From: Dehalococcoidia bacterium
GTDB lineage: Bacteria > Chloroflexota > Dehalococcoidia > Lucifugimonadales > JAAXIE01
Assembly: GCA_965197805.1 (NCBI GenBank)
Contig: OZ240229.1
Location: 3,589,039-3,653,038 of the forward strand
Direction of reading: 5' to 3'
Length of the DNA stretch: 64,000 bases
Shown: positions 1 through 64,000 of the stretch, piece after piece
Layout of the letters: each line of letters starts with the position of its first letter
How positions within the stretch are numbered: the stretch's first letter is position 1
Program-made: the position numbers and the translations under genes
The notes under the pieces: model-generated
The model's input: only the letters and a program-made list of their open reading frames with translations
Database searches by the model: none
What the model was told of the DNA's origin: nothing

Positions 1-208
1 GGGCCACATGTTCGGCTCCACCGGGCTGCAGCGTGTGTACCTGCACACCTTGGAGTGGAACGAGAGGGCGCAGAAGTGCTTCGGTAAATGCGGATTCACA
101 CCGGTGAAGACCGTGCGTCGCACCGGGTACGTCTTCCTTCAGATGGAAGTCCACAAGGAAGACTGGGAGCAACTACAAGCCACGCACCATCAGGAAGCCA
201 GCGCCTAG
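1..208 (+). CDS. GNAT-family N-acetyltransferase, C-terminal fragment (gene begins upstream of the window)
   Basis: ORF 8..208 reads LHTLEWNERAQKCFGKCGFTPV, typical of the C-terminal part of RimJ/RimL-type GNAT enzymes. The frame is open to the window edge. Confidence 0.6.
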   Translation, partial: GHMFGSTGLQRVYLHTLEWNERAQKCFGKCGFTPVKTVRRTGYVFLQMEVHKEDWEQLQATHHQEASA

Positions 209-459
209 CTACTTTTCCTCTTCCTCGCCTGTTGGCCCTCTAACCTCTCTAAAATCTCTCCATACTAGTCAGAGCAGTCCGATTTGCGATATCTTACGGA
301 TACAAATGTGGCATTGGCTTCTATCCACATTCAATCAATGAGGTCAATGACGCCGAAGCCGGTAGCGTCGACACGGAACACAAGAAACGCGCGGTGCTAC
401 TCAGGTCTTAGGTCACAACTCAACACTGAATCTACACCATACCGTGAGGAGTTTCACCG

Positions 460-1767
460 ATGATAACCAGAGATGAAAACGAGCTGTTGACACGCGTTGG
501 CCTAGGCACTGCCATGGGCGACCTGCTACGCCAGTACTGGACCCCCGTGGTGCTGTCGGATGAGGTAACGGCAGGCGACCGCACCAAGCGGGTGCGTCTC
601 ATGGGTGAGGACTTGGTGGTCTTCCGCACGAAGAACGGACAACCCGGGCTTATGGCGGAGCACTGCACCCACCGTCGCGCCTCCCTCTACTACGGACGCA
701 TCGAAGACTCCTGCCTCCGCTGCTCCTATCACGGATGGGCTTACTCACTGGACGGTCAGTGCATCGACATGCCCAACCAAGTGGCGGGCAGCCAGTTTGA
801 AGACAAGGTGCGCCACCCCGCCTACCCTTGTCGCGAGTCGGGAGGCGTCATCTGGGCCTACATGGGCCAGGAGGCAGACCCTCCCGACATGCCCGACCTA
901 GAGTGGTGCTTGGTGCCCGCCGACCATCTGCTGGTTACCAAGTTCTTCGTCGAGTGCAACTGGCTTCAAGCCATGGAAGGCGGCATCGACCCAGCCCACG
1001 TCTCCTTCCTCCATGCGCCTTTGGACACTACCAGCGATGCCCAGTTGCGCGAGCTGGATAAGGCGGAGGCTGGATTCGGTCTCACCATGACCATGGAGAA
1101 GGCTCCCCTGCTCGATACCTTGGACACCGACTACGGTGTCCTCATAGCCGCCGGGCGCAACGCGGGCAACGGAAACCGCTACTGGCGCATCACACAGTTC
1201 CACATGCCCTTCCACACAATGCCTCCCATCGAGGTGCAGGATGACCCCGTCTACCAAGCCCACATCTGGGTGCCGTCGGACGACCATAACATGGTCAACT
1301 GGTGCATCACGTGGAGCGCCACACGCCCCATCACCCAAGCCGAGCGTACTGCCATGGTCAACGGTTTGGGAATACACATCCTGGACTACGAACCACCCAC
1401 CAACGAAGCTTATGGCGACATCCGCCTCAGGGCCAACCACACCAACGATTACATGATGGACTGGAAGGCCCACCAGACAAGAGCCTTCTTTGGCGTGGCC
1501 GGTGTGGGTGCCCAAGACCGGGCCATCCAAGAAACCCAAGGCAAAATCTACGATCGCACCCAAGAGACTTTGGGCACCGCCGACATCGGCTTGGTACGAG
1601 TGCGACGCCAGTTGGTCAGTGCTGCCCTAGGGCTGCGCGAGGGTACTCCCGCCCCTGGTCTCGATGCCGCCAGCTACCGGATACGCCCCGCCTCGGTTGT
1701 GGTCTCGAGCGAGGCGTCTTGGTCCGAGGCGGCAGGGGGTGATTTGGTGTCGCAAGTTACAAGCTGA
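460..1767 (+). CDS. Rieske (2Fe-2S) non-heme iron oxygenase, alpha-only type (KshA/phthalate-dioxygenase-like)
   Basis: Rieske motif CTHRRASL...CSYHGWAY. Mononuclear iron motif NWLQAMEGGIDPAHVSFLH (D-x2-H-x4-H). GAGGAG sits 8 nt upstream of the ATG. Confidence 0.85.
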   Translation: MITRDENELLTRVGLGTAMGDLLRQYWTPVVLSDEVTAGDRTKRVRLMGEDLVVFRTKNGQPGLMAEHCTHRRASLYYGRIEDSCLRCSYHGWAYSLDGQCIDMPNQVAGSQFEDKVRHPAYPCRESGGVIWAYMGQEADPPDMPDLEWCLVPADHLLVTKFFVECNWLQAMEGGIDPAHVSFLHAPLDTTSDAQLRELDKAEAGFGLTMTMEKAPLLDTLDTDYGVLIAAGRNAGNGNRYWRITQFHMPFHTMPPIEVQDDPVYQAHIWVPSDDHNMVNWCITWSATRPITQAERTAMVNGLGIHILDYEPPTNEAYGDIRLRANHTNDYMMDWKAHQTRAFFGVAGVGAQDRAIQETQGKIYDRTQETLGTADIGLVRVRRQLVSAALGLREGTPAPGLDAASYRIRPASVVVSSEASWSEAAGGDLVSQVTS

Positions 1768-1857
1768 TGGTCGATTCCTTTCTAACAGAACGTAAGCATT
1801 TTGGAGATTTCCATAGGACCCCTGAACGCTTTATAGGGGGCAGATACCGCAATGAGG

Positions 1858-2103
1858 CTATCCGTCATCGGAAGTCTCTTCCCGATCAAACCGGTCCCGT
1901 CGTTCCTGTAATGTTTCCCCTTCATACAACCAAGTACAAAGTACCTGCCGCGCTGTGCTCCCACCCTTTAAGCTGTTGAGCTAACGTAAAGATCGCCCAC
2001 TCATTTCCGTTGTAACGGACGCGAGTCTTCTCGTTAACAACTTCGCATTCGATTTCATCATCGTCCACTCATTTCAGGATCGAACCAATCGGAATGCTGA
2101 CCA
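1858..2103 (-). pseudogene. Decayed C-terminal half of the T5orf172 gene
   Basis: Downstream of the TAA at 2104, the other frames read MVSIPIGSILK*VDDDEIECEVVNEKTRVRYNGNEWAIFTLAQQLKGWEHSAAGTLY and then WLYEGETLQERRDRFDREE. From memory this is the usual C-terminal domain of T5orf172 proteins. It needs two frameshifts and contains one in-frame TGA. Confidence 0.5.
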
Positions 2104-2568
2104 TTAAAATGTGAAATTTGGCCTCCTTGGAGGTTTTTCTCTCTCGATATCCTCAGTGTCTATTGCCGCCGGTCCTTCCGGGGTCACATCACTGATCTCG
2201 AGAAGCTTCAGAACTGCTTTCACCCTAAACGGCATGAGCCCTTCGAAAAACTCTCGATTCTCTCGCACTCTAAATTCGCCGAAAGCCGTATGCAGAGCCG
2301 CTCCTACGTTGCCATAGTTCTGGACCTCGGCAGCGTACTCGCAATCGAAAGCCCGCGACATGTTGGTGGAATCCAGTTCTTTCATCCGCCTCTGGACGTC
2401 GGCTGGGGAGTCGCCGCTAGTCTTACCTATCTTGATATAGCCTTGCATTGCTGGGTTGCTGAGCACATACACGATACCGTTATTATCAATGGCACCGGCG
2501 GACTGACCTACGACTGGCGGTTGTTGCGAGAGTGGTTCCTGTTCACCAAAGTTGGGCTGCTCAGCCAT
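2104..2568 (-). CDS. T5orf172 / GIY-YIG-superfamily domain protein (N-terminal domain intact)
   Basis: GIVYVLSNPAMQGYIKIGKT...VQRRMKELDST...FRVRENREFF matches the T5orf172 (MUG113-like) domain pattern. Confidence 0.7.
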   Translation of the reverse strand: MAEQPNFGEQEPLSQQPPVVGQSAGAIDNNGIVYVLSNPAMQGYIKIGKTSGDSPADVQRRMKELDSTNMSRAFDCEYAAEVQNYGNVGAALHTAFGEFRVRENREFFEGLMPFRVKAVLKLLEISDVTPEGPAAIDTEDIEREKPPRRPNFTF

Positions 2569-2620
2569 ACTTGCCCCCTCGCATTATCAGGCCGGGACTT
2601 AAGGCGACACTGGACGTCCC

Positions 2621-2833
2621 CTAGTAACCAAATTCAGGCTTATGCCCTCTAACTCTGTCTTGTCTGATCAATATCCACGAGGGAGTGTCAGGGCGGGCTG
2701 GGATGCCCTCCATAGCAGCTTCGCTGAGAATAACCCGCGCCTCGTCGTCCAGCGAGCGATTGTTTGCGAATGCTCGGAGTTCCAGCATTTCAATCACTTG
2801 TTTGCCCAAGCCCTCAACTTTGATAGCATCCAC
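2621..2833 (-). CDS. Arc/FitA-like ribbon-helix-helix antitoxin-type protein (no cognate PIN toxin present)
   Basis: AIKVEGLGKQVIEMLELRAFANNRSLDDEARVILSEA resembles the FitA/VapB RHH pattern (IRNLdd..L..rA..ngrS.E.E.R.IL). Confidence 0.55.
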   Translation of the reverse strand: MDAIKVEGLGKQVIEMLELRAFANNRSLDDEARVILSEAAMEGIPARPDTPSWILIRQDRVRGHKPEFGY

Positions 2834-2951
2834 AATATCCCTCAGCCCGTTGCTAACAACATGATGCCAAGTAGTTTAAGACAAAAGGGCTTGCTCAAGA
2901 TCCACCCCCCAAACGCGTCGTAAACTAGGGAGCAGCTAGCAGAGCCTGCCC

Positions 2952-3866
2952 CTAGCCGACTGACGTCGGGACTGGCGCAGGGTTGTAGAGTTCGACGCCA
3001 ATGGTGGCTGGGAAGACGTTGATGATCTCCTCCACTGTCCAGCGGCCGTTTTTGTGGATGGTCTTCACCGGCTCCGGCTCGTTCAGCAGGGCCACCAAGC
3101 CTTCAGTCACGTTGAATATACGACCGTTGACATGGGACGCCTCGTCCGAGGCCAGCCAAGTCACGAAGGGGGCTACGTCCTCGGCGACGCCACGCAGGCT
3201 ACCGCCGGGAGCGATGCCCCGGGCAGCCCGGAGCTGACGCGCCTCGTCGGGCACCTCGCCAATCATGCGGGTGGAGGCACTGGGGGAGATGGAGTTGACG
3301 GTGGCGCCGTAACGCCCAAGATCGCGAGCAGCGACACGAGTCAGCCCAGCGATGCCGTCTTTTGCAGCGCCGTAGTTGGCTTGGCCAGAGTTGCCGTAGA
3401 GGCCGGATGTGGAACTGAAGGTAATGAACCGGCCTGAACGCTGTTGCCGGAAAAGTATGGAGGCGTACTTCATGAGGGTGAAGGTGCCCTTGAGGTGAAC
3501 GGCGATGACGTCGTCCCACTCCTGCTCACCCAAGTTGAAGAGCATCCTGTCCCGTAGAATGCCATGGCAAGTGACCACGATATCCAGCTTGCCGAAGTTA
3601 TCGATGGCCATCTGCACGATTCTTTCGCCAGCATCCATGGTGGTCACTGATTCGTAGCAAGCCAGAGCCTCGCCACCAGCCTCCCGGATGAGGCCCACCG
3701 TCTGGTCGGCTTGGGCGACATCTTGGCCGCTGCCGTCGACATTCACGCCGGGGTCGACCACGACCACCTTGGCCCCCTCGGCGGCCATCAGCCGAGCCAC
3801 TCCTTGGCCGATTCCCCTGCCGGAGCCGGTTACGATTGCGGATTTGCCTTGCAAAAGGTTTGCCAT
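2952..3866 (-). CDS. SDR-family oxidoreductase, MFE-2-type 3-hydroxyacyl-CoA dehydrogenase-like
   Basis: GKSAIVTGSGRGIGQG Rossmann motif. NSGQANYGAAK catalytic Y-x3-K. About 50 aa C-terminal extension. Confidence 0.9.
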   Translation of the reverse strand: MANLLQGKSAIVTGSGRGIGQGVARLMAAEGAKVVVVDPGVNVDGSGQDVAQADQTVGLIREAGGEALACYESVTTMDAGERIVQMAIDNFGKLDIVVTCHGILRDRMLFNLGEQEWDDVIAVHLKGTFTLMKYASILFRQQRSGRFITFSSTSGLYGNSGQANYGAAKDGIAGLTRVAARDLGRYGATVNSISPSASTRMIGEVPDEARQLRAARGIAPGGSLRGVAEDVAPFVTWLASDEASHVNGRIFNVTEGLVALLNEPEPVKTIHKNGRWTVEEIINVFPATIGVELYNPAPVPTSVG

Positions 3867-3963
3867 ATCAGGTCAGCCCTCTAATATCTCTTGATTGAAT
3901 ACAGTATCCAGCATGGGTCCAACGTGCTCGGCTACAACGTGTGCCTCGTGATCATCAAAGCCC

Positions 3964-4884
3964 TTACTGCCTAGGTGGTTGTGCCGGGGCTGGGTTGTAT
4001 ATACCGTCGGTCAGGTACCCCCTCGCTTGGGGGGCAAGGGTATCCATGTCCCACCCGCCAGCGTTGTAGATGGAGCGGACCGGCCGTGGCTGGGACATGA
4101 GCGATACCTGCCCGCCGTAGACCAAGAAGGTCTGGCCATTGACGTTGGCAGCGTAGTCGCTGGCAAGGAAGGCAACGAAGGGGGCGACGTCTTCAGGGTC
4201 GTTGTCCAGCTCTCCCTCTGTGATGGAGGCCACGCCTCCGCGGGCGCGGGCGTCGCGAGCGGAATCGGGGACGGCCGCCACCATTCTGGTGCTGGCCCGG
4301 GGAGCAATGGAGTTGGCGGTGACACCGTAGCGGCCCATATCCTTGGCCGCTACCTTGGTGAAGCCGGCGATGCCCGACTTGGCGGCCCCGTAGTTGGCCT
4401 GCCCTGAGTTGCCCACCAATCCCGACTCGGAACTGAAGGTGATGATGCGCCCTGAACGCTGCTGCCGGAACAGGATGCAGGCATGCTTCACCACGGTGAA
4501 GGTGCCCTTGAGATGCACGTCGATGACGTCGTCCCATTCCTGCTCGGTCATGTTGAATATCATGCGATCTCGCAGGATACCGTGGCAGGTGACCACGATA
4601 TCCAGCTTGCCGTAGTTGTCGATGGCAGTCTGTACAATCTTCTCGCCTGCCTCCATGGTGACAACGGACTCGTAGCAGGGGATGGCCTCGCCTCCGGCAG
4701 CGCGAATGATTGCCACTGTCTCATCGGCTTGGGATACGTCTTGGCCGCTGCCGTCCACATTCACGCCGGGGTCGACCACTACCACCTTGGCGCCCTCGTC
4801 TGCCAATTGCTTGGCCACTCCTCGTCCGATGCCTCTACCGGAGCCCGTGACGATGGCAACTTTGTCCAGCAAGATGTCTGCCAT
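3964..4884 (-). CDS. SDR-family oxidoreductase, tandem paralog of 2952..3866
   Basis: Collinear with the neighbouring SDR (VAIVTGSGRGIGRG, GQANYGAAK). Start chosen at ATG 4884, with AGGAGG 7 nt upstream. The ORF track extends to 4920. Confidence 0.9.
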   Translation of the reverse strand: MADILLDKVAIVTGSGRGIGRGVAKQLADEGAKVVVVDPGVNVDGSGQDVSQADETVAIIRAAGGEAIPCYESVVTMEAGEKIVQTAIDNYGKLDIVVTCHGILRDRMIFNMTEQEWDDVIDVHLKGTFTVVKHACILFRQQRSGRIITFSSESGLVGNSGQANYGAAKSGIAGFTKVAAKDMGRYGVTANSIAPRASTRMVAAVPDSARDARARGGVASITEGELDNDPEDVAPFVAFLASDYAANVNGQTFLVYGGQVSLMSQPRPVRSIYNAGGWDMDTLAPQARGYLTDGIYNPAPAQPPRQ

Positions 4885-4952
4885 TAAGGTCCCTCCTGAC
4901 CGAACTGTGCGGTCACTCAACTGATTACACTAGGGTCTCATAGAACGGGTGG

Positions 4953-5381
4953 TCACTCCCGCGAGGGCAACTCCACTGTAGCCCTGCCGGGGGTTGTGAT
5001 CTGCCCTTCGCTGTCTTCCAACCATATCTCGCATTCGACTAGGTGGCGGGCCTCTTCCACGTACTTGCGGGTCACCTTGCCCTTGCAATACAGGGGCTTC
5101 CCTGGCTGGTCCATGCCTCGATACTGGCAGGACAGCTTGCGCAGGGTGCCACCCTCCCCGATCCAGTCGGTCATCAATTGCCCAAGGAAGGCATTCTTCA
5201 GGGCACCGTGCAGGATGGGGCCGGGAAGGTCGTTCCCGACGGCGAAGTCCTTGTCGTAGTGGATTTCATAGAAATCGCCCGATGCCCCAGCGTACCGCAC
5301 CAACTGTCGTGTGGTGGGATTCTTCACCAAGGTGGGCACTTCCATTCCTTCTTCTACGTCTTGCCACTGCAACTGGGCCAT
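4953..5381 (-). CDS. MaoC-like (R)-specific enoyl-CoA hydratase, hotdog fold
   Basis: RQLVRYAGASGDFYEIHYDKDFA...GPILHGAL is the MaoC dehydratase signature. Confidence 0.85.
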   Translation of the reverse strand: MAQLQWQDVEEGMEVPTLVKNPTTRQLVRYAGASGDFYEIHYDKDFAVGNDLPGPILHGALKNAFLGQLMTDWIGEGGTLRKLSCQYRGMDQPGKPLYCKGKVTRKYVEEARHLVECEIWLEDSEGQITTPGRATVELPSRE

Positions 5382-5387
5382 TGCCTG

Positions 5388-5432
5388 TCCCCCTCAACCT
5401 AACCCTCTCCCGCCTGGGAGAGGGGACTGCCT
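5388..5432. repeat. GC-rich palindromic intergenic element (REP-like), copy 1
   Basis: CCCTCAACCTAACCCTCTCCCGCCTGGGAGAGGGGAC. Its reverse complement contains GGGAGAGGGTTAGGTTGAGGG, also seen at 58453-58476. Confidence 0.7.
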
Positions 5433-5533
5433 TTTGGTTCTGTTGTGTGACCTCACCGGCTACGGGCAACTTCCGCCTATCGAAGTCCACAGCCTATGGA
5501 TAGTCGCCTCCGCTTCTCTTGTATGAAGCAGGG

Positions 5534-5992
5534 CTAGTATCTGATGAGCGTCGACTTCTGCGTTGCCACCACTTGGTCCAGTTGGTTGGTGTAGGTGGTA
5601 ACGGTGGAGACGAATATCATTGGCCCCAGCCGGCCTGCCCGCTCGGAGACATCGGTCACGCGGTTGATGGCCGTGATGCGGTCTCCGACCCGTACCGGCT
5701 CGGAATACTCCCAATCGCTGCCGCCGTCCAACACCCGTTGGAACTCCTCCTCGAAGGGGAGCGCCAATCGTTCTGTGCGCAGATTGCGCAGGAAGGTGGG
5801 GGTCGCGACGATGCCACCGTAGCGGCTGCGACGGGCGGCCACGTCGTCGGTCCACAGCGGATTGGCGTCCTCGATAGCCTCGGAGAACCGGGCGATGGCC
5901 CCCTTCTCGACCTCCAGCGTAACGGGCGGCGACTCCGTACCAATGGACTGGTTGCGGATCTCTTCGGTGATAACAGTTCCCTGGGAGGTCAA
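5534..5992 (-). CDS. MaoC N-terminal-type hotdog-fold protein (probable partner subunit of 4953..5381)
   Basis: Hotdog-fold-like sequence adjacent to the MaoC gene in the same operon. Its size and position match heteromeric hydratases. Confidence 0.75.
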   Translation of the reverse strand: MTSQGTVITEEIRNQSIGTESPPVTLEVEKGAIARFSEAIEDANPLWTDDVAARRSRYGGIVATPTFLRNLRTERLALPFEEEFQRVLDGGSDWEYSEPVRVGDRITAINRVTDVSERAGRLGPMIFVSTVTTYTNQLDQVVATQKSTLIRY

Positions 5993-6160
5993 GGCAACAC
6001 CTTCAGCAAGACATACGTTCAGCGGATGCGCGCCCGCAGTTTAAGGATGGCTACGAATGGGTGTCAAGGCGGCTCGTAGCTAAGGGCAGGACCTCTCGTT
6101 TGTTGGCGGGGTGGGACATAACGTGCTACCTTTTGAGATTGCGCAGCTATGGAGGGTGTG

Positions 6161-6296
6161 CCATGGTGTCCCATTCTTGTAGCTGGATGAGATACTGGTT
6201 GTATTTGCAAAAATGTTATTTACATCTGATTGTTGTCTCATTTGTCTCACCGCCAGCTTGGGTCGTATCTGAGACAGTGGAACCGTGGTGTCCCAT
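6161..6296. repeat. Word-array locus D: two copies of TGGTGTCCCAT plus scaffold words shared with loci A and B
   Basis: TGGTGTCCCAT at 6164-6174 and 6286-6296. The reverse complement of 6169-6186 is CCAGCTACAAGAATGGGA, identical to 14593-14610. The reverse complement of 6260-6273 is CTCAGATACGACCC, 13 of 14 identical to 59143-59156. Confidence 0.7.
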
Positions 6297-6520
6297 AGGG
6301 CGTCGGGGCAGGCAAGGGACTACCTTCTTTCTTCGTCGCCAGGGGCTCTTCCCCAAGGCCTCAAGGAACATGATATACCCAGGCAAGGTTACTGGGGCAA
6401 GGGCTGTTTGTCAGTGTCCAGTCCCCGTGTCGGGTACAGTGGCGGGCTGTCGCATGAGAACAGGTGGAAGGGTAGGGATATGAGATAGTCGAAAGGCCCT
6501 GTAGCGTAGCTGAAGGGGGC

Positions 6521-8695
6521 CTATAGCTTCTGTAGTGGGGCCATGCCCAGAAGCAGCTTCTTGATGCCGGTCTTCTCGTCGAAGGCGACGGTGGCCTGCA
6601 CATCGCCGTTGGCCACGACGGTGTTGATTACCATGCCCTCACCGAACATCTTATGGAGGACTTTGTCGCCCGGTTTGAGTTCCGTCTCTGGCTCGGCGGG
6701 TTCTGCTGGGGCCCACTTGCCCCAACCGGAGATGGACTGCTGCTGTTGTGGCCTTTCGGGTGCCTGCACCAAGTGTCTTGGGATGTCTTGTAGGAAGCGG
6801 GACGGGATGCTGGGGCCGCTGTTATATCCGAAACCACGACGGAAAGAGCGCACGAGGAAGATGCGGTCTTTGGCGCGGGTGATGCCCACGTAGCAGAGCC
6901 GTCGCTCCTCTTCCATCTGCTTTTCGTCATCGAAGGAGCGTATGTGGGGCAGCATCCCCTCCTCCATACCGACTAGGAAGACCACGGGAAACTCCAGCCC
7001 TTTGGCTTGGTGCAGGGTGATGAGGGTCATCCCCTCCTCGCCCTCCTCGTAGTTGTCCACATCGGCCACTAGGGCGAACCGTTCCAGCAAAGAGTTGAGT
7101 CCTTCCGGCGGGTCTTGGTCCTCGAATTCCTGGGCCACCGTCCGCAGCTCTATCACGTTCTCCCATCGCTCATCGGGGTGCTCCACCTTCTCCTGCAGGT
7201 ACTGCTGGTAGCTGATGCGCGCCAACAGAGTGTCCAGCAGTTCCACCACATCCAACTGTCGGCTGAGCTCGGCGAGGTCGTGGATGAGCTGGTAGAAGCC
7301 TTTCATCGTGGTCGTAGCCCGCACCCCCAAGGGGCTAGTGGCCTCGCCATTGGCCATCTGCTGGATGGCCGTGAAGATGGGGACGTCCTGATGCGCAGCC
7401 CAGCGTTCCAAGTCTTCCAGAGAACGTTGGCCGAACCCCCTCTGTGGCGTGTTGATGACTCGCCTCAGGCTCACCGCATCGTTGGGGTTGGCCAGCAGAC
7501 GCAGGTAGCACATCAGGTCCTTGACCTCTTGACGCCGGTAGAAACGAGTCCCGCCCACCAGCCGGTAGTGCGTCCCACGACGCAGGCAGGCTTCCTCCAG
7601 TAGGCGCGATTGGGCGTTGATGCGGTACATAACGGCGCAATCGCGGGCCGGTATCCCTTCTTCCTTCTCCAATCGGGCTGCCTGCGCCACCACAAAATCG
7701 GCTTCCTCCTCTGCGGTGTGGGCCTCGGCGACGATAATGGGAACGCCATCGCCTCGACCGGTGCTCAGCGGTTTCCGCAGGGACATGAGGTTGCCAGCGA
7801 TGACCCCTTGGGCGGCGGCTAGGATGTTGCCTGTGGAGCGGTAGTTCTCCACGAGGTTGACTGTCTTGGCTTCTGGGTATTCATTCTGAAAGCTTAGTAT
7901 GTTGCGTATGTCCGCGTTGCGCCAAGCGTAAATCGACTGGTCGGGATCTCCCACCACGCAGATGTTGCGGTGACCACCGGCCATCTGCGTGGCCAACTGA
8001 TACTGCACCACATTGGTGTCTTGGAACTCGTCGATCATCACGTACTGGAAGCGGGTCTGGTAGCGCTCCAGAACCTCAGCATCAGTGCGGAACAGTTGCA
8101 CCGCCTTCAGCAGCAGGTCGTCGAAGTCGACAGCGTTGTTGCGTGTCAACAGATCTTCATACCGCTGGTAGGCGCGGGAGGCCCGCTCCTCGAAGTAGTT
8201 GGCTGGGTTCAGTGCGAGGGTGCGCGGGTCGACCATGGTGCTCTTGGCCTTGGATATGACGGCCTGCACCGCCCGACGCGGGAACTGCTTGCTACTGAGG
8301 TCGGCCATCTCTATGGCCTCTTTCAGCACACTCCCTTGGTCGTCGTCATCGTAGATGGTGAAGCCAGGGTCGAGCCCGATACGGTCGCCTTCCCGACGCA
8401 GCACACGCACACAGAAGGAGTGGAAGGTGGACATGGCAACCTGCTGGGCGTCGGGACCAGCCAAGCGGTCCAGCCGCTCCTTCATCTCCCGGGCCGCCCG
8501 GTTGGTAAAGGTGACAGCTAGGATGCGGTAGGGACGAATGCCGTACCCGCCCATCAGGTAGGCGACGCGGTGGGTGATGACCCGCGTCTTGCCGCTGCCG
8601 GGGCCCGCCACGATGAGCAGTGGGCCTTCGGTTGTCTCCACCGCCTCCCGCTGCGCGGGGTTCAGACCTTCCAGTATGTTTCGGGTAGTAGTCAA
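6521..8695 (-). CDS. pcrA: ATP-dependent DNA helicase PcrA/UvrD
   Basis: Walker A AGPGSGKT, DEFQDT, and a collinear UvrD helicase motif set across 724 aa. Confidence 0.95.
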   Translation of the reverse strand: MTTTRNILEGLNPAQREAVETTEGPLLIVAGPGSGKTRVITHRVAYLMGGYGIRPYRILAVTFTNRAAREMKERLDRLAGPDAQQVAMSTFHSFCVRVLRREGDRIGLDPGFTIYDDDDQGSVLKEAIEMADLSSKQFPRRAVQAVISKAKSTMVDPRTLALNPANYFEERASRAYQRYEDLLTRNNAVDFDDLLLKAVQLFRTDAEVLERYQTRFQYVMIDEFQDTNVVQYQLATQMAGGHRNICVVGDPDQSIYAWRNADIRNILSFQNEYPEAKTVNLVENYRSTGNILAAAQGVIAGNLMSLRKPLSTGRGDGVPIIVAEAHTAEEEADFVVAQAARLEKEEGIPARDCAVMYRINAQSRLLEEACLRRGTHYRLVGGTRFYRRQEVKDLMCYLRLLANPNDAVSLRRVINTPQRGFGQRSLEDLERWAAHQDVPIFTAIQQMANGEATSPLGVRATTTMKGFYQLIHDLAELSRQLDVVELLDTLLARISYQQYLQEKVEHPDERWENVIELRTVAQEFEDQDPPEGLNSLLERFALVADVDNYEEGEEGMTLITLHQAKGLEFPVVFLVGMEEGMLPHIRSFDDEKQMEEERRLCYVGITRAKDRIFLVRSFRRGFGYNSGPSIPSRFLQDIPRHLVQAPERPQQQQSISGWGKWAPAEPAEPETELKPGDKVLHKMFGEGMVINTVVANGDVQATVAFDEKTGIKKLLLGMAPLQKL

Positions 8696-8708
8696 GAAGC
8701 TTGTCGGG

Positions 8709-8942
8709 CTACTCGGATTTTCCGTTGGCGGGAATGGACCGGAGTAATTTCGCTTTCAGCTCTTCCGACACTTCTGCCCCTTCCAACACCTTCTCCAACT
8801 CCGCCCGTGCCTCTGCTTGGGCTTGGGCACGACCTTCCGCCCGGCCCTTATCAAGTAGATGTTTCACTCTTCCCGGAACGAACAGCACCATGGCAACTAT
8901 CGCCTCCATCACGAGTATGGCAAACCCGGCGCTCCCGGCCAC
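8709..8942 (-). CDS. Small hypothetical membrane/coiled-coil protein upstream of pcrA
   Basis: N-terminal hydrophobic segment FAILVMEAIVAMVLFV followed by a charged A/E/R-rich tail. Ends 14 nt before the pcrA start. No recognisable family. Confidence 0.35.
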   Translation of the reverse strand: MAGSAGFAILVMEAIVAMVLFVPGRVKHLLDKGRAEGRAQAQAEARAELEKVLEGAEVSEELKAKLLRSIPANGKSE

Positions 8943-9204
8943 TGCCCCCCACTGTCGGCAATCGCGGGTCAGCTATCGCGCTCGCGTCCCACTGTAGCGG
9001 CCACCCCCACCATATCCAATAGCCCGTGAGAGGAAACAGGGCAAGGCCATTGCTCCGAGTGTATTTGCGGCGCGTTCCGGGTGTCAATGAAGGCGCGTCA
9101 CTCAGGGCTACTGACCCTACGTTTACAACCAACCCCGCTTATGCTACAACCCAACGAATAGATGGCATCCGTCGATACAAGTCGGCTGCCCCGGAGGTTT
9201 GCGC

Positions 9205-11154
9205 ATGGCGGAACAGCCTGCCAGCATCGAAGCCCTGTTGGAGGAGGACCGAGTCTTTCCTCCCTCCCCCGAATTCGTACGACAGGCCAACATCAACGAC
9301 CCTGGAGTATATGAAGAGGCGGAGCGTGATTTCGAGGGCTTCTGGGCCCGCTTCGCCGACGAGCTGAGCTGGTTTCGTAAGTGGGACAGCGTGCTGGAGT
9401 GGGACCCGCCCCATGCCAAGTGGTTTGTGGGGGCCAAGACAAATGTCTCCTACAACTGCGTCGACCGCCACCTTGCCACCAGGCGCAACAAGGCGGCCAT
9501 CGTGTGGGAGGGCGAGCCCGGCGACTGGAAGGTCTACACCTACTGGGACCTCTACCGCGAGGTCTGCCAGTTCGCCAACGTTCTCAAGAGCTTGGGCGTG
9601 GCCAAGGGCGACCGTGTGACCATCTACCTGCCCATGGTGCCCGAGTTGCCCATCGCCATGCTGGCCTGCACCCGAATCGGCGCAGCTCACAGCGTCATAT
9701 TCGGTGGCTTCAGCCCCGACTCCATACGCGACCGCATCGAGGACTCCCAGTCCAAGCTGCTGATTACCTCCGACGGAGGGTTTCGCCGGGGCAACATCCT
9801 TCCTTTGAAGCGGAACTGCGACGAGGCTATCACCGGCGACACCACCATCGAGCAGGTGGTGGTGGTACGACGCACCGGCCACGCCGACGACCTGATGCAG
9901 GCCGGACGCGACCGCTGGTGGCACGACCTGATGCAGGGCGCATCCCAGAAGTGCGAACCGGAACCCATGGATGCCGAGGACATGCTCTACATGCTTTACA
10001 CCTCAGGCACTACGGGCAAACCCAAGGGCATCGTCCACACCACAGCCGGATACATGGTGGGGACTTATGCCACTGCGAAATGGATATTCGACCTCAAGGA
10101 AGACGACGTCTACTGGTGCACTGCCGACATTGGGTGGGTCACTGGGCACAGCTACATCGTCTACGGCCCCCTCTCCAACGGGGCCACCACTGTGATGTAC
10201 GAGGGCTCTCCCGACTTCCCTGACCGCGACCGCTGGTGGTCTATCATCGAGAAGTACGGCTGCACCATCTGCTACACCGCTCCCACCGCCATACGCACCT
10301 GCATGCGCTGGGGCGAGGAGTACCCACAGAGACACGACCTCTCCAGCCTCCGACTTCTGGGCTCGGTGGGCGAACCAATCAATCCTGAAGCCTGGATCTG
10401 GTACCGGAAGAACATCGGGGCCGACCGCGTTCCTGTGGTGGATACTTGGTGGCAGACCGAGACGGGCATGATACTCATCGCCCCCCTTCCCGGCATAACT
10501 ACCCTCAAGCCGGGCTCGGCCACCCGCCCCTTCCCTGGGGTGCTGGCCGATGTGGTGGACGAAGCAGGAAACTCGGTCGGCCTTGGGTCTGGTGGATACC
10601 TTGTGCTCAAGCGACCGTGGCCTGCCATGCTGCGCACCATTTACGGAGACCCGGACCGTTATGTAGAGCAGTACTGGGCGCGTTACCCCAACATCTACTT
10701 CACCGCCGACGGCTCCAAGCGGGATGCCGACGGCGATTTCTGGCTGTTGGGCCGCGTGGACGACGTCATCAACGTATCGGGCCACCGCATCAGCACCATG
10801 GAAGTGGAGAGCGCTCTCGTCGACCACCACACCGTGGCCGAGTCTGCCTCCATCGGCAAGAGCCACGAAATCAAGGGTCAGGCTGTCGTCTCCTTCGTCA
10901 CCCTCAAGGAGGGCATTGACGGCACCGACGATCTGATGAACGAGTTGAAGCGCCATGTGGCCACCAAGATCGGGTCCATGGCCCGACCCGACGACATTTT
11001 CTTCACTGCCGAGCTTCCCAAGACCCGCAGTGGCAAGATCATGAGGCGCCTGCTGCGGGACGTGGCTGAAGGCCGGGCCTTGGGCGACACCACCACCCTC
11101 GCTGATCCAGGCGTGGTGGAAGCCCTAAAAGAGCAGTACGGCGACGAAGAGTAA
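9205..11154 (+). CDS. acs: Acetyl-CoA synthetase (AMP-forming)
   Basis: [14 protein letters not shown]-binding motif and full-length Acs collinearity. ATG 9205 has GGAGG 7 nt upstream. The ORF track starts at TTG 9199. Confidence 0.95.
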
Positions 11155-11217
11155 GCCCCTTCCCACTACCCATAATTGCCATGAAAATGGGATCAAAGGA
11201 GTCGGCCGGACCGAAAG

Positions 11218-11258
11218 TCCCTTCCCCCTAAGGGGGAAGGTTAGGATGGGGGTGGGTG
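11218..11258. repeat. GC-rich palindromic intergenic element (REP-like), copy 2
   Basis: TCCCTTCCCCCTAAGGGGGAAGG hairpin followed by TTAGGATGGGGGTGGG, the same hairpin-plus-GGTTAGG-tail layout as the other copies. Confidence 0.6.
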
Positions 11259-11363
11259 GACAATCGGCCTTTATCCTCGTACGTCGCCTTCACAAGACCT
11301 AGGCAATTCGTGTGGAGACCGGAATTCAGACGCCGACCAGCGACCAAACTAGGAGGTTAAGCC

Positions 11364-12047
11364 CTGGAAGTCGCCTCTCTACCCCTCAGCACCAACTGGA
11401 GCATCAACCGGGAGGAACTCCTCTCCCGGGACCACTTTCGCCGCCAAGACGAAAATGATGACCCTCTGTTCTACCAGCAGCCCCGTCTCTTGGTGCATAT
11501 AGACGACGGGGCCATCGCCGCCGTCTCCCACCTGCTGGGCCAACTCATACCGCCGGACTCCGAAGTTCTGGACCTGTTCAGCAGCTATCGCTCCCACTGG
11601 CCCAAGGACCATCCCAAGAAGAGTATGGTGGGCTTGGGCCTGAACGCGGTGGAGATGGAACACAACCACGACTTGGACGAGCACGTCGTCCAAGATGCCA
11701 ACGAGGACACCACGCTCCCCTTTGCCGACGCCAGCTTCGACGCGGTGATCATCACCGTCTCCATGCAGTACATCACCCATCCAGTGGAGACCTTCCGCGA
11801 AGTGAATCGCATACTGCGCCCAGGCGGCCGCTTCCTTGTTCTCTACTCCAACCGCATGTTCCACACCAAGGCGGTTTACATTTGGATGGTCTGCAACGAC
11901 CAGCAACGGGGCTGCCTAGTCGCCACCTACCTAGAGGAGGCAGGCAACTACACCGAACCCGAAGGCTTCTACGTCCCGCCCCAACCCGGCGACCACGGAG
12001 AGGGGTCCGACCCCATCTTCGCCGTGCTGGCCAGCAAGGCCGAATAG
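11364..12047 (+). CDS. Class I SAM-dependent methyltransferase (Methyltransf_11-like); start codon uncertain, possibly CTG
   Basis: Conserved ...DPLFYQQPRLLVHIDDGAI...VLDL...FDAVIITVSMQYI...LRPGGRFLV. Homology clearly extends upstream of the TTG at 11490. The only start-like codon after the stop at 11358 is CTG 11364, 7 nt after AGGAGG (11351-11356). Confidence 0.7.
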   Translation: MEVASLPLSTNWSINREELLSRDHFRRQDENDDPLFYQQPRLLVHIDDGAIAAVSHLLGQLIPPDSEVLDLFSSYRSHWPKDHPKKSMVGLGLNAVEMEHNHDLDEHVVQDANEDTTLPFADASFDAVIITVSMQYITHPVETFREVNRILRPGGRFLVLYSNRMFHTKAVYIWMVCNDQQRGCLVATYLEEAGNYTEPEGFYVPPQPGDHGEGSDPIFAVLASKAE

Positions 12048-12189
12048 CGAAGTCGACACTCCAAGCATGCCAACGAACGCGAGAAGACGTTGATGCGCCC
12101 ATATGTGTGGATGCAGAATTCTTGCTACAATGTCGACGAGGCTCCAAGGCCTCTCGGAATGAGATGATTGAAGCCTAAGGAGGAATTGC

Positions 12190-12462
12190 GTGGCTACCGT
12201 TGAGCGGCGGACCATTCCAGTCCGCTACCTCTCCCATGAAGAAGCACTGGCGGAATCCGAGGCCAAGCTACGCGTATACGAGCACCGCTACGAGATGTCC
12301 AGCGAAAAAATGGCCACCCTCCTCGAACTGGACGCAATCCGCCCCACCGCCGAGGTGCTTAAGTGGTACGTGGCCTATCAAGGGCTTCTCTTAATCCGCA
12401 AAAAGACCCCCACGACTGGAACTCCTGGGACCACTACCTCAACATCCACGAAACCCGACTGA
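12190..12462 (+). CDS. Small protein, putative antitoxin partner of the TumE-like gene
   Basis: GTG start 6 nt after AAGGAGG. Reads RYEMSSEKMATLLELDAIRPTAEVLKWY. The C-terminal T/P-rich tail looks like an out-of-frame reading of the next gene. Confidence 0.5.
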   Translation: MATVERRTIPVRYLSHEEALAESEAKLRVYEHRYEMSSEKMATLLELDAIRPTAEVLKWYVAYQGLLLIRKKTPTTGTPGTTTSTSTKPD

Positions 12463-12836
12463 GCCAACATCCATTTGTAGTCAGCGAGCCCGATACACTC
12501 TCGTTCGAGCACGAAGCCGGAGATATTATCTCGCTAACCGGCACAGTCTATTGCCGAAAGAACGCGATGCTGGAAGTAGTGAAGGCGTTCGAAACACGGC
12601 GGTCAGGAAACATCCTTCGCGTACGCTGCTACAGCTACGCTTACATCGGTTGGTTGCAGGGAGAACACCTCCTGCTCAAATACCATAACCTACACCGCGA
12701 CCACGACGAATATCACCATCGTATATATAACCCTGCCACCGGAGAAGAGGTCTTCCACGAAGTCCTAGAGCGCCGGCAGTTCCCCACCTTCTCAGAGGTG
12801 CTGGACGAACTACAGATCCTGACCCAAGACGTGTAA
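12363..12836 (+). CDS. TumE-like toxin family protein (DUF6516-like); true start unresolved
   Basis: LLLKYHNLHRDHDEYHHRIY...FPTFSEVLDEL resembles, from memory, the DUF6516 pattern (rYDN.pHh...HHkH...l.evl.ei). Overlaps the upstream ORF by 100 nt in another frame. Confidence 0.5.
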   Translation: MVRGLSRASLNPQKDPHDWNSWDHYLNIHETRLSQHPFVVSEPDTLSFEHEAGDIISLTGTVYCRKNAMLEVVKAFETRRSGNILRVRCYSYAYIGWLQGEHLLLKYHNLHRDHDEYHHRIYNPATGEEVFHEVLERRQFPTFSEVLDELQILTQDV

Positions 12837-12858
12837 GTCTACAAAGAAGGGCCCAACA

Positions 12859-13935
12859 ATGCTAGAACGATTCAAAGTCAAAGACGACCACGCGGTCCGT
12901 GTAGGCCCGGAACCCCTGCGCGAGACCGTGGCGGGAGTCTTCCAGAAGCTGGACGTACCTGCTGAGGACGCCCGGTTGGCGGCTGATGTGCTGGTGACCG
13001 CCGATTTGCGTGGCGTGGACAGCCACGGCGTATCCAACATGCTCCGCAGCTACGTCAATGGGTATAACCGCGGCGAGATTAACCCCAGACCACGGTGGAG
13101 CGTGGTGCGACAGACACCAGCCGCGGCCACCGTTGACTCCGACCGTGGCTTGGGCATCATCATCGCACCCAAGGCCATGGAGTTGGCCATGGACAAGGCC
13201 GACGACACCGGCATCGGCATGGTCACCATCAGCAATGGCCGGCATCTGGGCATGGCCTCTTACCACGCCATGATGGCCCTGCAACGCGACATGATCGGCA
13301 CCTGCATGACCAGCGCGCCCCCGCGAATGGTGCCCACCTTCGGCGCCGAGCCCCGGCTGGGGACGAACCCGATAGCCGTGGCCGCCCCCGCCAAGGAGGA
13401 GCCTCCCTTCGTTTACGATGCTGCTACCACAGTAGTAGCCCAGAACAAGATCGTGTTGGCCCGCAGGCTGGAGGCCATGATTCCGTCTGGCTGGCTGGCG
13501 GCCCCCGACGGGACTCCCATCCTCGACGAGTCCGACGGCAGCGCCGACGGCGGCTTGCTGCCAGTGGGCAGCACCCGCGAGGCTGGCTCCCATAAGGGAT
13601 ATGGCCTAGCCTGCGTGGTGGACATTATGTGCGGCCTGTTATCCGACGGCTCCTTCGGCATGTTCCCCGGCCGCCCCAACTTCAACCACATGGTCTCCGC
13701 CTACAAGATCGAGGCCTTCACCGACACTAACGAGTTCAAAGAGGCCATGGATCGCTTCCTTCGCACCCTGCGCGAAACACCCACCGCGCCCAGCGCTGAC
13801 CGCGTCCTCTTCCCCGGTTTGGCCGAAGCCGAAGCGGAGAGAGACCGCCAAGCCAATGGCATCCCCCTTCACGACGAAGTGGTCACTTGGATACGTGACC
13901 TCTGCGGCGAGTTGGGTGTCGTGTGTCGTCTCTGA
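12859..13935 (+). CDS. Ldh_2-family oxidoreductase (malate/L-lactate/sulfolactate dehydrogenase type 2)
   Basis: LVTADLRGVDSHGVSNML and HKGYGLA motifs typical of the Ldh_2 family. Confidence 0.85.
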   Translation: MLERFKVKDDHAVRVGPEPLRETVAGVFQKLDVPAEDARLAADVLVTADLRGVDSHGVSNMLRSYVNGYNRGEINPRPRWSVVRQTPAAATVDSDRGLGIIIAPKAMELAMDKADDTGIGMVTISNGRHLGMASYHAMMALQRDMIGTCMTSAPPRMVPTFGAEPRLGTNPIAVAAPAKEEPPFVYDAATTVVAQNKIVLARRLEAMIPSGWLAAPDGTPILDESDGSADGGLLPVGSTREAGSHKGYGLACVVDIMCGLLSDGSFGMFPGRPNFNHMVSAYKIEAFTDTNEFKEAMDRFLRTLRETPTAPSADRVLFPGLAEAEAERDRQANGIPLHDEVVTWIRDLCGELGVVCRL

Positions 13936-13954
13936 CGTCAGTGGCATCTCCCTC

Positions 13955-13984
13955 TTGACAGTCCGCGTACAAACGTTCTACTAT
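13955..13984 (+). promoter_or_regulatory. Candidate sigma70-type promoter (TTGACA-18-TACTAT)
   Basis: TTGACA at 13955-13960 and TACTAT at 13979-13984. Confidence 0.4.
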
Positions 13985-13997
13985 CTACTCATGTGCT

Positions 13998-14041
13998 GCG
14001 CCAGGGGACTGACCCCTGAAGGGTCCCTTGGCGTTTTCTTT
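13998..14041 (+). terminator. Conserved hairpin plus T-tract (intrinsic terminator or leader attenuator), copy 1
   Basis: GCGCCAGGGGAC...GTCCCTTGGCG stem followed by TTTTCTTTT. The core AGGGGACTGACCCCTGAAGGGTC (14003-14025) recurs at 58709-58731 with one substitution. Confidence 0.55.
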
Positions 14042-14116
14042 TCAGTCGCCTCTACCCCCTCAGTTAAGAAGGAAAGCTCCGGGAGACCCCACCGACACGT
14101 TCCAGGAGGAACTCCC

Positions 14117-14554
14117 GTGAGCAAGTCAACGCGACACGACACCCAGACGCCCGTCAACGAGATCGCTGACAACGGTACCTATGCCACCTTCCATGCCACT
14201 ACCCGGGCAGCCAAAAAGGAGAAATTCATCCAAGCTCATCACTGGGGTGCCACTGTCGCCGAAGCCGCCCGCTGGGCTGGCATCCCCATGTCCACCCTCT
14301 ACCGCTGGCGCGACAAAGACCCCAAATTCGCGCAGGCCTGGACCGAATCCCGCCGCAAACTCGTTGAGAGTCTCGAGAGGGAAGCCTTCCACCGTGCTGC
14401 CAACGGCAGTGACCGTATGCTCGCTTTACTCCTCAAGTCCTACAAGCCCCGCACCTACAACCAGCGACCATCCGCGCCCCACGACCCGCACCACAGGAGA
14501 AACGACCCTGCTGATGTCGCCAATCTCGTCGAGAGAATTCGTGCCTGGGCCTAA
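14117..14554 (+). CDS. Phage-type HTH protein, terminase-small-subunit-like
   Basis: ATVAEAARWAGIPMSTLYRWRDKDPKFAQAWTESRRKLVESLEREAFHRAANG is the pattern common in phage small terminase/HTH proteins. GTG 14117 has AGGAGGA 7 nt upstream. The longer ORF from 13856 overlaps the Ldh_2 gene. Confidence 0.55.
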   Translation: MSKSTRHDTQTPVNEIADNGTYATFHATTRAAKKEKFIQAHHWGATVAEAARWAGIPMSTLYRWRDKDPKFAQAWTESRRKLVESLEREAFHRAANGSDRMLALLLKSYKPRTYNQRPSAPHDPHHRRNDPADVANLVERIRAWA

Positions 14555-14560
14555 ACTCCC

Positions 14561-14773
14561 ATGCAAAAATGGGAATCCGGTTCAGATACGGCCCAGCTAC
14601 AAGAATGGGAAAATGGGAATCAAAACAGCTACGAAAAACAGCGCGCCAGATACGACTCGATTCCCATTTTGTATCTGGCAATGGGCAATCTACGGGAAGA
14701 GAATGGGAGATATCAGCCACGAAAATGGGAATGAAATGAGAATATCATTCCCATTTCTCGGGAATGGAATGGG
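14561..14773. repeat. Word-array locus A: about ten AATGGGAAT-type words in both orientations
   Basis: AATGGGAAT at 14568, 14612 and 14724. AATGGGAA at 14604. Variants at 14680, 14702, 14735 and 14762. Inverted ATTCCCATT at 14660 and 14747. CAGATAC at 14583 and 14647. CAGCTAC at 14594 and 14626. Inverted repeat GCCAGATAC/GTATCTGGC at 14645-14679. Confidence 0.85.
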
Positions 14774-14783
14774 CCCTCCAACT

Positions 14784-15218
14784 CTACAACGCCTTCCGCA
14801 TCTGGACATGCTCAATACCCGCCTCCATGAACACCTCCCCCTCCTCCACATACCCTTGGCGGCCGTAGAAGGCCTTCACGTAGGTCTGGGCATGGAGCGT
14901 GGCTTGGGTGAGGCCCAAGCGGCGGGCTTCCTGCTCCAGCCGCTCCATGATGATTGTGCCCACCCCAGCACGTCTGTGGGGTAAGTCCACTGCCATGCGC
15001 CCTATCCGCGCCTCACCATCGGGCAGCGCTACCAGCCGTCCCGTGCCTACAGGCAGCGGGCCCAATATGGCAAGGACATGAACGGCAGTGGAGTCGGCCC
15101 CATCCATCTCCTCCTCCACTGGTACGCTCTGCTCGTGGACGAACACGCGGATGCGGATGGCCTTGGCCGCCTCCATCTCGGAGTCGGTTTCCACCAGCTT
15201 GACGGTGACGCTGTCCAA
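14784..15218 (-). CDS. GNAT-family N-acetyltransferase
   Basis: RIGRMAVDLPHRRAGVGTIIMERLEQEARRLG acetyl-CoA binding motif. Start placed at TTG 15218, 12 nt after the upstream gene stop. The longer ORF to 15365 overlaps that gene. Confidence 0.75.
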   Translation of the reverse strand: MDSVTVKLVETDSEMEAAKAIRIRVFVHEQSVPVEEEMDGADSTAVHVLAILGPLPVGTGRLVALPDGEARIGRMAVDLPHRRAGVGTIIMERLEQEARRLGLTQATLHAQTYVKAFYGRQGYVEEGEVFMEAGIEHVQMRKAL

Positions 15219-15229
15219 GGGGACCTGCG

Positions 15230-16468
15230 CTACGAGGAGGCCGCTATCTCGCCGATGGCTGCCGTGGCCTGGGCCACCTCCTCCTCGGTGTTGAAGAAGG
15301 AGAAGGACAGGCGCACCGCAGGCGGGTAGCTTACCTGACGACAGACGATACCGTGTTCGTCCCACATCCGGTCGACGACCCCCGGCGGTTCTGCCCCTTC
15401 AACGGTGAAGGTGACCAGCCCGGAGCGTCCGGGGCCTTCCGAAGGTGAAGTGACCTGTACTCCTGGGATGTCGCCCAGTTGTCGCTTGGAAGCGTCGGAT
15501 AGGCTGAGAATCCGCTCTTCTATTTCCACCGTACCTGCGTCTAGGTTGAACTGCACCGCATCCACGAATCCAGCCCACAGAGGATGACTGGGATTGGTGG
15601 TCGGGAACTTCTCGATGGAGTCCAACTCCGCCTCGTAGTTCCCCAAGTGGTCGTGGAATGATGTGGACCGGCTGGAGACCCGTACAGGCCTGAGTTGCGG
15701 CACCAGATCACGGCGGACGAACAGCCCGCCTGTTCCCGACGGCCCCAGAAGCCACTTCTGGCCGGAGAAAGAGTAGAAATCCGGGTCCAGTTGCCGCATG
15801 TCCAAGGCGATGTGTCCCGCCCCTTGTGCCGAGTCCACCAACATCAGGATGCCGCGATCTTTGGTCAACTTACGTATGCCTTCCGCAGGCATCCGCAGAC
15901 CGGTGGAATATTGTATGTGGGAGAAGAAGACCATGCGCGTCTTGGGCGTTATCGCTGCTTCAATCTGGCGCAGTATGGAATCGTGCTCCTCGGCGGGGGC
16001 GAACTGTAGCACTTTCACCTGGACGCCGAACCGGTGGTTCAGCATCAGCGACGGCACCATCACTGACATGTGTTCCAGTGAACAGACGATGATCTCATCG
16101 CCCTCATTCCAGTCCAACCCGTTGAGGACGATGTTCAGCCCCTCGGTGGTGCTGGAAGTCAGGACGATCTCGTCAGGAGTGGCGTTGATGAGCCTAGCTG
16201 CCTGCTCCTTGGCTTTCACCATGTGCAGGCGGCCTGCGGCGAATACCTCGCGAGTGGTCGGACCGTCGAAGCTCTCGTACTCCATGCATTCCATGACGGC
16301 CTCTACGACGCCTCTGGGCGATGGCCCTTGCCAGCCGGTGTTCAGGTAGGTCAGCCTTTGGCACACCGGTATCTGGGCGCGTATCGCTTCTACGTCCACG
16401 AGAGTCACCTCCTCCAAGTGCCACCCGGCATTGCCGGGGTTTGGGAACGCTCCACAAGCTGGCGCCAT
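15230..16468 (-). CDS. Aminotransferase class V-fold PLP enzyme (cysteine desulfurase / selenocysteine lyase-like)
   Basis: FYSFSGQKWLLGPSGTGGLFV PLP-lysine region and overall class V collinearity. The exact start is uncertain. Confidence 0.8.
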   Translation of the reverse strand: MAPACGAFPNPGNAGWHLEEVTLVDVEAIRAQIPVCQRLTYLNTGWQGPSPRGVVEAVMECMEYESFDGPTTREVFAAGRLHMVKAKEQAARLINATPDEIVLTSSTTEGLNIVLNGLDWNEGDEIIVCSLEHMSVMVPSLMLNHRFGVQVKVLQFAPAEEHDSILRQIEAAITPKTRMVFFSHIQYSTGLRMPAEGIRKLTKDRGILMLVDSAQGAGHIALDMRQLDPDFYSFSGQKWLLGPSGTGGLFVRRDLVPQLRPVRVSSRSTSFHDHLGNYEAELDSIEKFPTTNPSHPLWAGFVDAVQFNLDAGTVEIEERILSLSDASKRQLGDIPGVQVTSPSEGPGRSGLVTFTVEGAEPPGVVDRMWDEHGIVCRQVSYPPAVRLSFSFFNTEEEVAQATAAIGEIAASS

Positions 16469-16577
16469 GATATCACAGGCTCTTGTGCTCCTACCGCGCC
16501 GCGTTGACGGTCTAGTTTGGGCTAGCTACAATCCCTATGCATTATTGAGACGCAATTCGTCATTTATGGGAGGCGTC

Positions 16578-17345
16578 ATGGCCTACGAGACCGTCTTGGT
16601 GGAACGTGATCAGGGAGTGGGCATCATAACCCTGAATCGGCCAGAGGTGCTCAACGCCATGAATTACCAGTTGGTGGGCGACCTCAACGGGGCCATCACC
16701 GAACTGGAAGACGACGATAGCATTGGGGCCATTGTCGTTACCGGCTCAGGCGAGAAGGCTTTCACTGCCGGGGGCGACATCCACGAGCAGCGCTCCGACC
16801 AGCACCGGCCCCCGGAAGAGATGGCCGAACGCAGCGAGATACGGGCCGGATGGTCTTGGCACCTGGCATCCTGCCGCAAGCCCACCATCGGGGCCATGAA
16901 CGGCTTGGCCTACGGTGGAGGCGGAGTGCTGGCAACCTCCCTCGACATGCGCGTTGGCTGCGAGCGCACTGTCTTCCGTTTCCTAGCCGCCGCCTACGGG
17001 CGCCTCAACACCACTTGGACTCTACCCATGATCGTCGGCTGGCCCATCGCGAAAGAGTTGCTAATGACAGGCCGTCATGTGCAGCCTGATGAGGCCTACC
17101 GGCTGGGTCTGCTGAACCATCTCGTACCCGCCGATCAAGTGATGGACAAGGCCATGGAGATTGGCGTTGCCATCGCTGGTCACCGCCCGGAGTCCATTCA
17201 AGGCATCAAGATGATGCTGACCGAGGACATCGGCTCCACTTGGCGGGACATGTGGCACCGCGAGAAGGAATACCTCCGCCAGATGGAGTCTTGGACCATC
17301 GAGCAGTCCTTCACCGATTTCCTCGCCCGCCGCGGCCGCGATTAG
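16578..17345 (+). CDS. Enoyl-CoA hydratase/isomerase (crotonase) family protein
   Basis: ITLNRPEVLNAMN...VVTGSGEKAFTAGGDI...GLAYGGG crotonase motifs. ATG 16578 is preceded by GGAGG. Confidence 0.9.
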   Translation: MAYETVLVERDQGVGIITLNRPEVLNAMNYQLVGDLNGAITELEDDDSIGAIVVTGSGEKAFTAGGDIHEQRSDQHRPPEEMAERSEIRAGWSWHLASCRKPTIGAMNGLAYGGGGVLATSLDMRVGCERTVFRFLAAAYGRLNTTWTLPMIVGWPIAKELLMTGRHVQPDEAYRLGLLNHLVPADQVMDKAMEIGVAIAGHRPESIQGIKMMLTEDIGSTWRDMWHREKEYLRQMESWTIEQSFTDFLARRGRD

Positions 17346-17591
17346 GGCTTCTTGCCAGCGGGGCAAGTGACGGTCACATAGGGGGGCCCGGGGAGCCGAA
17401 CTCTCCCATAGGCGGATCATACGGTCTAGGGAAAGGCTGTGGTCTCTCAAGAATCGCGTGAGGCGAAACTCGCGGGTTCCAGCGTGAGATTTTACGACCC
17501 AGCGTGGCCGACCGACAGGTAGCGAAACCCCGGGTTGCCTCGCCCTTCTCCCGGTTCACTGAGGTCCCGCTTGAATCAGCCCGCTTTGCCC

Positions 17592-18542
17592 CTACTCCTT
17601 GGGAAACTGCGGGATCACATCTCGGGCGAACTTCTCCATGGTGGCGACTAGACTGTCGATGGTCTCGCTGTGCAGGTCGGGCAGGCTATAGAAGGTATCC
17701 ATCACCAGATGGTGGACTCCAAGGTCTTGGAAACGCCCCACCGATTCCACGATGCGGGGTGCGGTGTCCACCAGGGGCCACGTTTCGGGCATGCCGTGGG
17801 AGGGCATGGTGGCCTCGATGCGGCTGCCGGGGGTCTCGTCCATCACTTTCATCGGGTGGCGTGCCGCCAGCTTGATGCTGTTGGGATCGCGCCCTACTCT
17901 TTCGGCCAGCTCTCGCAGGCGAGGGATGCTCTCTTCCAGCAACCGAAAACTGGGGCGAGTGGGACCCCATGCGTCACCCAACTCGGCGGCGCGTCGCAGG
18001 GAGCGGCGACTGCCCCCGCCAACCCATATGGGAGGATAGGGATCCTGGTAAGGGGGCGGGTAGGACTGCACGCCTGAGAAGTCGAAGAACTTCCCCTCGA
18101 AGTTCACCGGATCCACCGTCCAAGCATGTCGCAGGGCTTGGATTGCCTCATCGGTGATGGCGCCACGGTCCTCCCATGACGCGTTGAGGCACTCGAACTC
18201 CCGCTTTGCCACTCCAACACCCACGCCGAGGATGAGTCGCCCCTTGGAAAGCTGGTCGACCGTCGCGGCTACCTGAGCGGTATGAAGAGGGTGGCGCAGG
18301 GGCATGATGACGATGCTGGTGCCCAGCTGCACCCGTTTAGTGACGGATGCGACATACCCCAGAACGGTGAACATATCGTAGTAGCCCTTGCCGAACCGCT
18401 CTACCATATCGTCGGGGACCACAACGTGGTCGCTCACCCAGACTGAATGGAAGCCCATGGCCTCGGCCTCTTGCGCAATGCGGATAATGCCGTCGGGGTC
18501 GGCGACATCACGATAGTGGGGCAGCATCACTCCGAACTTCAC
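17592..18542 (-). CDS. LLM-class (luciferase-like) flavin/F420-dependent oxidoreductase
   Basis: MKFGVMLPH...GFHSVWVSDHV...LSKGRLILGVGVG is typical of the LLM family. Confidence 0.85.
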   Translation of the reverse strand: MKFGVMLPHYRDVADPDGIIRIAQEAEAMGFHSVWVSDHVVVPDDMVERFGKGYYDMFTVLGYVASVTKRVQLGTSIVIMPLRHPLHTAQVAATVDQLSKGRLILGVGVGVAKREFECLNASWEDRGAITDEAIQALRHAWTVDPVNFEGKFFDFSGVQSYPPPYQDPYPPIWVGGGSRRSLRRAAELGDAWGPTRPSFRLLEESIPRLRELAERVGRDPNSIKLAARHPMKVMDETPGSRIEATMPSHGMPETWPLVDTAPRIVESVGRFQDLGVHHLVMDTFYSLPDLHSETIDSLVATMEKFARDVIPQFPKE

Positions 18543-18985
18543 CGCGAAACCTCCTGATGTATGGTTGGCGCTTTCTCCAAGATGGACCGCGCGAGCAGGG
18601 CAGCCGTGGCCCAGTGAACCACGGTCACGGGTGCCAGATAATACTCCACCCTAGGCCCGCTCACTACCGCCCAGCTTGTTGCCACCAGTCCCAACCCGAC
18701 GGCTGCGATAACTCCAGCTGCGATAAACAACGCCATGGCCAAGGGGGGATGGAAGACTGCCATTAGCGCTGCAACAGCGCCCACCAAGGCCCCAACGGCC
18801 ACTACGCTCTGCAGGATGTACTGCAACCTCTCAACGGTGTCCAACTCTTCGGGTGTGTAACTGTTGAGACCAATGGACGTGGCGATGAGAATACTCATGA
18901 TGAACCCGTACAGCCCCACCAAGCAACTGAAGACAAGGCCGACCCGCCTGCGGGCAAGCAGGCGGCTTATTAGATGGCCGTCCAT
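18539..18985 (-). CDS. Small integral membrane protein (four predicted hydrophobic segments)
   Basis: From ATG 18985 the sequence is hydrophobic (VGLVFSCLVGLYGFIMSILIA...). Its stop overlaps the LLM start (ATGA). Its start overlaps the SDR stop by 16 nt, which suggests operon coupling. The Arg-rich N-terminal extension of the ORF track is discounted. Confidence 0.5.
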   Translation of the reverse strand: MDGHLISRLLARRRVGLVFSCLVGLYGFIMSILIATSIGLNSYTPEELDTVERLQYILQSVVAVGALVGAVAALMAVFHPPLAMALFIAAGVIAAVGLGLVATSWAVVSGPRVEYYLAPVTVVHWATAALLARSILEKAPTIHQEVSR

Positions 18986-19752
18986 CCGCCGTCGACTATC
19001 AAGTGGTGTCCCGATGTGGCGCTGGCCGAAGGGCTGGCGAGGTACACGCAGGCGCCCACCAGTTCTTCCGGCTGCATGCGGCGCCCCAAGGGCATGTGGG
19101 CCTCCAAGTCGCGCTCCAACTCTTCCTCGGTGCGGACGTCTGTCTCCAGCAGGCCAGGGGTCACGGTGGGGCCAGGGCCGATGGCATTGACGGTGACCCC
19201 CAATGCCGTCCACTCCAAGGCCAGCACCTTGGTCAGGTTCACCACGCCGCCCTTGCTGGCGCAGTATGCCGAGCGGTTCAAAGCACCCACTGTGCCCAAC
19301 TGCGACGCGATATTGATGACACGTCCGCTGCCGCGGGGCACCATATGGCGAGCGGCGGCTTGGGCACAGAAGAAGAGTCCTTTCAGGTTGGTGTCCACGA
19401 CCCGGTCCCAGTCATCCTCGCTAACCTCCAAAGCTGGCCTGCGCACTCGCACTCCGGCGTTGTTCACCAAGATGTCCAGTTGCCCAAAGTCCTGCACCAA
19501 TCGGTCTATAGACTGACGCATGGCAGGCACGTTCAGGACGTCGACCTCGTACGTTCCACTGCTGCGGCCCATGGCCTCGATTTCGGCTTGGACGCCACGG
19601 GCTTCCTCCAAACGCTGCGCCATATCGGAGACGGCCACGTCCGCTCCGGCTTCAGCCAACCCCAAGGCGAGAGCTCGCCCTATTCCACGCGCAGAACCGG
19701 TCACCAAGGCTACCTTGCCTTCTAGGCTCAACCCCGAATATGCCATGACCAT
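18970..19752 (-). CDS. SDR-family oxidoreductase (FabG/gluconate 5-dehydrogenase-like)
   Basis: VALVTGSARGIGRA, NNAG, and YCASKGG catalytic Y-x3-K. Confidence 0.9.
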   Translation of the reverse strand: MVMAYSGLSLEGKVALVTGSARGIGRALALGLAEAGADVAVSDMAQRLEEARGVQAEIEAMGRSSGTYEVDVLNVPAMRQSIDRLVQDFGQLDILVNNAGVRVRRPALEVSEDDWDRVVDTNLKGLFFCAQAAARHMVPRGSGRVINIASQLGTVGALNRSAYCASKGGVVNLTKVLALEWTALGVTVNAIGPGPTVTPGLLETDVRTEEELERDLEAHMPLGRRMQPEELVGACVYLASPSASATSGHHLIVDGGWTAI

Positions 19753-20046
19753 CTCCTGAGGCGTGAATGCGTCATTATACCAGCATGAGTCTCGTTCCCT
19801 TGGAAGGAGGCTTTCAAGCAGCCCACAGGCTCAGTGCCATTGTTTCGAAAGTAGGCACGCATCCCCAACAGCCCATGGACGTGCGTCCCCCCATTGGTTC
19901 GTCCAGAGCGGAGTACGAGGGCGCGCGAGCAGCAATCCGCGGGCAAGATGTCGAATATCCTGTGGAGGGCATGTCGTCGGGGGTTCTATGTGAGCGGTGT
20001 ATAATGCAATTTGTTGCACAGGCCGTCCCCAGAGGAGGTGCGCGCC

Positions 20047-20829
20047 ATGGCTCAGTTGGATTTCTCCCCGTTAGACCGCCCTGATATCTCTCAAAACTCC
20101 TTCTTTCCCCGGCGCAACCGGACCCGCGCCCCTGCAGGGGCCGAGGACCACCAAGTGGAGGTCGCCCCAGGCGTGAACCTTTCCTGCCGGTTCTTCCCCT
20201 GCGATGCGGAACGGCCCACCATCCTGTTCTTCTACGGCAACGGCGAGACCACGGCTGACTACGACAATATCGCCCCCATCTACAACCAAGTCGGCCTCAA
20301 TTTCTTCGTGGCCGACTACCGCGGATACGGTCAGAGTGGCGGATCTCCCTCTTTCTGTTCCATGCAAGCCGATGCCCACTTGGTGCTGGAACACCTGCGT
20401 AGTGCCTTGGAGACAGCAGAACACTCCCCGGACATCTTCGTCATGGGCCGGTCCATGGGCCGACACCCTGCCTTCGAGCTGGCAGCCAACGCTTCCGACA
20501 ACCTGTCGGGGCTGATTGTAGAGAGCGGACGTCCCACTCTGGGCCAATTCGTACAAGGGCTGGACCCGGCCACCGGGGAATCGCTGGAAGAGGCTTACCG
20601 GCAGATGGTGACGAGCGTGTCCCTACCAGTACTGGTAATACACGGCGAGGTCGACACCCTTGCGCCACTGCACCAAGCCGTGGAGATGTTCCACGCCTTC
20701 ACTTCACCTGCCAAGCGCCTGCTGACCATACCCCGGGCCGGACACAACGACCTGCTGTATGTCGGCATCAACGAGTATTTCGGGGCAATCCACGAGTTCG
20801 TAGACGACAACCGCCCGGCCCAAAGCTAG
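20047..20829 (+). CDS. Alpha/beta hydrolase
   Basis: GRSMG nucleophile elbow and an HG...D...H arrangement. ATG 20047 lies 8 nt after GAGGAGG. The ORF track starts at 20011. Confidence 0.8.
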   Translation: MAQLDFSPLDRPDISQNSFFPRRNRTRAPAGAEDHQVEVAPGVNLSCRFFPCDAERPTILFFYGNGETTADYDNIAPIYNQVGLNFFVADYRGYGQSGGSPSFCSMQADAHLVLEHLRSALETAEHSPDIFVMGRSMGRHPAFELAANASDNLSGLIVESGRPTLGQFVQGLDPATGESLEEAYRQMVTSVSLPVLVIHGEVDTLAPLHQAVEMFHAFTSPAKRLLTIPRAGHNDLLYVGINEYFGAIHEFVDDNRPAQS

Positions 20830-20853
20830 GCCCAACGCTCAGGCCCAACGCTC
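20815..20853. repeat. Tandem triplication of the hydrolase gene terminus (GGCCCAAMGCT x3)
   Basis: GGCCCAAAGCT at 20815 (last codons before the TAG). GGCCCAACGCT at 20829 and 20842, as a 13-bp unit AGGCCCAACGCTC x2. Confidence 0.85.
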
Positions 20854-20864
20854 AGGGAGGTCCA

Positions 20865-21620
20865 ATGCCACTGGAAGGGAAGACGGCTCTAATCACCGGC
20901 TCTGGCCGCAACATAGGACGGGCGACAGCCCTCACCTTGGCCAAAGAGGGCGTCAACGTGGTGGTCAACGCCCGCACCAATCAGGCCGAGGTCGACGCCG
21001 TAGCCGAGGAAGTCCGCAGCTTGGGCGTGCGAGCCCTGCCGGTGTTGGCGGATGTCGCAGATAAGGCTTCAGTGGACTCCATGGTCTCCCAAGCTTTGGA
21101 GGAATTCGGGGGCATCGACATCCTCGTAAACAACGTGGCCATTCGCCCCCACCGCCCCTTCCTCGAAGTGACCTTGGACGAGTGGGTCAGAATCCGCAGC
21201 ATCATATTGGACGGGGCCATCTATTGCAGCCAAGCCGCCATACCATCCATGGTCGAGAAGGGTTGGGGCAGGGTCATCTACATGACTGGCTCCGGGACCT
21301 ATCGCGGTGGCGGCAACCGGGCGCATGTGTCAGCCGCCAAGATGGGGCTGGCTGGCTTGGCCCGTTCCCTGGCTTTAGAGATGGCACCCCACAATATAAC
21401 GGTAAACGTCATATCGCCTGGGACCATCGACACAGTCCACGAGGCTTCGTGGTACCCCGAGGGTGTGCCCGAGTCCCGCGCCCACTCCGAGGTGCCTCTC
21501 GGGCGGGCAGGTTGGCCGGAAGAGATTGCAGGTGCCTGTCGCTATCTAGCCTCGGATGATGGAGCCTACGTCACCGGTCAGACTCTCCACGTAAACGGCG
21601 GCCTGTTCCTAGGCTGGTAG
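20865..21620 (+). CDS. SDR-family oxidoreductase (FabG-like)
   Basis: TALITGSGRNIGRA, NNVA, and HVSAAK catalytic region. GGGAGG RBS. Confidence 0.9.
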   Translation: MPLEGKTALITGSGRNIGRATALTLAKEGVNVVVNARTNQAEVDAVAEEVRSLGVRALPVLADVADKASVDSMVSQALEEFGGIDILVNNVAIRPHRPFLEVTLDEWVRIRSIILDGAIYCSQAAIPSMVEKGWGRVIYMTGSGTYRGGGNRAHVSAAKMGLAGLARSLALEMAPHNITVNVISPGTIDTVHEASWYPEGVPESRAHSEVPLGRAGWPEEIAGACRYLASDDGAYVTGQTLHVNGGLFLGW

Positions 21621-21657
21621 TCAGTAGGCTGGTAGTCAGCAGGCTGGTAGTTAGTAG
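21611..21657. repeat. 15-bp tandem repeat x3 containing the SDR stop codon (AGGCTGGTAGTCAGY)
   Basis: AGGCTGGTAG at 21611, 21626 and 21641. Each copy carries an in-frame TAG (21618, 21633, 21648). Confidence 0.9.
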
Positions 21658-22325
21658 ACCTGCAACTCCTTGAGGTCGGACGCGACCGCCAAGTCGGCAT
21701 CAGTGACTTCCTGTACCTCTTCCGGAGTATAGCCGGGAGCGATTTCCCGGAGCACGAAGCCTTGGGGCGTGAGCTCAATAAGGCCGAGGTTGGTGCACAC
21801 CAGCTTCACCACGCCAACTGCCGTGAGGGGCAGGTTGCACCGCTTCAGCAGGCGTGGCTCCCCTTCGCGGGTGGTGTGTTCCATGGCTACATACACCCGC
21901 TTGGCTCCTACGGCTAGGTCCATGGCTCCGCCAATGCCACCGCCCTTGCGCCCCAGCGTCTTCCAGTTGGCGAAGTCCCCGTTCTCTGCGACCTCGTAGG
22001 CACCGAGCACCGTCACATCGACATGCCCCCCGCGTATGAGCGCGAAAGAGTCGGCGTGGTGAACAATGGCCGCCCCGGGGTTGAGCGTGACGTTCTGACC
22101 ACCAGCGTTCACCAAGTGGGGGTCTTCTTCTCCTTCGGGACTGAGCTCTCCATATCCGATGACCCCATTCTCTGACTGGAAGATGATCTCCCGTTCGACG
22201 TGTTTGTAGTTGGAGCAGAGGGTGGGGATGCCGATGCCGAGGTTGACCACCCAGTCATCCTGGAACTCCATGGCCAACCGGCTGGCCATAGTCTGCCGGT
22301 CAATGGGTTTCTTCTCAGTAGCCAT
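21651..22325 (-). CDS. scoB: 3-oxoacid CoA-transferase subunit B
   Basis: FQSENGVIGYG (SENG active-site glutamate motif) and full collinearity with CoA-transferase family I beta subunits. Confidence 0.9.
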   Translation of the reverse strand: MATEKKPIDRQTMASRLAMEFQDDWVVNLGIGIPTLCSNYKHVEREIIFQSENGVIGYGELSPEGEEDPHLVNAGGQNVTLNPGAAIVHHADSFALIRGGHVDVTVLGAYEVAENGDFANWKTLGRKGGGIGGAMDLAVGAKRVYVAMEHTTREGEPRLLKRCNLPLTAVGVVKLVCTNLGLIELTPQGFVLREIAPGYTPEEVQEVTDADLAVASDLKELQVY

Positions 22326-22360
22326 AACTCCCTCTTCCTATCGTCACTCCGCGAGCCCCT

Positions 22361-23077
22361 CTAGTTCACCCGCGCCGCCGCGTGCCATATCCCATCCGCC
22401 GGTATTTTGACCAAGCGCTGCACATAGATGCCGGGCAGGTGCACATGGTCAGGGTCGAAGGCGCCGACTTCCAAGAAGTCCTCCTCCACCTCGACAATGG
22501 TGGTGGTGGCCGCCATGCCCATGATGGGGTTGAAGTTACGAGATGAGAGTCTGAACTGCAGGTTGCCCGCCTCATCTGCGCGATATGCACGAAGCAGGGC
22601 ATAGTCGGCTCGCAGCGGATATTCCAGAACATGCATGCGTCCGTTGAGTTCGCGGTGCTCCTTGCCCTCGGCCGTTTCTGTACCCACTCCTGTGGGCGTG
22701 TAGAAAGCCCCGATACCCGCGCCAGCAGCACGTATGCGCTCTGCCAGCGTCCCTTGGGGCACCAGCTCCGCCTCTATCTCACCCGCCTCATTCAGCTTCT
22801 CGAAAGCCAAGGCACGGGAGGGGTGAGGGGCTGCCGTGAAGGCGCATACCATCTTGCGCACCCGCCCGTCCTCGATGAGCTTGCCTACATCGAAGAGGCC
22901 GTCGTATCCGCCGTGGTTGTTGCAGATGCCCGTGAGGTCCTTGGCGCCCTGCCGGTGCAGGGCGGCCAGCAGGTTGCGTGGCACACCGACCCCGGCGAAC
23001 CCAGGCACCATGATAGTAGCGCCATCGGGGATATCCGCCACCGCCCCATCGAAGCTGTCAAGAACCTTACTCTTCAT
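22361..23077 (-). CDS. scoA: 3-oxoacid CoA-transferase subunit A
   Basis: MKSKVLDSFDGAVADIPDGATIMVPGFAGVG is the typical N-terminus of alpha subunits. Start taken at ATG 23077. Confidence 0.9.
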   Translation of the reverse strand: MKSKVLDSFDGAVADIPDGATIMVPGFAGVGVPRNLLAALHRQGAKDLTGICNNHGGYDGLFDVGKLIEDGRVRKMVCAFTAAPHPSRALAFEKLNEAGEIEAELVPQGTLAERIRAAGAGIGAFYTPTGVGTETAEGKEHRELNGRMHVLEYPLRADYALLRAYRADEAGNLQFRLSSRNFNPIMGMAATTTIVEVEEDFLEVGAFDPDHVHLPGIYVQRLVKIPADGIWHAAARVN

Positions 23078-23314
23078 GGCAACGGACCCCCAGTACCTCG
23101 CACGGATGTCCTGCATAGTAGCGCACTAGGCGAGCGGTTGCCAGAGTAGGGAGGCAGGCCATCTCGAGGTCAGACACTTTGTGTCTCTGAGGTCTGTCGT
23201 GCGGACTCTGGGCGACCCAACGGTAAACTTGCACTCCGACAACGAACACTGCTTACCGGCACTAGCGATCGGCGCAGCACGATGGACCAAGTCTCCCCGA
23301 TGGATTCGCAGAAA

Positions 23315-24490
23315 TTACCCGTTGCCCAGCAGGTTAAGGTACTTGTAGGCCGACCCAGTGTTCAGTAAGACCGTAGTACCCTCGGGGTCCAGTTCCCCCG
23401 ACGCCAGAAGCCGCTTGGAGGCTACCAGAGTGGCGGCCCCTTCGGGGCAGGCGAACACACCCTCCGCTGCTGCCATCTCCCTCATCGCATCCACCATCTC
23501 TGAGTCCGCGACGGTGAGGGCCGTGCCGCCTGTCTCGCGAATCGCCTCCAAGACCAAGTAGTCGGCAAATGGATGTGGCACCCTCAGGCCGTCGGCCACT
23601 GTATGGGGATTGGGCCACGCCTGCGACGCCTCAGCCCCCGATTGATACGCGTGGACCACAGGCTGGCATCCCTCGGCCTGCACTGCGATGAAACGCGGCA
23701 ACCTGCCTTCCACCCAACCGAGTTCCAGCAATTCATGGTAGCCCTTATACATACCGATGATCCCAGTGCCCCCGCCCGTGGGGTAGATGATGGCGTCGGG
23801 CATTCGCCATCCCAACTGCATGGCAATTTCCAACCCCATAGTCTTTTTGCCCTCGGCCCGATAGGGCTCCTGCATGGTAGAGAGGTCGAACATCCCTTCT
23901 TCAGCAGCCCTAGCGCGAGAGAGGACTCCTGCATCGCCGATATGGCCGTCCACCAAGTTGAGCTCCGACCCCAAGGTGATGCATTCCAGCTTGTTGCCAT
24001 CAGGGGCATCCTGCGGCATGTAGACGTGGGCCTCCAAGCCGCCCCGGGCGGCATACGCCGCCATGGCCCCGGCCGCGTTGCCAGCCGAGGGCATGATCAA
24101 GCGGGTCAGCCCGACCTCTTTGGCCTTGGAGACAGCGGCGGCCAGCCCGCGGGCCTTGAACGTGCCCGTGGGGTTCAGCCCTTCGTCCTTGATATACAAG
24201 CTCGGCATCCCCAGCGATTCACCCAATCTCTGGGCGTGCAGCAGGGGCGTCCCACCCTCGCCCAAGGTGATGATGTCTTCAGGGCGCGACGCTGGCAGCA
24301 GCTCGGAGAAGGCCCACATACCCGCCTGCCGGCCTTCAACAGCCTCTCTCTGCACCTCGCGCTTCAGCCGTTGTAGGTCGTACCGGGCAAGCAGTACTTT
24401 GTTGCAAGCGGTGCAGGTACGAATCGGCTTATCGTGGGGATACGTCGCCCCACACACACTGCATTCCAAGTGTTCCAAGTAGCTGAACAT
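23315..24490 (-). CDS. thrC: Threonine synthase
   Basis: N-terminal zinc ribbon CSVCGATY...CTAC, PLP lysine motif NPTGTFKARG, and full-length collinearity. Confidence 0.9.
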   Translation of the reverse strand: MFSYLEHLECSVCGATYPHDKPIRTCTACNKVLLARYDLQRLKREVQREAVEGRQAGMWAFSELLPASRPEDIITLGEGGTPLLHAQRLGESLGMPSLYIKDEGLNPTGTFKARGLAAAVSKAKEVGLTRLIMPSAGNAAGAMAAYAARGGLEAHVYMPQDAPDGNKLECITLGSELNLVDGHIGDAGVLSRARAAEEGMFDLSTMQEPYRAEGKKTMGLEIAMQLGWRMPDAIIYPTGGGTGIIGMYKGYHELLELGWVEGRLPRFIAVQAEGCQPVVHAYQSGAEASQAWPNPHTVADGLRVPHPFADYLVLEAIRETGGTALTVADSEMVDAMREMAAAEGVFACPEGAATLVASKRLLASGELDPEGTTVLLNTGSAYKYLNLLGNG

Positions 24491-24543
24491 GTAGTTGACC
24501 TGCCTATGGGAGATGGTAAGTCCTGTGAAATCCGGTCTGCGAG

Positions 24544-24861
24544 CTACTCTGGCGAGTGCGCTACCACCGTACTGAGCCTATCGGCCAGACGCTCCTCTGC
24601 AGACTCCAGGTCGTACTGGCTTTGCAGTCCCATCCAGAAACCAGCGGAATTGCCGAAGAATCGTGACAACAGCAGGGCCGTCTCTGCTGTGATTGAGCGC
24701 TCACCCCTAACGATGGAGTGAATCCGGCGCGGGTCGACGCCGATGGCCTTGGCCACCCGGTACTGCGTGATGTTCATCGGCAGGAGGAACTCTTCGTTGA
24801 GGATTTCTCCAGGGTGGATGGGGGACAGTTTCTCCGGGCTCTGCATTGTCGTGATGCTCAT
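24544..24861 (-). CDS. higA: HigA-family antitoxin (XRE HTH)
   Basis: IHPGEILNEEFLLPMNITQYRVAKAIGVDPRRIHSIVRGERSITAETALLLSRFFG is the canonical HigA pattern. Confidence 0.85.
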   Translation of the reverse strand: MSITTMQSPEKLSPIHPGEILNEEFLLPMNITQYRVAKAIGVDPRRIHSIVRGERSITAETALLLSRFFGNSAGFWMGLQSQYDLESAEERLADRLSTVVAHSPE

Positions 24862-24887
24862 GATCGTTCTTCTTTCTCATTCCGTTC

Positions 24888-25169
24888 CTAGTGGTAGTCC
24901 ACTATTTCCACCAGTGGCGCATCTCCTTTGCTCCACACAAAGCAGATGCGCCACTGGTCATTGATACGGATGCTGTATTGCCCGTCTCTATACCCTTGAA
25001 GAGCCTCCAAACGGTTTCCCGGCGGCACTCTCAAGTCATTCAGGTCTTGAGCGTTGTTCAGCATCATAAGCTTTCGTTGTGCCCGCTTCTGGATATCGTG
25101 AGCAAGCTTACGGACCCGCCGACGCTCGGCAACCGTCTGGGTGTCTCTGTCTCGATAGCTCCTGATCAC
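24888..25169 (-). CDS. higB: HigB-family toxin (RelE/ParE superfamily, plasmid maintenance killer protein)
   Basis: IRSYRDRDT...LNDLRVPPGNRLEALQGYRDGQYSIRINDQWRICF. The toxin-first order is typical of higBA. GTG 25169 is preferred over the TTG at 25211. Confidence 0.8.
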   Translation of the reverse strand: MIRSYRDRDTQTVAERRRVRKLAHDIQKRAQRKLMMLNNAQDLNDLRVPPGNRLEALQGYRDGQYSIRINDQWRICFVWSKGDAPLVEIVDYH

Positions 25170-25363
25170 AGACTCGTAGTAGTACTTGACGCTATTAGTG
25201 TCAACCGCCAAGGACTATCCCGTCAAGCAGGCTAGGGCTCACAGTGCCAAAAGGGCAACCTGGTTGTTGACAACGGGGCAACAACTAAGCTATCTCATTC
25301 TCTTGTGCTCATTGGCCCATTCTCTTGTGCCTATTGGCTCATTCGGGCGCTACGGAGGCAATC

Positions 25364-26902
25364 ATGAAATACGACGTGATCGTGGTCGGAGCCGGGTCGG
25401 CGGGGTGTCCGCTGGCGGCACGGCTGTCCGAGGACCCCAGCCTGTCGGTGCTGCTTCTGGAAGCGGGGCCCCACTATCCCGACTTCCAGCACCTCGCCGA
25501 CGACCTGAAGTACGGCGAGACCCGTGACGCCGAGGCCGACGGAGCCCCGCACAATTGGGCCATGCGGGGCACCATCAACCCGGTTCAGGGCGAGATTCAT
25601 GTCGCCGAGGGCAAGGTCGTTGGCGGGTCGGGGGCCATCAACGGGCAGGTGTTCCTGCGCGGTCTGCCTGAAGACTACGATGACTGGGCCTCCCGGGGTA
25701 ACGACGAATGGGGTTATCTGAACGTCCTGCCCTACCTGCGCAGGCTGGAATCCGACCAGGATATTCGGGACGACTTCCACGGCGTAGACGGTCCGGTACC
25801 TGTGTTGCGTCGCCCCACCGAACCATCCCTTCCCATCCAAGCCGCCTTCCGTCAGGCGTGTCTCGCCTCCGGCTTCTCCGAGGTCGCCGACATGAACGGC
25901 CCAGGCCCTTACGGCCTCAGCTACATTCCCATGAACAACCCCGAGGGCATCCGCATGAGTACTGCCCTCACTCACCTGAACCCGGTGCAGCACCGGATGA
26001 ATCTGACCATCAGGGGTAACGTACAGGCCCGGCGGGTCGTGTTCGATGGCAAGAAGGCCGTTGGCGTGGAGGTCGAGAGCAACGGTAAGGTGTTCGTCGT
26101 GGAGGGCGAACAAATCGTGCTGAGCGCCGGAGGCATCCGCTCGCCTCACCTGATTATGCTGTCTGGCGTCGGCCCAGCAGACCAGTTGCGCGACGTGGGC
26201 ATACCCTTGGTGCACGATTCGCCCGGCGTAGGCCAGAACCTGAAGAATCACCCCTCGGCCAGCGTATCGCTGCGGGTGAAACCGGGTGTGGCTCTGCACC
26301 TCGACATCACCAAGTCCCGCTTCGCCCTGCGCTACACGGCCACCGCCTCCAGTACTCCCAACGACATCATGGTGATGACCAACTCGGTGTTCTCCACCCT
26401 CAGCGGCGACACCATGCCGGAAGACACTTTCCGAATTGCATGTGCCTTGGAGATGCCCGCCAGTGTGGGAGAGGTGCGAATCGTATCAGCCGATCCTCGT
26501 GTCCAACCCTACTTCAACTACCACTACTTGGAAGACCCTTGGGACCGCGAGCGTCTGCGCGAAGGGCTGCGATTCGTCCGCCAGCTGGTTGAGCACCCCA
26601 CCTACCAGGAAATCGTCGCACAGTGGATCAACCCCACCGAGGAGGAGCTGGCTGACGACGACAAGCTGGATGCTTATCTGTTCCGCACCGTAGGCACCTC
26701 GCGACACTATTCCTGCACATGCCGCATGGGCTCGGATTCCGACCCCATGGCCGTGGCCGACCAGTACTGCCGGGTGCGAGGTGTAGAGAACCTGCGAATC
26801 GCCGACTGCTCCGTCCTTCCCCAAATCACCCGCGCGAATACGAACGCCACCGCCATACTGGTCGGCGAACGAGTCGCGGACTGGATCAAGGAGGGCAAGT
26901 AG
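25364..26902 (+). CDS. GMC-family FAD oxidoreductase (choline dehydrogenase-like)
   Basis: YDVIVVGAGSAGCPLAARLSE FAD motif and a C-terminal GMC signature region. ATG 25364 lies 5 nt after GGAGG. Confidence 0.9.
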   Translation: MKYDVIVVGAGSAGCPLAARLSEDPSLSVLLLEAGPHYPDFQHLADDLKYGETRDAEADGAPHNWAMRGTINPVQGEIHVAEGKVVGGSGAINGQVFLRGLPEDYDDWASRGNDEWGYLNVLPYLRRLESDQDIRDDFHGVDGPVPVLRRPTEPSLPIQAAFRQACLASGFSEVADMNGPGPYGLSYIPMNNPEGIRMSTALTHLNPVQHRMNLTIRGNVQARRVVFDGKKAVGVEVESNGKVFVVEGEQIVLSAGGIRSPHLIMLSGVGPADQLRDVGIPLVHDSPGVGQNLKNHPSASVSLRVKPGVALHLDITKSRFALRYTATASSTPNDIMVMTNSVFSTLSGDTMPEDTFRIACALEMPASVGEVRIVSADPRVQPYFNYHYLEDPWDRERLREGLRFVRQLVEHPTYQEIVAQWINPTEEELADDDKLDAYLFRTVGTSRHYSCTCRMGSDSDPMAVADQYCRVRGVENLRIADCSVLPQITRANTNATAILVGERVADWIKEGK

Positions 26903-27019
26903 TGGCGCTAAGGTGTGAGGGAGGGTGAGCCTCTACTACACGCTATTGGGCGGTCCGCGATCCGATTGACACCCTTCCGGCATCGCCATAGAATGGCCCC
27001 GCTTTAACAACTTAATAAG

Positions 27020-27185
27020 CAGTCCCGGGTACCCACAGGGTTTAAGAGGGAAGGCGGTGTGAGACCGCCGCGGTAGCGCCACTGTAATTGGGGAGCGGGC
27101 CGGCAACAATCCACTGTTCCATTAGGGATGGGAAGGGGCCGGGCCCGTAGTGATCCATGAGCCAGGAGACCTGCCCGGGAAAGCG
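27020..27185 (+). promoter_or_regulatory. Cobalamin (B12) riboswitch
   Basis: AAGAGGGAAGGCGGTGTGAGACCGCC...GCCACTGT...B12 box GAGCCAGGAGACCTGCC. The P1 helix pairs CCCGGGT (27024) with CCCGGG (27174). Lies upstream of a BtuF-like operon. Confidence 0.85.
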
Positions 27186-27255
27186 GAGCCCTACTCTGCG
27201 CGTGACGGAGTCGGCTCTCGGAACGCCTGCGGCGGCTTCAGCCAATGCCTTTCCG

Positions 27256-27288
27256 AAACCCGGCTCTAACAGGGGCCGGGTTTTTTGT
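27256..27288 (+). terminator. Riboswitch expression-platform intrinsic terminator
   Basis: AACCCGGC-loop-GCCGGGTT followed by TTTTTGTTG. Confidence 0.6.
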
Positions 27289-27356
27289 TGCCCATTTGCG
27301 TTGCCACCTGTTGCTCAGCGTAAGGGCCTCCGAGAGCAGTAAGGAGGCTGTGTCAA

Positions 27357-28418
27357 ATGCGACTCATCGGACCACTGGTCGGTCTTACCCTGATGGTCAT
27401 CCTGATGGCAGGATGCGGCGGCGCCTCCACCCCTGCCCCCACTGTGGCCGCAACACCCACCGCGCCGACGCCAAGCTCCATCCCTGCTCGTACTGCCGCT
27501 CCCACGGCCACCAGCACTCCCATCACCGCCCGGCCGATGCCCACCAGCACTCCGGCGCCGACACCGACGCCGGGCACGCCCACGCCTGTGCCCCCGACAC
27601 CCGCGCCTACCCCCAGTCTCTTCCCTGTCACCATCATGGATAGCAATGGCGACCAGATTACCTTCGACGCGCCTCCCGAACGCATCATCGCCTTTGACTC
27701 GGCCGCTGTCGAAATCCTCTACGCCTTAGGCGAGGAACACCGCATCGTGGGTACCCATACCTTCGTCGATTACCCACCGGAGACGGCCGACATACCCCGG
27801 GTGGGTGACGCCTTCAACATGGACTTCGAGCAGCTCGTGGCCCAGGAACCAGACTTGGTCTACGTCTTCTTCGACCGTTTTGTGCCCGAGTTGCAAGACC
27901 TTGGCCTCAAGGTGCTCTACGTCGAGTCGCTCAACCACAACCTGGAAGAGGCCATGGAGCACTTCCGCCTCTGGGGCAGCATCATAGGGAACCCTGGTGC
28001 AGCTGACGACGAGATATCCGATATACAGGCGCGCATCCAAGCCATTGAGGACTCCCTAGCCGACGTGGGACAGGGACCCAGGGTCTACCACCACGGGTTC
28101 GACTTCTGGACGCCGGGCGGAGACACCCTGATGGCCCGCATCTATGAGTTGTTGAAGGCCGAGATGGTGACGACGGACATCGAGGGCTACGCCCAGATAT
28201 CCCCTGAAGAGCTGGTGCTCCGCGACCCCGAGGTCATCGTCACCAACGAGTTCAACCAACAACAGGTGCTGGACTCCGACGCCCTAGCCGGAACCACGGC
28301 AGTCCAGCAGGGCGCCGTGGTTCTGACCCAGCGCGGCTCCCTGGACGTAGCGGGGACCAGGCTGGTGGATGCCATCGAGGAGCTGGCCGAGCTTCTCTAC
28401 CCCGAAAGGTTCTCTTAA
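27357..28418 (+). CDS. BtuF/FecB-type periplasmic-binding lipoprotein (cobalamin/siderophore ABC transporter)
   Basis: Lipobox LMAGCGG, a Pro/Thr-rich linker, then a class III SBP fold pattern (IIAFDSAAVEILYALG). Its position behind the B12 riboswitch supports the call. Confidence 0.85.
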   Translation: MRLIGPLVGLTLMVILMAGCGGASTPAPTVAATPTAPTPSSIPARTAAPTATSTPITARPMPTSTPAPTPTPGTPTPVPPTPAPTPSLFPVTIMDSNGDQITFDAPPERIIAFDSAAVEILYALGEEHRIVGTHTFVDYPPETADIPRVGDAFNMDFEQLVAQEPDLVYVFFDRFVPELQDLGLKVLYVESLNHNLEEAMEHFRLWGSIIGNPGAADDEISDIQARIQAIEDSLADVGQGPRVYHHGFDFWTPGGDTLMARIYELLKAEMVTTDIEGYAQISPEELVLRDPEVIVTNEFNQQQVLDSDALAGTTAVQQGAVVLTQRGSLDVAGTRLVDAIEELAELLYPERFS

Positions 28419-28421
28419 GAA

Positions 28422-29519
28422 ATGAATTTGGGCTTTCTTGTAGGAAGGTCGACCGCCAAGAGCGCCTCCCCAGCCATGGCTGTGCCTCTTGGCTTAGCCT
28501 ACCCATGGCTGCGCCTAGCCGCCGGGTTGGTGGTGCTGGTGGTCATTGGAATACTGGCCATAGCCATCGGCTCGGTCTACATCCCGCCTTGGACCGTGGC
28601 GCGAATCCTGCTCGATGCGGCGCCAGTGATGGACATATCGCAGACTTGGCCCGATGCCTGGGGTACCATCGTGTGGCAACTACGCTTTCCCCGCATCATC
28701 CTGGCCGGGATGGTGGGTGCGGCGCTTGCCGTATCCGGGGCCACCTACCAAGGGCTGTTCCGTAACCCCTTGGCCGACCCCTTCTTTCTGGGCGTGGCCG
28801 CCGGGGCCGCCCTCGGGGCCTCTCTGGTGCTCCTCACCAGCGTACCCGTCTATTTCGGAGGCTTCAGCCTGCTGCCCCTGGCGGCCTTCGCCGGGGCCAT
28901 TGCCACTGTTTCCGTCACGTACGGCGTCGTTCGCCGCTCAGGCGGTCTCCCCCTCACCTCCCTGATTCTGGCCGGCGTAGCCATGTCGTCCTTGGTTACC
29001 GCGGTCACCAGTCTTCTCATTATTCGCAGCGACCCGGACGTGAAGCCGCTGCTGGGCTGGCTCATGGGCGGTTTCATCGGCAGCCAATGGGACGACATCT
29101 ACACCATCTTGCCCTATGTCGTGCCCGGCACCCTGGTGATGATGGCCTACTCCCGCATCCTGAACACCTTCCAACTCACGGAGGAAGAAGCGCGCCAGTT
29201 GGGGGTAAACGTCGAGCGGACCAAACTGCTGCTCGTCGCCCTAGCCTCTCTAACCGCCGCGGCTGCTGTATCGGTTTCGGGCATAATCGGGTTCGTCGGG
29301 ATCATCGCCCCCCATGCCGTGAGGATGGTGTGGGGCAACGACCATCGCTTCCTGCTGCCCATGTGCCTGCTGGTGGGAGCCGGTTTCCTCATACTGGCCG
29401 ACCTGACGGCCCGCACCATCGCCAGCCCCAGCGAGTTGCCCGTGGGCATCGTCACCGCCTTCTGTGGAGCGCCTTTCTTCCTGTACTTACTGCGTCGCAG
29501 CAGGAGCTTCAGCTTTTGA
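28422..29519 (+). CDS. FecCD/BtuC-family ABC transporter permease
   Basis: Multi-pass hydrophobic protein with the FecCD signature ...GIIGFVGIIAPH.... Confidence 0.9.
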   Translation: MNLGFLVGRSTAKSASPAMAVPLGLAYPWLRLAAGLVVLVVIGILAIAIGSVYIPPWTVARILLDAAPVMDISQTWPDAWGTIVWQLRFPRIILAGMVGAALAVSGATYQGLFRNPLADPFFLGVAAGAALGASLVLLTSVPVYFGGFSLLPLAAFAGAIATVSVTYGVVRRSGGLPLTSLILAGVAMSSLVTAVTSLLIIRSDPDVKPLLGWLMGGFIGSQWDDIYTILPYVVPGTLVMMAYSRILNTFQLTEEEARQLGVNVERTKLLLVALASLTAAAAVSVSGIIGFVGIIAPHAVRMVWGNDHRFLLPMCLLVGAGFLILADLTARTIASPSELPVGIVTAFCGAPFFLYLLRRSRSFSF

Positions 29520-30352
29520 ACACCGCCCCCACTCTCCAGCTGGAAGACATCTGGTTCTCGTATGGACGCTCTCATGTCCTCAATGGAATCGACCTGCAGG
29601 TCGCTCCCGGTGAGATGGTAGGGCTGGTTGGTCCCAACGGCACGGGCAAGAGCACCCTCCTGAACATCGCCAGCCGTACTTTAAACCCGCAGCGAGGTCG
29701 TGTGCTGCTGGGCGGTGTCGATGTGCAACAGCTTTCCCCCAGAAAACGGGCATCGAAAGTGTCCATGGTTCCCCAGTCGCCAGCCGTCCCCACTGGCTTC
29801 AACTGCATGGAGGTCGTGCTGATGGGGCGCAACCCCCATCTGGGGCTTCTCCAGTGGGAGCGGCCTCGCGACCTGGAGATCGTCCGTCACGCCATGGAGT
29901 TAACCGGCACCGACGAGTTTGCATCCCGGCCCATCTCGTCCCTCTCAGGCGGCGAGAGGCAACGCGTCTTCATCGCCCGGGCCTTGTCCCAAGGAGCGCC
30001 CCTGCTGCTGCTGGACGAGCCCACTGCTCACCTCGACATCGGCTACCAGCCAGCCGTCCTCGACCTCATCCAGAAAGTGCGGACTGAGATGGGCGTTAGC
30101 GTTCTCGCTGCGATGCACGACATCTCCTTGGCTGCCCAGTACTGCCAGCGCATAGCCGTCCTGCACGGAGGCTCCGTCTACGCGCTAGGCACCCCCGAAG
30201 AAGTGGTCACCGCCGACGTGGTCTCCCAAGCCTTCGGGACCGAAGTCGCCATCAGCCGTCACCCGGTCCACGGCACTCCCGTAGTGCTCCCCATCGGCAA
30301 GAACGCCCGCACCATCGACTGCCCTCTGGCCTCAACCAGCGACCTCTGCTAG
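29516..30352 (+). CDS. ABC transporter ATP-binding protein (BtuD/FepC-like)
   Basis: Walker A GPNGTGKST, signature LSGGERQRV, Walker B LLLLDEP. The TTG 29516 start overlaps the permease stop. The N-terminal extension of the ORF track (from 29087) overlaps the permease and is discounted. Confidence 0.9.
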   Translation: MNTAPTLQLEDIWFSYGRSHVLNGIDLQVAPGEMVGLVGPNGTGKSTLLNIASRTLNPQRGRVLLGGVDVQQLSPRKRASKVSMVPQSPAVPTGFNCMEVVLMGRNPHLGLLQWERPRDLEIVRHAMELTGTDEFASRPISSLSGGERQRVFIARALSQGAPLLLLDEPTAHLDIGYQPAVLDLIQKVRTEMGVSVLAAMHDISLAAQYCQRIAVLHGGSVYALGTPEEVVTADVVSQAFGTEVAISRHPVHGTPVVLPIGKNARTIDCPLASTSDLC

Positions 30353-30384
30353 CCCTCATGCCCCTTGCCCACTACCGGACGCCA

Positions 30385-31515
30385 TCACCGGGTGAACTGA
30401 GTCATCACCCCGAGGTTGGCCTCAAGTGTGTCGCCGTTGACCAAGACCAGCCCTTCTTGCACCAGCGTACGGATATCGCGCTGCAGTGTTTTACTGGAAA
30501 CGCCCTTGTACAAGAACGACAGCTGTCCTTGCCCCGCCCTGAGGGTCTTCAGTGATAGCGGACGGTCTGCCACACCTACCAGTAAGCCAAGTTGTCTCTC
30601 GCCGGCGCGACTCCCCAATCTGCCAGCCGACGCGAGAGTCTCCCGTGCGAAGTCGCGAAAGGATATCACCGTGACCTCGTCCAGCACCTCTCGGTGGACG
30701 GCTTCCAACTCCTCCTCCAGCCCCCGCAACGCGAACATTACGAAAGGACTCAAGTCCGGGTCGCTCACGAACCTCACATGATCTAGCATTGACACGTACT
30801 CGGGTCGATTGCGGTAATAGTAGTTGGCTAGGGAGTAGTACCCCCGCGCATTTACCCCAGCCTGGTATAGTAAATAGCTCTCCACAGCCCTAGACGTGCG
30901 ACCGTTTCCATCTCCGAAAGGATGAATGCTGATAACGTAGAAGTGGGCTACTATGGCTCTTATCACGGGATTCCAATGGGCGGCGGAGCCAGAGTTAAAC
31001 CACTTGAAGAACTCCGCCATCAGTGCCCTCACCGCGTCGCCTTCCCTCGGAGGTAGATATGTGCCTGCCTGAACGGGAAACGTGCGATATCGGCCGGGAG
31101 TGTTGTTAGGGTAGCCAATATCTTTCGTGATGGTCCTGTGGAAGTGTCGCACCAGTTCCTCCGTTAGAGGGGCAGATGGCTCAGCCCTCAGCCTCTCGGC
31201 GACGTAGCGCATGACTTGGTCGGCATTGCGTACCTCTTGCTCATCCCGAGCTCGGCCTTCCGGAAGAACACGCCTCTCCGTAGGAGTGTCCAGGATGTCC
31301 TGCACCTCCTCTTCGGATACCTCGGTGCCCTCGATACCTGTGGTCCCTCGCACCGCTCGCATGATGTTTAGGCTATCGAGCCGGTTTTGGACAAAGGGTG
31401 GGATGGGTATACCCCGAATCACCGACGCCATCGCGTCCACCTTGAACAGCAGCCTCAGACACTCCGGGTCTGCCATGTCCACTCGCATATCAAAGTGGAC
31501 ATCCCAGCGTGGCAT
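30385..31515 (-). CDS. Class II Fic-family protein (AMPylase-type) with C-terminal winged-helix domain
   Basis: Fic motif HPFGDGNGRTSR. N-terminal inhibitory-helix motif TTGIEG ([ST]xxxE[GN]). Start taken at ATG 31515 (GAGGAG upstream). The first 13 codons of the ORF track coincide with operator palindromes. Confidence 0.85.
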   Translation of the reverse strand: MPRWDVHFDMRVDMADPECLRLLFKVDAMASVIRGIPIPPFVQNRLDSLNIMRAVRGTTGIEGTEVSEEEVQDILDTPTERRVLPEGRARDEQEVRNADQVMRYVAERLRAEPSAPLTEELVRHFHRTITKDIGYPNNTPGRYRTFPVQAGTYLPPREGDAVRALMAEFFKWFNSGSAAHWNPVIRAIVAHFYVISIHPFGDGNGRTSRAVESYLLYQAGVNARGYYSLANYYYRNRPEYVSMLDHVRFVSDPDLSPFVMFALRGLEEELEAVHREVLDEVTVISFRDFARETLASAGRLGSRAGERQLGLLVGVADRPLSLKTLRAGQGQLSFLYKGVSSKTLQRDIRTLVQEGLVLVNGDTLEANLGVMTQFTR

Positions 31516-31528
31516 GGGAACTCTCCTC

Positions 31529-31626
31529 TGGACATTGTCCAGGACAATGTCCACCAGTACTTCATAGTTATATCATATCTGATAATTATGGACATACTTG
31601 TGGACAATGTCCACACGAATGTCCAC
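31529..31626. promoter_or_regulatory. Operator array upstream of fic: TGGACAWTGTCCA palindromes
   Basis: TGGACATTGTCCA at 31529-31541. GGACAATGTCC at 31542-31552. GTGGACAATGTCCAC at 31600-31614. AATGTCCAC at 31618-31626. TGGACAT at 31589. CAGTAC at 31554 and GTACTG at 31633 flank the array. Confidence 0.6.
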
Positions 31627-31821
31627 TAATGTGTACTGCTGAACGGCCCGGATCACAGCGATTTGCAGGCCCCAACTTCCTCCAGCGGGCCCTGACCCCC
31701 CAACACCCCGGTAACAAATACCGTACAGACGTTCTATAATAACGCTGGAGCGTGCTGGAACTGACCCCAAAGTTGGCGTGTCTCCTTCTGTTCAGTAGCT
31801 AACCCTCTTGACACTCTCACC

Positions 31822-31850
31822 TTGACATATACGTACATATATTCTATAAT
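31822..31850 (+). promoter_or_regulatory. Consensus sigma70 promoter TTGACA-17-TATAAT
   Basis: TTGACA at 31822-31827, a 17-nt spacer, and TATAAT at 31845-31850. A second TTGACA lies at 31808. Confidence 0.6.
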
Positions 31851-31950
31851 TCTAGTATCTCATAGGTTCTGGCCTCTGAGACCCGTCAGTCTGCCTGTAG
31901 TAGACCTGACCCGCCCCTGTTGTCCTGAAGACCAAAAGAGGTAAACCCTG

Positions 31951-32115
31951 ATGCCCAAAACCGCCCCTTCTCTGGTCAAGAGTGTGAAAGTCGTTGTCTC
32001 CGTCTCACCCGCTGAATACCAGCGGTGGAAACGCCTCGCCATCCAAAACGAGATGCGTGTCCCTGAGTTCGTGCGCTACCTCGTAGGCCAAGCCGCCCGC
32101 AAACTGGAGCAATAG
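31951..32115 (+). CDS. Small ribbon-helix-helix (CopG/Arc-type) protein, 54 aa; below the ORF-track size cutoff
   Basis: Hand translation gives MPKTAPSLVKSVKVVVSVSPAEYQRWKRLAIQNEMRVPEFVRYLVGQAARKLEQ. This fits beta-strand plus two helices with an RHH-like pattern. AGAGG lies upstream. Confidence 0.55.
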   Translation: MPKTAPSLVKSVKVVVSVSPAEYQRWKRLAIQNEMRVPEFVRYLVGQAARKLEQ

Positions 32116-32116
32116 G

Positions 32117-32476
32117 ATGTCCTGCTTCTTGAAACCGCCCGGCCCTGCCGTGAGTCCCGTGCAAACCCGATGGCACGTAACCCTTCCCGCGCTTCACATG
32201 CCCATGCGGCCACAATTCGAAATTCCCCCGGCTCCCGCCTTGGCCAACTCAAAGCTGGCTCCTAGCTGCGCCGTCACCAATGCCGCTGCAATAGTACCCA
32301 TCGGTATTGCCACGGATATATCAACAGTAGTTAACCGGAGCTGTACGGCATATCTAACGGATTACTACGGGAATACTACGAACATGGGGCCAACGCCGCC
32401 CCGTGGCCGCGCCCTCGGCAATGCCTCTCCTCGCCCAGTCCCACCCCGCAAGTTCCAAAGTGGGCCCCTCTGCTAG
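32117..32476 (+). CDS. Hypothetical ORF immediately after the RHH gene (possible partner; may be non-coding)
   Basis: The ATG lies 1 nt after the RHH stop. Pro-rich ends and no recognisable family. Confidence 0.2.
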   Translation: MSCFLKPPGPAVSPVQTRWHVTLPALHMPMRPQFEIPPAPALANSKLAPSCAVTNAAAIVPIGIATDISTVVNRSCTAYLTDYYGNTTNMGPTPPRGRALGNASPRPVPPRKFQSGPLC

Positions 32477-32536
32477 ACGAGTGCATCCGTTCCTGATACC
32501 CTGACGCCTACCTAACTTTCCGTACGAGGAGAGGCC

Positions 32537-34837
32537 ATGACCACCTATGCCGGCGCACCCATGAAGCGGTTCGAGGATCCCCAGCTTGTCCAAGGCAAGG
32601 GCAGCTTTGTCGACGACAAAGTGCTGCCGGGCATGCTTCATGCCGCTGTGCTGCGCAGCCCCCATGCATATGCGCTGATACGCTCCATCGACACCTCCAA
32701 GGCGGAAGCGCTGCCGGGAGTCGTACAGGTGGTCACATCCGCGGACATTCCAGGGCTGGAGACCATACCGCCACGGCAGACGGAGCGGCTTGATGACATG
32801 AAGTCGCCCCGCCATCCCGTCCTTGCGGAAGGGAAGGTATGTTACGTCGGTCAGGCGGTGGCAGCGGTGCTTGCCGAGAGCCGATATGTGGCACGGGACG
32901 CGTTGGAACTGATACAAGTCGATTATGAGCCGCTGCGCCCGGTGATGGACCCCTACGAGGCAGTCTCTCCCGATTCCAAGCCCATCCACGAGGACATCGG
33001 CAGCAACGTTGCCGTCCGCATGCAGGTGGGCCGTGGGGATGTGGATGTGGCGTTGGCCGAATCTGACAAAGTAATCCGCGAGCGGTTCCACGTTCCGCGT
33101 TTGGCCCCCAATCCCATGGAGGGCCGTGCCCTCATCGCCGACTACCAGCCCGGCAACATGGTGCTGGAATTGTGGACTTCCACCCAGGTGCCTCACAAGG
33201 CCAAGAGCTTCCTCGGCCCCCTGCTCAAGCGTCCTGACATACACCTTCGCGTGCTAGCCCCCGATGTGGGCGGTGGATTCGGTCAAAAGGTGGAGCTATG
33301 GCCTGAAGAGATCCTTTTCTCCCACTTGGCCATTCAGATCGAGCGTCCCATCAAGTGGATAGAAGACCGTTGGGAGAACGTACTGGCCTACCAAGCCCGA
33401 GGCTACCACGGCGAGGTGGAGGCAGGCGTCAAGAGCGACGGCACCATTCTGGGTATGCGCTTCCGGATGATCGCGGACTTAGGAGGCTACTACCTGACCT
33501 CGACTGCCGGTCCTGCCTATAACACCATCCGTCGCGTCAACGGCCCCTACGCCATCCCGAACATGGATGTTTCCGTGGACTGCGTCATCACCAACCGGCC
33601 ACCCACAGGCCCCTACCGGGGTGCCGGAGCACCCGAGGGTGCCTTCATGATGGAGCGGACCCTAGACCTGATCGCACAAGAATTGGACATGGACCCAGCC
33701 GAAGTACGACGGCAAAACTTCGTGGCAGACGATGCCTTCCCCTACACCACCGGCACCGGGCTTATCTACGACTCAGGCCAGTTCGGCTTGGCTCTGGACA
33801 GGGCACTGGAGATGGGCGAGTACTCACGCTACCGCGAGGCCCAGAGGAACCGCAAGCCGGGGGACCCACTAATCGGCATCGGTGTCTCCACTGTGGTGAA
33901 GGCATCCGGGGGCATCGGCGAAATGCGCGATAGCGCTGCCGTGGTGCAGGTGGACGCGTCTGGAACGGTCCGGGTGCATACGGAGGTCTCCCCTCACGGT
34001 CAAGGCACCGAGACCACTTTCTCTCAGATCGTGGCCGACGAGTTGGGTCTCGCGCCGCAGCAGATACAAATCCTCCACGGCAACAGCGACATACCCGAAA
34101 AAGGACTCGGCACCTTCGCCAGTCGGGGCCTCTCGGTGGGCGGCTCAGCCATGCTCCTCGGGATCCGCGACGCGAAACAGAAGCTGGCAGCCATAGCTGC
34201 CCACATACTGGAGTGCGCACCCGAAGACATCGTCTTCGAGGATGAAAAGGTGATTAACGGGAAGGACCCGGAGCAGGTTATGTCCTTCCAGGAAGTCGCC
34301 TCTGAAGCCCACCGTCCCGACAGGCTTCCGCCGGGCATGGAGCCTGGGCTGGAGTTCAAGAGTTCCTTCTCCATGCCGGAGAACCCCTTCGGCTTTGGGG
34401 CCCACGTGGCCGTGATACAGGTCGACCCCGACACTGGGGCCATCTCCTTCCTCAATTACTCGGCCGTCCACGATACAGGTCGGGTAATCAACCCCAAGAT
34501 AATGGAGGGCCAGCTGCACGGCGGATTGGCCCAAGGTTTGGGTCAAGGGCTCATGGAAGGCATGATTTACGACGAGAACGGTCAGCCCCTGACCAGTAAC
34601 TTCTTGGACTACTCCATGCCCACCGCTGAGGATATGCCTCCGCTGCACATGGACAGCATCGAGACCCTCTCGCCCGTGAACCCCCTAGGGGTCAAGGGAG
34701 GGGGCGAGCTTCCCACGGTAGCCAGCCCCGTAGCCGTGGCCAACGCCTTGGTCGACGCCCTCTCCCGGACATCGGTGCAACACATGGACGCGCCCGTGAC
34801 ACCGGAGAAGGTGTGGCGCGCCTTCCAAGACGAGTAG
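32537..34837 (+). CDS. Xanthine dehydrogenase-family molybdopterin-binding subunit (form II CoxL/aldehyde oxidase-like)
   Basis: 766 aa with an XDH large-subunit layout. The active-site loop reads PYRGAGAPE (AYRGAGR-type, not the AYXCSFR of true CODH). Confidence 0.9.
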   Translation: MTTYAGAPMKRFEDPQLVQGKGSFVDDKVLPGMLHAAVLRSPHAYALIRSIDTSKAEALPGVVQVVTSADIPGLETIPPRQTERLDDMKSPRHPVLAEGKVCYVGQAVAAVLAESRYVARDALELIQVDYEPLRPVMDPYEAVSPDSKPIHEDIGSNVAVRMQVGRGDVDVALAESDKVIRERFHVPRLAPNPMEGRALIADYQPGNMVLELWTSTQVPHKAKSFLGPLLKRPDIHLRVLAPDVGGGFGQKVELWPEEILFSHLAIQIERPIKWIEDRWENVLAYQARGYHGEVEAGVKSDGTILGMRFRMIADLGGYYLTSTAGPAYNTIRRVNGPYAIPNMDVSVDCVITNRPPTGPYRGAGAPEGAFMMERTLDLIAQELDMDPAEVRRQNFVADDAFPYTTGTGLIYDSGQFGLALDRALEMGEYSRYREAQRNRKPGDPLIGIGVSTVVKASGGIGEMRDSAAVVQVDASGTVRVHTEVSPHGQGTETTFSQIVADELGLAPQQIQILHGNSDIPEKGLGTFASRGLSVGGSAMLLGIRDAKQKLAAIAAHILECAPEDIVFEDEKVINGKDPEQVMSFQEVASEAHRPDRLPPGMEPGLEFKSSFSMPENPFGFGAHVAVIQVDPDTGAISFLNYSAVHDTGRVINPKIMEGQLHGGLAQGLGQGLMEGMIYDENGQPLTSNFLDYSMPTAEDMPPLHMDSIETLSPVNPLGVKGGGELPTVASPVAVANALVDALSRTSVQHMDAPVTPEKVWRAFQDE

Positions 34838-34887
34838 CTCGACAAAGATAGTGCCGGACTTCTCGCAGACCGCATTCCCCTCATGCA

Positions 34888-35268
34888 GTGCCGGAGGCGA
34901 AAATGGCTCAAGTAAGATACATCGTAGATAATGTAGATGAGGCGGTCGCCTTTTATGTCTCGAAGCTTGGCTTTGAGCTGCAACAGCAATTCGGCGATGC
35001 TATCGGCATTTTGAAACATGGCGACTTGACGCTATTGGTTTCAGGGCCAAAGGCATCAGCTTCCAGACCAATGCCGGATGGCGCCATACCTGGTCCCGGA
35101 GGCTGGGGCAGGTTCATGTTAATCGTCGAGGATTTGGATGCGGTCGTCTCAAAGCTCAAGGACGATGGTGTAGAGTTTAGAAACGACATCGTGGAGAATG
35201 CTGACCGCAGACAAATCCTTTGCAAAGACCCCTCTGGCAACGTAGTCGAGCTCTTTCAATCAGGCTAG
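34888..35268 (+). CDS. VOC-family (glyoxalase/bleomycin resistance/dioxygenase) protein
   Basis: IVDNVDEAVAFYVSKLGFEL...DPSGNVVELFQ is the typical VOC pattern. Confidence 0.8.
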   Translation: MPEAKMAQVRYIVDNVDEAVAFYVSKLGFELQQQFGDAIGILKHGDLTLLVSGPKASASRPMPDGAIPGPGGWGRFMLIVEDLDAVVSKLKDDGVEFRNDIVENADRRQILCKDPSGNVVELFQSG

Positions 35269-35327
35269 AAACTGCATTGATACCGGGTCGGGAAGCGTAA
35301 CAAACGCCACCAACGGTTCACCGAAAC

Positions 35328-35403
35328 GTCCCAGTAGCTCAGGGGATAGAGCAGCTGCCTTCTAAGCAGCGGGTCGCGGGTTCGAATCCTGCCTGGGACG
35401 CCA
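35328..35403 (+). tRNA. tRNA-Arg (anticodon TCT), CCA encoded
   Basis: Hand-folded cloverleaf. Acceptor GTCCCAG/CTGGGAC, D arm GCTC..GAGC, anticodon stem GCTGC/GCAGC with loop CTTCTAA, T arm GCGGG-TTCGAAT-CCTGC, discriminator G, then CCA. Total 76 nt. Confidence 0.95.
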
Positions 35404-35420
35404 CCTCAGCTACGAAATAT

Positions 35421-35455
35421 CTTGGGACCACCCATCGCTCAAGGGTGGTCCCAAG
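35421..35455 (+). terminator. Perfect 13-bp hairpin downstream of tRNA-Arg
   Basis: CTTGGGACCACCC-ATCGCTCAA-GGGTGGTCCCAAG. There is no clear T-tract. Confidence 0.45.
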
Positions 35456-35629
35456 GGCAAAGAGTCGCCGGGTCGGGCGGCTTTTCTTATGCCACGAGGC
35501 ATATCCGACACGCTGCCTGCCCTCGCTCGTGAGTCCGGTTGCGACCCCCTCCTGCTTGCCTGACAGACAATTCTCGGAATCGAGGCAAGTACGTGACATG
35601 GCTACTAGATCGAGAGTGCGGAGCCGGAA

Positions 35630-35975
35630 AGTGGACGCAGGAAATCTGGAACTCGCCGGGTTGACGAAGCAGTTCGAGATCCACAACAAATCGGATGGCA
35701 AGTCCCACCGGACGGTGGAGTGGTACAACGAGGTCCTGGACATATTCATGGGCTAGCTAGGGGCGGAAGGGATGTCCACCTGCCTCGATGACCTGGGCGA
35801 GGATGAGGTCAGGCACTTCATCCTCCATCTCCAGGGACGGGCAGGCCTGCGGGGGCAGGCGTCAAGCCACACGGTAAACAACTAGGTCAGGGCGTTACGG
35901 CTTTCTTAAACTGGTTGCACGTACAGGGTTACACCGAGTGCCACAGACTGGAAAAACTGAAGGTCCCCGAGGTGC
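35630..35975 (+). pseudogene. Tyrosine recombinase/integrase remnant (N-terminal SAM-like domain only)
   Basis: KSHRTVEWYNEVLDIFMG*LGAEGMSTCLDDLGEDEVRHFILHLQGRAGLRGQASSHTVNN*VRALR, then a frameshift to AFLNWLHVQGYTE.HRLEKLKVPEV. In-frame TAGs at 35754 and 35883. The catalytic domain is absent. Lies next to a tRNA. Confidence 0.65.
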
Positions 35976-35976
35976 G

Positions 35977-36796
35977 TCAGTCGTCCACCGTGTCCTGCAC
36001 CTCGGTGAGTGTGACGCTCTTCTCGCTATCGCCGCTGTTGAAGAAGGCGCAGAAGCAGTCGGGGGTGAACTCGTAGTCCTCGGTGGTGACCCCGTCCTGG
36101 TGGTTCCTGTAGAGGTTTATGATGACGGTCCGCTCGGGGTCGGAGCTGAGCGTCACCTTGACCGTCACCGTGCTCCCCTCGGCCACCGAGTAGGCGGACT
36201 TCTCGAACGACACGGAGACCTGTGGGTCCTCGTCGTCGGTCACCGTCACGTCCACGTCGTCGATGTCGGCGTTGTTGTAGTCGGTGTCGGTGGAGGTCGC
36301 CGTGTGGGTCACCGTGGCCGTGTCGTCCGCGGCGTCGGTATCCTGGGCAGCGGAGACGGTCACCGTCTGCTCGTCGTCCCAGTTGGACGTGGTGAAAGTC
36401 AGGGTTGCCGGCGATGAGGTCACCTCGGTATTGTCCGTGGGGTCCTCGACCGTCACCACCACGTTGGCCGAGGGCTTGCTGTCCAGTACCACCGTGTAGG
36501 TCTCTTCCATCCCCCTCGTCCACCGTGATCCCCGCAGTGTCGTCATCGGTGATGGAGACGGTGGTCTCGTCGGTCATGCCCTCGGTGATCCTGTCGGTGA
36601 GGCTGGACTGCGGCTCCAGCCTCACCTTCTCCGTGTCCTCGTCCACATCGTCGTCGGCTGCGGTGAAGGTGATGGTCTTCTCCGTGTCGGCTGCCCCGAA
36701 GTCCACGCTGGCAGGCACCGAATAGTCGGTGTTGGAAGCTCCGTCGTTGGTCTTGGTGATGGGGAGGCCGGGATTCGATATGCCGAGATCCTGCAC
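35977..36796 (-). pseudogene. Calx-beta repeat protein fragment (5'-truncated and frameshifted)
   Basis: Two overlapping ORFs read as consecutive Calx-beta-type modules (…TITFTAADDDVDEDTEKV…ITDDDTAGITVDEG / EETYTVVLDSKP…VSFEKSAYSVAEGSTVTVKVTLS…). The frame switches near the C-run at 36511-36515. A stop lies just upstream of the first codon, and there is no signal peptide. Confidence 0.65.
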
Positions 36797-36973
36797 GATT
36801 GCCTTGATGTAGGGGGCAAATTCATCTTCCTGTCAGCACAAAAAGGCTTTTCCACCTGCCCCGCCAACAGTTTACAGCAGTTGACAGAAGCCGAATCACT
36901 GTTTTAGACTCCGACCGCTTCCACCATAGTCTAGGCACACTATGGAGATAAATCAGAATCTGGAGAAAGTGAC

Positions 36974-38764
36974 ATGAATAGTTTTCGCTATACCAGCATC
37001 TTGTTCCCCATAGGTGTGCTGATCGTGTTCTTGCTCCTAATAGCTGTTGCTTGTGGCGAATCGGCTGAACCGACGTCCACAGCCACGCCAGAACCCGTAG
37101 CAACGACGGCTTTCGACCCACCCCCAACGGCGGCCACCCCCACGTCATCTCCCGCCCCGGTGCCCACTTCGGCTCCTCCGACAACGTCTACGGTAAGCCG
37201 GCTGATAGTAGCCAACATACCTCCCCAGCCTGAAGCTCTGGATCCGTCATTGATCGGAACCTTCGAGCAGTTCCAGTTCTTGCCCATGATGGACAATCTA
37301 TTGGGTTTCAACCACAAGACTGGAGTTGTCGAAGGACGGGCTGCTAAGAGCTGGACGGGTAGCCCCGACGGTAAGACATGGACTTTCGAGCTCAACGAAG
37401 ACGTCCCTTTCCACTTTGGAAAAGGAACGATGACTTCCGCGGACTGGAAGGCTACTTTTGACTTCTTAATTCGGGACGAAAGCCTGGTTTCGAGGAAAAG
37501 GTTCTACAAGCTAAAGTTCGGTTTGTCCCCAGATTCGCCGGGTCCAGTCCCGGACGGGATAATCGACACTTCAGACCCGAATGTCTTGGTATTCAATCTG
37601 GCCGAGACCGATGCACGATTCTTCTACGACATGACCGACTATTTCGAAGCGGTCGCTTTAAGCAAAACTCAACTGGCAGAGCCCTACGACGAGTGGACGA
37701 AGACGCCGGCGGGCATAGGCTCTTTCCAGCTACTGGAGGCCAACGTCGGCGAAAACCGCATTTTCGAGAATGCTCCGGGGACCCACTATTTCCAAGAGCC
37801 GGCCTTTGAAGAACTCCAAATCATCTTCGTTCTCGAACCTTCAACTAGGCTTGCCATGCTCCTAGGAGAGCAGGCCCACATTGCCGACCTGCCTCGAGAG
37901 CTGGCTGAGGAGGGGGAAGAGCAGGGGTTGAAGCAGTGGCTGACCACCTTGGCGCCCTCAGTGGTGTTTGGAGTGTTTGGTGGCAACTTCGCGGGCCCGC
38001 CGCTGGAAAATGGTGACCCAGACTACTCCTTCCCGTTGTACAACTCCGAGCTGCCGTGGACCAAGAAGGAAGTGCGGCAAGCCATGAACATGGCGATCAA
38101 CCGGGATGAGCTTATTGAGGAACTCTTCGCAGACTCAGCCATCCCCATAATTGGCCCGCCCATGTGGTGGCCGAGGAACAATGGTTGGAACCCCCAATGG
38201 GTGGAAGACTTCCCAGATCTGTATCGGTATGATCCCGTAGCCGCCAAGGAACTGCTTGCTGAAGCTGGCTACCCCGATGGATTCACCGCCGAGTGGAAGG
38301 CATTTGCTCGACCCGGTGTACCTTGGAGGGAGCTTGTTGAGGCCCATGTCGGTTACATGAGGGAAATAGGAATCAACCTGAACGTTGAGGAGATGGAGTT
38401 TCAGGAGTTCCGCAACCAGTACCGGCAATTCAATCATAGTGGCTGGGGCTTCTGGTGGACTGCTCAGGAGAACCTGCCGTCCACCCGGTTCGGGTTCCAC
38501 CACAATATGCGCCGTAATCAGCAGCAGTGGTACGTGACGGAAGCGCTCCAGAGAAACTTCGACAAACTCGAGACCACTGTGCCAAAAGACGAACGCCATG
38601 CCATATTGAAAGAAATGGGCGATGAACTGTTCTATGATTTCGCTCTGATGCCCTTGGCCGCTGTTAGACCGAGATATGTAGCCAACACCAGCGTTGTGGC
38701 CGAATTCTTGACGACGGGCCTTAACGGAGTCCGTGACTTGGAGTTTGTGGTCCCGGCGCGGTAG
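36974..38764 (+). CDS. ABC transporter substrate-binding lipoprotein, family 5 (peptide/nickel, DppA/OppA-like)
   Basis: Signal peptide with lipobox IAVACGE, a Pro/Thr-rich linker, and SBP_bac_5-like collinearity. It is the first gene of a five-gene ABC operon. Confidence 0.9.
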   Translation: MNSFRYTSILFPIGVLIVFLLLIAVACGESAEPTSTATPEPVATTAFDPPPTAATPTSSPAPVPTSAPPTTSTVSRLIVANIPPQPEALDPSLIGTFEQFQFLPMMDNLLGFNHKTGVVEGRAAKSWTGSPDGKTWTFELNEDVPFHFGKGTMTSADWKATFDFLIRDESLVSRKRFYKLKFGLSPDSPGPVPDGIIDTSDPNVLVFNLAETDARFFYDMTDYFEAVALSKTQLAEPYDEWTKTPAGIGSFQLLEANVGENRIFENAPGTHYFQEPAFEELQIIFVLEPSTRLAMLLGEQAHIADLPRELAEEGEEQGLKQWLTTLAPSVVFGVFGGNFAGPPLENGDPDYSFPLYNSELPWTKKEVRQAMNMAINRDELIEELFADSAIPIIGPPMWWPRNNGWNPQWVEDFPDLYRYDPVAAKELLAEAGYPDGFTAEWKAFARPGVPWRELVEAHVGYMREIGINLNVEEMEFQEFRNQYRQFNHSGWGFWWTAQENLPSTRFGFHHNMRRNQQQWYVTEALQRNFDKLETTVPKDERHAILKEMGDELFYDFALMPLAAVRPRYVANTSVVAEFLTTGLNGVRDLEFVVPAR

Positions 38765-38936
38765 CCTAGGGAAGTTCGTTTTGTTGTACCGATAGTGAAT
38801 GCACAAAGGCAGGTAGGGCAACTCCTCTACCTGCCTTTGTCTAGGGGCAAGAGGGAGCCTCTGGCACCCGACCTGTCAGACTAGCCAAGGCTGGCTCGGC
38901 TCCGGGGAGAGTTCAGGTTAATACAAGGGGCACCCC

Positions 38937-39875
38937 GTGCAGCGATACATCCTGATTCGCCTCGCCCAGTCTGTCCTAACGCTGTTGATAATCAGCATAG
39001 TCGTCTTTGGCTTGGCACGATTGTCAGGAGACCCGATCAACGTCCTGACCTCAGACGACATGTCGGAGCAGGATCTTCAGCAGGTCAAGGAGAACTGGGG
39101 ACTGGATAAGTCCTACCCCGAGCAATACTGGCTCTTCCTCGCCAACGCAGTACAAGGGGATTTTGGTAAGTCTCTGAGATTCAAAGGGCATACCGCCATA
39201 TCTCTGATCAAACGCCGTCTGCCCGCTACCCTCGAGCTTACGGCGGTCGCTCTCGGCTTCGGCGTCCTCTTGGCCATACCCATCGGAGTACTGTCTGCGG
39301 TGAAGAAGGACACGCCTTTCGATTACGGCGCAAAGATTTTTGGCCTGTTGGGGCAATCTGTCCCCAGCTTCTGGCTGGGCATAGTGCTGATATGGGTATT
39401 CGGGGTGACCCTGGGTTGGCTGCCTGTGAGCCTGCGGGATGAGGGCAACATCTTCCAGCGCTTGGATCATATCGTGTTGCCTGCCTTCACGCTGGGCTAC
39501 TTCTCAGTCGCCGCGTTAATGCGCCTGACCCGCTCCGCTATGCTGGAAGTGCTGGACAGCGAGTATGTGAAAACGGCGCACCTCAAGGGCCTACCCCAAT
39601 GGAAGGTGCTTTGGAAGCATTGCCTCCGCAATGCAGCCATCGGCCCATTAACATACCTTGGAATACTGACGGGCATCGTGCTCACTGGGGCTGTAGCTAT
39701 CGAGACGGTTTTTGCTTGGCCGGGCTTGGGGCTATTGATCGTGCAATCGGTGCAAGCAAGGGATTTCCCAGTAGTGCAAGCGCTGGCGCTTTGGGGTGCT
39801 CTCGGGGTAATTGCGATAAACCTGATGGTAGATATCTCCTATGCCTATCTCGATCCTAGAATACGTTATAGATAG
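38937..39875 (+). CDS. ABC transporter permease (DppB/OppB-like)
   Basis: MQRYILIRLAQSVLTLLIISIVVF N-terminus and a BPD_transp_1 pattern. Confidence 0.9.
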   Translation: MQRYILIRLAQSVLTLLIISIVVFGLARLSGDPINVLTSDDMSEQDLQQVKENWGLDKSYPEQYWLFLANAVQGDFGKSLRFKGHTAISLIKRRLPATLELTAVALGFGVLLAIPIGVLSAVKKDTPFDYGAKIFGLLGQSVPSFWLGIVLIWVFGVTLGWLPVSLRDEGNIFQRLDHIVLPAFTLGYFSVAALMRLTRSAMLEVLDSEYVKTAHLKGLPQWKVLWKHCLRNAAIGPLTYLGILTGIVLTGAVAIETVFAWPGLGLLIVQSVQARDFPVVQALALWGALGVIAINLMVDISYAYLDPRIRYR

Positions 39876-39908
39876 TCGTACTGAAGAACGCCGGAAGGGA
39901 ATGTCCTG

Positions 39909-40826
39909 ATGGCTATAACAATCTTACAAGAGCAGCCGTGGTACAGTGCCGAAAGGCTCTGGCGTGCGTTAGCAGTGGTCCGGCGATGGCCTCTGATCCC
40001 CTTGCTATTGATCTTGGTACTGGTGGTAATGCCGGCAGTCCTTGCTGATGTTCTTGCTCCCCATGATCCTGAAATTGGAAAGCTGAGCGAACGACTTACT
40101 CCTCCCTTCTGGGCAGGAGATCAGGAGGTGGCAGAAGAGGGGGAGGGCATCAGATACCTTCTGGGCACTGATCGTTCTGGAAGAGACATCTTCAGTCGGA
40201 TGATGCACGGGGCTAGAGTATCACTGATGGTTTCTCTACTGGCCATATCCGCCGGGGGCATCGTTGGTACCACACTGGGCGTGCTGGCCGGTTACTACGG
40301 CGGAATAACGGACCATTTCATAATGCGCATAGTAGACGCCTTTCTCGCTTTCCCTTTCATACTACTGGCGTTGGTGCTGGTCTCGATATTTGGCAGTAGT
40401 TTCTCCACCGTGGTAGTTACGATAGGGATTTTGCTGTGGGCCCGGTTTGCCCGACTGGCTCGGGGCGAGGCGCTTACCGTAAAGCCTAGGGACTTTGTTA
40501 CCCGGGCCAAAGCCTCTGGGTGCTCCGACTTCCGCATAATGACACGACACATCTTTCCCAACATTGTGAACCCGATCCTGGTGGTCGCGACCCTTGAGGT
40601 GGGGCATGTGATATTGTTGGAATCCACACTTAGTTTCCTCGGAGCAGGCCTACCGATCCCCACTCCGGCTTGGGGCCTGATGGTGGCGGAGGGTCGAGAC
40701 CTAATTGTGGCTAACTGGTGGGTCTCTTTCTTTCCCGGCATTGCCATCCTGCTCACGGTGTTATCGATGAATTTGGCGGGAGACTGGCTAAGAGATAGGC
40801 TGGACCCGAAGCTGAGACAGTTGTGA
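39909..40826 (+). CDS. ABC transporter permease (DppC/OppC-like)
   Basis: LGTDRSGRDIFSRMMHGARVSL is the conserved DppC motif. Confidence 0.9.
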   Translation: MAITILQEQPWYSAERLWRALAVVRRWPLIPLLLILVLVVMPAVLADVLAPHDPEIGKLSERLTPPFWAGDQEVAEEGEGIRYLLGTDRSGRDIFSRMMHGARVSLMVSLLAISAGGIVGTTLGVLAGYYGGITDHFIMRIVDAFLAFPFILLALVLVSIFGSSFSTVVVTIGILLWARFARLARGEALTVKPRDFVTRAKASGCSDFRIMTRHIFPNIVNPILVVATLEVGHVILLESTLSFLGAGLPIPTPAWGLMVAEGRDLIVANWWVSFFPGIAILLTVLSMNLAGDWLRDRLDPKLRQL

Positions 40827-41815
40827 GCATGGACGATTTCGATCGCGATCGCCCCATACTTGAGGTTGACAACCTCTGCACGTATTTTTTCAACCGACGT
40901 GGTGTGGTTAAAGCTGTCGACGGAGTCAAGTTTCACTTGAGGCAGGGTGAAACTCTGGGTATCGTGGGCGAATCCGGCTGTGGCAAGACCATGACAGCCC
41001 TATCGCTGTTGCGCCTTGTACCCCGGCCGGCAGCACGCATCGTGGACGGGGCGGTGCGGCTATATGGAGAGGACCTGCTATCCCTTAGCAACGACGAGAT
41101 GCGGAGGGTTCGAGGGCGCAAGATTGCGATGATCCTCCAAGACCCCCAAACGTCGCTCAACCCGGTGTTTAATATCAGTAACCAGCTAATAGAAGCCTTC
41201 GGGATGCGGTTCAAGGGTGATAAGCAGTCCATGATCCAGCGGGCCATTGAGGCCTTGCGAAATGTAAGGGTGGCGGCGCCTGAAAGTCGCTTGAGAGATT
41301 TCCCTCACCAGATGAGCGGCGGGATGAAACAGCGGGTATTTGGCGCCATGGCAGTAGCCCAAGAGCCGGGGGTGGTAATAGCCGATGAACCTACCACCGC
41401 GCTGGACGTGACCATTCAACTGCAGTACCTCCGTCTGTTGAAGGAGATTCAGGCGCAAACAGGGCTCGCCATCATATTCATCACCCACGACTTCGGGATT
41501 GTGGCGCGCATGTGCGACCGGGTAGCTGTGATGTATGCCGGCCGCATTGTGGAGAATGGGCCTGTCAGAGATGTATTTAACCACCCGTCGCATCCTTACA
41601 CACAGGCTTTGATGGCATCGGTGCCCGACATGGAGGAGCCCCCGGAACGCCTCTACTCTATCGAGGGCCAGCCACCTGTACTGATGGATCTTCCCGATGG
41701 CTGCCGCTTTGCTCCACGATGCCCTCACGCAACGGACCGATGTAACGCCGAGTACCCCCCTAGCTTCACAGTCAGGCCAGAACACACAGCAGATTGCTGG
41801 AAAATGGAAGAATAG
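40823..41815 (+). CDS. ABC transporter ATP-binding protein (DppD/OppD-like)
   Basis: Walker A GESGCGKT, signature MSGGMKQRV, Walker B VIADEPTT, and the C-terminal oligopeptide domain CRFAPRCP. Confidence 0.9.
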   Translation: MSMDDFDRDRPILEVDNLCTYFFNRRGVVKAVDGVKFHLRQGETLGIVGESGCGKTMTALSLLRLVPRPAARIVDGAVRLYGEDLLSLSNDEMRRVRGRKIAMILQDPQTSLNPVFNISNQLIEAFGMRFKGDKQSMIQRAIEALRNVRVAAPESRLRDFPHQMSGGMKQRVFGAMAVAQEPGVVIADEPTTALDVTIQLQYLRLLKEIQAQTGLAIIFITHDFGIVARMCDRVAVMYAGRIVENGPVRDVFNHPSHPYTQALMASVPDMEEPPERLYSIEGQPPVLMDLPDGCRFAPRCPHATDRCNAEYPPSFTVRPEHTADCWKMEE

Positions 41816-42783
41816 TGGAACATGCCCTGATCGAAGTCAAAAATCTGAAGAAATACTTCCCAGTCACCCGGGGCTTGATCCTCATGAAAACCGTCGGCTA
41901 TGTTCAGGCCGTTGATGGGATCAGCTTCACAATAGGTGATAAAGAAACGTTGGCGTTGGTTGGTGAGTCCGGCTGTGGCAAAACCACTACTGCCAAGTTG
42001 ATGCTTCGTCTCGAACAACCCACTTCAGGACAGATTTATCTCCAAGGTCAGGACATTCAGGAGTTGACCGGGCAGGAACTGAAGGACCTCCGTTCCGATG
42101 TTCAACCCGTGTTTCAGGACCCGTGGTCTTCACTGAGCCCGCGAATGAAAGTAAAAGATATTGTAGCGGAGCCTCTGGTTGTAAACCGGCAGATGACTCG
42201 CCAAGAAGTAAAGGACCGAGTAGATGAGGTGCTGGTACAAGTGGGCCTCAACCCAGCACAGGGGGAGCTCTATCCACACGAGTTCAGCGGCGGCCAGCGG
42301 CAACGAATTGCAGTGGCCAGTGCGCTTGCATCGTATCCCAAGCTAATGATTCTCGACGAGCCCGTGTCAGCGCTGGACGTTTCGATACGAGCCCAGGTGA
42401 TGAATCTGCTCAAGGACCTTCAGGGACAATACGAGGTCAGCTATATGCTGGTGGCCCACAATCTGGCTACGGTAAGGTACATGGCCCATAGGACAGCCGT
42501 AATGTACCTAGGTCAGTTTGTAGAATATTCTTCCACCACAGATCTCTTTGAAAACCCTCTGCACCCATATACCAAGGCGCTGTTTTCGGCAGCGCTTCCT
42601 TCCCATCCCGATGTTAATCGGGAAGAAATCGTCCTATCTGGTGAGGTCCCTTCTCCCATCAATCCGCCGTCAGGCTGCCGGTTTCATCCACGATGTCCAA
42701 TGGCGATGGAAAGATGTAGTGTGGACATTCCCGAACCCAAAGAGGTGGCGACAGGCCACACCGTTAGCTGCCACCTATATTAG
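41794..42783 (+). CDS. ABC transporter ATP-binding protein (DppF/OppF-like)
   Basis: GESGCGKTT, FSGGQRQRI, LILDEPVSALD, and CRFHPRCP. Confidence 0.9.
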   Translation: MLENGRIVEHALIEVKNLKKYFPVTRGLILMKTVGYVQAVDGISFTIGDKETLALVGESGCGKTTTAKLMLRLEQPTSGQIYLQGQDIQELTGQELKDLRSDVQPVFQDPWSSLSPRMKVKDIVAEPLVVNRQMTRQEVKDRVDEVLVQVGLNPAQGELYPHEFSGGQRQRIAVASALASYPKLMILDEPVSALDVSIRAQVMNLLKDLQGQYEVSYMLVAHNLATVRYMAHRTAVMYLGQFVEYSSTTDLFENPLHPYTKALFSAALPSHPDVNREEIVLSGEVPSPINPPSGCRFHPRCPMAMERCSVDIPEPKEVATGHTVSCHLY

Positions 42784-42846
42784 AGGCCTTTTGTTCCAGA
42801 TATGTCCTTGGAAGTTATCAAGTATCACGGCAAAGGAGGCAACAGT

Positions 42847-43446
42847 ATGCTATGGCTAAGGGGTGTTAGCGACGACCAAGCCGAAGGCTATGTCAAAGAA
42901 GTGTTCGACCGGTACCGGGAAACGCGGGGTGCAGTGCCTGCATTGTCTCGTGTGCTCGCACTTAGACCCGATGTGCTACGAGGACGGGAAACTCTACGTA
43001 ATGCGGTATGCGATGAAGCGACCACTCTGGGAAGGCGCCGCGAGGAGCTTCTGAATTTCTATGGAGCGACGCTAGGCGTCTGTACCGGTTGAGTGATGAA
43101 TCACGGAGAGTTGCTCCGTAAGGCTTCGGATACAGACAAGAAAGCAGTTGCAGCAATTGGTGCCGACTTCAGGACGTCCGAATTAGATCACCAGGACAAG
43201 ACCATGCTGGCTTTCGCTGAGAAACTTACCTTTGACCACACTCATGTGACCAAGCAAGACTTAGAAGGTCTGCGAGAGGTTGGCTTCAGCGACGAGAATA
43301 TCCTGGAAATCATAGCCTCTGTAGCCTTCAGGAATTTCAGTAACCGGCTGAATGTCGGCTTGGGCTTAGATGACCCTGACAACCTGCCGGAGTTAGACCC
43401 AGATCTGAACGAGATGTTGGTGACGAGGGAAGCTGTAAGCGCCTAA
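42847..43446 (+). CDS. AhpD/carboxymuconolactone decarboxylase (CMD)-family peroxidase-related protein with in-frame TGA at 43090-43092 (candidate selenocysteine, motif C-T-G-U)
   Basis: ORFs 42802..43092 and 43093..43446 are in the same frame, separated only by TGA. Together they give about 199 aa, the normal length for this family. The TGA sits at the second position of the CxxC redox motif (GVCTG[TGA]VMNH). AAGGAGG lies 7 nt before ATG 42847. Confidence 0.7.
43103..43119 (+). promoter_or_regulatory. SECIS-like hairpin downstream of the TGA
   Basis: ACGGAG-AGTTG-CTCCGT starts after a 10-nt gap from the TGA (first stem base 11 nt downstream of its last base). Confidence 0.45.
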
Positions 43447-43705
43447 GCTCTGAGGTACTGTTTGAGGAGGCGCTTTCCTACCGTAACGGGCCACAACGGG
43501 CAAAGATGCCTACCCTCAGGGCGGCGGGTTTACATCGGTAACTTGTCGGTCCACGTAGCACTTGGCATTGAGTGTAGTTGCCTCAATTGAGGCTAGGGTG
43601 GTCTGAGATTGACAATAAAGTTCAAGATATAACAAGAACTTAGGATTGGTGGCTGCTTGCCGCAAAATCCCAAATCTGCGCAAGTGAGCCTAAGAAGGGA
43701 GTAGC

Positions 43706-44764
43706 ATGTCTTACATTTTTGCAGGTCTGGCTGGAGACACGAGCCCCGGCATCGAATGGGTCGAGAAGCATATGGGAATGAAGATGACAGTCAGTAGCGG
43801 GCTGTTCCGGAGGCCTTTTGGCGAGGGTAGCTGGGAAGCGATTACCAGCGGCCTTCCAGAGCGCCCCGAAATAAGAGCGATTACGGTACACCCGACCAAT
43901 CCCGATACGGTTTACGTCGCCACTCAGGATGGGCCATACCGCACCGATGATCATGGAGACCACTGGGAGCGGGTAGATGTTCCCAGTCATGGGCTTCCCA
44001 TGTGGTCACTCCTATTCCACCCTAGGGATCCCAACGTAATGTATGCCGGCTACGAGAACTGTGAGATATACCGGAGCGAAGATGGTGGCGAGCGCTGGAA
44101 CCAACTGCCAGTCAGTGTTCGTTTCCCCCAAATTACCATGCCTCCCAGAGGCATACCAGCCAAGCGGGTCCTCATGATGAGTGCGAGCGCCTCCGATCCA
44201 GACCAGTTGTTCGCGTCCCTTGAAGTTGGAGGTCTTATCCGTTCCCTCGATGGCGGTGATCACTGGGAGAACCTGAGTGACGGCCAGTATCTTTCTGATG
44301 ACACAGTGGATATGCATGGTGTGCTTGCGAGCCGGTTCCGGCCCGACACCGTGATCAGCATCTGTCGAGTGGGTATGTTCCGAAGCACGGACAAGGGAGA
44401 CCACTGGGAGAACGTACCTATCGAAAGCTTGAACCCCCACAAAGGCACAACCTACTGCCGGTCTATCCGCGAGGTGCCAGGAAACCCCCGCAGTATCTGG
44501 GTGTCTGCTGGCGGAGATTTTGAGAGCCCCGTGGGCGGTCTGTTCCATAGCGAAGACGGGGGCCTGAGCTTCGACCGGGTAGATATTGGCTACGAACCGA
44601 ACAGCACTCTCTTCGGGGTAGCCATAGACCAGCGAAACCCCCGTAACATTTGCTGCGCTTCGAAAAATGGCCAGGTGTTCGCCAGTAGCGACAGCGGAAA
44701 GACATGGACCGACCATCCATTGCCCGCGGGTTCATCCCAGGTCTATTGTCTGGCCACCGCCTGA
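43706..44764 (+). CDS. BNR/Asp-box repeat beta-propeller protein (sialidase-fold / Ycf48-like)
   Basis: Repeated Asp-boxes: TDDHGDHWE, SEDGGERWN, SLDGGDHWEN, STDKGDHWEN, SEDGGLSF, SSDSGKTWT. The exact start is uncertain. Confidence 0.7.
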   Translation: MSYIFAGLAGDTSPGIEWVEKHMGMKMTVSSGLFRRPFGEGSWEAITSGLPERPEIRAITVHPTNPDTVYVATQDGPYRTDDHGDHWERVDVPSHGLPMWSLLFHPRDPNVMYAGYENCEIYRSEDGGERWNQLPVSVRFPQITMPPRGIPAKRVLMMSASASDPDQLFASLEVGGLIRSLDGGDHWENLSDGQYLSDDTVDMHGVLASRFRPDTVISICRVGMFRSTDKGDHWENVPIESLNPHKGTTYCRSIREVPGNPRSIWVSAGGDFESPVGGLFHSEDGGLSFDRVDIGYEPNSTLFGVAIDQRNPRNICCASKNGQVFASSDSGKTWTDHPLPAGSSQVYCLATA

Positions 44765-44858
44765 CATTCAAACTGACGAAGCTAACGGTTACAAATGGGC
44801 CGGTAAGCCATCAGGCTTACCGGCCCTCTTAGTTCCCGGTACTTCAAAGGGCGGAGTG

Positions 44859-45923
44859 TTACGCATTCACCTGCGGTTCCAAGTAGTCCTTTGGCTTGTT
44901 GTATATCTGGAGGCGGCTCCGTTGGCAGTCCACTATGAGAAGCCTGTCTTTCACGGCGTCGAAGGTAATTCCGGTTGGTAAAGCAAACCGCCATTCCGAC
45001 TCAACATGGTGGGCACGACGCCGCGCCCTAGCGTAGTCCGGATTGGTATCGATTGCCTGCTGGGCCCATTTGGATAACTGCTGGGCATCACCCGTTAGCT
45101 TGGCAATGTACCGTCCATCCGAGGCATAAATTAGCACCCTGCCTGGATGGTAGTCGTTATCCCCCCAGTCGCAGACATACACATCCCCATCTGGGTCCAC
45201 AGCTACTCCTGTGGGCAGGTGTAGCTGTCCGTGACGATTGGTTGGCCCGCCAAACTCGGCCACCGCCTCGCCATTGCTCGTATATTTTTGCACCCTGTGG
45301 TTCCTGTGATCGGCCACGTACACGTATCCCTCGCCGTCCACAGTGATCCCCCAAGGCGAATCGAGCTCCCCAGAACCGCTGCCCTGTGTCCCCCACCGGG
45401 TGAGAAGCGCGCCAGCCTTGCTGAATTTCCCAATCTGATGGCTGCGGCCATCAGCTACATAGAGATTGCCTTGCCCATCTATACCAAGTCCTGAGGCGCC
45501 GTGCTCTCCTTCGTCCCCGTCGTCCAGTGTGCTCCATTGCCGCAGGAACGTTCCGTCCTTCTCAAAGACCGATACCCGGTTTAGCCATTCATCAGTGACG
45601 TAGATCTTCTCGTCGTGATCGACAACGATTCCGGCTGGCCAGATAAGCTGTCCGTCTCCGACTCCATATGTGCCGAATTCCCCCAAGAACTCTTCGTCAC
45701 CAGGCGTTGTGCCTATATTGAGTTTCCCAATCCGAGCCCCCGCTCCAGTTTCACTCCAGTGTACGTTGCTGGTTGTTTCAGTTCCCCTGCTAAGGACATA
45801 TACCGTATCCCCAGCGCCTACAGCCACTCCCGCCGGGTTGGAAAACCCAATCCCAGACTGGGCGCTTCGCCCAACGCTATGGCTGTAGTCATACACTCGT
45901 CCTGCCGCGAATTGAGTAACCAT
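44859..45923 (-). CDS. NHL-repeat six-bladed beta-propeller protein
   Basis: Repeated P.G(I/V)(A/V)VD..G..YV(A/C)D....R(V/I).(V/K)(F/Y) modules. Confidence 0.8.
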   Translation of the reverse strand: MVTQFAAGRVYDYSHSVGRSAQSGIGFSNPAGVAVGAGDTVYVLSRGTETTSNVHWSETGAGARIGKLNIGTTPGDEEFLGEFGTYGVGDGQLIWPAGIVVDHDEKIYVTDEWLNRVSVFEKDGTFLRQWSTLDDGDEGEHGASGLGIDGQGNLYVADGRSHQIGKFSKAGALLTRWGTQGSGSGELDSPWGITVDGEGYVYVADHRNHRVQKYTSNGEAVAEFGGPTNRHGQLHLPTGVAVDPDGDVYVCDWGDNDYHPGRVLIYASDGRYIAKLTGDAQQLSKWAQQAIDTNPDYARARRRAHHVESEWRFALPTGITFDAVKDRLLIVDCQRSRLQIYNKPKDYLEPQVNA

Positions 45924-46077
45924 TTCCCTCTCCCGTTATCGTGATGCGTCAGGAGTCAAGAGGCTGAGGAGAATCAGCCAACGCAACTGACGTTCTATGG
46001 CCAGGGCCAACAAGCTAGGTCATGCTTCGGTAGCAAATAGTCCACGGGCCCCTAGGGCGTATGGACCGACCCTTGCC

Positions 46078-47220
46078 CTAGAGAAAACTCGGCTTCTCGA
46101 AGTTGCCTTCCACTATGGGAACGGCGTCCAAGCCCAGCCAGTCTTCGAGGAGGGTGGTATACAGTCCCCTGAAGTCTAGGTTGGGGACCAGATCGCCCTG
46201 CTCCATATCGCCCGGCCTCATCGATGGATACTCACTGTACTGGCCGCCCTTGACCTTATCTCCGGCAATGAAAGCCACCCCGCCGGCTCCGTGGTCCGTT
46301 CCGGATCCGTTATCACGCACCCGTCGGCCGAACTCGGTGAACATCAGCAGGACCACGTTCTCGCTCGCATTGTGCTCCCTCAGGTCGTCAAAGAAGCTTT
46401 CCACCCCTTGCGACACATCCTTCCATAGCTTGTCGTGGGCTCCTACTTGGTTTGAGTGTGTATCAAAGGGGCCGTGATCACAGTAAAAGATGCGGGTACC
46501 GAGGTTGGCTAGATGAATCTGCGAAATCCCCTTGAGCTTCTTGGCGATGGTAGTCTCCGGATACTCCACATTGGAACTGTACATGCCCGGCACTTCGCTC
46601 AGGATGTCAGCGCCTTGCAGAGTATCCAGTCCTGTCTGCCCAAGGTATTCCATTGTTGCAGTGCTACCCATGTGGGGAGAATACAGACGAGCGAACTTAT
46701 CCAAAATCCTGGACCTCTGGCGTTGTTCCGAAATGCCTGGGAGAAGACCATAGGTGTCCAAGTCGTCGACACAAGCCACGGGCACACCGGTCAGGGCCAT
46801 GGCGCGGAACAGGGCCGGCCCAAAGCTAACACCTGTCAGCACATTCTCCTTGTTAGGGTCAATCTCCCGGATTGCCCGGCCCAGCCAACCCTCAGTCCCC
46901 AGTTTGTCGGGCTCGCATGTGTGCCAGATGTCCATAGAACGGAAGTGGGACCGCGGCGAGTTGGCATACCCGACTCCGTGGATAATGGCCAAGTCTCCTC
47001 GATCGTACAGGTTCTTGATCGGGCCCATCTCAGGATGCAGGCCTACTTCATCGTCAAGGGGGAGCACTCTGTCCAGTGGAACGCCGACATCGCGCCGGTT
47101 CTCCTCGTATAGCGAGTTAGCATAAGGCACCACTGTGTTTAAGTAATCATTACCCCCGCTCAACTGGAGCACTACCAGCACGGGGTCTTTGTTCGAACTT
47201 GTCATTGACGCCCTCCTCAC
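46078..47220 (-). CDS. DUF1501 domain protein (sulfatase-fold)
   Basis: LVVLQLSGGNDYLNTVVP...FDTH...GTDHG pattern is characteristic of DUF1501. Confidence 0.85.
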   Translation of the reverse strand: MRRASMTSSNKDPVLVVLQLSGGNDYLNTVVPYANSLYEENRRDVGVPLDRVLPLDDEVGLHPEMGPIKNLYDRGDLAIIHGVGYANSPRSHFRSMDIWHTCEPDKLGTEGWLGRAIREIDPNKENVLTGVSFGPALFRAMALTGVPVACVDDLDTYGLLPGISEQRQRSRILDKFARLYSPHMGSTATMEYLGQTGLDTLQGADILSEVPGMYSSNVEYPETTIAKKLKGISQIHLANLGTRIFYCDHGPFDTHSNQVGAHDKLWKDVSQGVESFFDDLREHNASENVVLLMFTEFGRRVRDNGSGTDHGAGGVAFIAGDKVKGGQYSEYPSMRPGDMEQGDLVPNLDFRGLYTTLLEDWLGLDAVPIVEGNFEKPSFL

Positions 47221-47226
47221 TTGTTC

Positions 47227-48630
47227 TTAGGCGTATTGGTACTCTCGCAACGCGACAATCAGTTGCAACAGCTCCGCTATTCTTTGGGTAGAAGCCTCAG
47301 AGGCCTCTTCACTACCCCAGCGGAAGTCACCGCCTTCTTTGGAGTAGTCAATTAGCTCCTGACGGCTTTCAGGGTCGACTTCCAAGGAGCCGAGGTACTC
47401 GAGGCAGCTGTCCACCACTTGGTCGCTGCTCTCGACGACCCCCTCTCGTATTCTCGAGACGATGGAGCTGACGCCTGGTCGCGTAGTGTCGCCTACCAAA
47501 TTGGCAGTGAAGTTGATACGCCGCATAAGAGACCCGCTGTTGATCCATTCTGTCCCGGTGTGCCAGCCCTCCACGCTCGGGGGATTCAGAAGGTCCTGCC
47601 CCATATAGGCTGGCTGCCTGGCTAGGTCACCGAGCCCCGGCGCAGGAAATTCAGCACCGCCCACCAATCTCAGCGTGCCCACCACTACCTCTGCCGGGTT
47701 CTTCAGACGGGCGAACCGTGCCTCCTTGAAAAAGTCAGAATTGAACATTGCCCGCAGCACCGAACGGAGATCGTAGTTGGACTCGACAAACACCTTGCAC
47801 ATCATGTCGATGGCCGCTGGGTCTCTGGGCGGAGTTACCGACCAGGCGGGCACCTGCGGCTCGTCTGCAACGAAAAAGTTGTACAGATGGCGCACCACGA
47901 ATTGGGCAGTAGCAGGCTGCTTGCAAACTATATTGATTATGTCCTCGCCATTGAACTCCCCAGTCTCACCAAGGAACGTCTTTATCCCGTCGTCGTGGTC
48001 TTCAGGCTTGTATTCGAAGAACCAGTCATGGCGCCCAATAGGGTCTCTGGGTAGCTTTGGGGCAATAGTCCATCCGGTAAACGCCCTCGAAGCCTCCCGT
48101 ACGTCCACCTCGGTGTAGTTCCCTACGCCCATACTGAACAGCTCCAGCAGCTCGCGGCCCCAGTTCTCGTTCACCGCATAGGAATGGTTTTCGCAATTGT
48201 CCAGCCAATAGATCATGGCCGGGTTTTTGGCGAGAGCAACTAGGAGGTCACGAAAGTTATTCATTCCTTTTTCACGGAAGAGCACAATCATGTCCATTAC
48301 TTCGTCGTAGTGGTCCACCTTGGAGACTCCAGCCGAGAATACCCCGTGCCAGAATAGCGCCATCTTCTCCTCAAGCGGGCGCATAGTGTTTAGCATGCCA
48401 TACATCCACTCGGCCGCCCCCATTCCAGCCATCGTTCCTGGACGCCAAGTCCACGGGTGATAGCGCAATACCTCGGCCCGGTCTATCGGCTTTTGCTCTT
48501 CAGGGCGCAGCAACTCTTCGACGGTTGCCTCGTATCCCTTGGCAGCGCGGACTTCCAACTCGTCCCGTGTAGCACCAAATCCAGCTCGCCGCATCAGATG
48601 GGCCATCAGGGCAACATCCTGGTTAGCCAT
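47227..48630 (-). CDS. DUF1800 domain protein
   Basis: HLMRRAGFGAT..ELE...FWHGVF pattern. The DUF1800-DUF1501 gene pair is a conserved arrangement. Confidence 0.85.
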   Translation of the reverse strand: MANQDVALMAHLMRRAGFGATRDELEVRAAKGYEATVEELLRPEEQKPIDRAEVLRYHPWTWRPGTMAGMGAAEWMYGMLNTMRPLEEKMALFWHGVFSAGVSKVDHYDEVMDMIVLFREKGMNNFRDLLVALAKNPAMIYWLDNCENHSYAVNENWGRELLELFSMGVGNYTEVDVREASRAFTGWTIAPKLPRDPIGRHDWFFEYKPEDHDDGIKTFLGETGEFNGEDIINIVCKQPATAQFVVRHLYNFFVADEPQVPAWSVTPPRDPAAIDMMCKVFVESNYDLRSVLRAMFNSDFFKEARFARLKNPAEVVVGTLRLVGGAEFPAPGLGDLARQPAYMGQDLLNPPSVEGWHTGTEWINSGSLMRRINFTANLVGDTTRPGVSSIVSRIREGVVESSDQVVDSCLEYLGSLEVDPESRQELIDYSKEGGDFRWGSEEASEASTQRIAELLQLIVALREYQYA

Positions 48631-48965
48631 AACTCATTCCTCCCTGCGGATGTTACGAAATTCGAAAGTCTTGTTGGCGTGGTTACCTCACGATAATAAC
48701 CCACCCATCTATGGCAGGCAAGCCACCATATTTACCCATTTGTTCCACCGGAGGGTAGCGTGAATACCTATCGCGCCCGCCTGAAAGAGTACCTCTTTGG
48801 CCCAGCCCTTTGAAGAGGCCATCCCAGCTGACGGCCCATATCGATCCTGCCTGCGACTTCACCAACTGCACCCCAGCCCCCAACAATCCTGAGCTCGATA
48901 CTCCAGCCGCGACGGTCCGACCTTTTTCGGGCATCCAAGTTTTGGAGTCTTCCCTGTGTCGAATG

Positions 48966-49771
48966 TACAATCACAGTCAGGTTCTGACACCCAAAGCGTC
49001 GATCAGAAAACTGATCTCGTGCGGAGGTCGAACAGATCGTACAGTCCACCCTAGCGGGAATTCCTGCCCCGGAACCCGCCTCGCCCGCGACGATGTGCAG
49101 CAGGTGATGGAGGCCTCGATTGCGAGGATTCCTGAGCTTGAACCTAGTAGGACCAGCGACGATGTCGTCAAGATAGTGGAGAAGATGGCGTCTATCGATG
49201 TTGGGCTCACTACCGAGGAAGCCGACAGGATAGTGCAGGCGAGACTGGCGAATTTGCCTCGACCTGAACCCGGGCCCGCACAGGACGATGTCGAAGAGAT
49301 TGTGGGGGCGGCCATAGCCGAGGTAGCCGAACCCGAACCGAGGCTCACTCGCGAGGAGGTCGGACGTATATCCCGAATGCTGTGGCGTCCGTCCCCCCCA
49401 AGTCAGCACTTGCCGACTACACCAAGTTCTTCGTCGAAAACGCCATCAGCCGGTACGATTCGGAGGGGCTCAACGTTACCCTCGCATACTACAATCGACC
49501 CGAGAGCGCTGATGGCCAGTGGTTCGCGTTCATTGCAGACGGCAATGGCAAGATCGTCGGCCACTACAATCCCGGAATGCTGGGAACAGGCCTTGATGAC
49601 CTGCTTGGGACGGACTCATTCACGGGCAGCCCGGGTGGCGCTTGGGTGACCGATACGGATGTTAACCCAGAGACCGGCAAGCCTGAGTCCATGAATGCAT
49701 GGGTCGTCAGCCACGACGGACTGGTCTTCGGCTCAGGCTGGGACCACGGCCACGTGAGTGAAGAAAACTGA
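48966..49771 (+). pseudogene. Protein with about five tandem 22-24 aa modules followed by a Cache-like extracellular sensor domain; one frameshift; start unresolved
   Basis: Modules are RDDVQQVMEASIARIPELEP / SDDVVKIVEKMASI / TEEADRIVQARLANLPRPEP / QDDVEEIVGAAIAEVAEPEP / REEVGRI-. The frame then shifts by -1 near 49374-49378 into NAVASVPPKSALADYTKFFVENAISRYDSEG...WFAFIADGNGKIVGHYNPGMLG (sCache_2-like). Confidence 0.45.
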
Positions 49772-50019
49772 AGCCCAACCGACTCCTAGAAACCTTGGCC
49801 CAGGTGCAGGACATTGAGATTCGTAACCCTCTCTGGTTCGTCTGGGCCTGCGAGCCATCTGCAGGTCACGCTGGCCGGAACGCCGGAGTAGTCCGAATCG
49901 GTGGCTCCGCCTTGATTCGTCTCCGTTAGGGGGATGGCCACCGTGCGTTCCGGGTCGGGCGCTGAGGGTGATCATCACCGACTGCGTGCCGCCTTCGGCG
50001 ACGGTGTAGGCGCTGGCCG

Positions 50020-50330
50020 TTCAGGTCATCGGCAACCTCCTGTCCAACGCCGCGCGGCACTCCCCGGAATCGTCGGTAATCACGGTGGTCGCAGTGCGGG
50101 AGAGCGTCCACGTAGAGATTTCGGTGGCCGATGAAGGGAGGGGGGATTCCCGCCTAGGACTTGCCCCACCTGTTCCGGAAGTTCTCTCGCGTCGAGCCAG
50201 ACGGTCAGGAGGAAGACACTGGCCTGGAGCTGGCGATCCGCAAGGCGATTATCGAAGCCCACGGGGGGCGCATCTGGGCCGCGAGCGACGGCCCAGGCTC
50301 GGGAGGCGCGGTTCACCTTCACGGTCCCGG
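50020..50330 (+). pseudogene. Sensor histidine kinase remnant (HATPase_c domain only)
   Basis: QVIGNLLSNAARHSPESSVITVVAVRESVHVEISVADEGRG, then an extra G in the G6 run (50140-50145). An in-frame TAG at 50155 sits where a sense codon is expected (IPA*DLPHLFRKFSRV...DTGLELAIRKAIIEAHGGRIWA). A further frameshift precedes ARFTFTVP. Confidence 0.6.
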
Positions 50331-50383
50331 CGGTCGAAGAGGCGGCAACCGAGCGCCATTGGCCTGCCCCAAGTGAGCAGCAA

Positions 50384-51064
50384 CAGGAGAGGAAGGGACA
50401 GCCCATCCTAGTGGTGGACGACGATCCGGAGACGATCCGGTACGTCCGGAAGCCGCTGTCCGAGGCTGGCTTCGACCCGATAGTCACCGCTGATCCGAAG
50501 GAGGTGCTTCTTCAGGTGGAGAACCGTCCTCACTTGGTCTTGCTCGACCTGATGCTGCCCGGCACAGACGGCATCGAGCTGATGCGGGACATCTTCGGCA
50601 TCGCCGACGTGCCGGTGATCTTCCTCTTTGCCTACGGCCGCGATCGGGTGGTTGCCCTAGCCTTCGAGATGGGTGCCGCCGACTACATCGTCAAACCATT
50701 CTCGCCCACCGATCTGGTGGCGAGGATCAGGGCAGCCCTGCGCAGGCAGGCGGAGCCGCACTAGCCCGAACCGTCGGAACCTTACATGCTGGGCGACCTG
50801 ACCATGTACTACGCCGGACGCCCCGTGCAGTTGACCTACATCGAATGCCGCCTGCTCTTGGAGCTCTCCGTCGACACCGGACGAGTCTTGACCCACGGCC
50901 AGTTGCTGCGAAGGGTATGGGGTCCCAGAGAAGCCAGCCGACCTGCGCTCCCTCCGCACTCACTTACGAGGGCTCCGCCGCAAGCGGGGGAAGACGCCAG
51001 CAACCCCACCTACATCTTTGCCGAACCGCGAGTTGGCTACCGCATGGCGAAGGGCGAAGGGTAA
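50384..51064 (+). pseudogene. OmpR-family response regulator, inactivated
   Basis: The REC domain ILVVDDDPETIR...LLDLMLPGTDG...DYIVKPFS is intact but has no upstream start. TAG at 50762 lies in the linker. In the winged-helix domain, two compensating frameshifts (about 50927 and about 50985) scramble LLRRVWGP[EKPADLRSLRTHLRGLRRK]GEDASNPTYIF. Confidence 0.65.
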
Positions 51065-51332
51065 AAAAGGAGGAGGCATCAGAGAACTGAACGGTGGTAA
51101 GCGTCCACCATGACACCTCTTGTTGCGGGGAACTGGACGACATCACGATCGTGCCACTATCTGCATGAAGTTTTAACTAGTGCTTGGTGGATTCCTGGGG
51201 TACGCCTCGTTCGATTCTGGGTGTGGGGATAACATAACCGGACGACGGTTCCCAAGGGACGTCTCACCGTGCAATAGAACCAGCTGGGCCTCTTGTGCAC
51301 AGAGATACGGACTATGCGTGGCTGCTGCCGGC

Positions 51333-52187
51333 CTACCCGCCCGGTGTAGGGGACCAGTTGTAGATCCTCGCCAAAGTCCCGCCCATGAGTGTCGTACGCT
51401 CTGAGTCGGAAAGCTCGTCGGTGACTCGAAACGCTTCGACCCCTTGCTCGTACGTCAGGAGATTCACAGCGCGGGTCCAATCTGTGCCCCACATGCAGCG
51501 GTCGAGGCCGAACGCGTCGAATATCCTGCGCAGGGGCTCCCAGATGTCTGGGTAGGGGTATGGCTGATGGGCCAGGGTGCAGGCGCCGGAAATCTTGATG
51601 GCTACGTTGTCGCATTCTGCAAGCGCAAGCACGTTGGCCATGTCGGAAAAGGGTTCAGGTGGCGCTGGTGGCTCCATGGGCTGGGCTATGCCCAAATGAT
51701 CAATCACTATTTGGGTGTCCGGGTTGCGGCGGGCCAGCTCACGCAGGAGAGGCAGCTTGCCTGAACTCATCACGTTTATGGGAATGCCAGCTCGGCCACC
51801 GGCAGCGAATATGCTGTTGATACCTGGGTCGTCCGCTTCATATGGCTGGGCCGTAAGCATGACACGGGCCCCGACCACACCCAACCTCGCGGCCCACTCG
51901 GCCACGTCGTAGGCGACCGTTGTCGATTGCGGATCGAACGGCCTGATCAGGCCGAATCTGCCGGGGTGTTTGGCGTATACCTCAAGGGCGTAGGTAGGGT
52001 CGTAGCGATACATACTGAACGGCGAGACCAGCAGTGCCCCGTCGACGCTGACTGCATCCATTGCCGCCACCATATCGTCGCCGCTGACCTCATTAGGCCC
52101 TACCAAGGTCCCAGCCCATGGGCGTCCAGGATGGTTGCGCTCATAGGAGTGTACCTGCGAGTCAATCGTTAGAGTGCGAGCCTCCAT
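51333..52187 (-). CDS. Amidohydrolase_2-family metal-dependent hydrolase/decarboxylase (ACMSD/LigI-like)
   Basis: IDSQVHSYE...(His-x-His type start)...VIDHLG...WGTDW motifs. ATG 52187 is preceded by GAGGAG. Confidence 0.85.
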   Translation of the reverse strand: MEARTLTIDSQVHSYERNHPGRPWAGTLVGPNEVSGDDMVAAMDAVSVDGALLVSPFSMYRYDPTYALEVYAKHPGRFGLIRPFDPQSTTVAYDVAEWAARLGVVGARVMLTAQPYEADDPGINSIFAAGGRAGIPINVMSSGKLPLLRELARRNPDTQIVIDHLGIAQPMEPPAPPEPFSDMANVLALAECDNVAIKISGACTLAHQPYPYPDIWEPLRRIFDAFGLDRCMWGTDWTRAVNLLTYEQGVEAFRVTDELSDSERTTLMGGTLARIYNWSPTPGG

Positions 52188-52536
52188 CGTCTCTCTCCTC
52201 GTGGTTTCTCTTGTTGTGCGGGGATGTCGGTGGCATGGGGATGCCGATTTGGCTTTGTCTCGACTCCCCAAGATTCTCGTCTGGGATACGCCAGTTTAAC
52301 ACCCGAAGTATGTTCCGATGTTGATATTGTGTGTGCGTGACCGGCTCAGCCATTCTCTAGCTACAGACGGCTCTTCTGGATATGGAATGGGGAAGACCTA
52401 GTGGAAAGCCTGTTGGATATCTCCGGGTGGAGGACTATCATAGTGCGTCGCTCTGGTATGGGAGTAAGAATCCATCCGTGATACAAGGGTGCCTCCTGTT
52501 TTGGCCTGGCACTCTGTACAGAGTAGGTGAAAGCCG

Positions 52537-54033
52537 ATGAGATGGGGCTTCGGGGTGCTTCTGGCGTTCGCAGCTCTGACGGTCTTGGTTGTGGGATGCG
52601 GCGGGGAAGATTCCATGATGACACAGAGAGACTCTGTGGAATCCGGCGCAATGGCTGAGGAAGGTGCGCTGCCTCGTGGGTTAGGCGACATGTCGGGAGG
52701 ACAAGATGCTCCTACGGCAGCTCGCGCTCAAGTGACACTCATCAGCCAGTCATTAGATGCTCTTGCGGCGACTCCAGCTGCGGCGACTCCAGCTCCTGCG
52801 GCAATTCCCGCTCCAGTGACAGTTTCCAACCAGTCAGGCGATGCGGGTAGCGGTGGTGGAAGGGTGCAAACGGCGCCTCTGCCCCAGAGTCGTATCATCG
52901 TACATACAGCGCGCATCTCCCTAGTGTTGGAGGACGTGGCTGGTACGGTGGACCGCATAGCCGGGGTTGCCCAAGGACTCGGTGGCTGGGTGGTCAGCTC
53001 CGACCGGACAGCGGAGCATACTGGCAGCGTGGCGATTCGTGTCCCTGCCGAGTCTTTGGATGAGGCTTTCCGGCAAGTGGAGGCGTTAGCCCTTGAAGTG
53101 GAGTCCCGCGCCGTAACCAGTGAGGATGTGACCGACGAGTATGTCGACAGCCAGTCCCGCCTTGCCAGCATGCGGGCTACCGAGGAGCGGTTGCTTTCCT
53201 TTTTGGAGCAGGCGCAGAACGTCGAAGACGCCCTGCTCGTGCAGAAGGAGATTTCCCAGTTGCAACGAGAGATTGAGCAGGTGCAGGGCAGGCTGAACTT
53301 CCTGTCACAGACTGCCGCCTTCTCTCTCATCGAAGTCTACCTGAAGCCCACCTCGGAGACTCTGGGCGTAGACGCTGGGGAAGATATGTCGGTGAGGGTG
53401 GGACAGGTGGCCCGTTTTCGTGCATCATTCCGGGCGCCGTCTGATATCGACGAGTTCTCCTTCACTTGGGACTTCGGCGATGGGACCTCGACTCCCGGCG
53501 GTGGCAGCGTGCTGCGGCCCGAGGGGCACCGGGTGACGGCCACGGTGAACCACACCTATGAGGACGACCGCGATTCGCCCTATATCGTGGCGGTGCAACT
53601 GCAGGGGACGGGAGAGGGCGGAATCGCGGAGGGTTCCGACTCAATTGAGGTTGCGGTGCGCGAGGTGCCCACCATTGAGGTGTTCGCTGGGGAGAACCTG
53701 ACGGCAGAAGAGGGCGAGGATATCGACTACAGTGCCTCGTTCACACGCCCCTCGGAATTGTGGGACTACGAGTACCAGTGGGACTTCGGCGACGGGTCGC
53801 CTACGGTGACAGGGAGTCCCTCTGAGGGGGGCGAGGGGAGCACACGCGTGGAAACGTCCCACGCCTTCCGCGATCATCGGCGTGCTGCCTACACGGTGAC
53901 CCTCAAAGTGACGGCCATGAGCGACGCGGGACAGGTCTCAGGGACAGACGAGTTCTCGGTGCGTGTAACCGAGTCCGAGGGTCTGCTGGTCTGGGGCTGG
54001 GATGTTGGGGAAACGGCTTGGTTCAGAACCTAA
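52537..54033 (+). CDS. Lipoprotein with a DUF4349 domain followed by two PKD-like domains
   Basis: Lipobox LVVGCGG. The DUF4349 core is IIVHTARISLVLEDV...VAIRVPAESLDEAF...VTDEYVDSQSRLASMRATEERLLSFLEQA.... This is followed by FTWDFGDGTS...HTYEDD and YQWDFGDGSP...YTVTLKVT (PKD signature WDFGDG). Confidence 0.75.
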   Translation: MRWGFGVLLAFAALTVLVVGCGGEDSMMTQRDSVESGAMAEEGALPRGLGDMSGGQDAPTAARAQVTLISQSLDALAATPAAATPAPAAIPAPVTVSNQSGDAGSGGGRVQTAPLPQSRIIVHTARISLVLEDVAGTVDRIAGVAQGLGGWVVSSDRTAEHTGSVAIRVPAESLDEAFRQVEALALEVESRAVTSEDVTDEYVDSQSRLASMRATEERLLSFLEQAQNVEDALLVQKEISQLQREIEQVQGRLNFLSQTAAFSLIEVYLKPTSETLGVDAGEDMSVRVGQVARFRASFRAPSDIDEFSFTWDFGDGTSTPGGGSVLRPEGHRVTATVNHTYEDDRDSPYIVAVQLQGTGEGGIAEGSDSIEVAVREVPTIEVFAGENLTAEEGEDIDYSASFTRPSELWDYEYQWDFGDGSPTVTGSPSEGGEGSTRVETSHAFRDHRRAAYTVTLKVTAMSDAGQVSGTDEFSVRVTESEGLLVWGWDVGETAWFRT

Positions 54034-54278
54034 TGGTGGAGTCTATCGAAGAAACCGAGGATGCGCTACGTCGACTCAACCTCGGCTCACCTTGGGGTAA
54101 TGACTTGAAGGTATCTGAACAGTTCTTATCTCCTGTATTTGAATCTTTCTACGAGAAATCTGGAATGTCAATCACCTCCAAGTCCAACTATTATTTCCTG
54201 ATTGATTACCTGGACGCCAGCGAAATCGATCTCGAAGTCACAAACGTGCTAGATGCCATTTACAATGTTTCCATTTGA
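54018..54278 (+). CDS. Hypothetical ORF in an AT-richer patch (possibly a gene remnant)
   Basis: Composition visibly differs from the flanks. No recognisable family. Overlaps the end of the previous gene. Confidence 0.2.
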   Translation: MVQNLMVESIEETEDALRRLNLGSPWGNDLKVSEQFLSPVFESFYEKSGMSITSKSNYYFLIDYLDASEIDLEVTNVLDAIYNVSI

Positions 54279-54398
54279 ACGAATATTGAATCGCTATCTC
54301 GTTTATCCACTCCCGACAAGCGAGAGGTCTACATACAGTCGGATGATGCTGGCGAAGTCGTGGCCATAAGGCGCACACTAGCCGTACCGTACCGTATC

Positions 54399-55325
54399 TC
54401 ACCCCACCTCGCCTTGGACCCAGGCGCGGATTAGGTGGTGGGCGATGGCTAGGGGTTCGGGGATGGTTAGGAGTTCGCTGTCCTTGCGCAGGGCGCGTTC
54501 TACTTCGTCGCGGGGGAACCATTGGACGTCGGCCATTTCGCCGTAGTCGATGGAGATGTCGGTGGTGGCGGCTTCGGCGTGGCTGCCTATCATCAGGGAG
54601 TAGGGGAAGGGCCAGGGTTGGGAGGAGTGGTAGCGCACGTTGCGGACTTGGACGCCGGCTTCCTCCATTATCTCTCGGGCGACGGCTTCCTCCATGGACT
54701 CGCCTTGGTCCAGGAAGCCCGCTAGGGCCGAGTAGCGGTTGGTGGGCTGGCGGCGGCCCGCGGAGCGTCCCATCAGGCAGCGGTCGCCATCCAGTACTAA
54801 GCAAATCACGACGGGGTCGGTGCGGGGGTAGTGCTCCGTCTCGCATTGGGAGCACTGGCGGACCTGCCCGCCTCTCTTCATGAAGGTGGGGTGGCCGCAG
54901 ATGGAGCAGAAGCCGTGGCGGCTGTGCCAGATGACTTGGGAGCGGGCTTGGGCGACCATCCCGGTCTCGGCGTCGCTGAGGAGAGCGGTAACGGAGCGGG
55001 CATCGACGTACCGGAGACCACTAGTCTCCAAGTTTTTTTCAGTAGCTGAGACGTCGACGGTGAAGTAGGCAACGCCGTCCAGCGACCCCAAGAATAGAGG
55101 CTCAGCGGTAACTTGCAGACGCGATACCTCTTCGGAAGTCAGCCATGCAAGGGCGTCAGTCTCTCTGGGAGAGGCAGGTGCGTCCAAGACCGGCACGTTG
55201 GAGTCCTTCAGCGGGAGGAACCTGCTGGAGGGGTTGACCGCCATGTCGGCGAGCCATTGGTCGTCGCGTCTTTCGCGGTCGCCGCGGTCGAGGGGGTTTC
55301 TGGAGTAGACGTGCGCCATGCCCAA
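54399..55325 (-). CDS. nudC: NAD(+) diphosphatase (NADH pyrophosphatase), Nudix family
   Basis: Zinc ribbon CSICGHPT...CSQCETEHYPR followed by the Nudix box GFLDQGESMEEAVAREIMEEAGV. Confidence 0.85.
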   Translation of the reverse strand: MGMAHVYSRNPLDRGDRERRDDQWLADMAVNPSSRFLPLKDSNVPVLDAPASPRETDALAWLTSEEVSRLQVTAEPLFLGSLDGVAYFTVDVSATEKNLETSGLRYVDARSVTALLSDAETGMVAQARSQVIWHSRHGFCSICGHPTFMKRGGQVRQCSQCETEHYPRTDPVVICLVLDGDRCLMGRSAGRRQPTNRYSALAGFLDQGESMEEAVAREIMEEAGVQVRNVRYHSSQPWPFPYSLMIGSHAEAATTDISIDYGEMADVQWFPRDEVERALRKDSELLTIPEPLAIAHHLIRAWVQGEVG

Positions 55326-55448
55326 TTGGTTGCTCCTTTGGTCCGTAACCCCTGCTGAATGGCGGGGCCAAGTTCGTTCGGGTTAGTGTAAGCGAAGAGG
55401 CCTACGGGCGGTACGCCTGTTGCTGGGAAATCGTCGGGGTTTTGACGA

Positions 55449-55694
55449 GTGGCGCATGCAGGCGTCTTCTGTGGCATCTCCTCCGGCTGCAACGTGGCCG
55501 CCGCCAACAAGCTGGCCGCGGCCCTGCCCGACTCCAAGGTTATCGTGACCATGATCAACGACACCGGCATGCGCTACTTCTCCACGCCCCTCTTCGGACA
55601 CGAAGCCTTCGCTGACATCCCCGACCGCCCCCACTCAGTACGCGAATCCGACACCCTCGAGCTCGCCCGCCGCAACCTGCACATAGTGCATTAG
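55449..55694 (+). pseudogene. Cysteine synthase (CysK/CysM) C-terminal fragment
   Basis: GVFCGISSGCNVAAANKLAAALPDSKVIVTMINDTGMRYFSTPLF is the C-terminal ~80 aa of PLP-dependent cysteine synthases. The N-terminal ~230 aa are absent. Confidence 0.6.
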
Positions 55695-55740
55695 GCCTCA
55701 TAGTTGTCGCTCGATCAAGACTGTGAAACTACGCGAGCAG

Positions 55741-56904
55741 TCATTCGAGAATCTTGGTATATGGCTGCTTATCGATAATTGCAGCTTGCACTTTAGCTCG
55801 TAGGAAATCCTTTAGACTACCGTCTCTCTCCAGTAAGCGTACTAATTCATCAAGCCCACAGAGCACGATAACCTTAGCAGGCTGCGGAAAAACCTTCTCG
55901 CTAACCAGCAAACGGAATATCTTTGACGATAAGGCAGCATAAATCATGAAAACTGCTGCGATACGTTAATATGATTACAGGCTATTGATGAATTGCGTCG
56001 TCCTAGATTATGCCTCTCCCGTCACATCGAGTTGCGACACCCATTTCCCGCAGCCTGTTAGTACCCAATATCTCTTTACATTGTTCGATCGCCGGAGTTG
56101 TGTATCCACTATACGAGATAAGTAGCCCACGGCTTTCGCTCCGGGCGAATACTCGAACTAGATGCTCCGCTACATCCGGTTTTCCAACTGGATTATTAAG
56201 CCACTTCATTTCGACGAGGTATATGTGGCCCTCGAACTCAATCACTCCGTCGATTTGCTCAACTACGCCTTTGCCCGATTCAGATCCACGCCTAAACGAC
56301 TCTCGCACAAGAATCCCAGCAGCCTTAAAGAATCGATTGAGAACTTCTTCAAGGAGCCTCCCTCGTTCTTGGGCGTCTTCTATTCCGAAGAGGTGGTAGA
56401 AGTCCTCACGGATAGCTAGCAAAAGGTCTTGCTGCTTACGAAGTGCTTCTGCCTTACGGCGCTGGTCTTCTCGGTGTCTGTACAGTTTTGCATCGCGCTC
56501 TTGGCGCATTCTTGTAAAGGAATCCTTAGTATCAGTAACGCTTCGAACTCGGGCAACCAGGCCTTCAGCCTCGAGACGGTCGTTCTCTCAGCACCGAGAG
56601 AAGTCGTCGAATTCAACAACTCGCTTCAATACACCCGACGTTGACGCAAAGCCCCATCTCCGGCCTCATTTAGCCGTGAGAGCACTGTCCGTGCTATATC
56701 GAACTTGTTAATGCTTTCGCGGTCGATGTTGAGCTCCGATTGGAGGTCGGAGAACATGACGCTTTGCACACCGGCACCGCGAAAAAAGAATAGGACGTCG
56801 CGCTTCGATCGAAATAGGCGAGGAATGGTATCCACCAACAGTTGAAAGAGCTCTGGAGGGTATTGATACCTCTCATCCAATCCCTTGACGCCACCACTAT
56901 CCAC
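55741..56904 (-). pseudogene. Mrr-like PD-(D/E)xK restriction endonuclease-family gene, fragmented into at least three ORFs
   Basis: Pieces are 56904-56626 (..ELFQLLVDTIPRLFRSKRDVLFFFRGAGV..) and 56509-56003 (..VEQIDGVIEFEGHIYLVEMKW.., a D/ExK core). Between them is a frame change plus an in-frame TGA (FSRC*END). The tail 55947-55741 is in a third frame. The patch is AT-richer than its flanks. Confidence 0.6.
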
Positions 56905-56942
56905 AGTCTGAAGCTCCTCATTAGGACATTCGGTCTATTGTA

Positions 56943-57659
56943 TTACCCGCCGGCCGCCACCTGCTTCGCCCCCTCCGCCTGCTGCACAACACCCCAGATG
57001 TCTTGAGGCAACTCCGCGCCGCGCTCTTCACCCAACACCCCCGCCCGGTCCCGCGCTTCGGCAGCGTCGATTGCTGCAAAGTCCGACACCAGCAAGCCGA
57101 GGCCGTCCACCATGCGGACGCGGTAGTTGAAATAGGCCGATATGTGAGCGATATCCAAAATGTCCCGGTCCGTCCAGCCCACATCCCGCAGCTTCTGGAC
57201 ATCATCCTGAGTCATGGCCGATGGCGTGAGGGTCAGCTTTTCGGCCCATTCCAGCATGGCCCGTTCCCCCTCGGTGAGGTCGGCCTTCCTCCAGTCGTTC
57301 TGAATATACTCGGCGGTGAGATCGTCGCCGCCAACCCTACGCAGGGCCCCTGCGTGGGACACCGCTCAATAGCGGCAGTTGGCAGTCAGTGAGGTGACCG
57401 TAGCGATCATCTCCCGCTGTGCAGGGGTCAAGCCAGATGGCCCGCGCATGATGTCCATCATGAACTCGCGGGCGTGGAGCATCGCCTGTGGCTGTAGGCT
57501 GGAAAGCTCGGGAGGTGTCACGGGACGCTCCATCCCCGGCGCTGCCTCCCCGTAGGTCTCGCCCATGCGCTCATTGAGTTCCGCCATCTTGTCGTAGGCG
57601 GCCTTCAACTCGCCCTCGGCCCCGCTCTCCCTGATTACATGAATCCACGGCATAGCCAC
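56943..57659 (-). CDS. AhpD/CMD-family protein, second paralog with in-frame TGA (57368-57366) at the redox motif (C-R-Y-U); candidate selenoprotein
   Basis: ORFs 57659..57366 and 57362..56943 are in the same frame. The junction reads TSLTANCRY[TGA]AVSHAGAL, so the TGA takes the second Cys position of CxxC...H. The C-terminal half (MLEWAEKLTL...DVGWTDRDILDIAHISAYFNY) is the normal continuation of CMD proteins. Confidence 0.7.
57335..57358 (-). promoter_or_regulatory. SECIS-like hairpin downstream of the TGA
   Basis: The minus-strand RNA CCCACGCAGG-GGC-CCUGCGU(A)GGG forms a 10-bp stem with a bulged A and a G-rich loop. It starts 8 nt after the TGA. Confidence 0.45.
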
Positions 57660-57682
57660 CCCCTTCTCCGAGTCTGAGTCGC

Positions 57683-58231
57683 CTAAGCCTTCAGCCTGCG
57701 GGCCGTATCCAGCACCGTAGCCATTGCTTGGTCAAGAAGCTCTCCCAACGAGGCGTCGATGATCGCGCCGTCGGGACTGATGGCTTGGTCCACATGGGGC
57801 AGCAGGACTCGTGGCGTCGTTACAACCCATCCGCCCTCCGACTCGATGCTGGAGACAAGGTGCTCTGCCATTCGTATCGATCCCGATCGCCCTGGTGTGC
57901 ACCCCATCACGTAGAACACCTGCCCCGGCATCACGTTGGGCGCACGACAGGCCCACTCCACCACGTTCTTCATCACCGCAGGAATGGTGCTGTTGTACTC
58001 CGGTGCCGTCAGCACCACGGCATCTGCTCCGGCTATGGCATCGCGCAACTCCCTGACCGAGGCCGGAAACTCGCCTCCCACTTCCAAGGCCGGGCTGTAC
58101 AGGGGCACCGGAGTAAGGTCGAACTCCTCCGCCTCCACGCCCTGCTTTCTCACGGCATCCATGGCCAGCTTCAGCAGCTTAAGGTTCCACGAGCCCTGAC
58201 GCAGGCTCCCGGCAATTCCTACTACTCCCAA
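57683..58231 (-). CDS. NADPH-dependent FMN reductase family protein
   Basis: GIAGSLRQGSWNLKLL...VVLTAPEYNSTIPAVMKNVVEW is the FMN_red pattern. It lies upstream of, and co-oriented with, the CMD paralog. Confidence 0.85.
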   Translation of the reverse strand: MGVVGIAGSLRQGSWNLKLLKLAMDAVRKQGVEAEEFDLTPVPLYSPALEVGGEFPASVRELRDAIAGADAVVLTAPEYNSTIPAVMKNVVEWACRAPNVMPGQVFYVMGCTPGRSGSIRMAEHLVSSIESEGGWVVTTPRVLLPHVDQAISPDGAIIDASLGELLDQAMATVLDTARRLKA

Positions 58232-58405
58232 TTGATGTCCTCCTAGGTGGGCCGTTGCATTGGACCCACTAAGTTCTCATGTATCGTCGAATGTATGTCA
58301 TCAGCAAGCATACCATGGAGATGCGGCCTCGTATGCCATGCGCCTATCCAGTGCCTGACCGCACCCCTCGAAGTGCGCCGCCCCCGCGCAGGCAGACCTT
58401 CGCGT

Positions 58406-58477
58406 ACCCCTCCCCTTAAGGGGTCTGTCCCAGAATATCCCCTGTCCCCCGGCGGGAGAGGGTTAGGGTGAGGGGGG
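58406..58477. repeat. GC-rich palindromic intergenic element (REP-like), copy 3
   Basis: CCCCTCCCCTTAAGGGG hairpin, then CCCCGGCGGGAGAGGGTTAGGGTGAGGGGGG. Confidence 0.65.
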
Positions 58478-58668
58478 AAAATGTCAAATACCAACGCTCT
58501 TTGCTTTTGATGACGATATCAGTAGAGTCTCCATAACAATCTCACCTCAATCGTCTCCCATCGAGGTAAGGGAGAGACCAACGCCCGAATTGTGAGGCGG
58601 CCTCTTCAGGGGGCCCCAAGGTGAAGGTCAGGATGTGGTTGGCAGGGCACCCCCATGACATCAGCCAA

Positions 58669-58750
58669 TTGACACCCACACCCCCTCCCGGTAACCTCAA
58701 AACAAGGCAGGGGACTGACCCCTCAAGGGTCACCCCTGCCTTTATTCTTG
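58669..58750 (+). promoter_or_regulatory. Candidate promoter (TTGACA-17-TAACCT) followed by the conserved hairpin plus T-tract, copy 2
   Basis: TTGACA at 58669-58674 and TAACCT at 58692-58697. The hairpin GGCAGGGGACTGACCCCTCAAGGGTCACCCCTGCC spans 58707-58740 and is followed by TTTATTCTT. No annotated gene lies upstream on this strand. Confidence 0.4.
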
Positions 58751-58788
58751 CCCGCGAATCAGCGGTGGCAGGATGAGCGGAAATGAAG

Positions 58789-59172
58789 AATCGGCGGAAA
58801 TCAGAACAAGTTTTCAAAGCTGCGCCAGATACAACTGTCGGAACAATCGGAACAACTCCAGATACAAAAACTTCTTTCCAGCTACAACCATGTTCCGATT
58901 GCCAGCTACGAATCGTGCCCTTTGGCTGACGCCCTTCCACACGGCACCCATTATGACAAAGCTCTCTCAGATACGGCCAAGGCCTAAATGTGACGTGCTG
59001 CACTTGCAAAAAATCTCGCCAATCGGAACAAGCTTGCAAGCAGGCTCACATACTACCGTCGGAACAATCGGAACCTCTCCGATACCCGCTACCGCTGCAG
59101 GTGCAAAAACCCTCCTCTTTCGGAACAGGCCTGCAAAGCTGACTCAGATACGACCGTCGGAACATTCGGAAC
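58789..59172. repeat. Word-array locus B: AATCGGAAC/GTCGGAACAWTCGGAAC words
   Basis: The 17-mer GTCGGAACAATCGGAAC occurs at 58837 and 59058, and GTCGGAACATTCGGAAC at 59156. Each is preceded by CA(G/C)ATACNACYG. AATCGGAAC at 59021, TCGGAAC at 59120, inverted GTTCCGATT at 58892. CAGATAC at 58826, 58859, 58968 and 59145. CAGCTAC at 58879 and 58903. Confidence 0.85.
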
Positions 59173-59277
59173 ACTCCCCGCGATGATGAGGCGGACTGCT
59201 GGCATAAAGGCACTATGTGGAGTATCGTATGGGCTCTACGGCAAGGCTCGCCCTATAACACATCAGGAGGCGCGATA

Positions 59278-60534
59278 TTGGCTACCGACGTACGAGAAAT
59301 GGTCGACGTTAAGCAGGGTCTCTTGGACCGGCGCATCTTCAACGATCGGGAGATATACGACCAGGAACAGGAAGCCATCTTCTCCAAGTGCTGGCTCTTC
59401 CTGTGCCACGAGTCCTCCATCGCCAATCCCGGCGACTTCTTCTCTACCTACATGGGCGAAGACCCCGTGCTGGTCACCCGTGGCCAAGACGGCAACATCC
59501 ACGCCTTCCTCAATGTCTGTCGTCACCGCGGGAACCGCGTCTGCCGCGCCGATGCCGGCAATGCGTCCGCCTTTGTGTGCGCCTACCACGGCTGGACCTA
59601 CGGCACCGACGGCAAGCTCATCGCGGTGCCCAGCCTCAAAGAGGCCTATTACGACGAGCTTGACACCTCCAAGTGGGGCCTCGCTCCCGTGGCCCAACTG
59701 GAGAACTACAAGGGGCTGGTCTTCGCCACCTTCGACCCCAACGCCCCCCCTCTGCTTGACTACCTCGGCGACATGGCTTGGTACCTCGATGCCTTCTTTG
59801 ACCGCCGAGAGGGAGGGATCGAGGTGATCGGCGGCATGCACCGCTGGGTTGCCCCCTGCAACTGGAAGCTGCCTGCCGAGAATTTCGCCAGCGACGCCTA
59901 CCATCTGGGCTGGACCCACCTCTCTGCCATACGCACCTCCTTCAGCCGCAGTTCAAGCGCCACCTCCAGCGGCATCGGCCACGCCATCTCCCCCGGTCAC
60001 GGCCATGGCATCGGCGCCGTCGGGCCTCAGGACGTTGTCGACGTAGCGCTACCCGAAGTACTCGAGTACGAGCACTCCATCCTCCCGGAGATACGCGAGC
60101 GCTTGGGAGCGAGGGTCGATATGATCAAGCCCGTAGTGGGCAATGTCTTCCCCAACTTTGCCCTGCTGCGTGGCTCGGCCCGCACCTTCCGCGTGTGGCA
60201 CCCCCGCGGCCCCGACAAGACCGAAATCTGGGCGTGGGTCTACGTGGACAAGGATGCTCCCGATGAAGTCAAGAAAGCCTACCGCCTAGCGGCTACCCGC
60301 ACCTTCAGTCCCAGTGGCACCTTCGAGCAGGATGACATGGACAACTGGCAGGGCGTGACCGACGCTGCCCGTACTACCGTATCCCGCAGGATTCCGATGA
60401 ACATGGGAATGGGCATCGGCCACGAGGGCTACCGCGAGGACTTGGGGGCCCTCACCAGCGATTACCGCTTCTCCGAGAGCAATCACCGCTCCTTCTACGG
60501 CCACTGGGCTGAGTTGATGGCGGCTGCGGAGTGA
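59278..60534 (+). CDS. Aromatic ring-hydroxylating oxygenase alpha subunit (Rieske)
   Basis: Rieske motif CRHRGNRV...CAYHGWTY. Iron motif NFASDAYHLGWTH. TTG 59278 lies 7 nt after AGGAGG. The ORF track begins at 59215. Confidence 0.9.
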   Translation: MATDVREMVDVKQGLLDRRIFNDREIYDQEQEAIFSKCWLFLCHESSIANPGDFFSTYMGEDPVLVTRGQDGNIHAFLNVCRHRGNRVCRADAGNASAFVCAYHGWTYGTDGKLIAVPSLKEAYYDELDTSKWGLAPVAQLENYKGLVFATFDPNAPPLLDYLGDMAWYLDAFFDRREGGIEVIGGMHRWVAPCNWKLPAENFASDAYHLGWTHLSAIRTSFSRSSSATSSGIGHAISPGHGHGIGAVGPQDVVDVALPEVLEYEHSILPEIRERLGARVDMIKPVVGNVFPNFALLRGSARTFRVWHPRGPDKTEIWAWVYVDKDAPDEVKKAYRLAATRTFSPSGTFEQDDMDNWQGVTDAARTTVSRRIPMNMGMGIGHEGYREDLGALTSDYRFSESNHRSFYGHWAELMAAAE

Positions 60535-60590
60535 TCACCCTGTCTCCACAAGGGGACTCGCCAGCAGAAGGGTGCTCGCGAGCATAAAGA

Positions 60591-61949
60591 ATGTCGGCTC
60601 TAAACGTTCTAAACGCGCCATCACAATGGCTTAGCCGGGCCATCCCCTTCCACTACGTGTGGGTGATAGTAGCCGCCCTTGCGACGGCCCAGATGATCGG
60701 TTTGGCAGTGGGCTGGGCCGCTGGCGTCTTGGTGACGCCTCTACAGGATGAATTCGGCTTCAAAATAGAGGAAATAGGCCTCTCCTTTGGCCTCTTCTAC
60801 CTAGCTGCCGCCTTCTTCGCTCCCATCGCCGGTTGGATGGGCGACCGGTTCGGCGCCCGCAGGGTGATGCTCCTCAGCGCGGTCCTCTACGTCATCACCT
60901 TGGTGTTGGTGGCGTTCATGGACCACCTGTGGAGCCTCTACTTTTCCTTCGGAATACTGCGTGGCATTGCACAAGTCATCTTCATGGTCCCTCTGATGGC
61001 CGGGGTGGCGTTGTGGTTCAACCGACGTCTCGGCCTCGGCACGGGGGTGCTATGGGCCGCCTCCGGCATCGGGTCGGCCGTGTTCGCCCCGTTACTGCCC
61101 TTCATGGTAGGCAACCTAGGCTGGCAGAACTCCTTCCTGTTGATATGCGCCGTACTGGGCGCCTCCCTGCTGCTGCTGGCGATACCCCTACGCAACACCC
61201 CCGAAGAGATGGGCTTGAAGCCCTACGGATGGGTAGTTGGCGACGAGGCCCGGCAGAAGGCAAGGAAGTCCATTGAGAAGATGCGCCTCAAGGTGTTCAA
61301 CCAGCATGTGCGCCGCACCAAGGCCTTCTGGAATCTGCCCTGCATCCACGGCCTGGGATGCGCCGGGCATGGCATCATCATGCTTTTCGTCGTGCCCCTA
61401 GCCGTCGACGACCGCGGCATCAGCCTCGGCACGGCTGCCTTCACCCTCACCATCATCTCCTCGGTGAGCATCATAAGCCGGTTCGTGACCCCGATCCTTT
61501 GCGAGCGCAAGGGCACCAAGCTGGTGATGGCAACCTGTCTGCTGCTACAGGGCCTTCCTGTGGTGATGCTGTTCTGGGCCGATAGCGCTTGGGAGTTCTT
61601 CCTCTTCTCCGCCATATTCGGCCTCGGCTTTGGGGGCGAATGGACGGGCTACCTAGTCATAAACCGCCAGTACTATGGCAACGGGCCCATGGGCACCCTG
61701 TACGGCTTCCAGAACGCAGGTTCGCTCATGGCTCACGCTTTCGTCAGTTGGGCCGCCGGGATGATGATCGCCCTCACCGGCTCCTATACCGCCATCCTCA
61801 TATTCAGCTTGCTCACCAGCCTAGGCGGGGCTGTCATGGTCATGGCCTTGGAGTCCACCTCCCACCGCCTCATCCCCTCCAACTGGGAAGACGACCTCCC
61901 CGCCGAAGCCCGCTCCAGCCCTCCCTCCGTCGCCATGGCCGACGACTGA
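60591..61949 (+). CDS. MFS transporter
   Basis: Twelve hydrophobic segments and an MFS loop motif GWMGDRFGARRV. Confidence 0.85.
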   Translation: MSALNVLNAPSQWLSRAIPFHYVWVIVAALATAQMIGLAVGWAAGVLVTPLQDEFGFKIEEIGLSFGLFYLAAAFFAPIAGWMGDRFGARRVMLLSAVLYVITLVLVAFMDHLWSLYFSFGILRGIAQVIFMVPLMAGVALWFNRRLGLGTGVLWAASGIGSAVFAPLLPFMVGNLGWQNSFLLICAVLGASLLLLAIPLRNTPEEMGLKPYGWVVGDEARQKARKSIEKMRLKVFNQHVRRTKAFWNLPCIHGLGCAGHGIIMLFVVPLAVDDRGISLGTAAFTLTIISSVSIISRFVTPILCERKGTKLVMATCLLLQGLPVVMLFWADSAWEFFLFSAIFGLGFGGEWTGYLVINRQYYGNGPMGTLYGFQNAGSLMAHAFVSWAAGMMIALTGSYTAILIFSLLTSLGGAVMVMALESTSHRLIPSNWEDDLPAEARSSPPSVAMADD

Positions 61950-61966
61950 CCATGGCCGACGACTGA
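61933..61966. repeat. Perfect 17-bp tandem duplication containing the MFS stop codon (CCATGGCCGACGACTGA x2)
   Basis: 61933-61949 is identical to 61950-61966. Confidence 0.95.
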
Positions 61967-62060
61967 GGGGTGGGTGGTGTCGCTCTAGCTGGTATCTCCG
62001 CCAAGTGTGCGTCAATTTACAATGGCTGTTTGCATCCTGTTTCTTGTGGATAAGTGAAGT

Positions 62061-63540
62061 ATGCGAACAGGGGCAGAGTACAAAGAGAGTTTGCGCGATG
62101 GGCGCGACGTATGGGTGATGGGCGAAGGCCCGGTGGCAGACGTCACCACAGACCCGGCGACCTCGGCCATGGTGAATGAGTACGCTGCATGGTATGACCG
62201 CCACTTCGACCCCGTCGGCCCCGTCGGCCCCGTCGGCCCCGTCCGCCCTGTCGGCCCTGTCGGATGCACCCGGCCAGCGGCAGCCTGTTGCCTTCACGCC
62301 GCCTGAGACGTCTGCGGATTTGAGGCGCTTGGGGAAGGCAATCAGTGCAGTCCATTCCCTGGCCGGGGGAAACATGACTCACACCCCAGGCTACGGGGCC
62401 TTGATTGCCTTGGGGTTCCTGAATGTTCTCAAGCGGCTGAACCACTCCTCCGAGGAGATTGAGGCGGCTGAGGCGTATCTGGAATCTCTGGCTGGCAGCG
62501 GCAGGTTTCTCACCTTCGCCGGAGCTGGGACACTGATTGGGACACGGCTCCGCGAAACTGAGAGTGAGCGGGCGGCGCTCCGTGTGGTTAGCGAGACCGC
62601 TGAGGGCATCGTGCTGAGTGGCAAGCTCCAGATGCACACCAGTACGCCCTTCGCCGAGGACGTGCTCATCACCTGCAGGGATGAGTTGCCACCGGGCAGC
62701 GGCAGGTTCCTGTGGTTCATCGTGCCGGTGAACTCCCCCGGCATGCGGGTGGTGGCCCGCCGGCTCGCCGCCAAGCACGACAATCCCTTTCTAGCGCCCT
62801 TGAGCAGCCGGTTTGATGAGCTGGACGCCATGCTCTGGCTGGAGGACGTTTTCGTCCCTCGCTCTCGGATTTTTGCCGCCGAACCTCTGCTGCGGAACCT
62901 GTCTGGGCGCCATTCGCTGGTATCCTGGCTTCTCTGGCATCACAGCTACGGCTGGCTCGCCAAGGCCGAATTGACCCTCGGCCTCGCCCTTGCCTTGGCT
63001 GAAGTCATGGGGTTAAAGGGCAATCCCCAGACAATCGAGCAGTTGGTCGAGCTGACCGTCAGCGTCCAGACCACTCGCACCTGCATGACAGCAGCGGAAC
63101 TGGACCCGGAGACGACGGTGGGCGGGCATGCCCTGCCTAACCAGCTCCACTTGGCCGCTGCAGGGATCAACACCCTCAGAGTGCGCCAGCGGATGACTGA
63201 AATCCTGCGTGGCCTTCCCGGTTCGTCCTTGGTCAACGCCCCTGCCGACACCGACTTCGCAGACCCGAGGATGGCTGCCGAACTGGAAGATGCCTTTGGC
63301 GGGGGCGGCTACACTGCCATGCAAAGAGCGGCCCTCTTACAGCTCACCTGGGACCAAGTTTCGTCGGGGTTGGACGGACGAGAATCAGCCTTCGAGCTCC
63401 ATGCCAGCGGCGGGCTGGAAGTATGGCGACGCCGCTTATGGGTCTGGTTCGAACGCTGCAACGAACTCGCCAACGGCGTCCAGCACCTCCTCGAGATAGC
63501 CAGACCGCCCATCGACCTGACCAACCTCCAGAAATTCTAG
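62061..63540 (+). pseudogene. HpaB-family (4-hydroxyphenylacetate 3-monooxygenase / 4-hydroxybutyryl-CoA dehydratase-like) gene, reading frame broken at a 9-bp microsatellite
   Basis: The N-terminus MRTGAEYKESLRDGRDVWVMGEGPVADVTTDPATSAMVNEYAAWYDRHFDP (frame of 62061) is the canonical HpaB start. The rest of the family-like sequence (..QPVAFTPPETSADLRRLGKAI.. to the end) is in the frame of 62176. The switch lies within or next to 62221-62274. Confidence 0.7.
62221..62274. repeat. 9-bp microsatellite, six units (CCCGTCGGC x3, CCCGTCCGC, CCTGTCGGC, CCTGTCGGA)
   Basis: Counted directly in the sequence. It encodes (PVG)n in one frame or (SAP)n in another. Confidence 0.95.
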
Positions 63541-63609
63541 AACGCACCACCGACCCGAATACCACCCCAATGAGGCATACTCTGAGAAACCAACTCATCG
63601 TAAAGTGAA

Positions 63610-63652
63610 ACGACCTCCCCGCCGAAGCCAGCCGTCGCTATGGCCGACGACT
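63610..63652. repeat. Distal direct repeat of the MFS gene 3' end
   Basis: ACGACCTCCCCGCCGAAGCC (63610-63629) is identical to 61891-61910. ATGGCCGACGACT (63639-63651) is identical to 61935-61947 and 61952-61964. Confidence 0.9.
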
Positions 63653-63664
63653 AGTTGTGTGGGG

Positions 63665-64000
63665 TTAGATTATCCGAAGAATGTGGTGGAATATCTCTTG
63701 AACGAAATCATCCCATGCTGCTTGGTCGTGCAGGATATGGTAGAGAGAGAAGTCCCTTCTCATGCGTAGTTCATTCAATCGCCTTCGCATTTCAGGGGTG
63801 ACTACGCCCAGGACTGCGAAGTTCTGCGCCCTGGCAGGGGTTTCGTCGAAGCTCTTCTGTACAGCCCCCAGACGTTCCAAGGCGCCCGCAGGGTCAGTGC
63901 CACTCTTGATTTCTATGGTGGACACGGTCCCCCAGTCGCCATTCGAGGCTAGTCTTTCAAAGTAGATATCCGGCTCAGACGCATACACCATCCGTAGAGC
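63665..64000 (-). CDS. PD-(D/E)xK nuclease-fold protein, probable type II restriction endonuclease C-terminal part (gene may continue beyond the window)
   Basis: EPDIYF...(22 aa)...IEIKSGTDPAGALERLGAVQKSF fits a PD...ExK catalytic core. From memory it resembles XcyI/Cfr9I-type enzymes, which I cannot verify here. Confidence 0.4.
   Translation of the reverse strand, partial: ALRMVYASEPDIYFERLASNGDWGTVSTIEIKSGTDPAGALERLGAVQKSFDETPARAQNFAVLGVVTPEMRRRLNELRMRRDFSLYHILHDQAAWDDFVQEIFHHILRII

Follow-up and report, generated by a model that had tools for sequence, protein, structure and literature searches.

An AhpD-like gene of a Dehalococcoidia bacterium with an in-frame TGA and a putative compact SECIS element very probably encodes a selenoprotein

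Introduction

On the minus strand of a 64-kb stretch of Dehalococcoidia DNA (the window), public gene calls cut one locus into ORFs of 95 aa and 139 aa that are separated by a TGA codon. Are these two genes, the remains of a broken gene, or a single gene in which TGA is read as selenocysteine (Sec)? The original prediction favoured the last of these, for this locus and for a second copy elsewhere in the window.

The 'AhpD-like protein' with a CxxU motif, represented by TIGR01926, is an abundant and catalogued selenoprotein family. It counted 27 sequences in the Sargasso Sea data of 2005 (PMC1088965) and 299 in the GOS data of 2008 (PMC2398784), and an 'AhpD-like 1' entry (COG2128, CxxU) stands in the table of a 2026 review (PMC13188914). 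The active site of AhpD proteins carries a proton-relay signature, Glu-x11-Cys-x-[His/Tyr]-Cys-x3-His (PMC3141380). Cys133 of AhpD is described in the literature, along with the relay residues, as the exposed, reactive residue.

Results

One reading frame with a single internal TGA

The features of the gene and its start are as follows.

56943..57653, minus strand: AhpD-like (TIGR01926) gene, predicted to encode a selenoprotein; 236 codons from ATG 57653, with a TAA stop at 56945..56943
57368..57366, minus strand: in-frame TGA, read here as selenocysteine U98, in the motif C95-R-Y-U98-A-V-S-H102
57659..57669, minus strand: purine-rich stretch for ribosome binding, GGAGAAGGGGG, which lies 5-15 nt before ATG 57653

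Translation of the minus strand from 57659 to 56943 gave 239 codons with one internal stop (...TANCRY*AVSHAGAL...). ORFs 57659..57366 and 57362..56943 thus share one frame, as had been proposed, and the predicted junction ANCRY[TGA]AVSHAGAL, with its C-x-x-U-x3-H arrangement, could be read directly in the translation. The likelier start is ATG 57653, since relatives begin with MPW or MAW and the public gene call takes this codon; GTG 57659 is an alternative start that would give 238 codons, and residue numbers are counted from it throughout. The GGAGAAGGGGG stretch sits in the 29-nt gap downstream of the preceding gene, which encodes an FMN reductase family protein. The tryptic peptide expected over the TGA is ...EMIATVTSLTANCR/YUAVSHAGALR.

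Taken together with the evidence given below, the two ORFs are most likely one gene for an AhpD-like selenoprotein (CMD superfamily, TIGR01926 'peroxidase-related enzyme') in which UGA is decoded as Sec.

Protein family, fold and active site

With U read as C, the joined protein scored 138.1 bits against the NCBIfam model TIGR01926 (cut-off 81.8), and it also matched Pfam CMD. It is not a member of two other NCBIfam families that were compared, AhpD_rel_CFYUT (NF041238; 47.4 against a cut-off of 175) and the YciW-related (seleno)protein (NF053654; 17 against a cut-off of 310). A CxxU motif in an AhpD-type domain is common to the window protein, to both of these families and to NF041537, an arsenite methyltransferase/AhpD-domain selenoprotein, but the window protein has no methyltransferase fusion.

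AhpD-like PDB chains were matched with E-values of 1e-25 to 1e-19, and the AhpD structure 6K40 at E = 1.2e-25. In the 6K40 alignment 'RCVYCAVSH' lies against 'NCRYcAVSH', where the second Cys faces the TGA. All residues of the AhpD active-site signature, E-x11-C-x-Y-[U]-x3-H, are present (E83, C95, Y97, U98 and H102); in the protein alignment of homologs C95 and H102 are invariant and E83 nearly so.

The fold was checked by proxy, on an AlphaFold model of P0015, the Cys homolog nearest to the window protein (50% identical). This model has a pLDDT of 90.4 and target-normalised TM values of 0.82-0.89 to 6K40, 3C1L, 2PRR, 2OYO and 2PFX. By this model, and by the window protein's own sequence match to the same PDB chains, the product is predicted to be an all-helical AhpD-fold protein.

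The TGA column in homologs

Of 101 homologous genes, 90 have TGA at the U98 position, nine have TGC and two TGT. About ten phyla are represented in this set, with MAGs of Chloroflexota, Binatia, Desulfobacterota, Acidobacteriota, Calditrichota, KSB1, Cloacimonadota, Gemmatimonadota, Planctomycetota and Bacteroidota. The recurrence of TGA in this column bears out the earlier view that a chance nonsense mutation is unlikely, and the homolog alignments put the TGA on the second Cys of the CxxC motif, not outside it. At the protein level the column is Cys in 9 of 11 aligned homologs, and one of the two exceptions, P0005 ('W'), has TGA in its DNA. The nearest species representative in the genome scan is the Dehalococcoidia MAG OZ253586.1; the window's own genome lies outside the representatives.

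Sequence on the far side of the TGA is 65-89% identical in dozens of relatives, whose gene calls break at the same site. Full-length Sec forms could be reconstructed for 38 members, and these show 50-85% identity on both sides of the TGA. Their sub-clade, with members in Dehalococcoidia, Binatia and Desulfobacterota, is marked by an N-terminal insert and by about 45 conserved residues added at the C-terminus (...ERGV-x-[LM]P-x-D-x-WGV...). In this sample the sub-clade is almost wholly Sec, with the 38 reconstructed members set against two Cys forms. Its genes occur in tandem arrays of up to 5 copies, with 3-5 in some marine Dehalococcoidia.

The hairpin downstream of the TGA

A stem-loop lies immediately 3′ of the TGA, within the coding sequence.

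57339..57355, minus strand: core of the putative SECIS hairpin, ACGCAGG-GGC-CCUGCGU; 7-bp stem and 3-nt loop, 10 nt past the TGA
57335..57358, minus strand: extended hairpin, CCCACGCAGG-GGC-CCUGCGU(A)GGG; 10 bp, one bulged A, GGC loop, -15.0 kcal/mol

The 10-bp stem with a bulged A at 57358..57335 that had been described earlier was recovered on refolding, and begins at the 8th nt after the TGA. Its three outer pairs are not kept in relatives, while the 7-bp core is strongly maintained: among 87 distinct TGA-bearing relatives 92.8% of cells are paired, against 29-55% in slid control registers, and at least 90% of them open the loop with G. Compensatory changes were seen at 3 of the 7 core pairs, for example CG/GC (40/38) and AU/GC/CG (47/20/8). 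The covariation score was 0.358 compared with 0.181 in shuffles, none of 500 shuffles reaching 0.358, a value to be read in light of the hairpin lying in coding sequence and the sequences being related. A fully paired core stem in this register arose in 1.5% of synonymous recodings of the same peptide.

Of 90 Sec genes, 80 form at least 6 of the 7 pairs, whereas ten distant Cys genes form 1-5 of them. The hairpin is kept in the two nearest Cys homologs (7/7 and 6/7 pairs), so its presence by itself cannot tell Sec from Cys within the clade. In P0015 and P0035 it would be a fossil SECIS left by reversion from Sec to Cys. Because the hairpin is in coding sequence, part of its conservation is that of the peptide H-[AG]-[EG]-x-L-R.

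The hairpin agrees with the bSECIS consensus of PMC13188914 on all four points. The GGC loop and the 7-bp core (10 bp with the bulge) fall within the 3-9 nt and 4-16 bp allowed for loop and upper stem, the G expected within the first two loop positions is the first G of GGC, and the stem is upheld by compensatory change in homologs (PMC13188914). The UGA-to-loop distance is 17 nt, with the folding energy given above; the corresponding values for the paralog in the window are 16 nt and -8.3 kcal/mol. No Rfam model matches at the hairpin. Its identification as a putative compact bacterial SECIS element, serving its own TGA, is well supported by these comparisons.

A second AhpD-like gene in the window

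The window carries a second gene of the same family, 14.3 kb from the first.

42847..43446, plus strand: second TIGR01926 gene, predicted to encode a selenoprotein (111 bits against the cut-off of 81.8); TGA at 43090..43092, motif C-T-G-U-x3-H
43103..43119, plus strand: putative SECIS hairpin of this paralog, ACGGAG-AGUUG-CUCCGU; same register, nt 13-29 from the U of UGA

The junction of this paralog reads ...GVCTG*VMNH... and its product is 29% identical to that of the minus-strand gene. It lies directly 3′ of an Opp/Dpp-type ABC transporter operon. Its hairpin forms 6 of the 7 register pairs, and as many or more were formed in 2.4% of synonymous recodings. Two paralogs 14 kb apart, each with TGA in the same column and a hairpin of its own, had been a central point of the original prediction, and the second copy was indeed found, with its element in the same register. 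In a survey of the 85 candidate in-frame TGA junctions of the window, a redox motif, homology and a register hairpin coincided only in the two AhpD-like genes.

Gene context

The gene upstream of the minus-strand AhpD-like gene is co-oriented with it.

57683..58231, minus strand: NAD(P)H-dependent FMN reductase family gene, 182 aa (Pfam FMN_red, E = 1.1e-30)

The Pfam match confirms the FMN reductase named earlier at this position. None of the NCBIfam equivalog models (ArsH, SsuE and MsuE) scores the protein above its cut-off. The gene ends 29 nt before ATG 57653, and a promoter/terminator scan found no promoter-like or terminator-like site between it and the AhpD-like gene; the two are probably co-transcribed. 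The further proposal of a dedicated redox couple was not supported as strongly as it had been put: it comes from adjacency, and the neighbour is kept only at this locus (of which L001 is the ENA copy) and in L002, the nearest relative. As a conserved partner the FMN reductase was rejected, since 30 further close homologs lack it as a neighbour and the family as a whole keeps no common partner. Several seemingly conserved neighbours proved to be ORFs that overlap the AhpD-like genes or run antisense to them, which high G+C content produces as an artefact.

Downstream of the AhpD-like gene is an unannotated ORF of 92 aa. Neither the adjacent ORFs nor the others scanned in the window were found to contain an AhpC-TSA/peroxiredoxin domain, and the two-gene AhpC/AhpD layout is not seen here. 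An HpaB-like gene that is split in L001 was considered as a further case of recoding and set aside, since in the window it is unbroken. Searches with two further window ORFs for identical protein sequences gave no match, and differing start calls are the probable reason. In one sub-clade of relatives, an arsenite methyltransferase gene follows 2 kb after the AhpD-like gene.

Sec-decoding genes and the genetic code

No SelA, SelB or SelD domain was detected in any scanned ORF of the window, in agreement with the earlier remark that sel genes do not occur in it. The only tRNA of the 64-kb window is a tRNA-Arg, selC was not found in it, and ARAGORN detected no tRNA-Sec in the window or in the homologous loci L001-L080. 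In L028, from a relative within the Dehalococcoidia, selB (TIGR00475, 305 bits) and a Sec-type selD (TIGR00476, 337 bits) lie at 5-8 kb from the counterpart of the gene. The tblastn probes for SelA and SelD were E. coli sequences; SelA gave no match, and SelD matched L028, where the hit was confirmed by NCBIfam. Among the best 120 of 8000 matches in a SelB homolog search, none came from the contig carrying the window gene.

TGA terminates 8 of the 32 other Pfam-supported genes of the window and is thus an ordinary stop codon here, with no genome-wide reassignment. BSepDB records Dehalococcoidia MAGs with 46-49 selenoproteins. With two candidate genes in 64 kb, the genome very probably decodes Sec.

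Discussion

The codon at 57368..57366 very probably encodes selenocysteine and is not a stop, judging from the frame, the homologs and the hairpin. In the mechanism that we propose from this anatomy and from the relatives, UGA would be decoded during translation, with the SECIS element 10 nt downstream recruiting SelB-GTP-Sec-tRNA(Sec) while UGA is in the A site. Sec would take the place of Cys133 of M. tuberculosis AhpD, the exposed residue that attacks the partner, C95 would be the equivalent of the resolving Cys130, and E83, Y97 and H102 would correspond to the proton relay. The most likely chemistry would be selenol/thiol redox cycling via a Se-S bond, acting on a peroxide, an oxidised peroxiredoxin or a disulfide partner as candidate substrates, and followed by re-reduction by some donor. 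In this lineage the adjacent FMN reductase may, speculatively, supply the electrons.

Other explanations of the TGA fare poorly. A chance nonsense mutation, or an error in a long-read MAG, could have broken an ordinary CxxC gene to leave a 95-aa fragment or nothing functional; public gene callers do make two ORFs, and the frameshift in the nearby HpaB-like gene of L001, intact in the window, shows that assembly errors occur in such data. Yet independent assemblies and different phyla share this TGA (90 of 101 homologous genes, the separately assembled ENA copy L001 among them), the sequence beyond it is in frame and conserved, and the second window paralog has TGA in the same column, which leaves this explanation a negligible probability. 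It is extremely unlikely that the locus is a true split gene, i.e., a 95-aa chain ending at the TGA and a 139-aa chain re-initiating at GTG 57362 that together form a heterodimeric AhpD-like domain. The GTG lies 3 nt past the TGA and is taken by gene callers, but relatives do not keep this restart codon, having TGA-ACC-GTC-GCC-CAC at the site and called starts at scattered positions (e.g., MAHAG..., MGGDD...). Two chains would also part C95 from H102 inside one active-site helix, and the Cys forms are always single chains.

Full-length protein might also be made without selenium, if TGA specified a standard amino acid, whether by reassignment of the code (Trp or Gly, as in codes 4 and 25) or by near-cognate readthrough that needs no SECIS. 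In the JGI translation of homolog P0005 the TGA appears as W, and no sel genes were detected in the 64-kb window. Against this, TGA terminates 8 of 32 Pfam-supported window genes, every non-TGA homolog has Cys in this redox-active column, a conserved and covarying bSECIS-type hairpin is present, a relative with the same gene has selB and selD, and Dehalococcoidia are documented as selenoprotein-rich; such decoding is very unlikely. Also unlikely, though somewhat less so, is a more ambitious version of the Sec reading, in which the sub-clade, with its additional C-terminal helix, is a functionally distinct selenoenzyme and no generic peroxidase adaptor, a selenol-based reductase of organohalide or metalloid substrates, recharged here by the co-transcribed NAD(P)H:FMN reductase. 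Hints in that direction are the fold similarity to the thiol-dependent debrominase Bmp8, and the arsenite methyltransferase and RDH-like neighbours in sister clades.

The reading of Sec at position 98 of an AhpD-like protein is useful for annotation, and the gene belongs to the selenoprotein family described in 2005. The match to the AhpD-like family of Zhang, Gladyshev and colleagues is close: the same TIGR01926 above cut-off, a CxxU motif whose Sec replaces the second Cys of CxxC, a SECIS element just downstream in the coding sequence, widespread Cys homologs and an origin in marine or environmental uncultured bacteria. There is no essential difference, and the extension, insert, Sec bias and tandem arrays of the sub-clade were not found stated in the papers on that family.

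The all-helical CMD/AhpD fold and the E-x11-C-x-[H/Y]-C-x3-H relay are shared with M. tuberculosis AhpD (E118/C130/H132/C133/H137) and PA0269 (E36/C48/Y50/C51/H55), to which E83/C95/Y97/U98/H102 correspond. Compared with the M. tuberculosis protein, Sec stands in place of the exposed Cys133 equivalent, and sequence similarity to true AhpD is remote. M. tuberculosis AhpD, a reductase of AhpC, is reduced by lipoamide/DlaT/Lpd. The gene described here has no ahpC neighbour among the scanned ORFs. The closest solved structures (6K40, 3C1L, 2OYO, 2PFX and 2PRR) are functionally uncharacterised 'peroxidase-related' proteins.

The minimal element of E. coli fdhF is a 17-nt upper stem-loop positioned 11 nt past the UGA. 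The element described here likewise has 17 nt, placed 10 nt past the UGA. Both are stem-loops in the ORF just 3′ of the UGA, and the present one has a small G-first loop, 17 nt between UGA and loop, and a stable upper stem. It differs from fdhF-type bSECIS elements in its triloop (GGC, GUU, GGG and similar) and in having no conserved bulged U in the upper stem.

The main value of these results lies in annotation. Public calls split this locus and dozens of its relatives into two unnamed ORFs, so that a redox-active selenoprotein is missed. Two predicted selenoprotein genes in 64 kb agree with recent reports that Dehalococcoidia are among the most selenoprotein-rich bacteria. The compact 17-nt SECIS, kept in a fixed register across about ten phyla, provides a handy signature for finding further members, and the peptide H-[AG]-[EG]-x-L-R is an example of a SECIS element constraining the protein sequence that it encodes.

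An AhpD-like gene interrupted by an in-frame TGA

Translation of nt 57659..56943 on the minus strand gives 239 codons with one internal stop (...TVTSLTANCRY(TGA)AVSHAGALRRVGG...), bearing out the original prediction of two minus-strand ORFs that share a frame and are split by a TGA. The features of this target gene and of a paralog in the same window are as follows.

57659..57366 and 57362..56943, minus strand: the two ORF halves, in a single frame (ORF list)
57368..57366, minus strand: in-frame TGA (direct reading)
57355..57339, minus strand: core register hairpin (folding of TGA-bearing genes)
58231..57683, minus strand: co-oriented upstream ORF, Pfam FMN_red (E = 1.1e-30)
42847..43446, plus strand: paralog, 29% identical to the target, with a TGA at 43090 in ...GVCTG(TGA)VMNH...

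The C-terminal-half ORF occurs on the NCBI contig and on ENA contigs as copies that are identical except for the called start residue. ATG 57653 is the likely start rather than GTG 57659, because relatives begin with MPW or MAW, the public gene call uses this ATG, and the stretch GGAGAAGGGGG lies 5′ of it (residue numbers below count from the GTG).

Scored as a joined protein with U (selenocysteine, Sec) read as C, the target matched NCBIfam TIGR01926, 'peroxidase-related enzyme', at 138.1 bits (cut-off 81.8), as well as Pfam CMD and, by sequence, the solved AhpD-like 'peroxidase-related' proteins 6K40, 3C1L, 2OYO, 2PFX and 2PRR (E = 1e-25 to 1e-19). The TGA aligns with the second Cys of 'RCVYCAVSH' in 6K40, placing it in the CxxC redox column, as proposed. 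The AhpD proton relay consists of Glu118/Cys130/His132/Cys133/His137 in Mycobacterium tuberculosis and Glu36/Cys48/Tyr50/Cys51/His55 in PA0269 (PMC3141380), and the complete signature is found in the target as E83/C95/Y97/U98/H102. In contrast to the M. tuberculosis protein, the target has a predicted Sec (U98) at the position of Cys133, which is exposed and cross-links to AhpC, Cys130 being partly buried (PMC6626918).

The fold was examined by proxy, using an AlphaFold model of P0015, the nearest Cys homolog (50% identical to the target). The model (pLDDT 90.4) is all-helical and superimposes on the same five structures with target-normalised TM scores of 0.82–0.89; an additional helix at residues 179–198 corresponds to a clade-specific C-terminal extension. 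In a Foldseek search with this model, the next match after the AhpD-like structures was Bmp8 (6OHI/6OHJ; target-normalised TM 0.79, 18% identity), a debrominase by its PDB annotation; the likeness is at the level of fold only, and is mentioned in view of the Dehalococcoidia hosts. In the nearest relative (L002, 10319-10759) and several metagenomic copies, P0037, P0045 and P0046 among them, the sequence ...VSDFAA is followed by an unrelated tail of ~50 aa (...HSIVVILYHVIRTGQGFMDMGQHYFEQRNRPAIARQLMHRLERLGLKIAVQAS) in place of the C-terminal extension. No ORF of transposase size (at least 100 aa) was found in L002 between the gene end and the next downstream gene.

TGA as a sense codon in related genes

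A homolog search returned mostly fragments of 130–145 aa that start just past, or end at, the TGA position, indicating that gene callers break relatives, down to ~55% identity, at the same place. The few full-length homologs with CxxC at this position were P0015, P0035 and more distant proteins. The codon in the Sec/Cys column was then read for each homologous gene in 79 loci from species-representative genomes, the target's own genome not being among them, and was TGA in 90 genes, TGC in nine and TGT in two; three further matches, weak and partial, to CMD-like genes lacking the motif, had other codons. The MAGs that carry the TGA-bearing genes are labelled Dehalococcoidia/Chloroflexota, Binatia, Deltaproteobacteria/Syntrophobacter, Acidobacteria, Calditrichaeota, KSB1, Cloacimonadota, Gemmatimonadota, Planctomycetota and Cytophagia. 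The sole homolog with W in this column (P0005, a JGI gene product) also has TGA in its DNA (L081, 160-831); its public translation used a code with TGA as a sense codon, hiding a selenoprotein.

In reconstructed full-length relatives, conservation extends to either side of the TGA. A general reading of TGA as sense in this genome is contradicted by the stops of 32 Pfam-supported window genes (TGA 8, TAG 16, TAA 8), eight of which terminate normally at TGA. On this comparative evidence, the target is very probably a real gene encoding an AhpD-like selenoprotein.

A compact hairpin in fixed register

The hairpin at 57358..57335 (minus strand; CCCACGCAGG-GGC-CCUGCGU(A)GGG) folds as originally described, its 10 bp stem carrying a GGC loop and, in the 3′ arm, a bulged A; it begins at the eighth nucleotide after the TGA and has a free energy of −15.0 kcal/mol. 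Folding of 54 nt from each TGA, in all TGA-bearing genes, revealed a near-universal hairpin in the same place, with a 7 bp stem (nt 13–19 paired with 23–29, from the U of UGA) and a 3 nt loop. The three outer pairs of the longer stem are peculiar to the target.

When 87 distinct sequences were aligned without gaps, the seven stem pairs were formed in 92.8% of cells, with compensatory changes at three of them (CG 40 vs GC 38; AU 47/GC 20/CG 8; CG 72/UA 3). The covariation score was 0.358, against 0.181 in shuffles (reached by 0/500), and sliding the 3′ arm by 1–3 nt left pairing at only 29–55%. G was the first loop nucleotide in at least 90% of sequences. All seven register pairs were present in 60 of the 90 Sec genes and six in another 20; distant Cys genes (n = 10) had one to five.

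As the hairpin is coding, synonymous codons were resampled with the codon usage of the window, and full register pairing arose in 1.5% of the target's recodings. The two nearest Cys homologs, both with codon TGC, retain the hairpin (P0015, 7/7 pairs, L082 23-706; P0035, 6/7, L083 4507-5127), which has the appearance of a fossil SECIS left by a recent change from Sec to Cys; this retention also implies that the peptide H-[AG]-[EG]-x-L-R, itself conserved, partly maintains the hairpin. The consensus for bacterial SECIS hairpins (bSECIS) is a loop of 3–9 nt, a stem of 4–16 bp, a G at position 1 or 2 of the loop, 16–37 nt from UGA to loop and an MFE of −7.5 kcal/mol or lower (PMC13188914). The target lies within all of these ranges (GGC, 7 to 10 bp, 17 nt, −15.0 kcal/mol). 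No Rfam family was found at the hairpin site.

The expected second paralog, with TGA in the same column and its own hairpin, was likewise recovered. Its hairpin fits the consensus (AGUUG loop, 6 bp, 16 nt, −8.3 kcal/mol), and pairing of 6/7 or better arose in 2.4% of its synonymous recodings.

Selenocysteine decoding genes

The window had been said to lack sel genes, in agreement with domain scans and a tRNA search: none of the scanned window ORFs carries a SelA, SelB or SelD domain, and the only tRNA is tRNA-Arg. Relatives supply indirect evidence of the decoding machinery: probing by tblastn turned up a SelD homolog in the Dehalococcoidia MAG OZ240228.1 (L028), where selB (TIGR00475, 305 bits vs 242) and selD (TIGR00476, 337 bits vs 125) are convergent (15380-18291) and lie 5–8 kb from an AhpD-like TGA gene. 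At its active-site position this selD has a TGA of its own, in frame (...LATCAG(TGA)AGKAG...), which makes SelD itself a selenoprotein there. Homologs of SelB, the 'selenocysteine-specific elongation factor', are plentiful in Dehalococcoidia data (among the best 120 of 8000 matches), and BSepDB lists 46 and 49 selenoproteins for Dehalococcoidia MAGs (PMC13326102).

Relationship to known selenoproteins

A 2005 study of the Sargasso Sea reported 'AhpD-like protein' with CxxU as a new family of selenoproteins (27 sequences, COG2128; PMC1088965). In the GOS data, 'AhpD-like 1' (COG2128, CxxU) ranked fourth among families by abundance, represented by 299 Sec and 902 Cys sequences (PMC2398784), and a 2026 review tabulates 'AhpD-like protein, TIGR01926, CxxU' (PMC13188914). 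Judged by its sequence, the target is a member of this known family and ordinary in kind, given the TIGR01926 score above cut-off, the CxxU motif, the Sec/Cys pair and the consensus bSECIS. It falls outside two related NCBIfam selenoprotein models, NF041238 and NF053654, scoring far under their cut-offs.

Three aspects are modestly new. One is a well-defined sub-clade with the conserved C-terminal extension, nearly all Sec in this sample (38 reconstructed Sec members vs two Cys forms). Another is the presence, in some Dehalococcoidia, of arrays of two to five tandem Sec paralogs: five TGA copies in 5.2 kb in L008 (8604-13785), with a further copy at another site on that contig (L013), three each in L006 and L005, and two in L004 (Dehalococcoidia/Chloroflexota MAGs). 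Each tandem copy carries the register hairpin and has TGA as the U codon of CxxU. The last is the putative SECIS, very compact, fixed in register and common to different phyla.

Gene neighbourhoods

A gap of 29 nt separates the end of the FMN reductase gene from the target ATG, and a site scan found no terminator-like site between the two genes, making it likely that they are co-transcribed. The original prediction of a co-oriented upstream reductase stands, but that of a dedicated redox couple is not supported at the strength claimed: a reductase homolog adjoins the AhpD-like gene only in the same region of the ENA assembly (L001) and in L002, and none of the other 30 close loci has one there. 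The reductase scored under the cut-off of every NCBIfam equivalog, and neighbour clustering found no partner common across the family. A redox couple in this lineage is a reasonable hypothesis, nothing more.

In one Dehalococcoidia sub-clade (L010-L015, L025, ~11.5-13.2 kb in each) genes for a Rieske-type ferredoxin and an arsenite methyltransferase (NF008823, 272.9 bits; cut-off 263) lie downstream of the TGA gene in the same orientation, and NCBIfam includes a fused 'arsenite methyltransferase/AhpD domain selenoprotein' model; together these hint that AhpD domains and metalloid methylation are recurrently linked. Another sub-clade has an RDH-like neighbour, with a score under its cut-off.

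The window paralog lies 63 nt after a five-gene Opp/Dpp-type ABC transporter operon on the same strand (36974-43446, plus; SBP_bac_5, two permeases and two oligo_HPY ATPases), so that each window paralog is at the 3′ end of a different co-oriented gene or operon.

An HpaB-like monooxygenase gene is represented by two out-of-frame ORFs in L001 (4038-5302). Recoding was rejected as the cause, as the gene is intact in the window (454 aa; 62176-63540, plus strand) and the split reflects an assembly frameshift in L001. A cobalamin riboswitch (Rfam RF00174, 117.5 bits) occurs at 27010-27192 (plus strand), and directly 3′ of it is a Peripla_BP_2/FecCD/ABC_tran transporter operon (27357-30352), presumably a B12 uptake system.

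Follow-up and report, generated by a model that had tools for sequence, protein, structure and literature searches.

What do the short words do that recur, in a set order, between an FMN reductase gene and a Rieske oxygenase gene in the window (the whole 64-kb stretch of DNA analysed here, from a 3.68-Mb contig of a soil-metagenome genome)? The sequence-only reading placed the starts of these two genes at 58231 and 59278, and Pfam, translations and independent gene calls agree with both positions. The FMN reductase begins with a TTG at 58231 on the minus strand (translation, Pfam and gene calls on L001), and the Rieske oxygenase alpha subunit has an AGGAGG ribosome-binding site and a TTG start at 59278 on the plus strand (59266-59280), leaving a gap of 1046 nt that harbours what we call locus B. 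According to Pfam, the genes around it encode the FMN reductase, an AhpD-like protein, the Rieske protein, an MFS protein and HpaB. The gap was also said to hold no credible ORF, which is borne out: gene callers leave it empty in three assemblies, two long ORFs across it have no Pfam match, the words stand in another frame in the window than in the sister species L120, and no ORF at locus B is conserved in relatives.

All the words that the sequence-only reading had listed lie where it put them: GTCGGAACAATCGGAAC begins at 58837 and 59058, GTCGGAACATTCGGAAC at 59156, AATCGGAAC at 59021, TCGGAAC at 59120 and an inverted GTTCCGATT at 58892, while CAGATAC occurs four times (58826, 58859, 58968 and 59145) and CAGCTAC twice (58879 and 58903). 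We define X as CCAG[AC]TAC and Y, at locus B, as TCGGAAC. CGGAAC by itself is not enriched over the whole window (47 copies versus 38 expected), and 9 of the 47 copies fall in 58839-59172. Allowing up to two mismatches, TCGGAACAWTCGGAAC has three matches in the 64-kb window, all of them in locus B, where 0.03 are expected from shuffles, and clusters of CAG[AC]TAC on the plus strand occur in the 64 kb only at locus A (14583-14647) and locus B.

The repeated unit had been described as 28 nt long and present in three copies; the number of copies stands, and the length must be revised to about 80-98 nt, with the form Y-(X-like)-X-YY. Repeat finding and alignment delimit a 54-nt family of three members (58801-58854, 59022-59075 and 59120-59173), and for copies 2 and 3 the similarity goes on further upstream, as part of a 97-98-nt tandem duplication (58997-59075 and 59094-59173). 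In each unit a Y is followed by TGCAAG in the place of an X, then by an X and a tandem YY, and copy 1 runs on past the YY with X, X, an inverted Y and a further X.

Copy 1 (58801-58909, plus strand) holds, by its word map, a full core with the order and 77-bp span of the locus A core (14594-14671). It consists of a degenerate Y, TCAGAAC, at 58801, an X CCAGATAC at 58825-58832, the tandem YY TCGGAACAATCGGAAC at 58838-58853, a second CCAGATAC with an A-tract at 58858-58870, and two X words CCAGCTAC at 58878-58885 and 58902-58909, between which lies the inverted Y GTTCCGATT at 58892-58900. A lone plus-strand X word, CAGATAC at 58968-58974 inside CAAAGCTCTCTCAGATACGGCC (repeat family D3), aligns with CTCTCAGCTACCGCC in L120. 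Copy 2 (58997-59092, plus strand) starts with GCTGCACTTGCAAAAAA and carries the Y AATCGGAAC at 59021-59029 followed by TTGCAAG, a degenerate X, CACATAC, at 59047-59053, YY at 59059-59074, and two further degenerate X words, CCGATAC at 59079 and CCGCTAC at 59086; a T/G difference at 59054 is the only one in this copy between the window and the near-identical assembly L001. Copy 3 (59094-59173, plus strand), the one proximal to the Rieske gene, starts with GCTGCAGGTGCAAAAAC and continues with Y TCGGAAC at 59120-59126, TGCAAAG, X CAGATAC at 59145-59151 and YY TCGGAACATTCGGAAC at 59157-59172. Altogether, 58801-59172 holds 19 X and Y words, with spacings between neighbours mostly of 9-13 and 20-25 nt and with Y near-perfect in 8 copies, so that locus B shows the clustering of short repeats at roughly helical spacing over about 100-250 bp that is a feature of pac and cos sites.

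The sequence-only reading took locus B for an element of the locus A type in which the word has changed, and word order, spacing and the 77-bp span all agree with this. The locus A series reads X-10-Y-8-Y-14-X-21-X-14-Y(inv)-10-X, and that of copy 1 at locus B X-12-Y-9-Y-12-X-20-X-13-Y(inv)-11-X; the core spans exactly 77 bp in both, and an A-tract follows the middle X in both. The two differ in the period of the tandem Y, which is 9 nt in B versus 8 nt in A, and in the last core X, which is inverted in A and direct in B. Formal alignment of A with B gave a best local match of about 18 nt around GCGCCAGATAC, at z = 5 to 6, a score that none of 500 shuffles reached. Because this primary similarity is short, the homology of A and B is mainly architectural. 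The loci are alike in grammar and not in sequence, and Y varies by locus, which sets them apart from MITE- or REP-type dispersed repeats.

Locus A (13955-14790, plus strand), the reference member of the family, lies between convergent genes and comprises a promoter (TTGACA-N17-TACTAT), a hairpin (13999-14045), a gene for a 145-aa orphan terS-like protein (14117-14554) and an X/Y array (14560-14790) whose Y is AATGGGAAT. Two further arrays of the same grammar, outside the window in L133 and L134, have a third Y word, AATGAGAA[AT]. A further orphan array on the minus strand, 5' of a MaoC-like gene (6150-6280), contains CAGATAC ... GAGACAAATGAGACAA, and CCAGCTACaagAATGGGACACCATGGCACAC, and has an exact 18-mer, CCAGCTACAAGAATGGGA, in common with locus A. 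For the locus D named in the sequence-only reading there are two candidates, 6150-6280 on the minus strand and 31470-31640. Across 254 kb of clade DNA, X followed by a tandem word is confined to the arrays of this family, apart from two matches within genes that are likely due to chance. A coding reading of the arrays was rejected: the array at locus A in the window forms a 57-aa ORF, but a TGA breaks the frame in L133 and L134. The arrays sister to that of B have stops in all frames.

Within each array Y is uniform, inverted copies included; between loci Y varies and X is constant. Conservation is strongest at locus A, where 228 of 229 array positions are identical between two species despite a dS of 0.43 for the flanking genes, which argues that arrays of this type are under strong constraint. 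The terS-like ORF of locus A has, between species, dS 0.18, dN 0.11 and dN/dS 0.61, and thus the array is far more constrained than the gene that it adjoins.

What links the arrays to phage is the gene in front of them. An X/Y array directly follows the 3' end of an orphan terS-like gene in three places: locus A, the paralog P0240 in the same genome as the window (L133) and P0243, a distant ortholog of the locus A gene (L134). The 145-aa protein of locus A is a small-terminase homolog: it matches phrog_4044 (E = 5.5e-17), its AlphaFold model has a pLDDT above 90 over the HTH, the best PDB fold matches of the model are Sf6 TerS and phBC6A51, and BFVD returns phage small terminases at E of about 2e-4. 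A profile search with the terS-like protein found about 55 relatives, and two of those that we looked up, P0254 and P0251, are true prophage genes in terS-terL-portal order. Moreover, the start of the recognition helix varies with the Y word, IPMSTLYRWR occurring with AATGGGAAT (GGG; window and L132) and V-A-TLYRWR with AATGAGAA (GAG; L133 and L134). Co-evolution of protein and site would produce such covariation, seen here over three loci only. There are at least four Y types (A, L133, B and D) versus two orphan terS-like paralogs seen for this genome, and no paralog with a helix matching TCGGAAC was identified among the terS-like relatives.

Locus B departs from this layout. While the arrays of A, L133 and L134 lie in cis to a terS gene, that of B does not: tblastn with 55 family members found no terS-like gene, ORF or pseudogene near B or within 10 kb to its right. 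The front part of the module is nevertheless there. On the plus strand, pointing toward the array and the Rieske gene, lies a sigma-70-like, phage-type promoter (58654-58697) composed of an upstream box CATGACATC (58654-58662), TTGACA (58669-58674), a 17-nt spacer and TAACCT (58692-58697). It aligns with the module 5' of a prophage terS gene (L142:2618-2735) and with those of the orphan terS-like genes; TG.CAT..CC..TTGAC is invariant across the modules of locus B, A-up, L133, L134 and L142, and blastn matches the locus B module to L133. A consensus promoter scanner made no call at 58654-58697, and the promoter is therefore a homology-based call. It is followed on the same strand by a strong hairpin, AAGGCAGGGG-ACTGACCCCTCAAGGGTCA-CCCCTGCCTT and then TTTATTCTT (58704-58749), with a folding energy of -29.5 kcal/mol (z = -4.6). 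The hairpin looks like an intrinsic terminator or attenuator, and no plus-strand gene lies upstream of it. Its 22-nt core, GGGGACTGACCCCTSAAGGGTC, is present only at locus B and at 14004. In L133, L134 and the prophage L142 the same hairpin follows the promoter, with outer stems that differ yet still pair. Between hairpin and array stand two plus-strand copies of a 15-nt repeat, AGGATGAGCGGAAAT and AGAATCGGCGGAAAT (58770-58801; repeat family D6).

The module upstream of the prophage terS gene has the same four parts, namely CATGACATC, TTGACA-N17-TAATAT, a strong hairpin with core GGGGACTGACCCC and a T-run, and the four-part module occurs also 5' of both orphan terS-like genes and, facing the array, at 58654-58749 in locus B. 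Late transcription in lambdoid phages is arranged in this way, with a promoter, PR', and a promoter-proximal terminator, tR', that has to be overcome by antitermination, and by analogy we take the module for a putative late promoter whose promoter-proximal terminator would need antitermination. Locus B is thus the front and the back of a complete module, with no trace of an ORF or pseudogene between them.

Within the prophage, terS carries X-GAAAAAA-N-X near the 5' end of its coding sequence, at the 21-nt spacing known from the arrays, which suggests that X belongs to the packaging region of the phage itself. The DNA out to 3 kb from the prophage terS gene contains no Y-type array, the sole repeats there being REP-like CGTCATTCCCGCGAAGGCGGGAAC units, and thus gives no support to a phage pac site of that form. 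Of locus B, only the promoter-hairpin module is common to a prophage. Nor is locus B part of a phage or satellite genome: its flanks are metabolic, it lies at the same place in the sister species, and around A, B and L133, where the neighbours are metabolic and synteny is conserved, there are none of the integrase, excision, replication or helper-exploitation genes that mark phage satellites (PICI, PLE or P4-like).

Since the family otherwise stands just 3' of stand-alone terS copies, the repeats of locus B are most likely protein-binding sites of phage origin. The reading that we favour, tentatively and at a little short of even confidence, is that locus B may be an orphan, phage-derived array of putative TerS-binding sites, resembling pac or cosB, that now lies in the control region of the Rieske operon. 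We infer that the words act as DNA and are bound by TerS-like proteins, with regulation, packaging initiation or a decoy role downstream. The arrays are built of two kinds of 7-9-nt words placed about one helical turn apart, and in a complete member the module of promoter and terminator-hairpin comes first, then a stand-alone terS homolog and, directly behind it, the array. Under the proposed mechanism, modelled on phage pac and cosB sites, a ring or oligomer of HTH-bearing TerS-like subunits would bind the Y words, its targets being a tandem pair and an inverted copy some 45-49 bp away, and the X-A-tract-X segment between the Y words could serve as a bend or as the site of a common partner. 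As locus B has no terS-like gene, a protein bound there must be made elsewhere and act in trans, and as the array lies just upstream of a conserved promoter block, its occupancy would be expected to affect the Rieske operon.

That block was found by comparison with the sister species, whose Rieske protein is 89% identical, whose gene order is that of the window and whose genes flanking locus B differ from those of the window by a dS of 0.42-0.82. The intergenic gap measures 1046 nt in the window versus about 385 nt in L120 and L121. It contains there only one unit, orthologous to copy 3, with the word TCGAAACATTCGAAAC in L120 and TCGGAACATTCGAAAC in L121. The most conserved non-coding stretch is TGATGAGGCGGACTGCTGGCATAAA (59184-59208, plus strand), identical to L120 at 25 of 25 positions and to L121 over its last 21 nt, and the Rieske-MFS operon probably has its core promoter here (TGn plus CATAAA, or TAAAnn). 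From the end of the proximal unit it is 11 nt to this block and 15 nt to its 21-nt core (59188). The sister species' unit is present without the promoter-hairpin module, and a B unit can thus persist alone beside the Rieske promoter, where it may be retained for its effect on the Rieske operon. Rieske homologs at 68-76% identity (L122-L126) lie in other gene contexts and lack the motif.

A lone unit beside the Rieske promoter is equally well explained by an ordinary operator, and this leads to a different account of the whole locus, in which TCGGAACAWTCGGAAC direct repeats, with CAGATAC as a flanking half-site, are bound by a conventional transcription factor encoded elsewhere that controls both divergent operons, FMN-reductase/AhpD-like on one side and Rieske/MFS on the other. 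Local duplication would account for the three copies. The array does lie within a divergent promoter region, its proximal unit 11 nt short of the candidate core promoter, and exactly this unit is kept upstream of the conserved block in L120 and L121, as would be expected of a site upstream of a regulated gene and conserved at orthologous promoters. Half-sites of OmpR-family regulators are of the GAAAC type, and the G/A change from TCGGAAC to TCGAAAC keeps such a half-site. However, no regulator gene adjoins locus B in the window or in the sister species (gene lists and Pfam), the word is found at no other promoter in the 64-kb window, and a 9-nt tandem period is unusual for response regulators. 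Furthermore, the same grammar with the same constant X recurs at locus A, where between convergent genes there is nothing to regulate, and again behind a second terS-like gene. We consider a conventional operator somewhat unlikely, though a serious candidate.

The sister species also bears on whether locus B has any function now. It could be a relic, either a decayed phage packaging module or a repeat expanding locally in a long intergenic region. A stretch of about 600-660 nt (58350-58950), private to this genome in pairwise alignment with L120, contains array copy 1 and the promoter-hairpin module as well as a REP-like element, GGGAGAGGGTTAGGGTGAGGGG (58451-58476), so that all of these are missing from the sister species. 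The number of units varies from one to three, words of copy 2 are degenerate (CACATAC, CCGATAC), neither an ORF nor terS is found in B, and its alignable part is only about 75% identical to the sister species, far less conserved than locus A. Against decay stand the near-perfect Y in 8 copies despite the divergence of the flanking genes, the survival of X and YY at the orthologous site in both L120 and L121, the extreme constraint on locus A, and a 77-bp grammar that decay would not maintain. A relic without function is, on balance, unlikely, though it too is a serious candidate.

An extension of our preferred reading, in which locus B is an orphan array of TerS-binding sites, would make the X/Y arrays and the orphan terS-like genes a single host-resident system for packaging initiation or decoy, triggered by phage late transcription. 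Here a related phage would read through the promoter-proximal terminator, so that orphan TerS is made, and this TerS would recruit the phage's large terminase to chromosomal arrays such as A, B and D. As one outcome, catabolic genes nearby could be packaged by the headful mechanism and transferred, a programmed lateral transduction that needs no island; another could be sequestration of the packaging motor, a decoy defence. Locus B would be used in trans, and its Y word would set which TerS uses it. We regard this extension as distinctly doubtful.

Searches in wider databases bear on how far the element extends. Among 185,579 species genomes, the 17-mer GTCGGAACAWTCGGAAC occurs at no fewer than 118 loci versus about 140 by chance, and among the matches listed all are single, in unrelated taxa and without X words. 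The 25-nt pattern MTAC-N5-TCGRAACAWTCGRAAC has 29 matches in JGI metagenomes, about the chance expectation. The only double match there is a 114-nt tandem repeat on an unrelated contig with no called genes, which reads like a coding repeat. IMG/VR holds no TerS relatives, and the X-A-tract-X pattern finds in it only chance matches in low-GC phages; GenBank phages gave no DNA match to locus B and one weak TerS-like match. Judging from these searches, the locus B element is confined to this clade and the X/Y arrays are a small, lineage-specific family.

Locus B might also act as RNA, as a long 5' leader of the Rieske gene or as an sRNA made from the phage-type promoter, with the words serving as protein- or RNA-binding motifs (GGA-containing, like a CsrA sponge) or pairing with one another. 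The array has a promoter-like site and a hairpin immediately 5' of it and on its own strand, pairing of Y with inverted Y is feasible, and array A folds well (z = -4.6). The B array, however, folds in an ordinary way (z = -1.1), and Rfam 15 gave no match at gathering score over the window and none at E <= 1 in 58232-59290. Moreover, the hairpin and U-run should stop most transcripts before they reach the array, the X that is inverted in A is direct in B, so that the stem is not conserved, and inverted DNA sites explain the complementarity of Y and Y' equally well. We judge an RNA function very improbable.

Finally, promoter elements of an alternative sigma factor (ECF GGAAC-N16-17-CGT, or sigma-54 GG-N10-GC from CGGAAC...TTGCA) are hardly credible: GGAAC is the classic ECF -35 core, CGGAACGACCTTTGCA in L121 has sigma-54 spacing and TTGCA, and the distance from the first Y to X is fairly constant (17-19 nt), but the sequences downstream differ among the three copies, tandem and inverted copies would be senseless as promoters, the word is GGGAAT or GAGAAA in other family members, and the ECF promoters of the GGAAC-N16 type that the sequence-only reading had raised fail, as none of the GGAAC words has a CGT-type -10 at 16-17 nt downstream and there is no consistent -10. 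A sigma-54 element (TGGCAC-N5-TTGCA) was rejected, the distance from GG to GC being 9 in L120 as well as in the second and third copies of the window, with the N10 spacing in one of five copies (L121 only) and no GG in copy 1, and a canonical sigma-70 scan of locus B gave no support.

Should our preferred reading of locus B as an orphan array of TerS-binding sites be true, a phage device for recognizing DNA, consisting of a small terminase and a site built of repeats, would have been kept in the chromosome outside a prophage, and at one instance, locus A, it is more strongly constrained than the genes around it. Such a device would have diversified as one word and the protein's recognition helix changed in step, and orphan sites such as B would now be lodged where catabolic operons are controlled. 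It would offer a natural system for how small terminases read DNA, which is unclear even in model phages, as well as for whether bacteria or minimal hitch-hikers turn phage packaging signals to gene transfer, defence or regulation. If B is an ordinary operator, it is of local interest only. On the preferred reading, these would be small-terminase recognition arrays that are chromosomal, diversified and partly orphaned.

Several known systems resemble these arrays. In the parS sites of P1 and P7, a constant box A and a specificity-determining box B are arranged around an IHF bend, and the arrays resemble them in having two classes of word, one shared and one that would set specificity, around a presumed bend; unlike parS, they come with neither ParA nor ParB, and the associated protein is TerS-like. 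A closer likeness is to the cosB site of lambda, where gpNu1 binds at R3, R2 and R1 and the IHF site I1 lies between the inverted R3 and R2: here too there are three specificity words, one of them inverted across about 45-50 bp that contain a bend element, in our case the putative one X-A-tract-X. Lambdoid phages have matched cosB and Nu1 specificities, the word changing with the recognition helix of the small terminase, and at the three loci compared here the Y word likewise tracks the helix. The arrays differ from cosB in that no cosN-like nicking site or IHF consensus was identified in them, X is a repeated word and not a single IHF site, and they are longer, with up to about 16 words.

In SPP1, three sets of direct repeats that cover the promoter and the start of terS make up the pac site, and the HTH motifs on a TerS ring are spaced by about one turn of DNA, with the DNA proposed to wrap around the ring, while the isolated DNA-binding domain of SF6 TerS shows little preference for the box repeats (PMC4737164). 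As in the SPP1 and SF6 pac sites with their boxA, boxB and boxC, short direct repeats over 100-250 bp lie here near a terS gene and promoter, the TerS bears an HTH, and the family arrays adjoin terS-like genes with words about 8-14 bp apart. Unlike these sites, B is without terS, chromosomal between metabolic genes and syntenic between species, and where a family member is complete, its array follows the gene on the 3' side, in place of covering the 5' end as in SPP1. We know of no description of two alternating word classes, one of them constant, for SPP1.

Packaging signals outside phage genomes offer a further parallel. In the PLE satellite a sequence mimics the pac site of the helper phage, TerS from one element is able to initiate packaging at pac-like sites on plasmids or at other chromosomal places (PMC8494744), and terS with its native promoter suffices as a packaging signal (10.64898/2026.06.26.734846). 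In contrast to SaPI/PICI and PLE, the modules described here have no integrase, replication or capsid-remodelling gene and are not on an island; unlike satellites, they occupy the same chromosomal place in different species. Locus A has exactly the layout of a minimal terS packaging cassette, and locus B would be a site that is used in trans.

Locus A (13955-14790, forward strand) combines a stand-alone terS-like gene, a homolog of the phage small terminase gene, with a phage-type promoter, a hairpin and a 229-nt array of short words. Compared between species, this array shows 99.6% identity, with a dS of 0.43 for the flanking genes, and the terS-like gene itself evolves fast (dN/dS 0.61). One degenerate word of this array is polymorphic among strains at position 14683, reading AATGGGCAAT in three further stretches compared with the window (L127, L129 and L130) vs AATCGGCAAT in the window; the polymorphic site is the same G/C position by which the word of locus A differs from that of locus B, the array upstream of the Rieske gene. 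A further orphan X/Y array, pairing a constant with a locus-specific word, occupies 6150-6280 on the reverse strand, where it precedes a MaoC-like dehydratase gene. Its two word types, ATGAGACAA and ATGGGACAC, are similar to the words of the two orphan terS-like loci, and the array has an exact 18-mer in common with locus A.

Two other regions of the window bear features of integrated elements. The region 31470-31850 holds an array of palindromic words (GGACATTGTCC, GTGGACAATGTCCAC, AATGTCCAC) that adjoins a Fic-domain gene. Two promoters of the locus A phage type (GTACAGACGTTCTATAAT, GTACATATATTCTATAAT) come after it, and then a small ORF (~31952-32116) that appears ribbon-helix-helix-like by eye; the 31470-31850 region resembles regulatory DNA of an integrated element. 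Within 35328-36000, a tRNA gene (35328-35400) precedes integrase-like coding fragments with interrupting stop codons, and this region is likely what remains of an element that had integrated there, at the tRNA.

Repeats of other kinds were also observed. Dispersed in the clade are a type GGGAGAGGGTTAGG[GT]TGAGGGG, found in the window at 58451-58476 and 5389-5414, and a second type of ~100-nt tandem units built on CGTCATTCCCGCGAAGGCGGGAACCCACGGCCC, found in a terS-containing prophage region (L142:1100-1500 and 5300-5860). At 21610-21657, two convergent genes flank 3.2 tandem copies of the 15-nt unit TAGGCTGGTAGTCAG, the end of an MFS gene holds an exact 17-nt duplication (61933-61966), and the 5' part of an HpaB-like ORF contains 6.4 copies of the 9-nt tandem repeat TCGGCCCCG (62206-62263); in a near-identical assembly, L001, the HpaB-like gene is called as two pieces.

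A gene putatively encoding the substrate-binding protein of an iron-complex/B12-type ABC transporter is preceded by a cobalamin riboswitch (27010-27192, forward strand, 117.5 bits).

Finally, two AhpD/CMD-like ORFs, at 56943-57659 (reverse strand) and 42847-43446 (forward strand), each contain a single in-frame TGA, which in both cases falls exactly where the CxxC...H motif has its second cysteine (N-C-R-Y-TGA-A-V-S-H and G-V-C-T-G-TGA-V-M-N-H). In the reverse-strand ORF a hairpin begins 11 nt past the TGA. Gene callers break the TGA-containing ORFs into 95 + 139 aa, with an identical split in the sister species, a close relative sharing the gene order around locus B. Both ORFs probably encode selenocysteine proteins.
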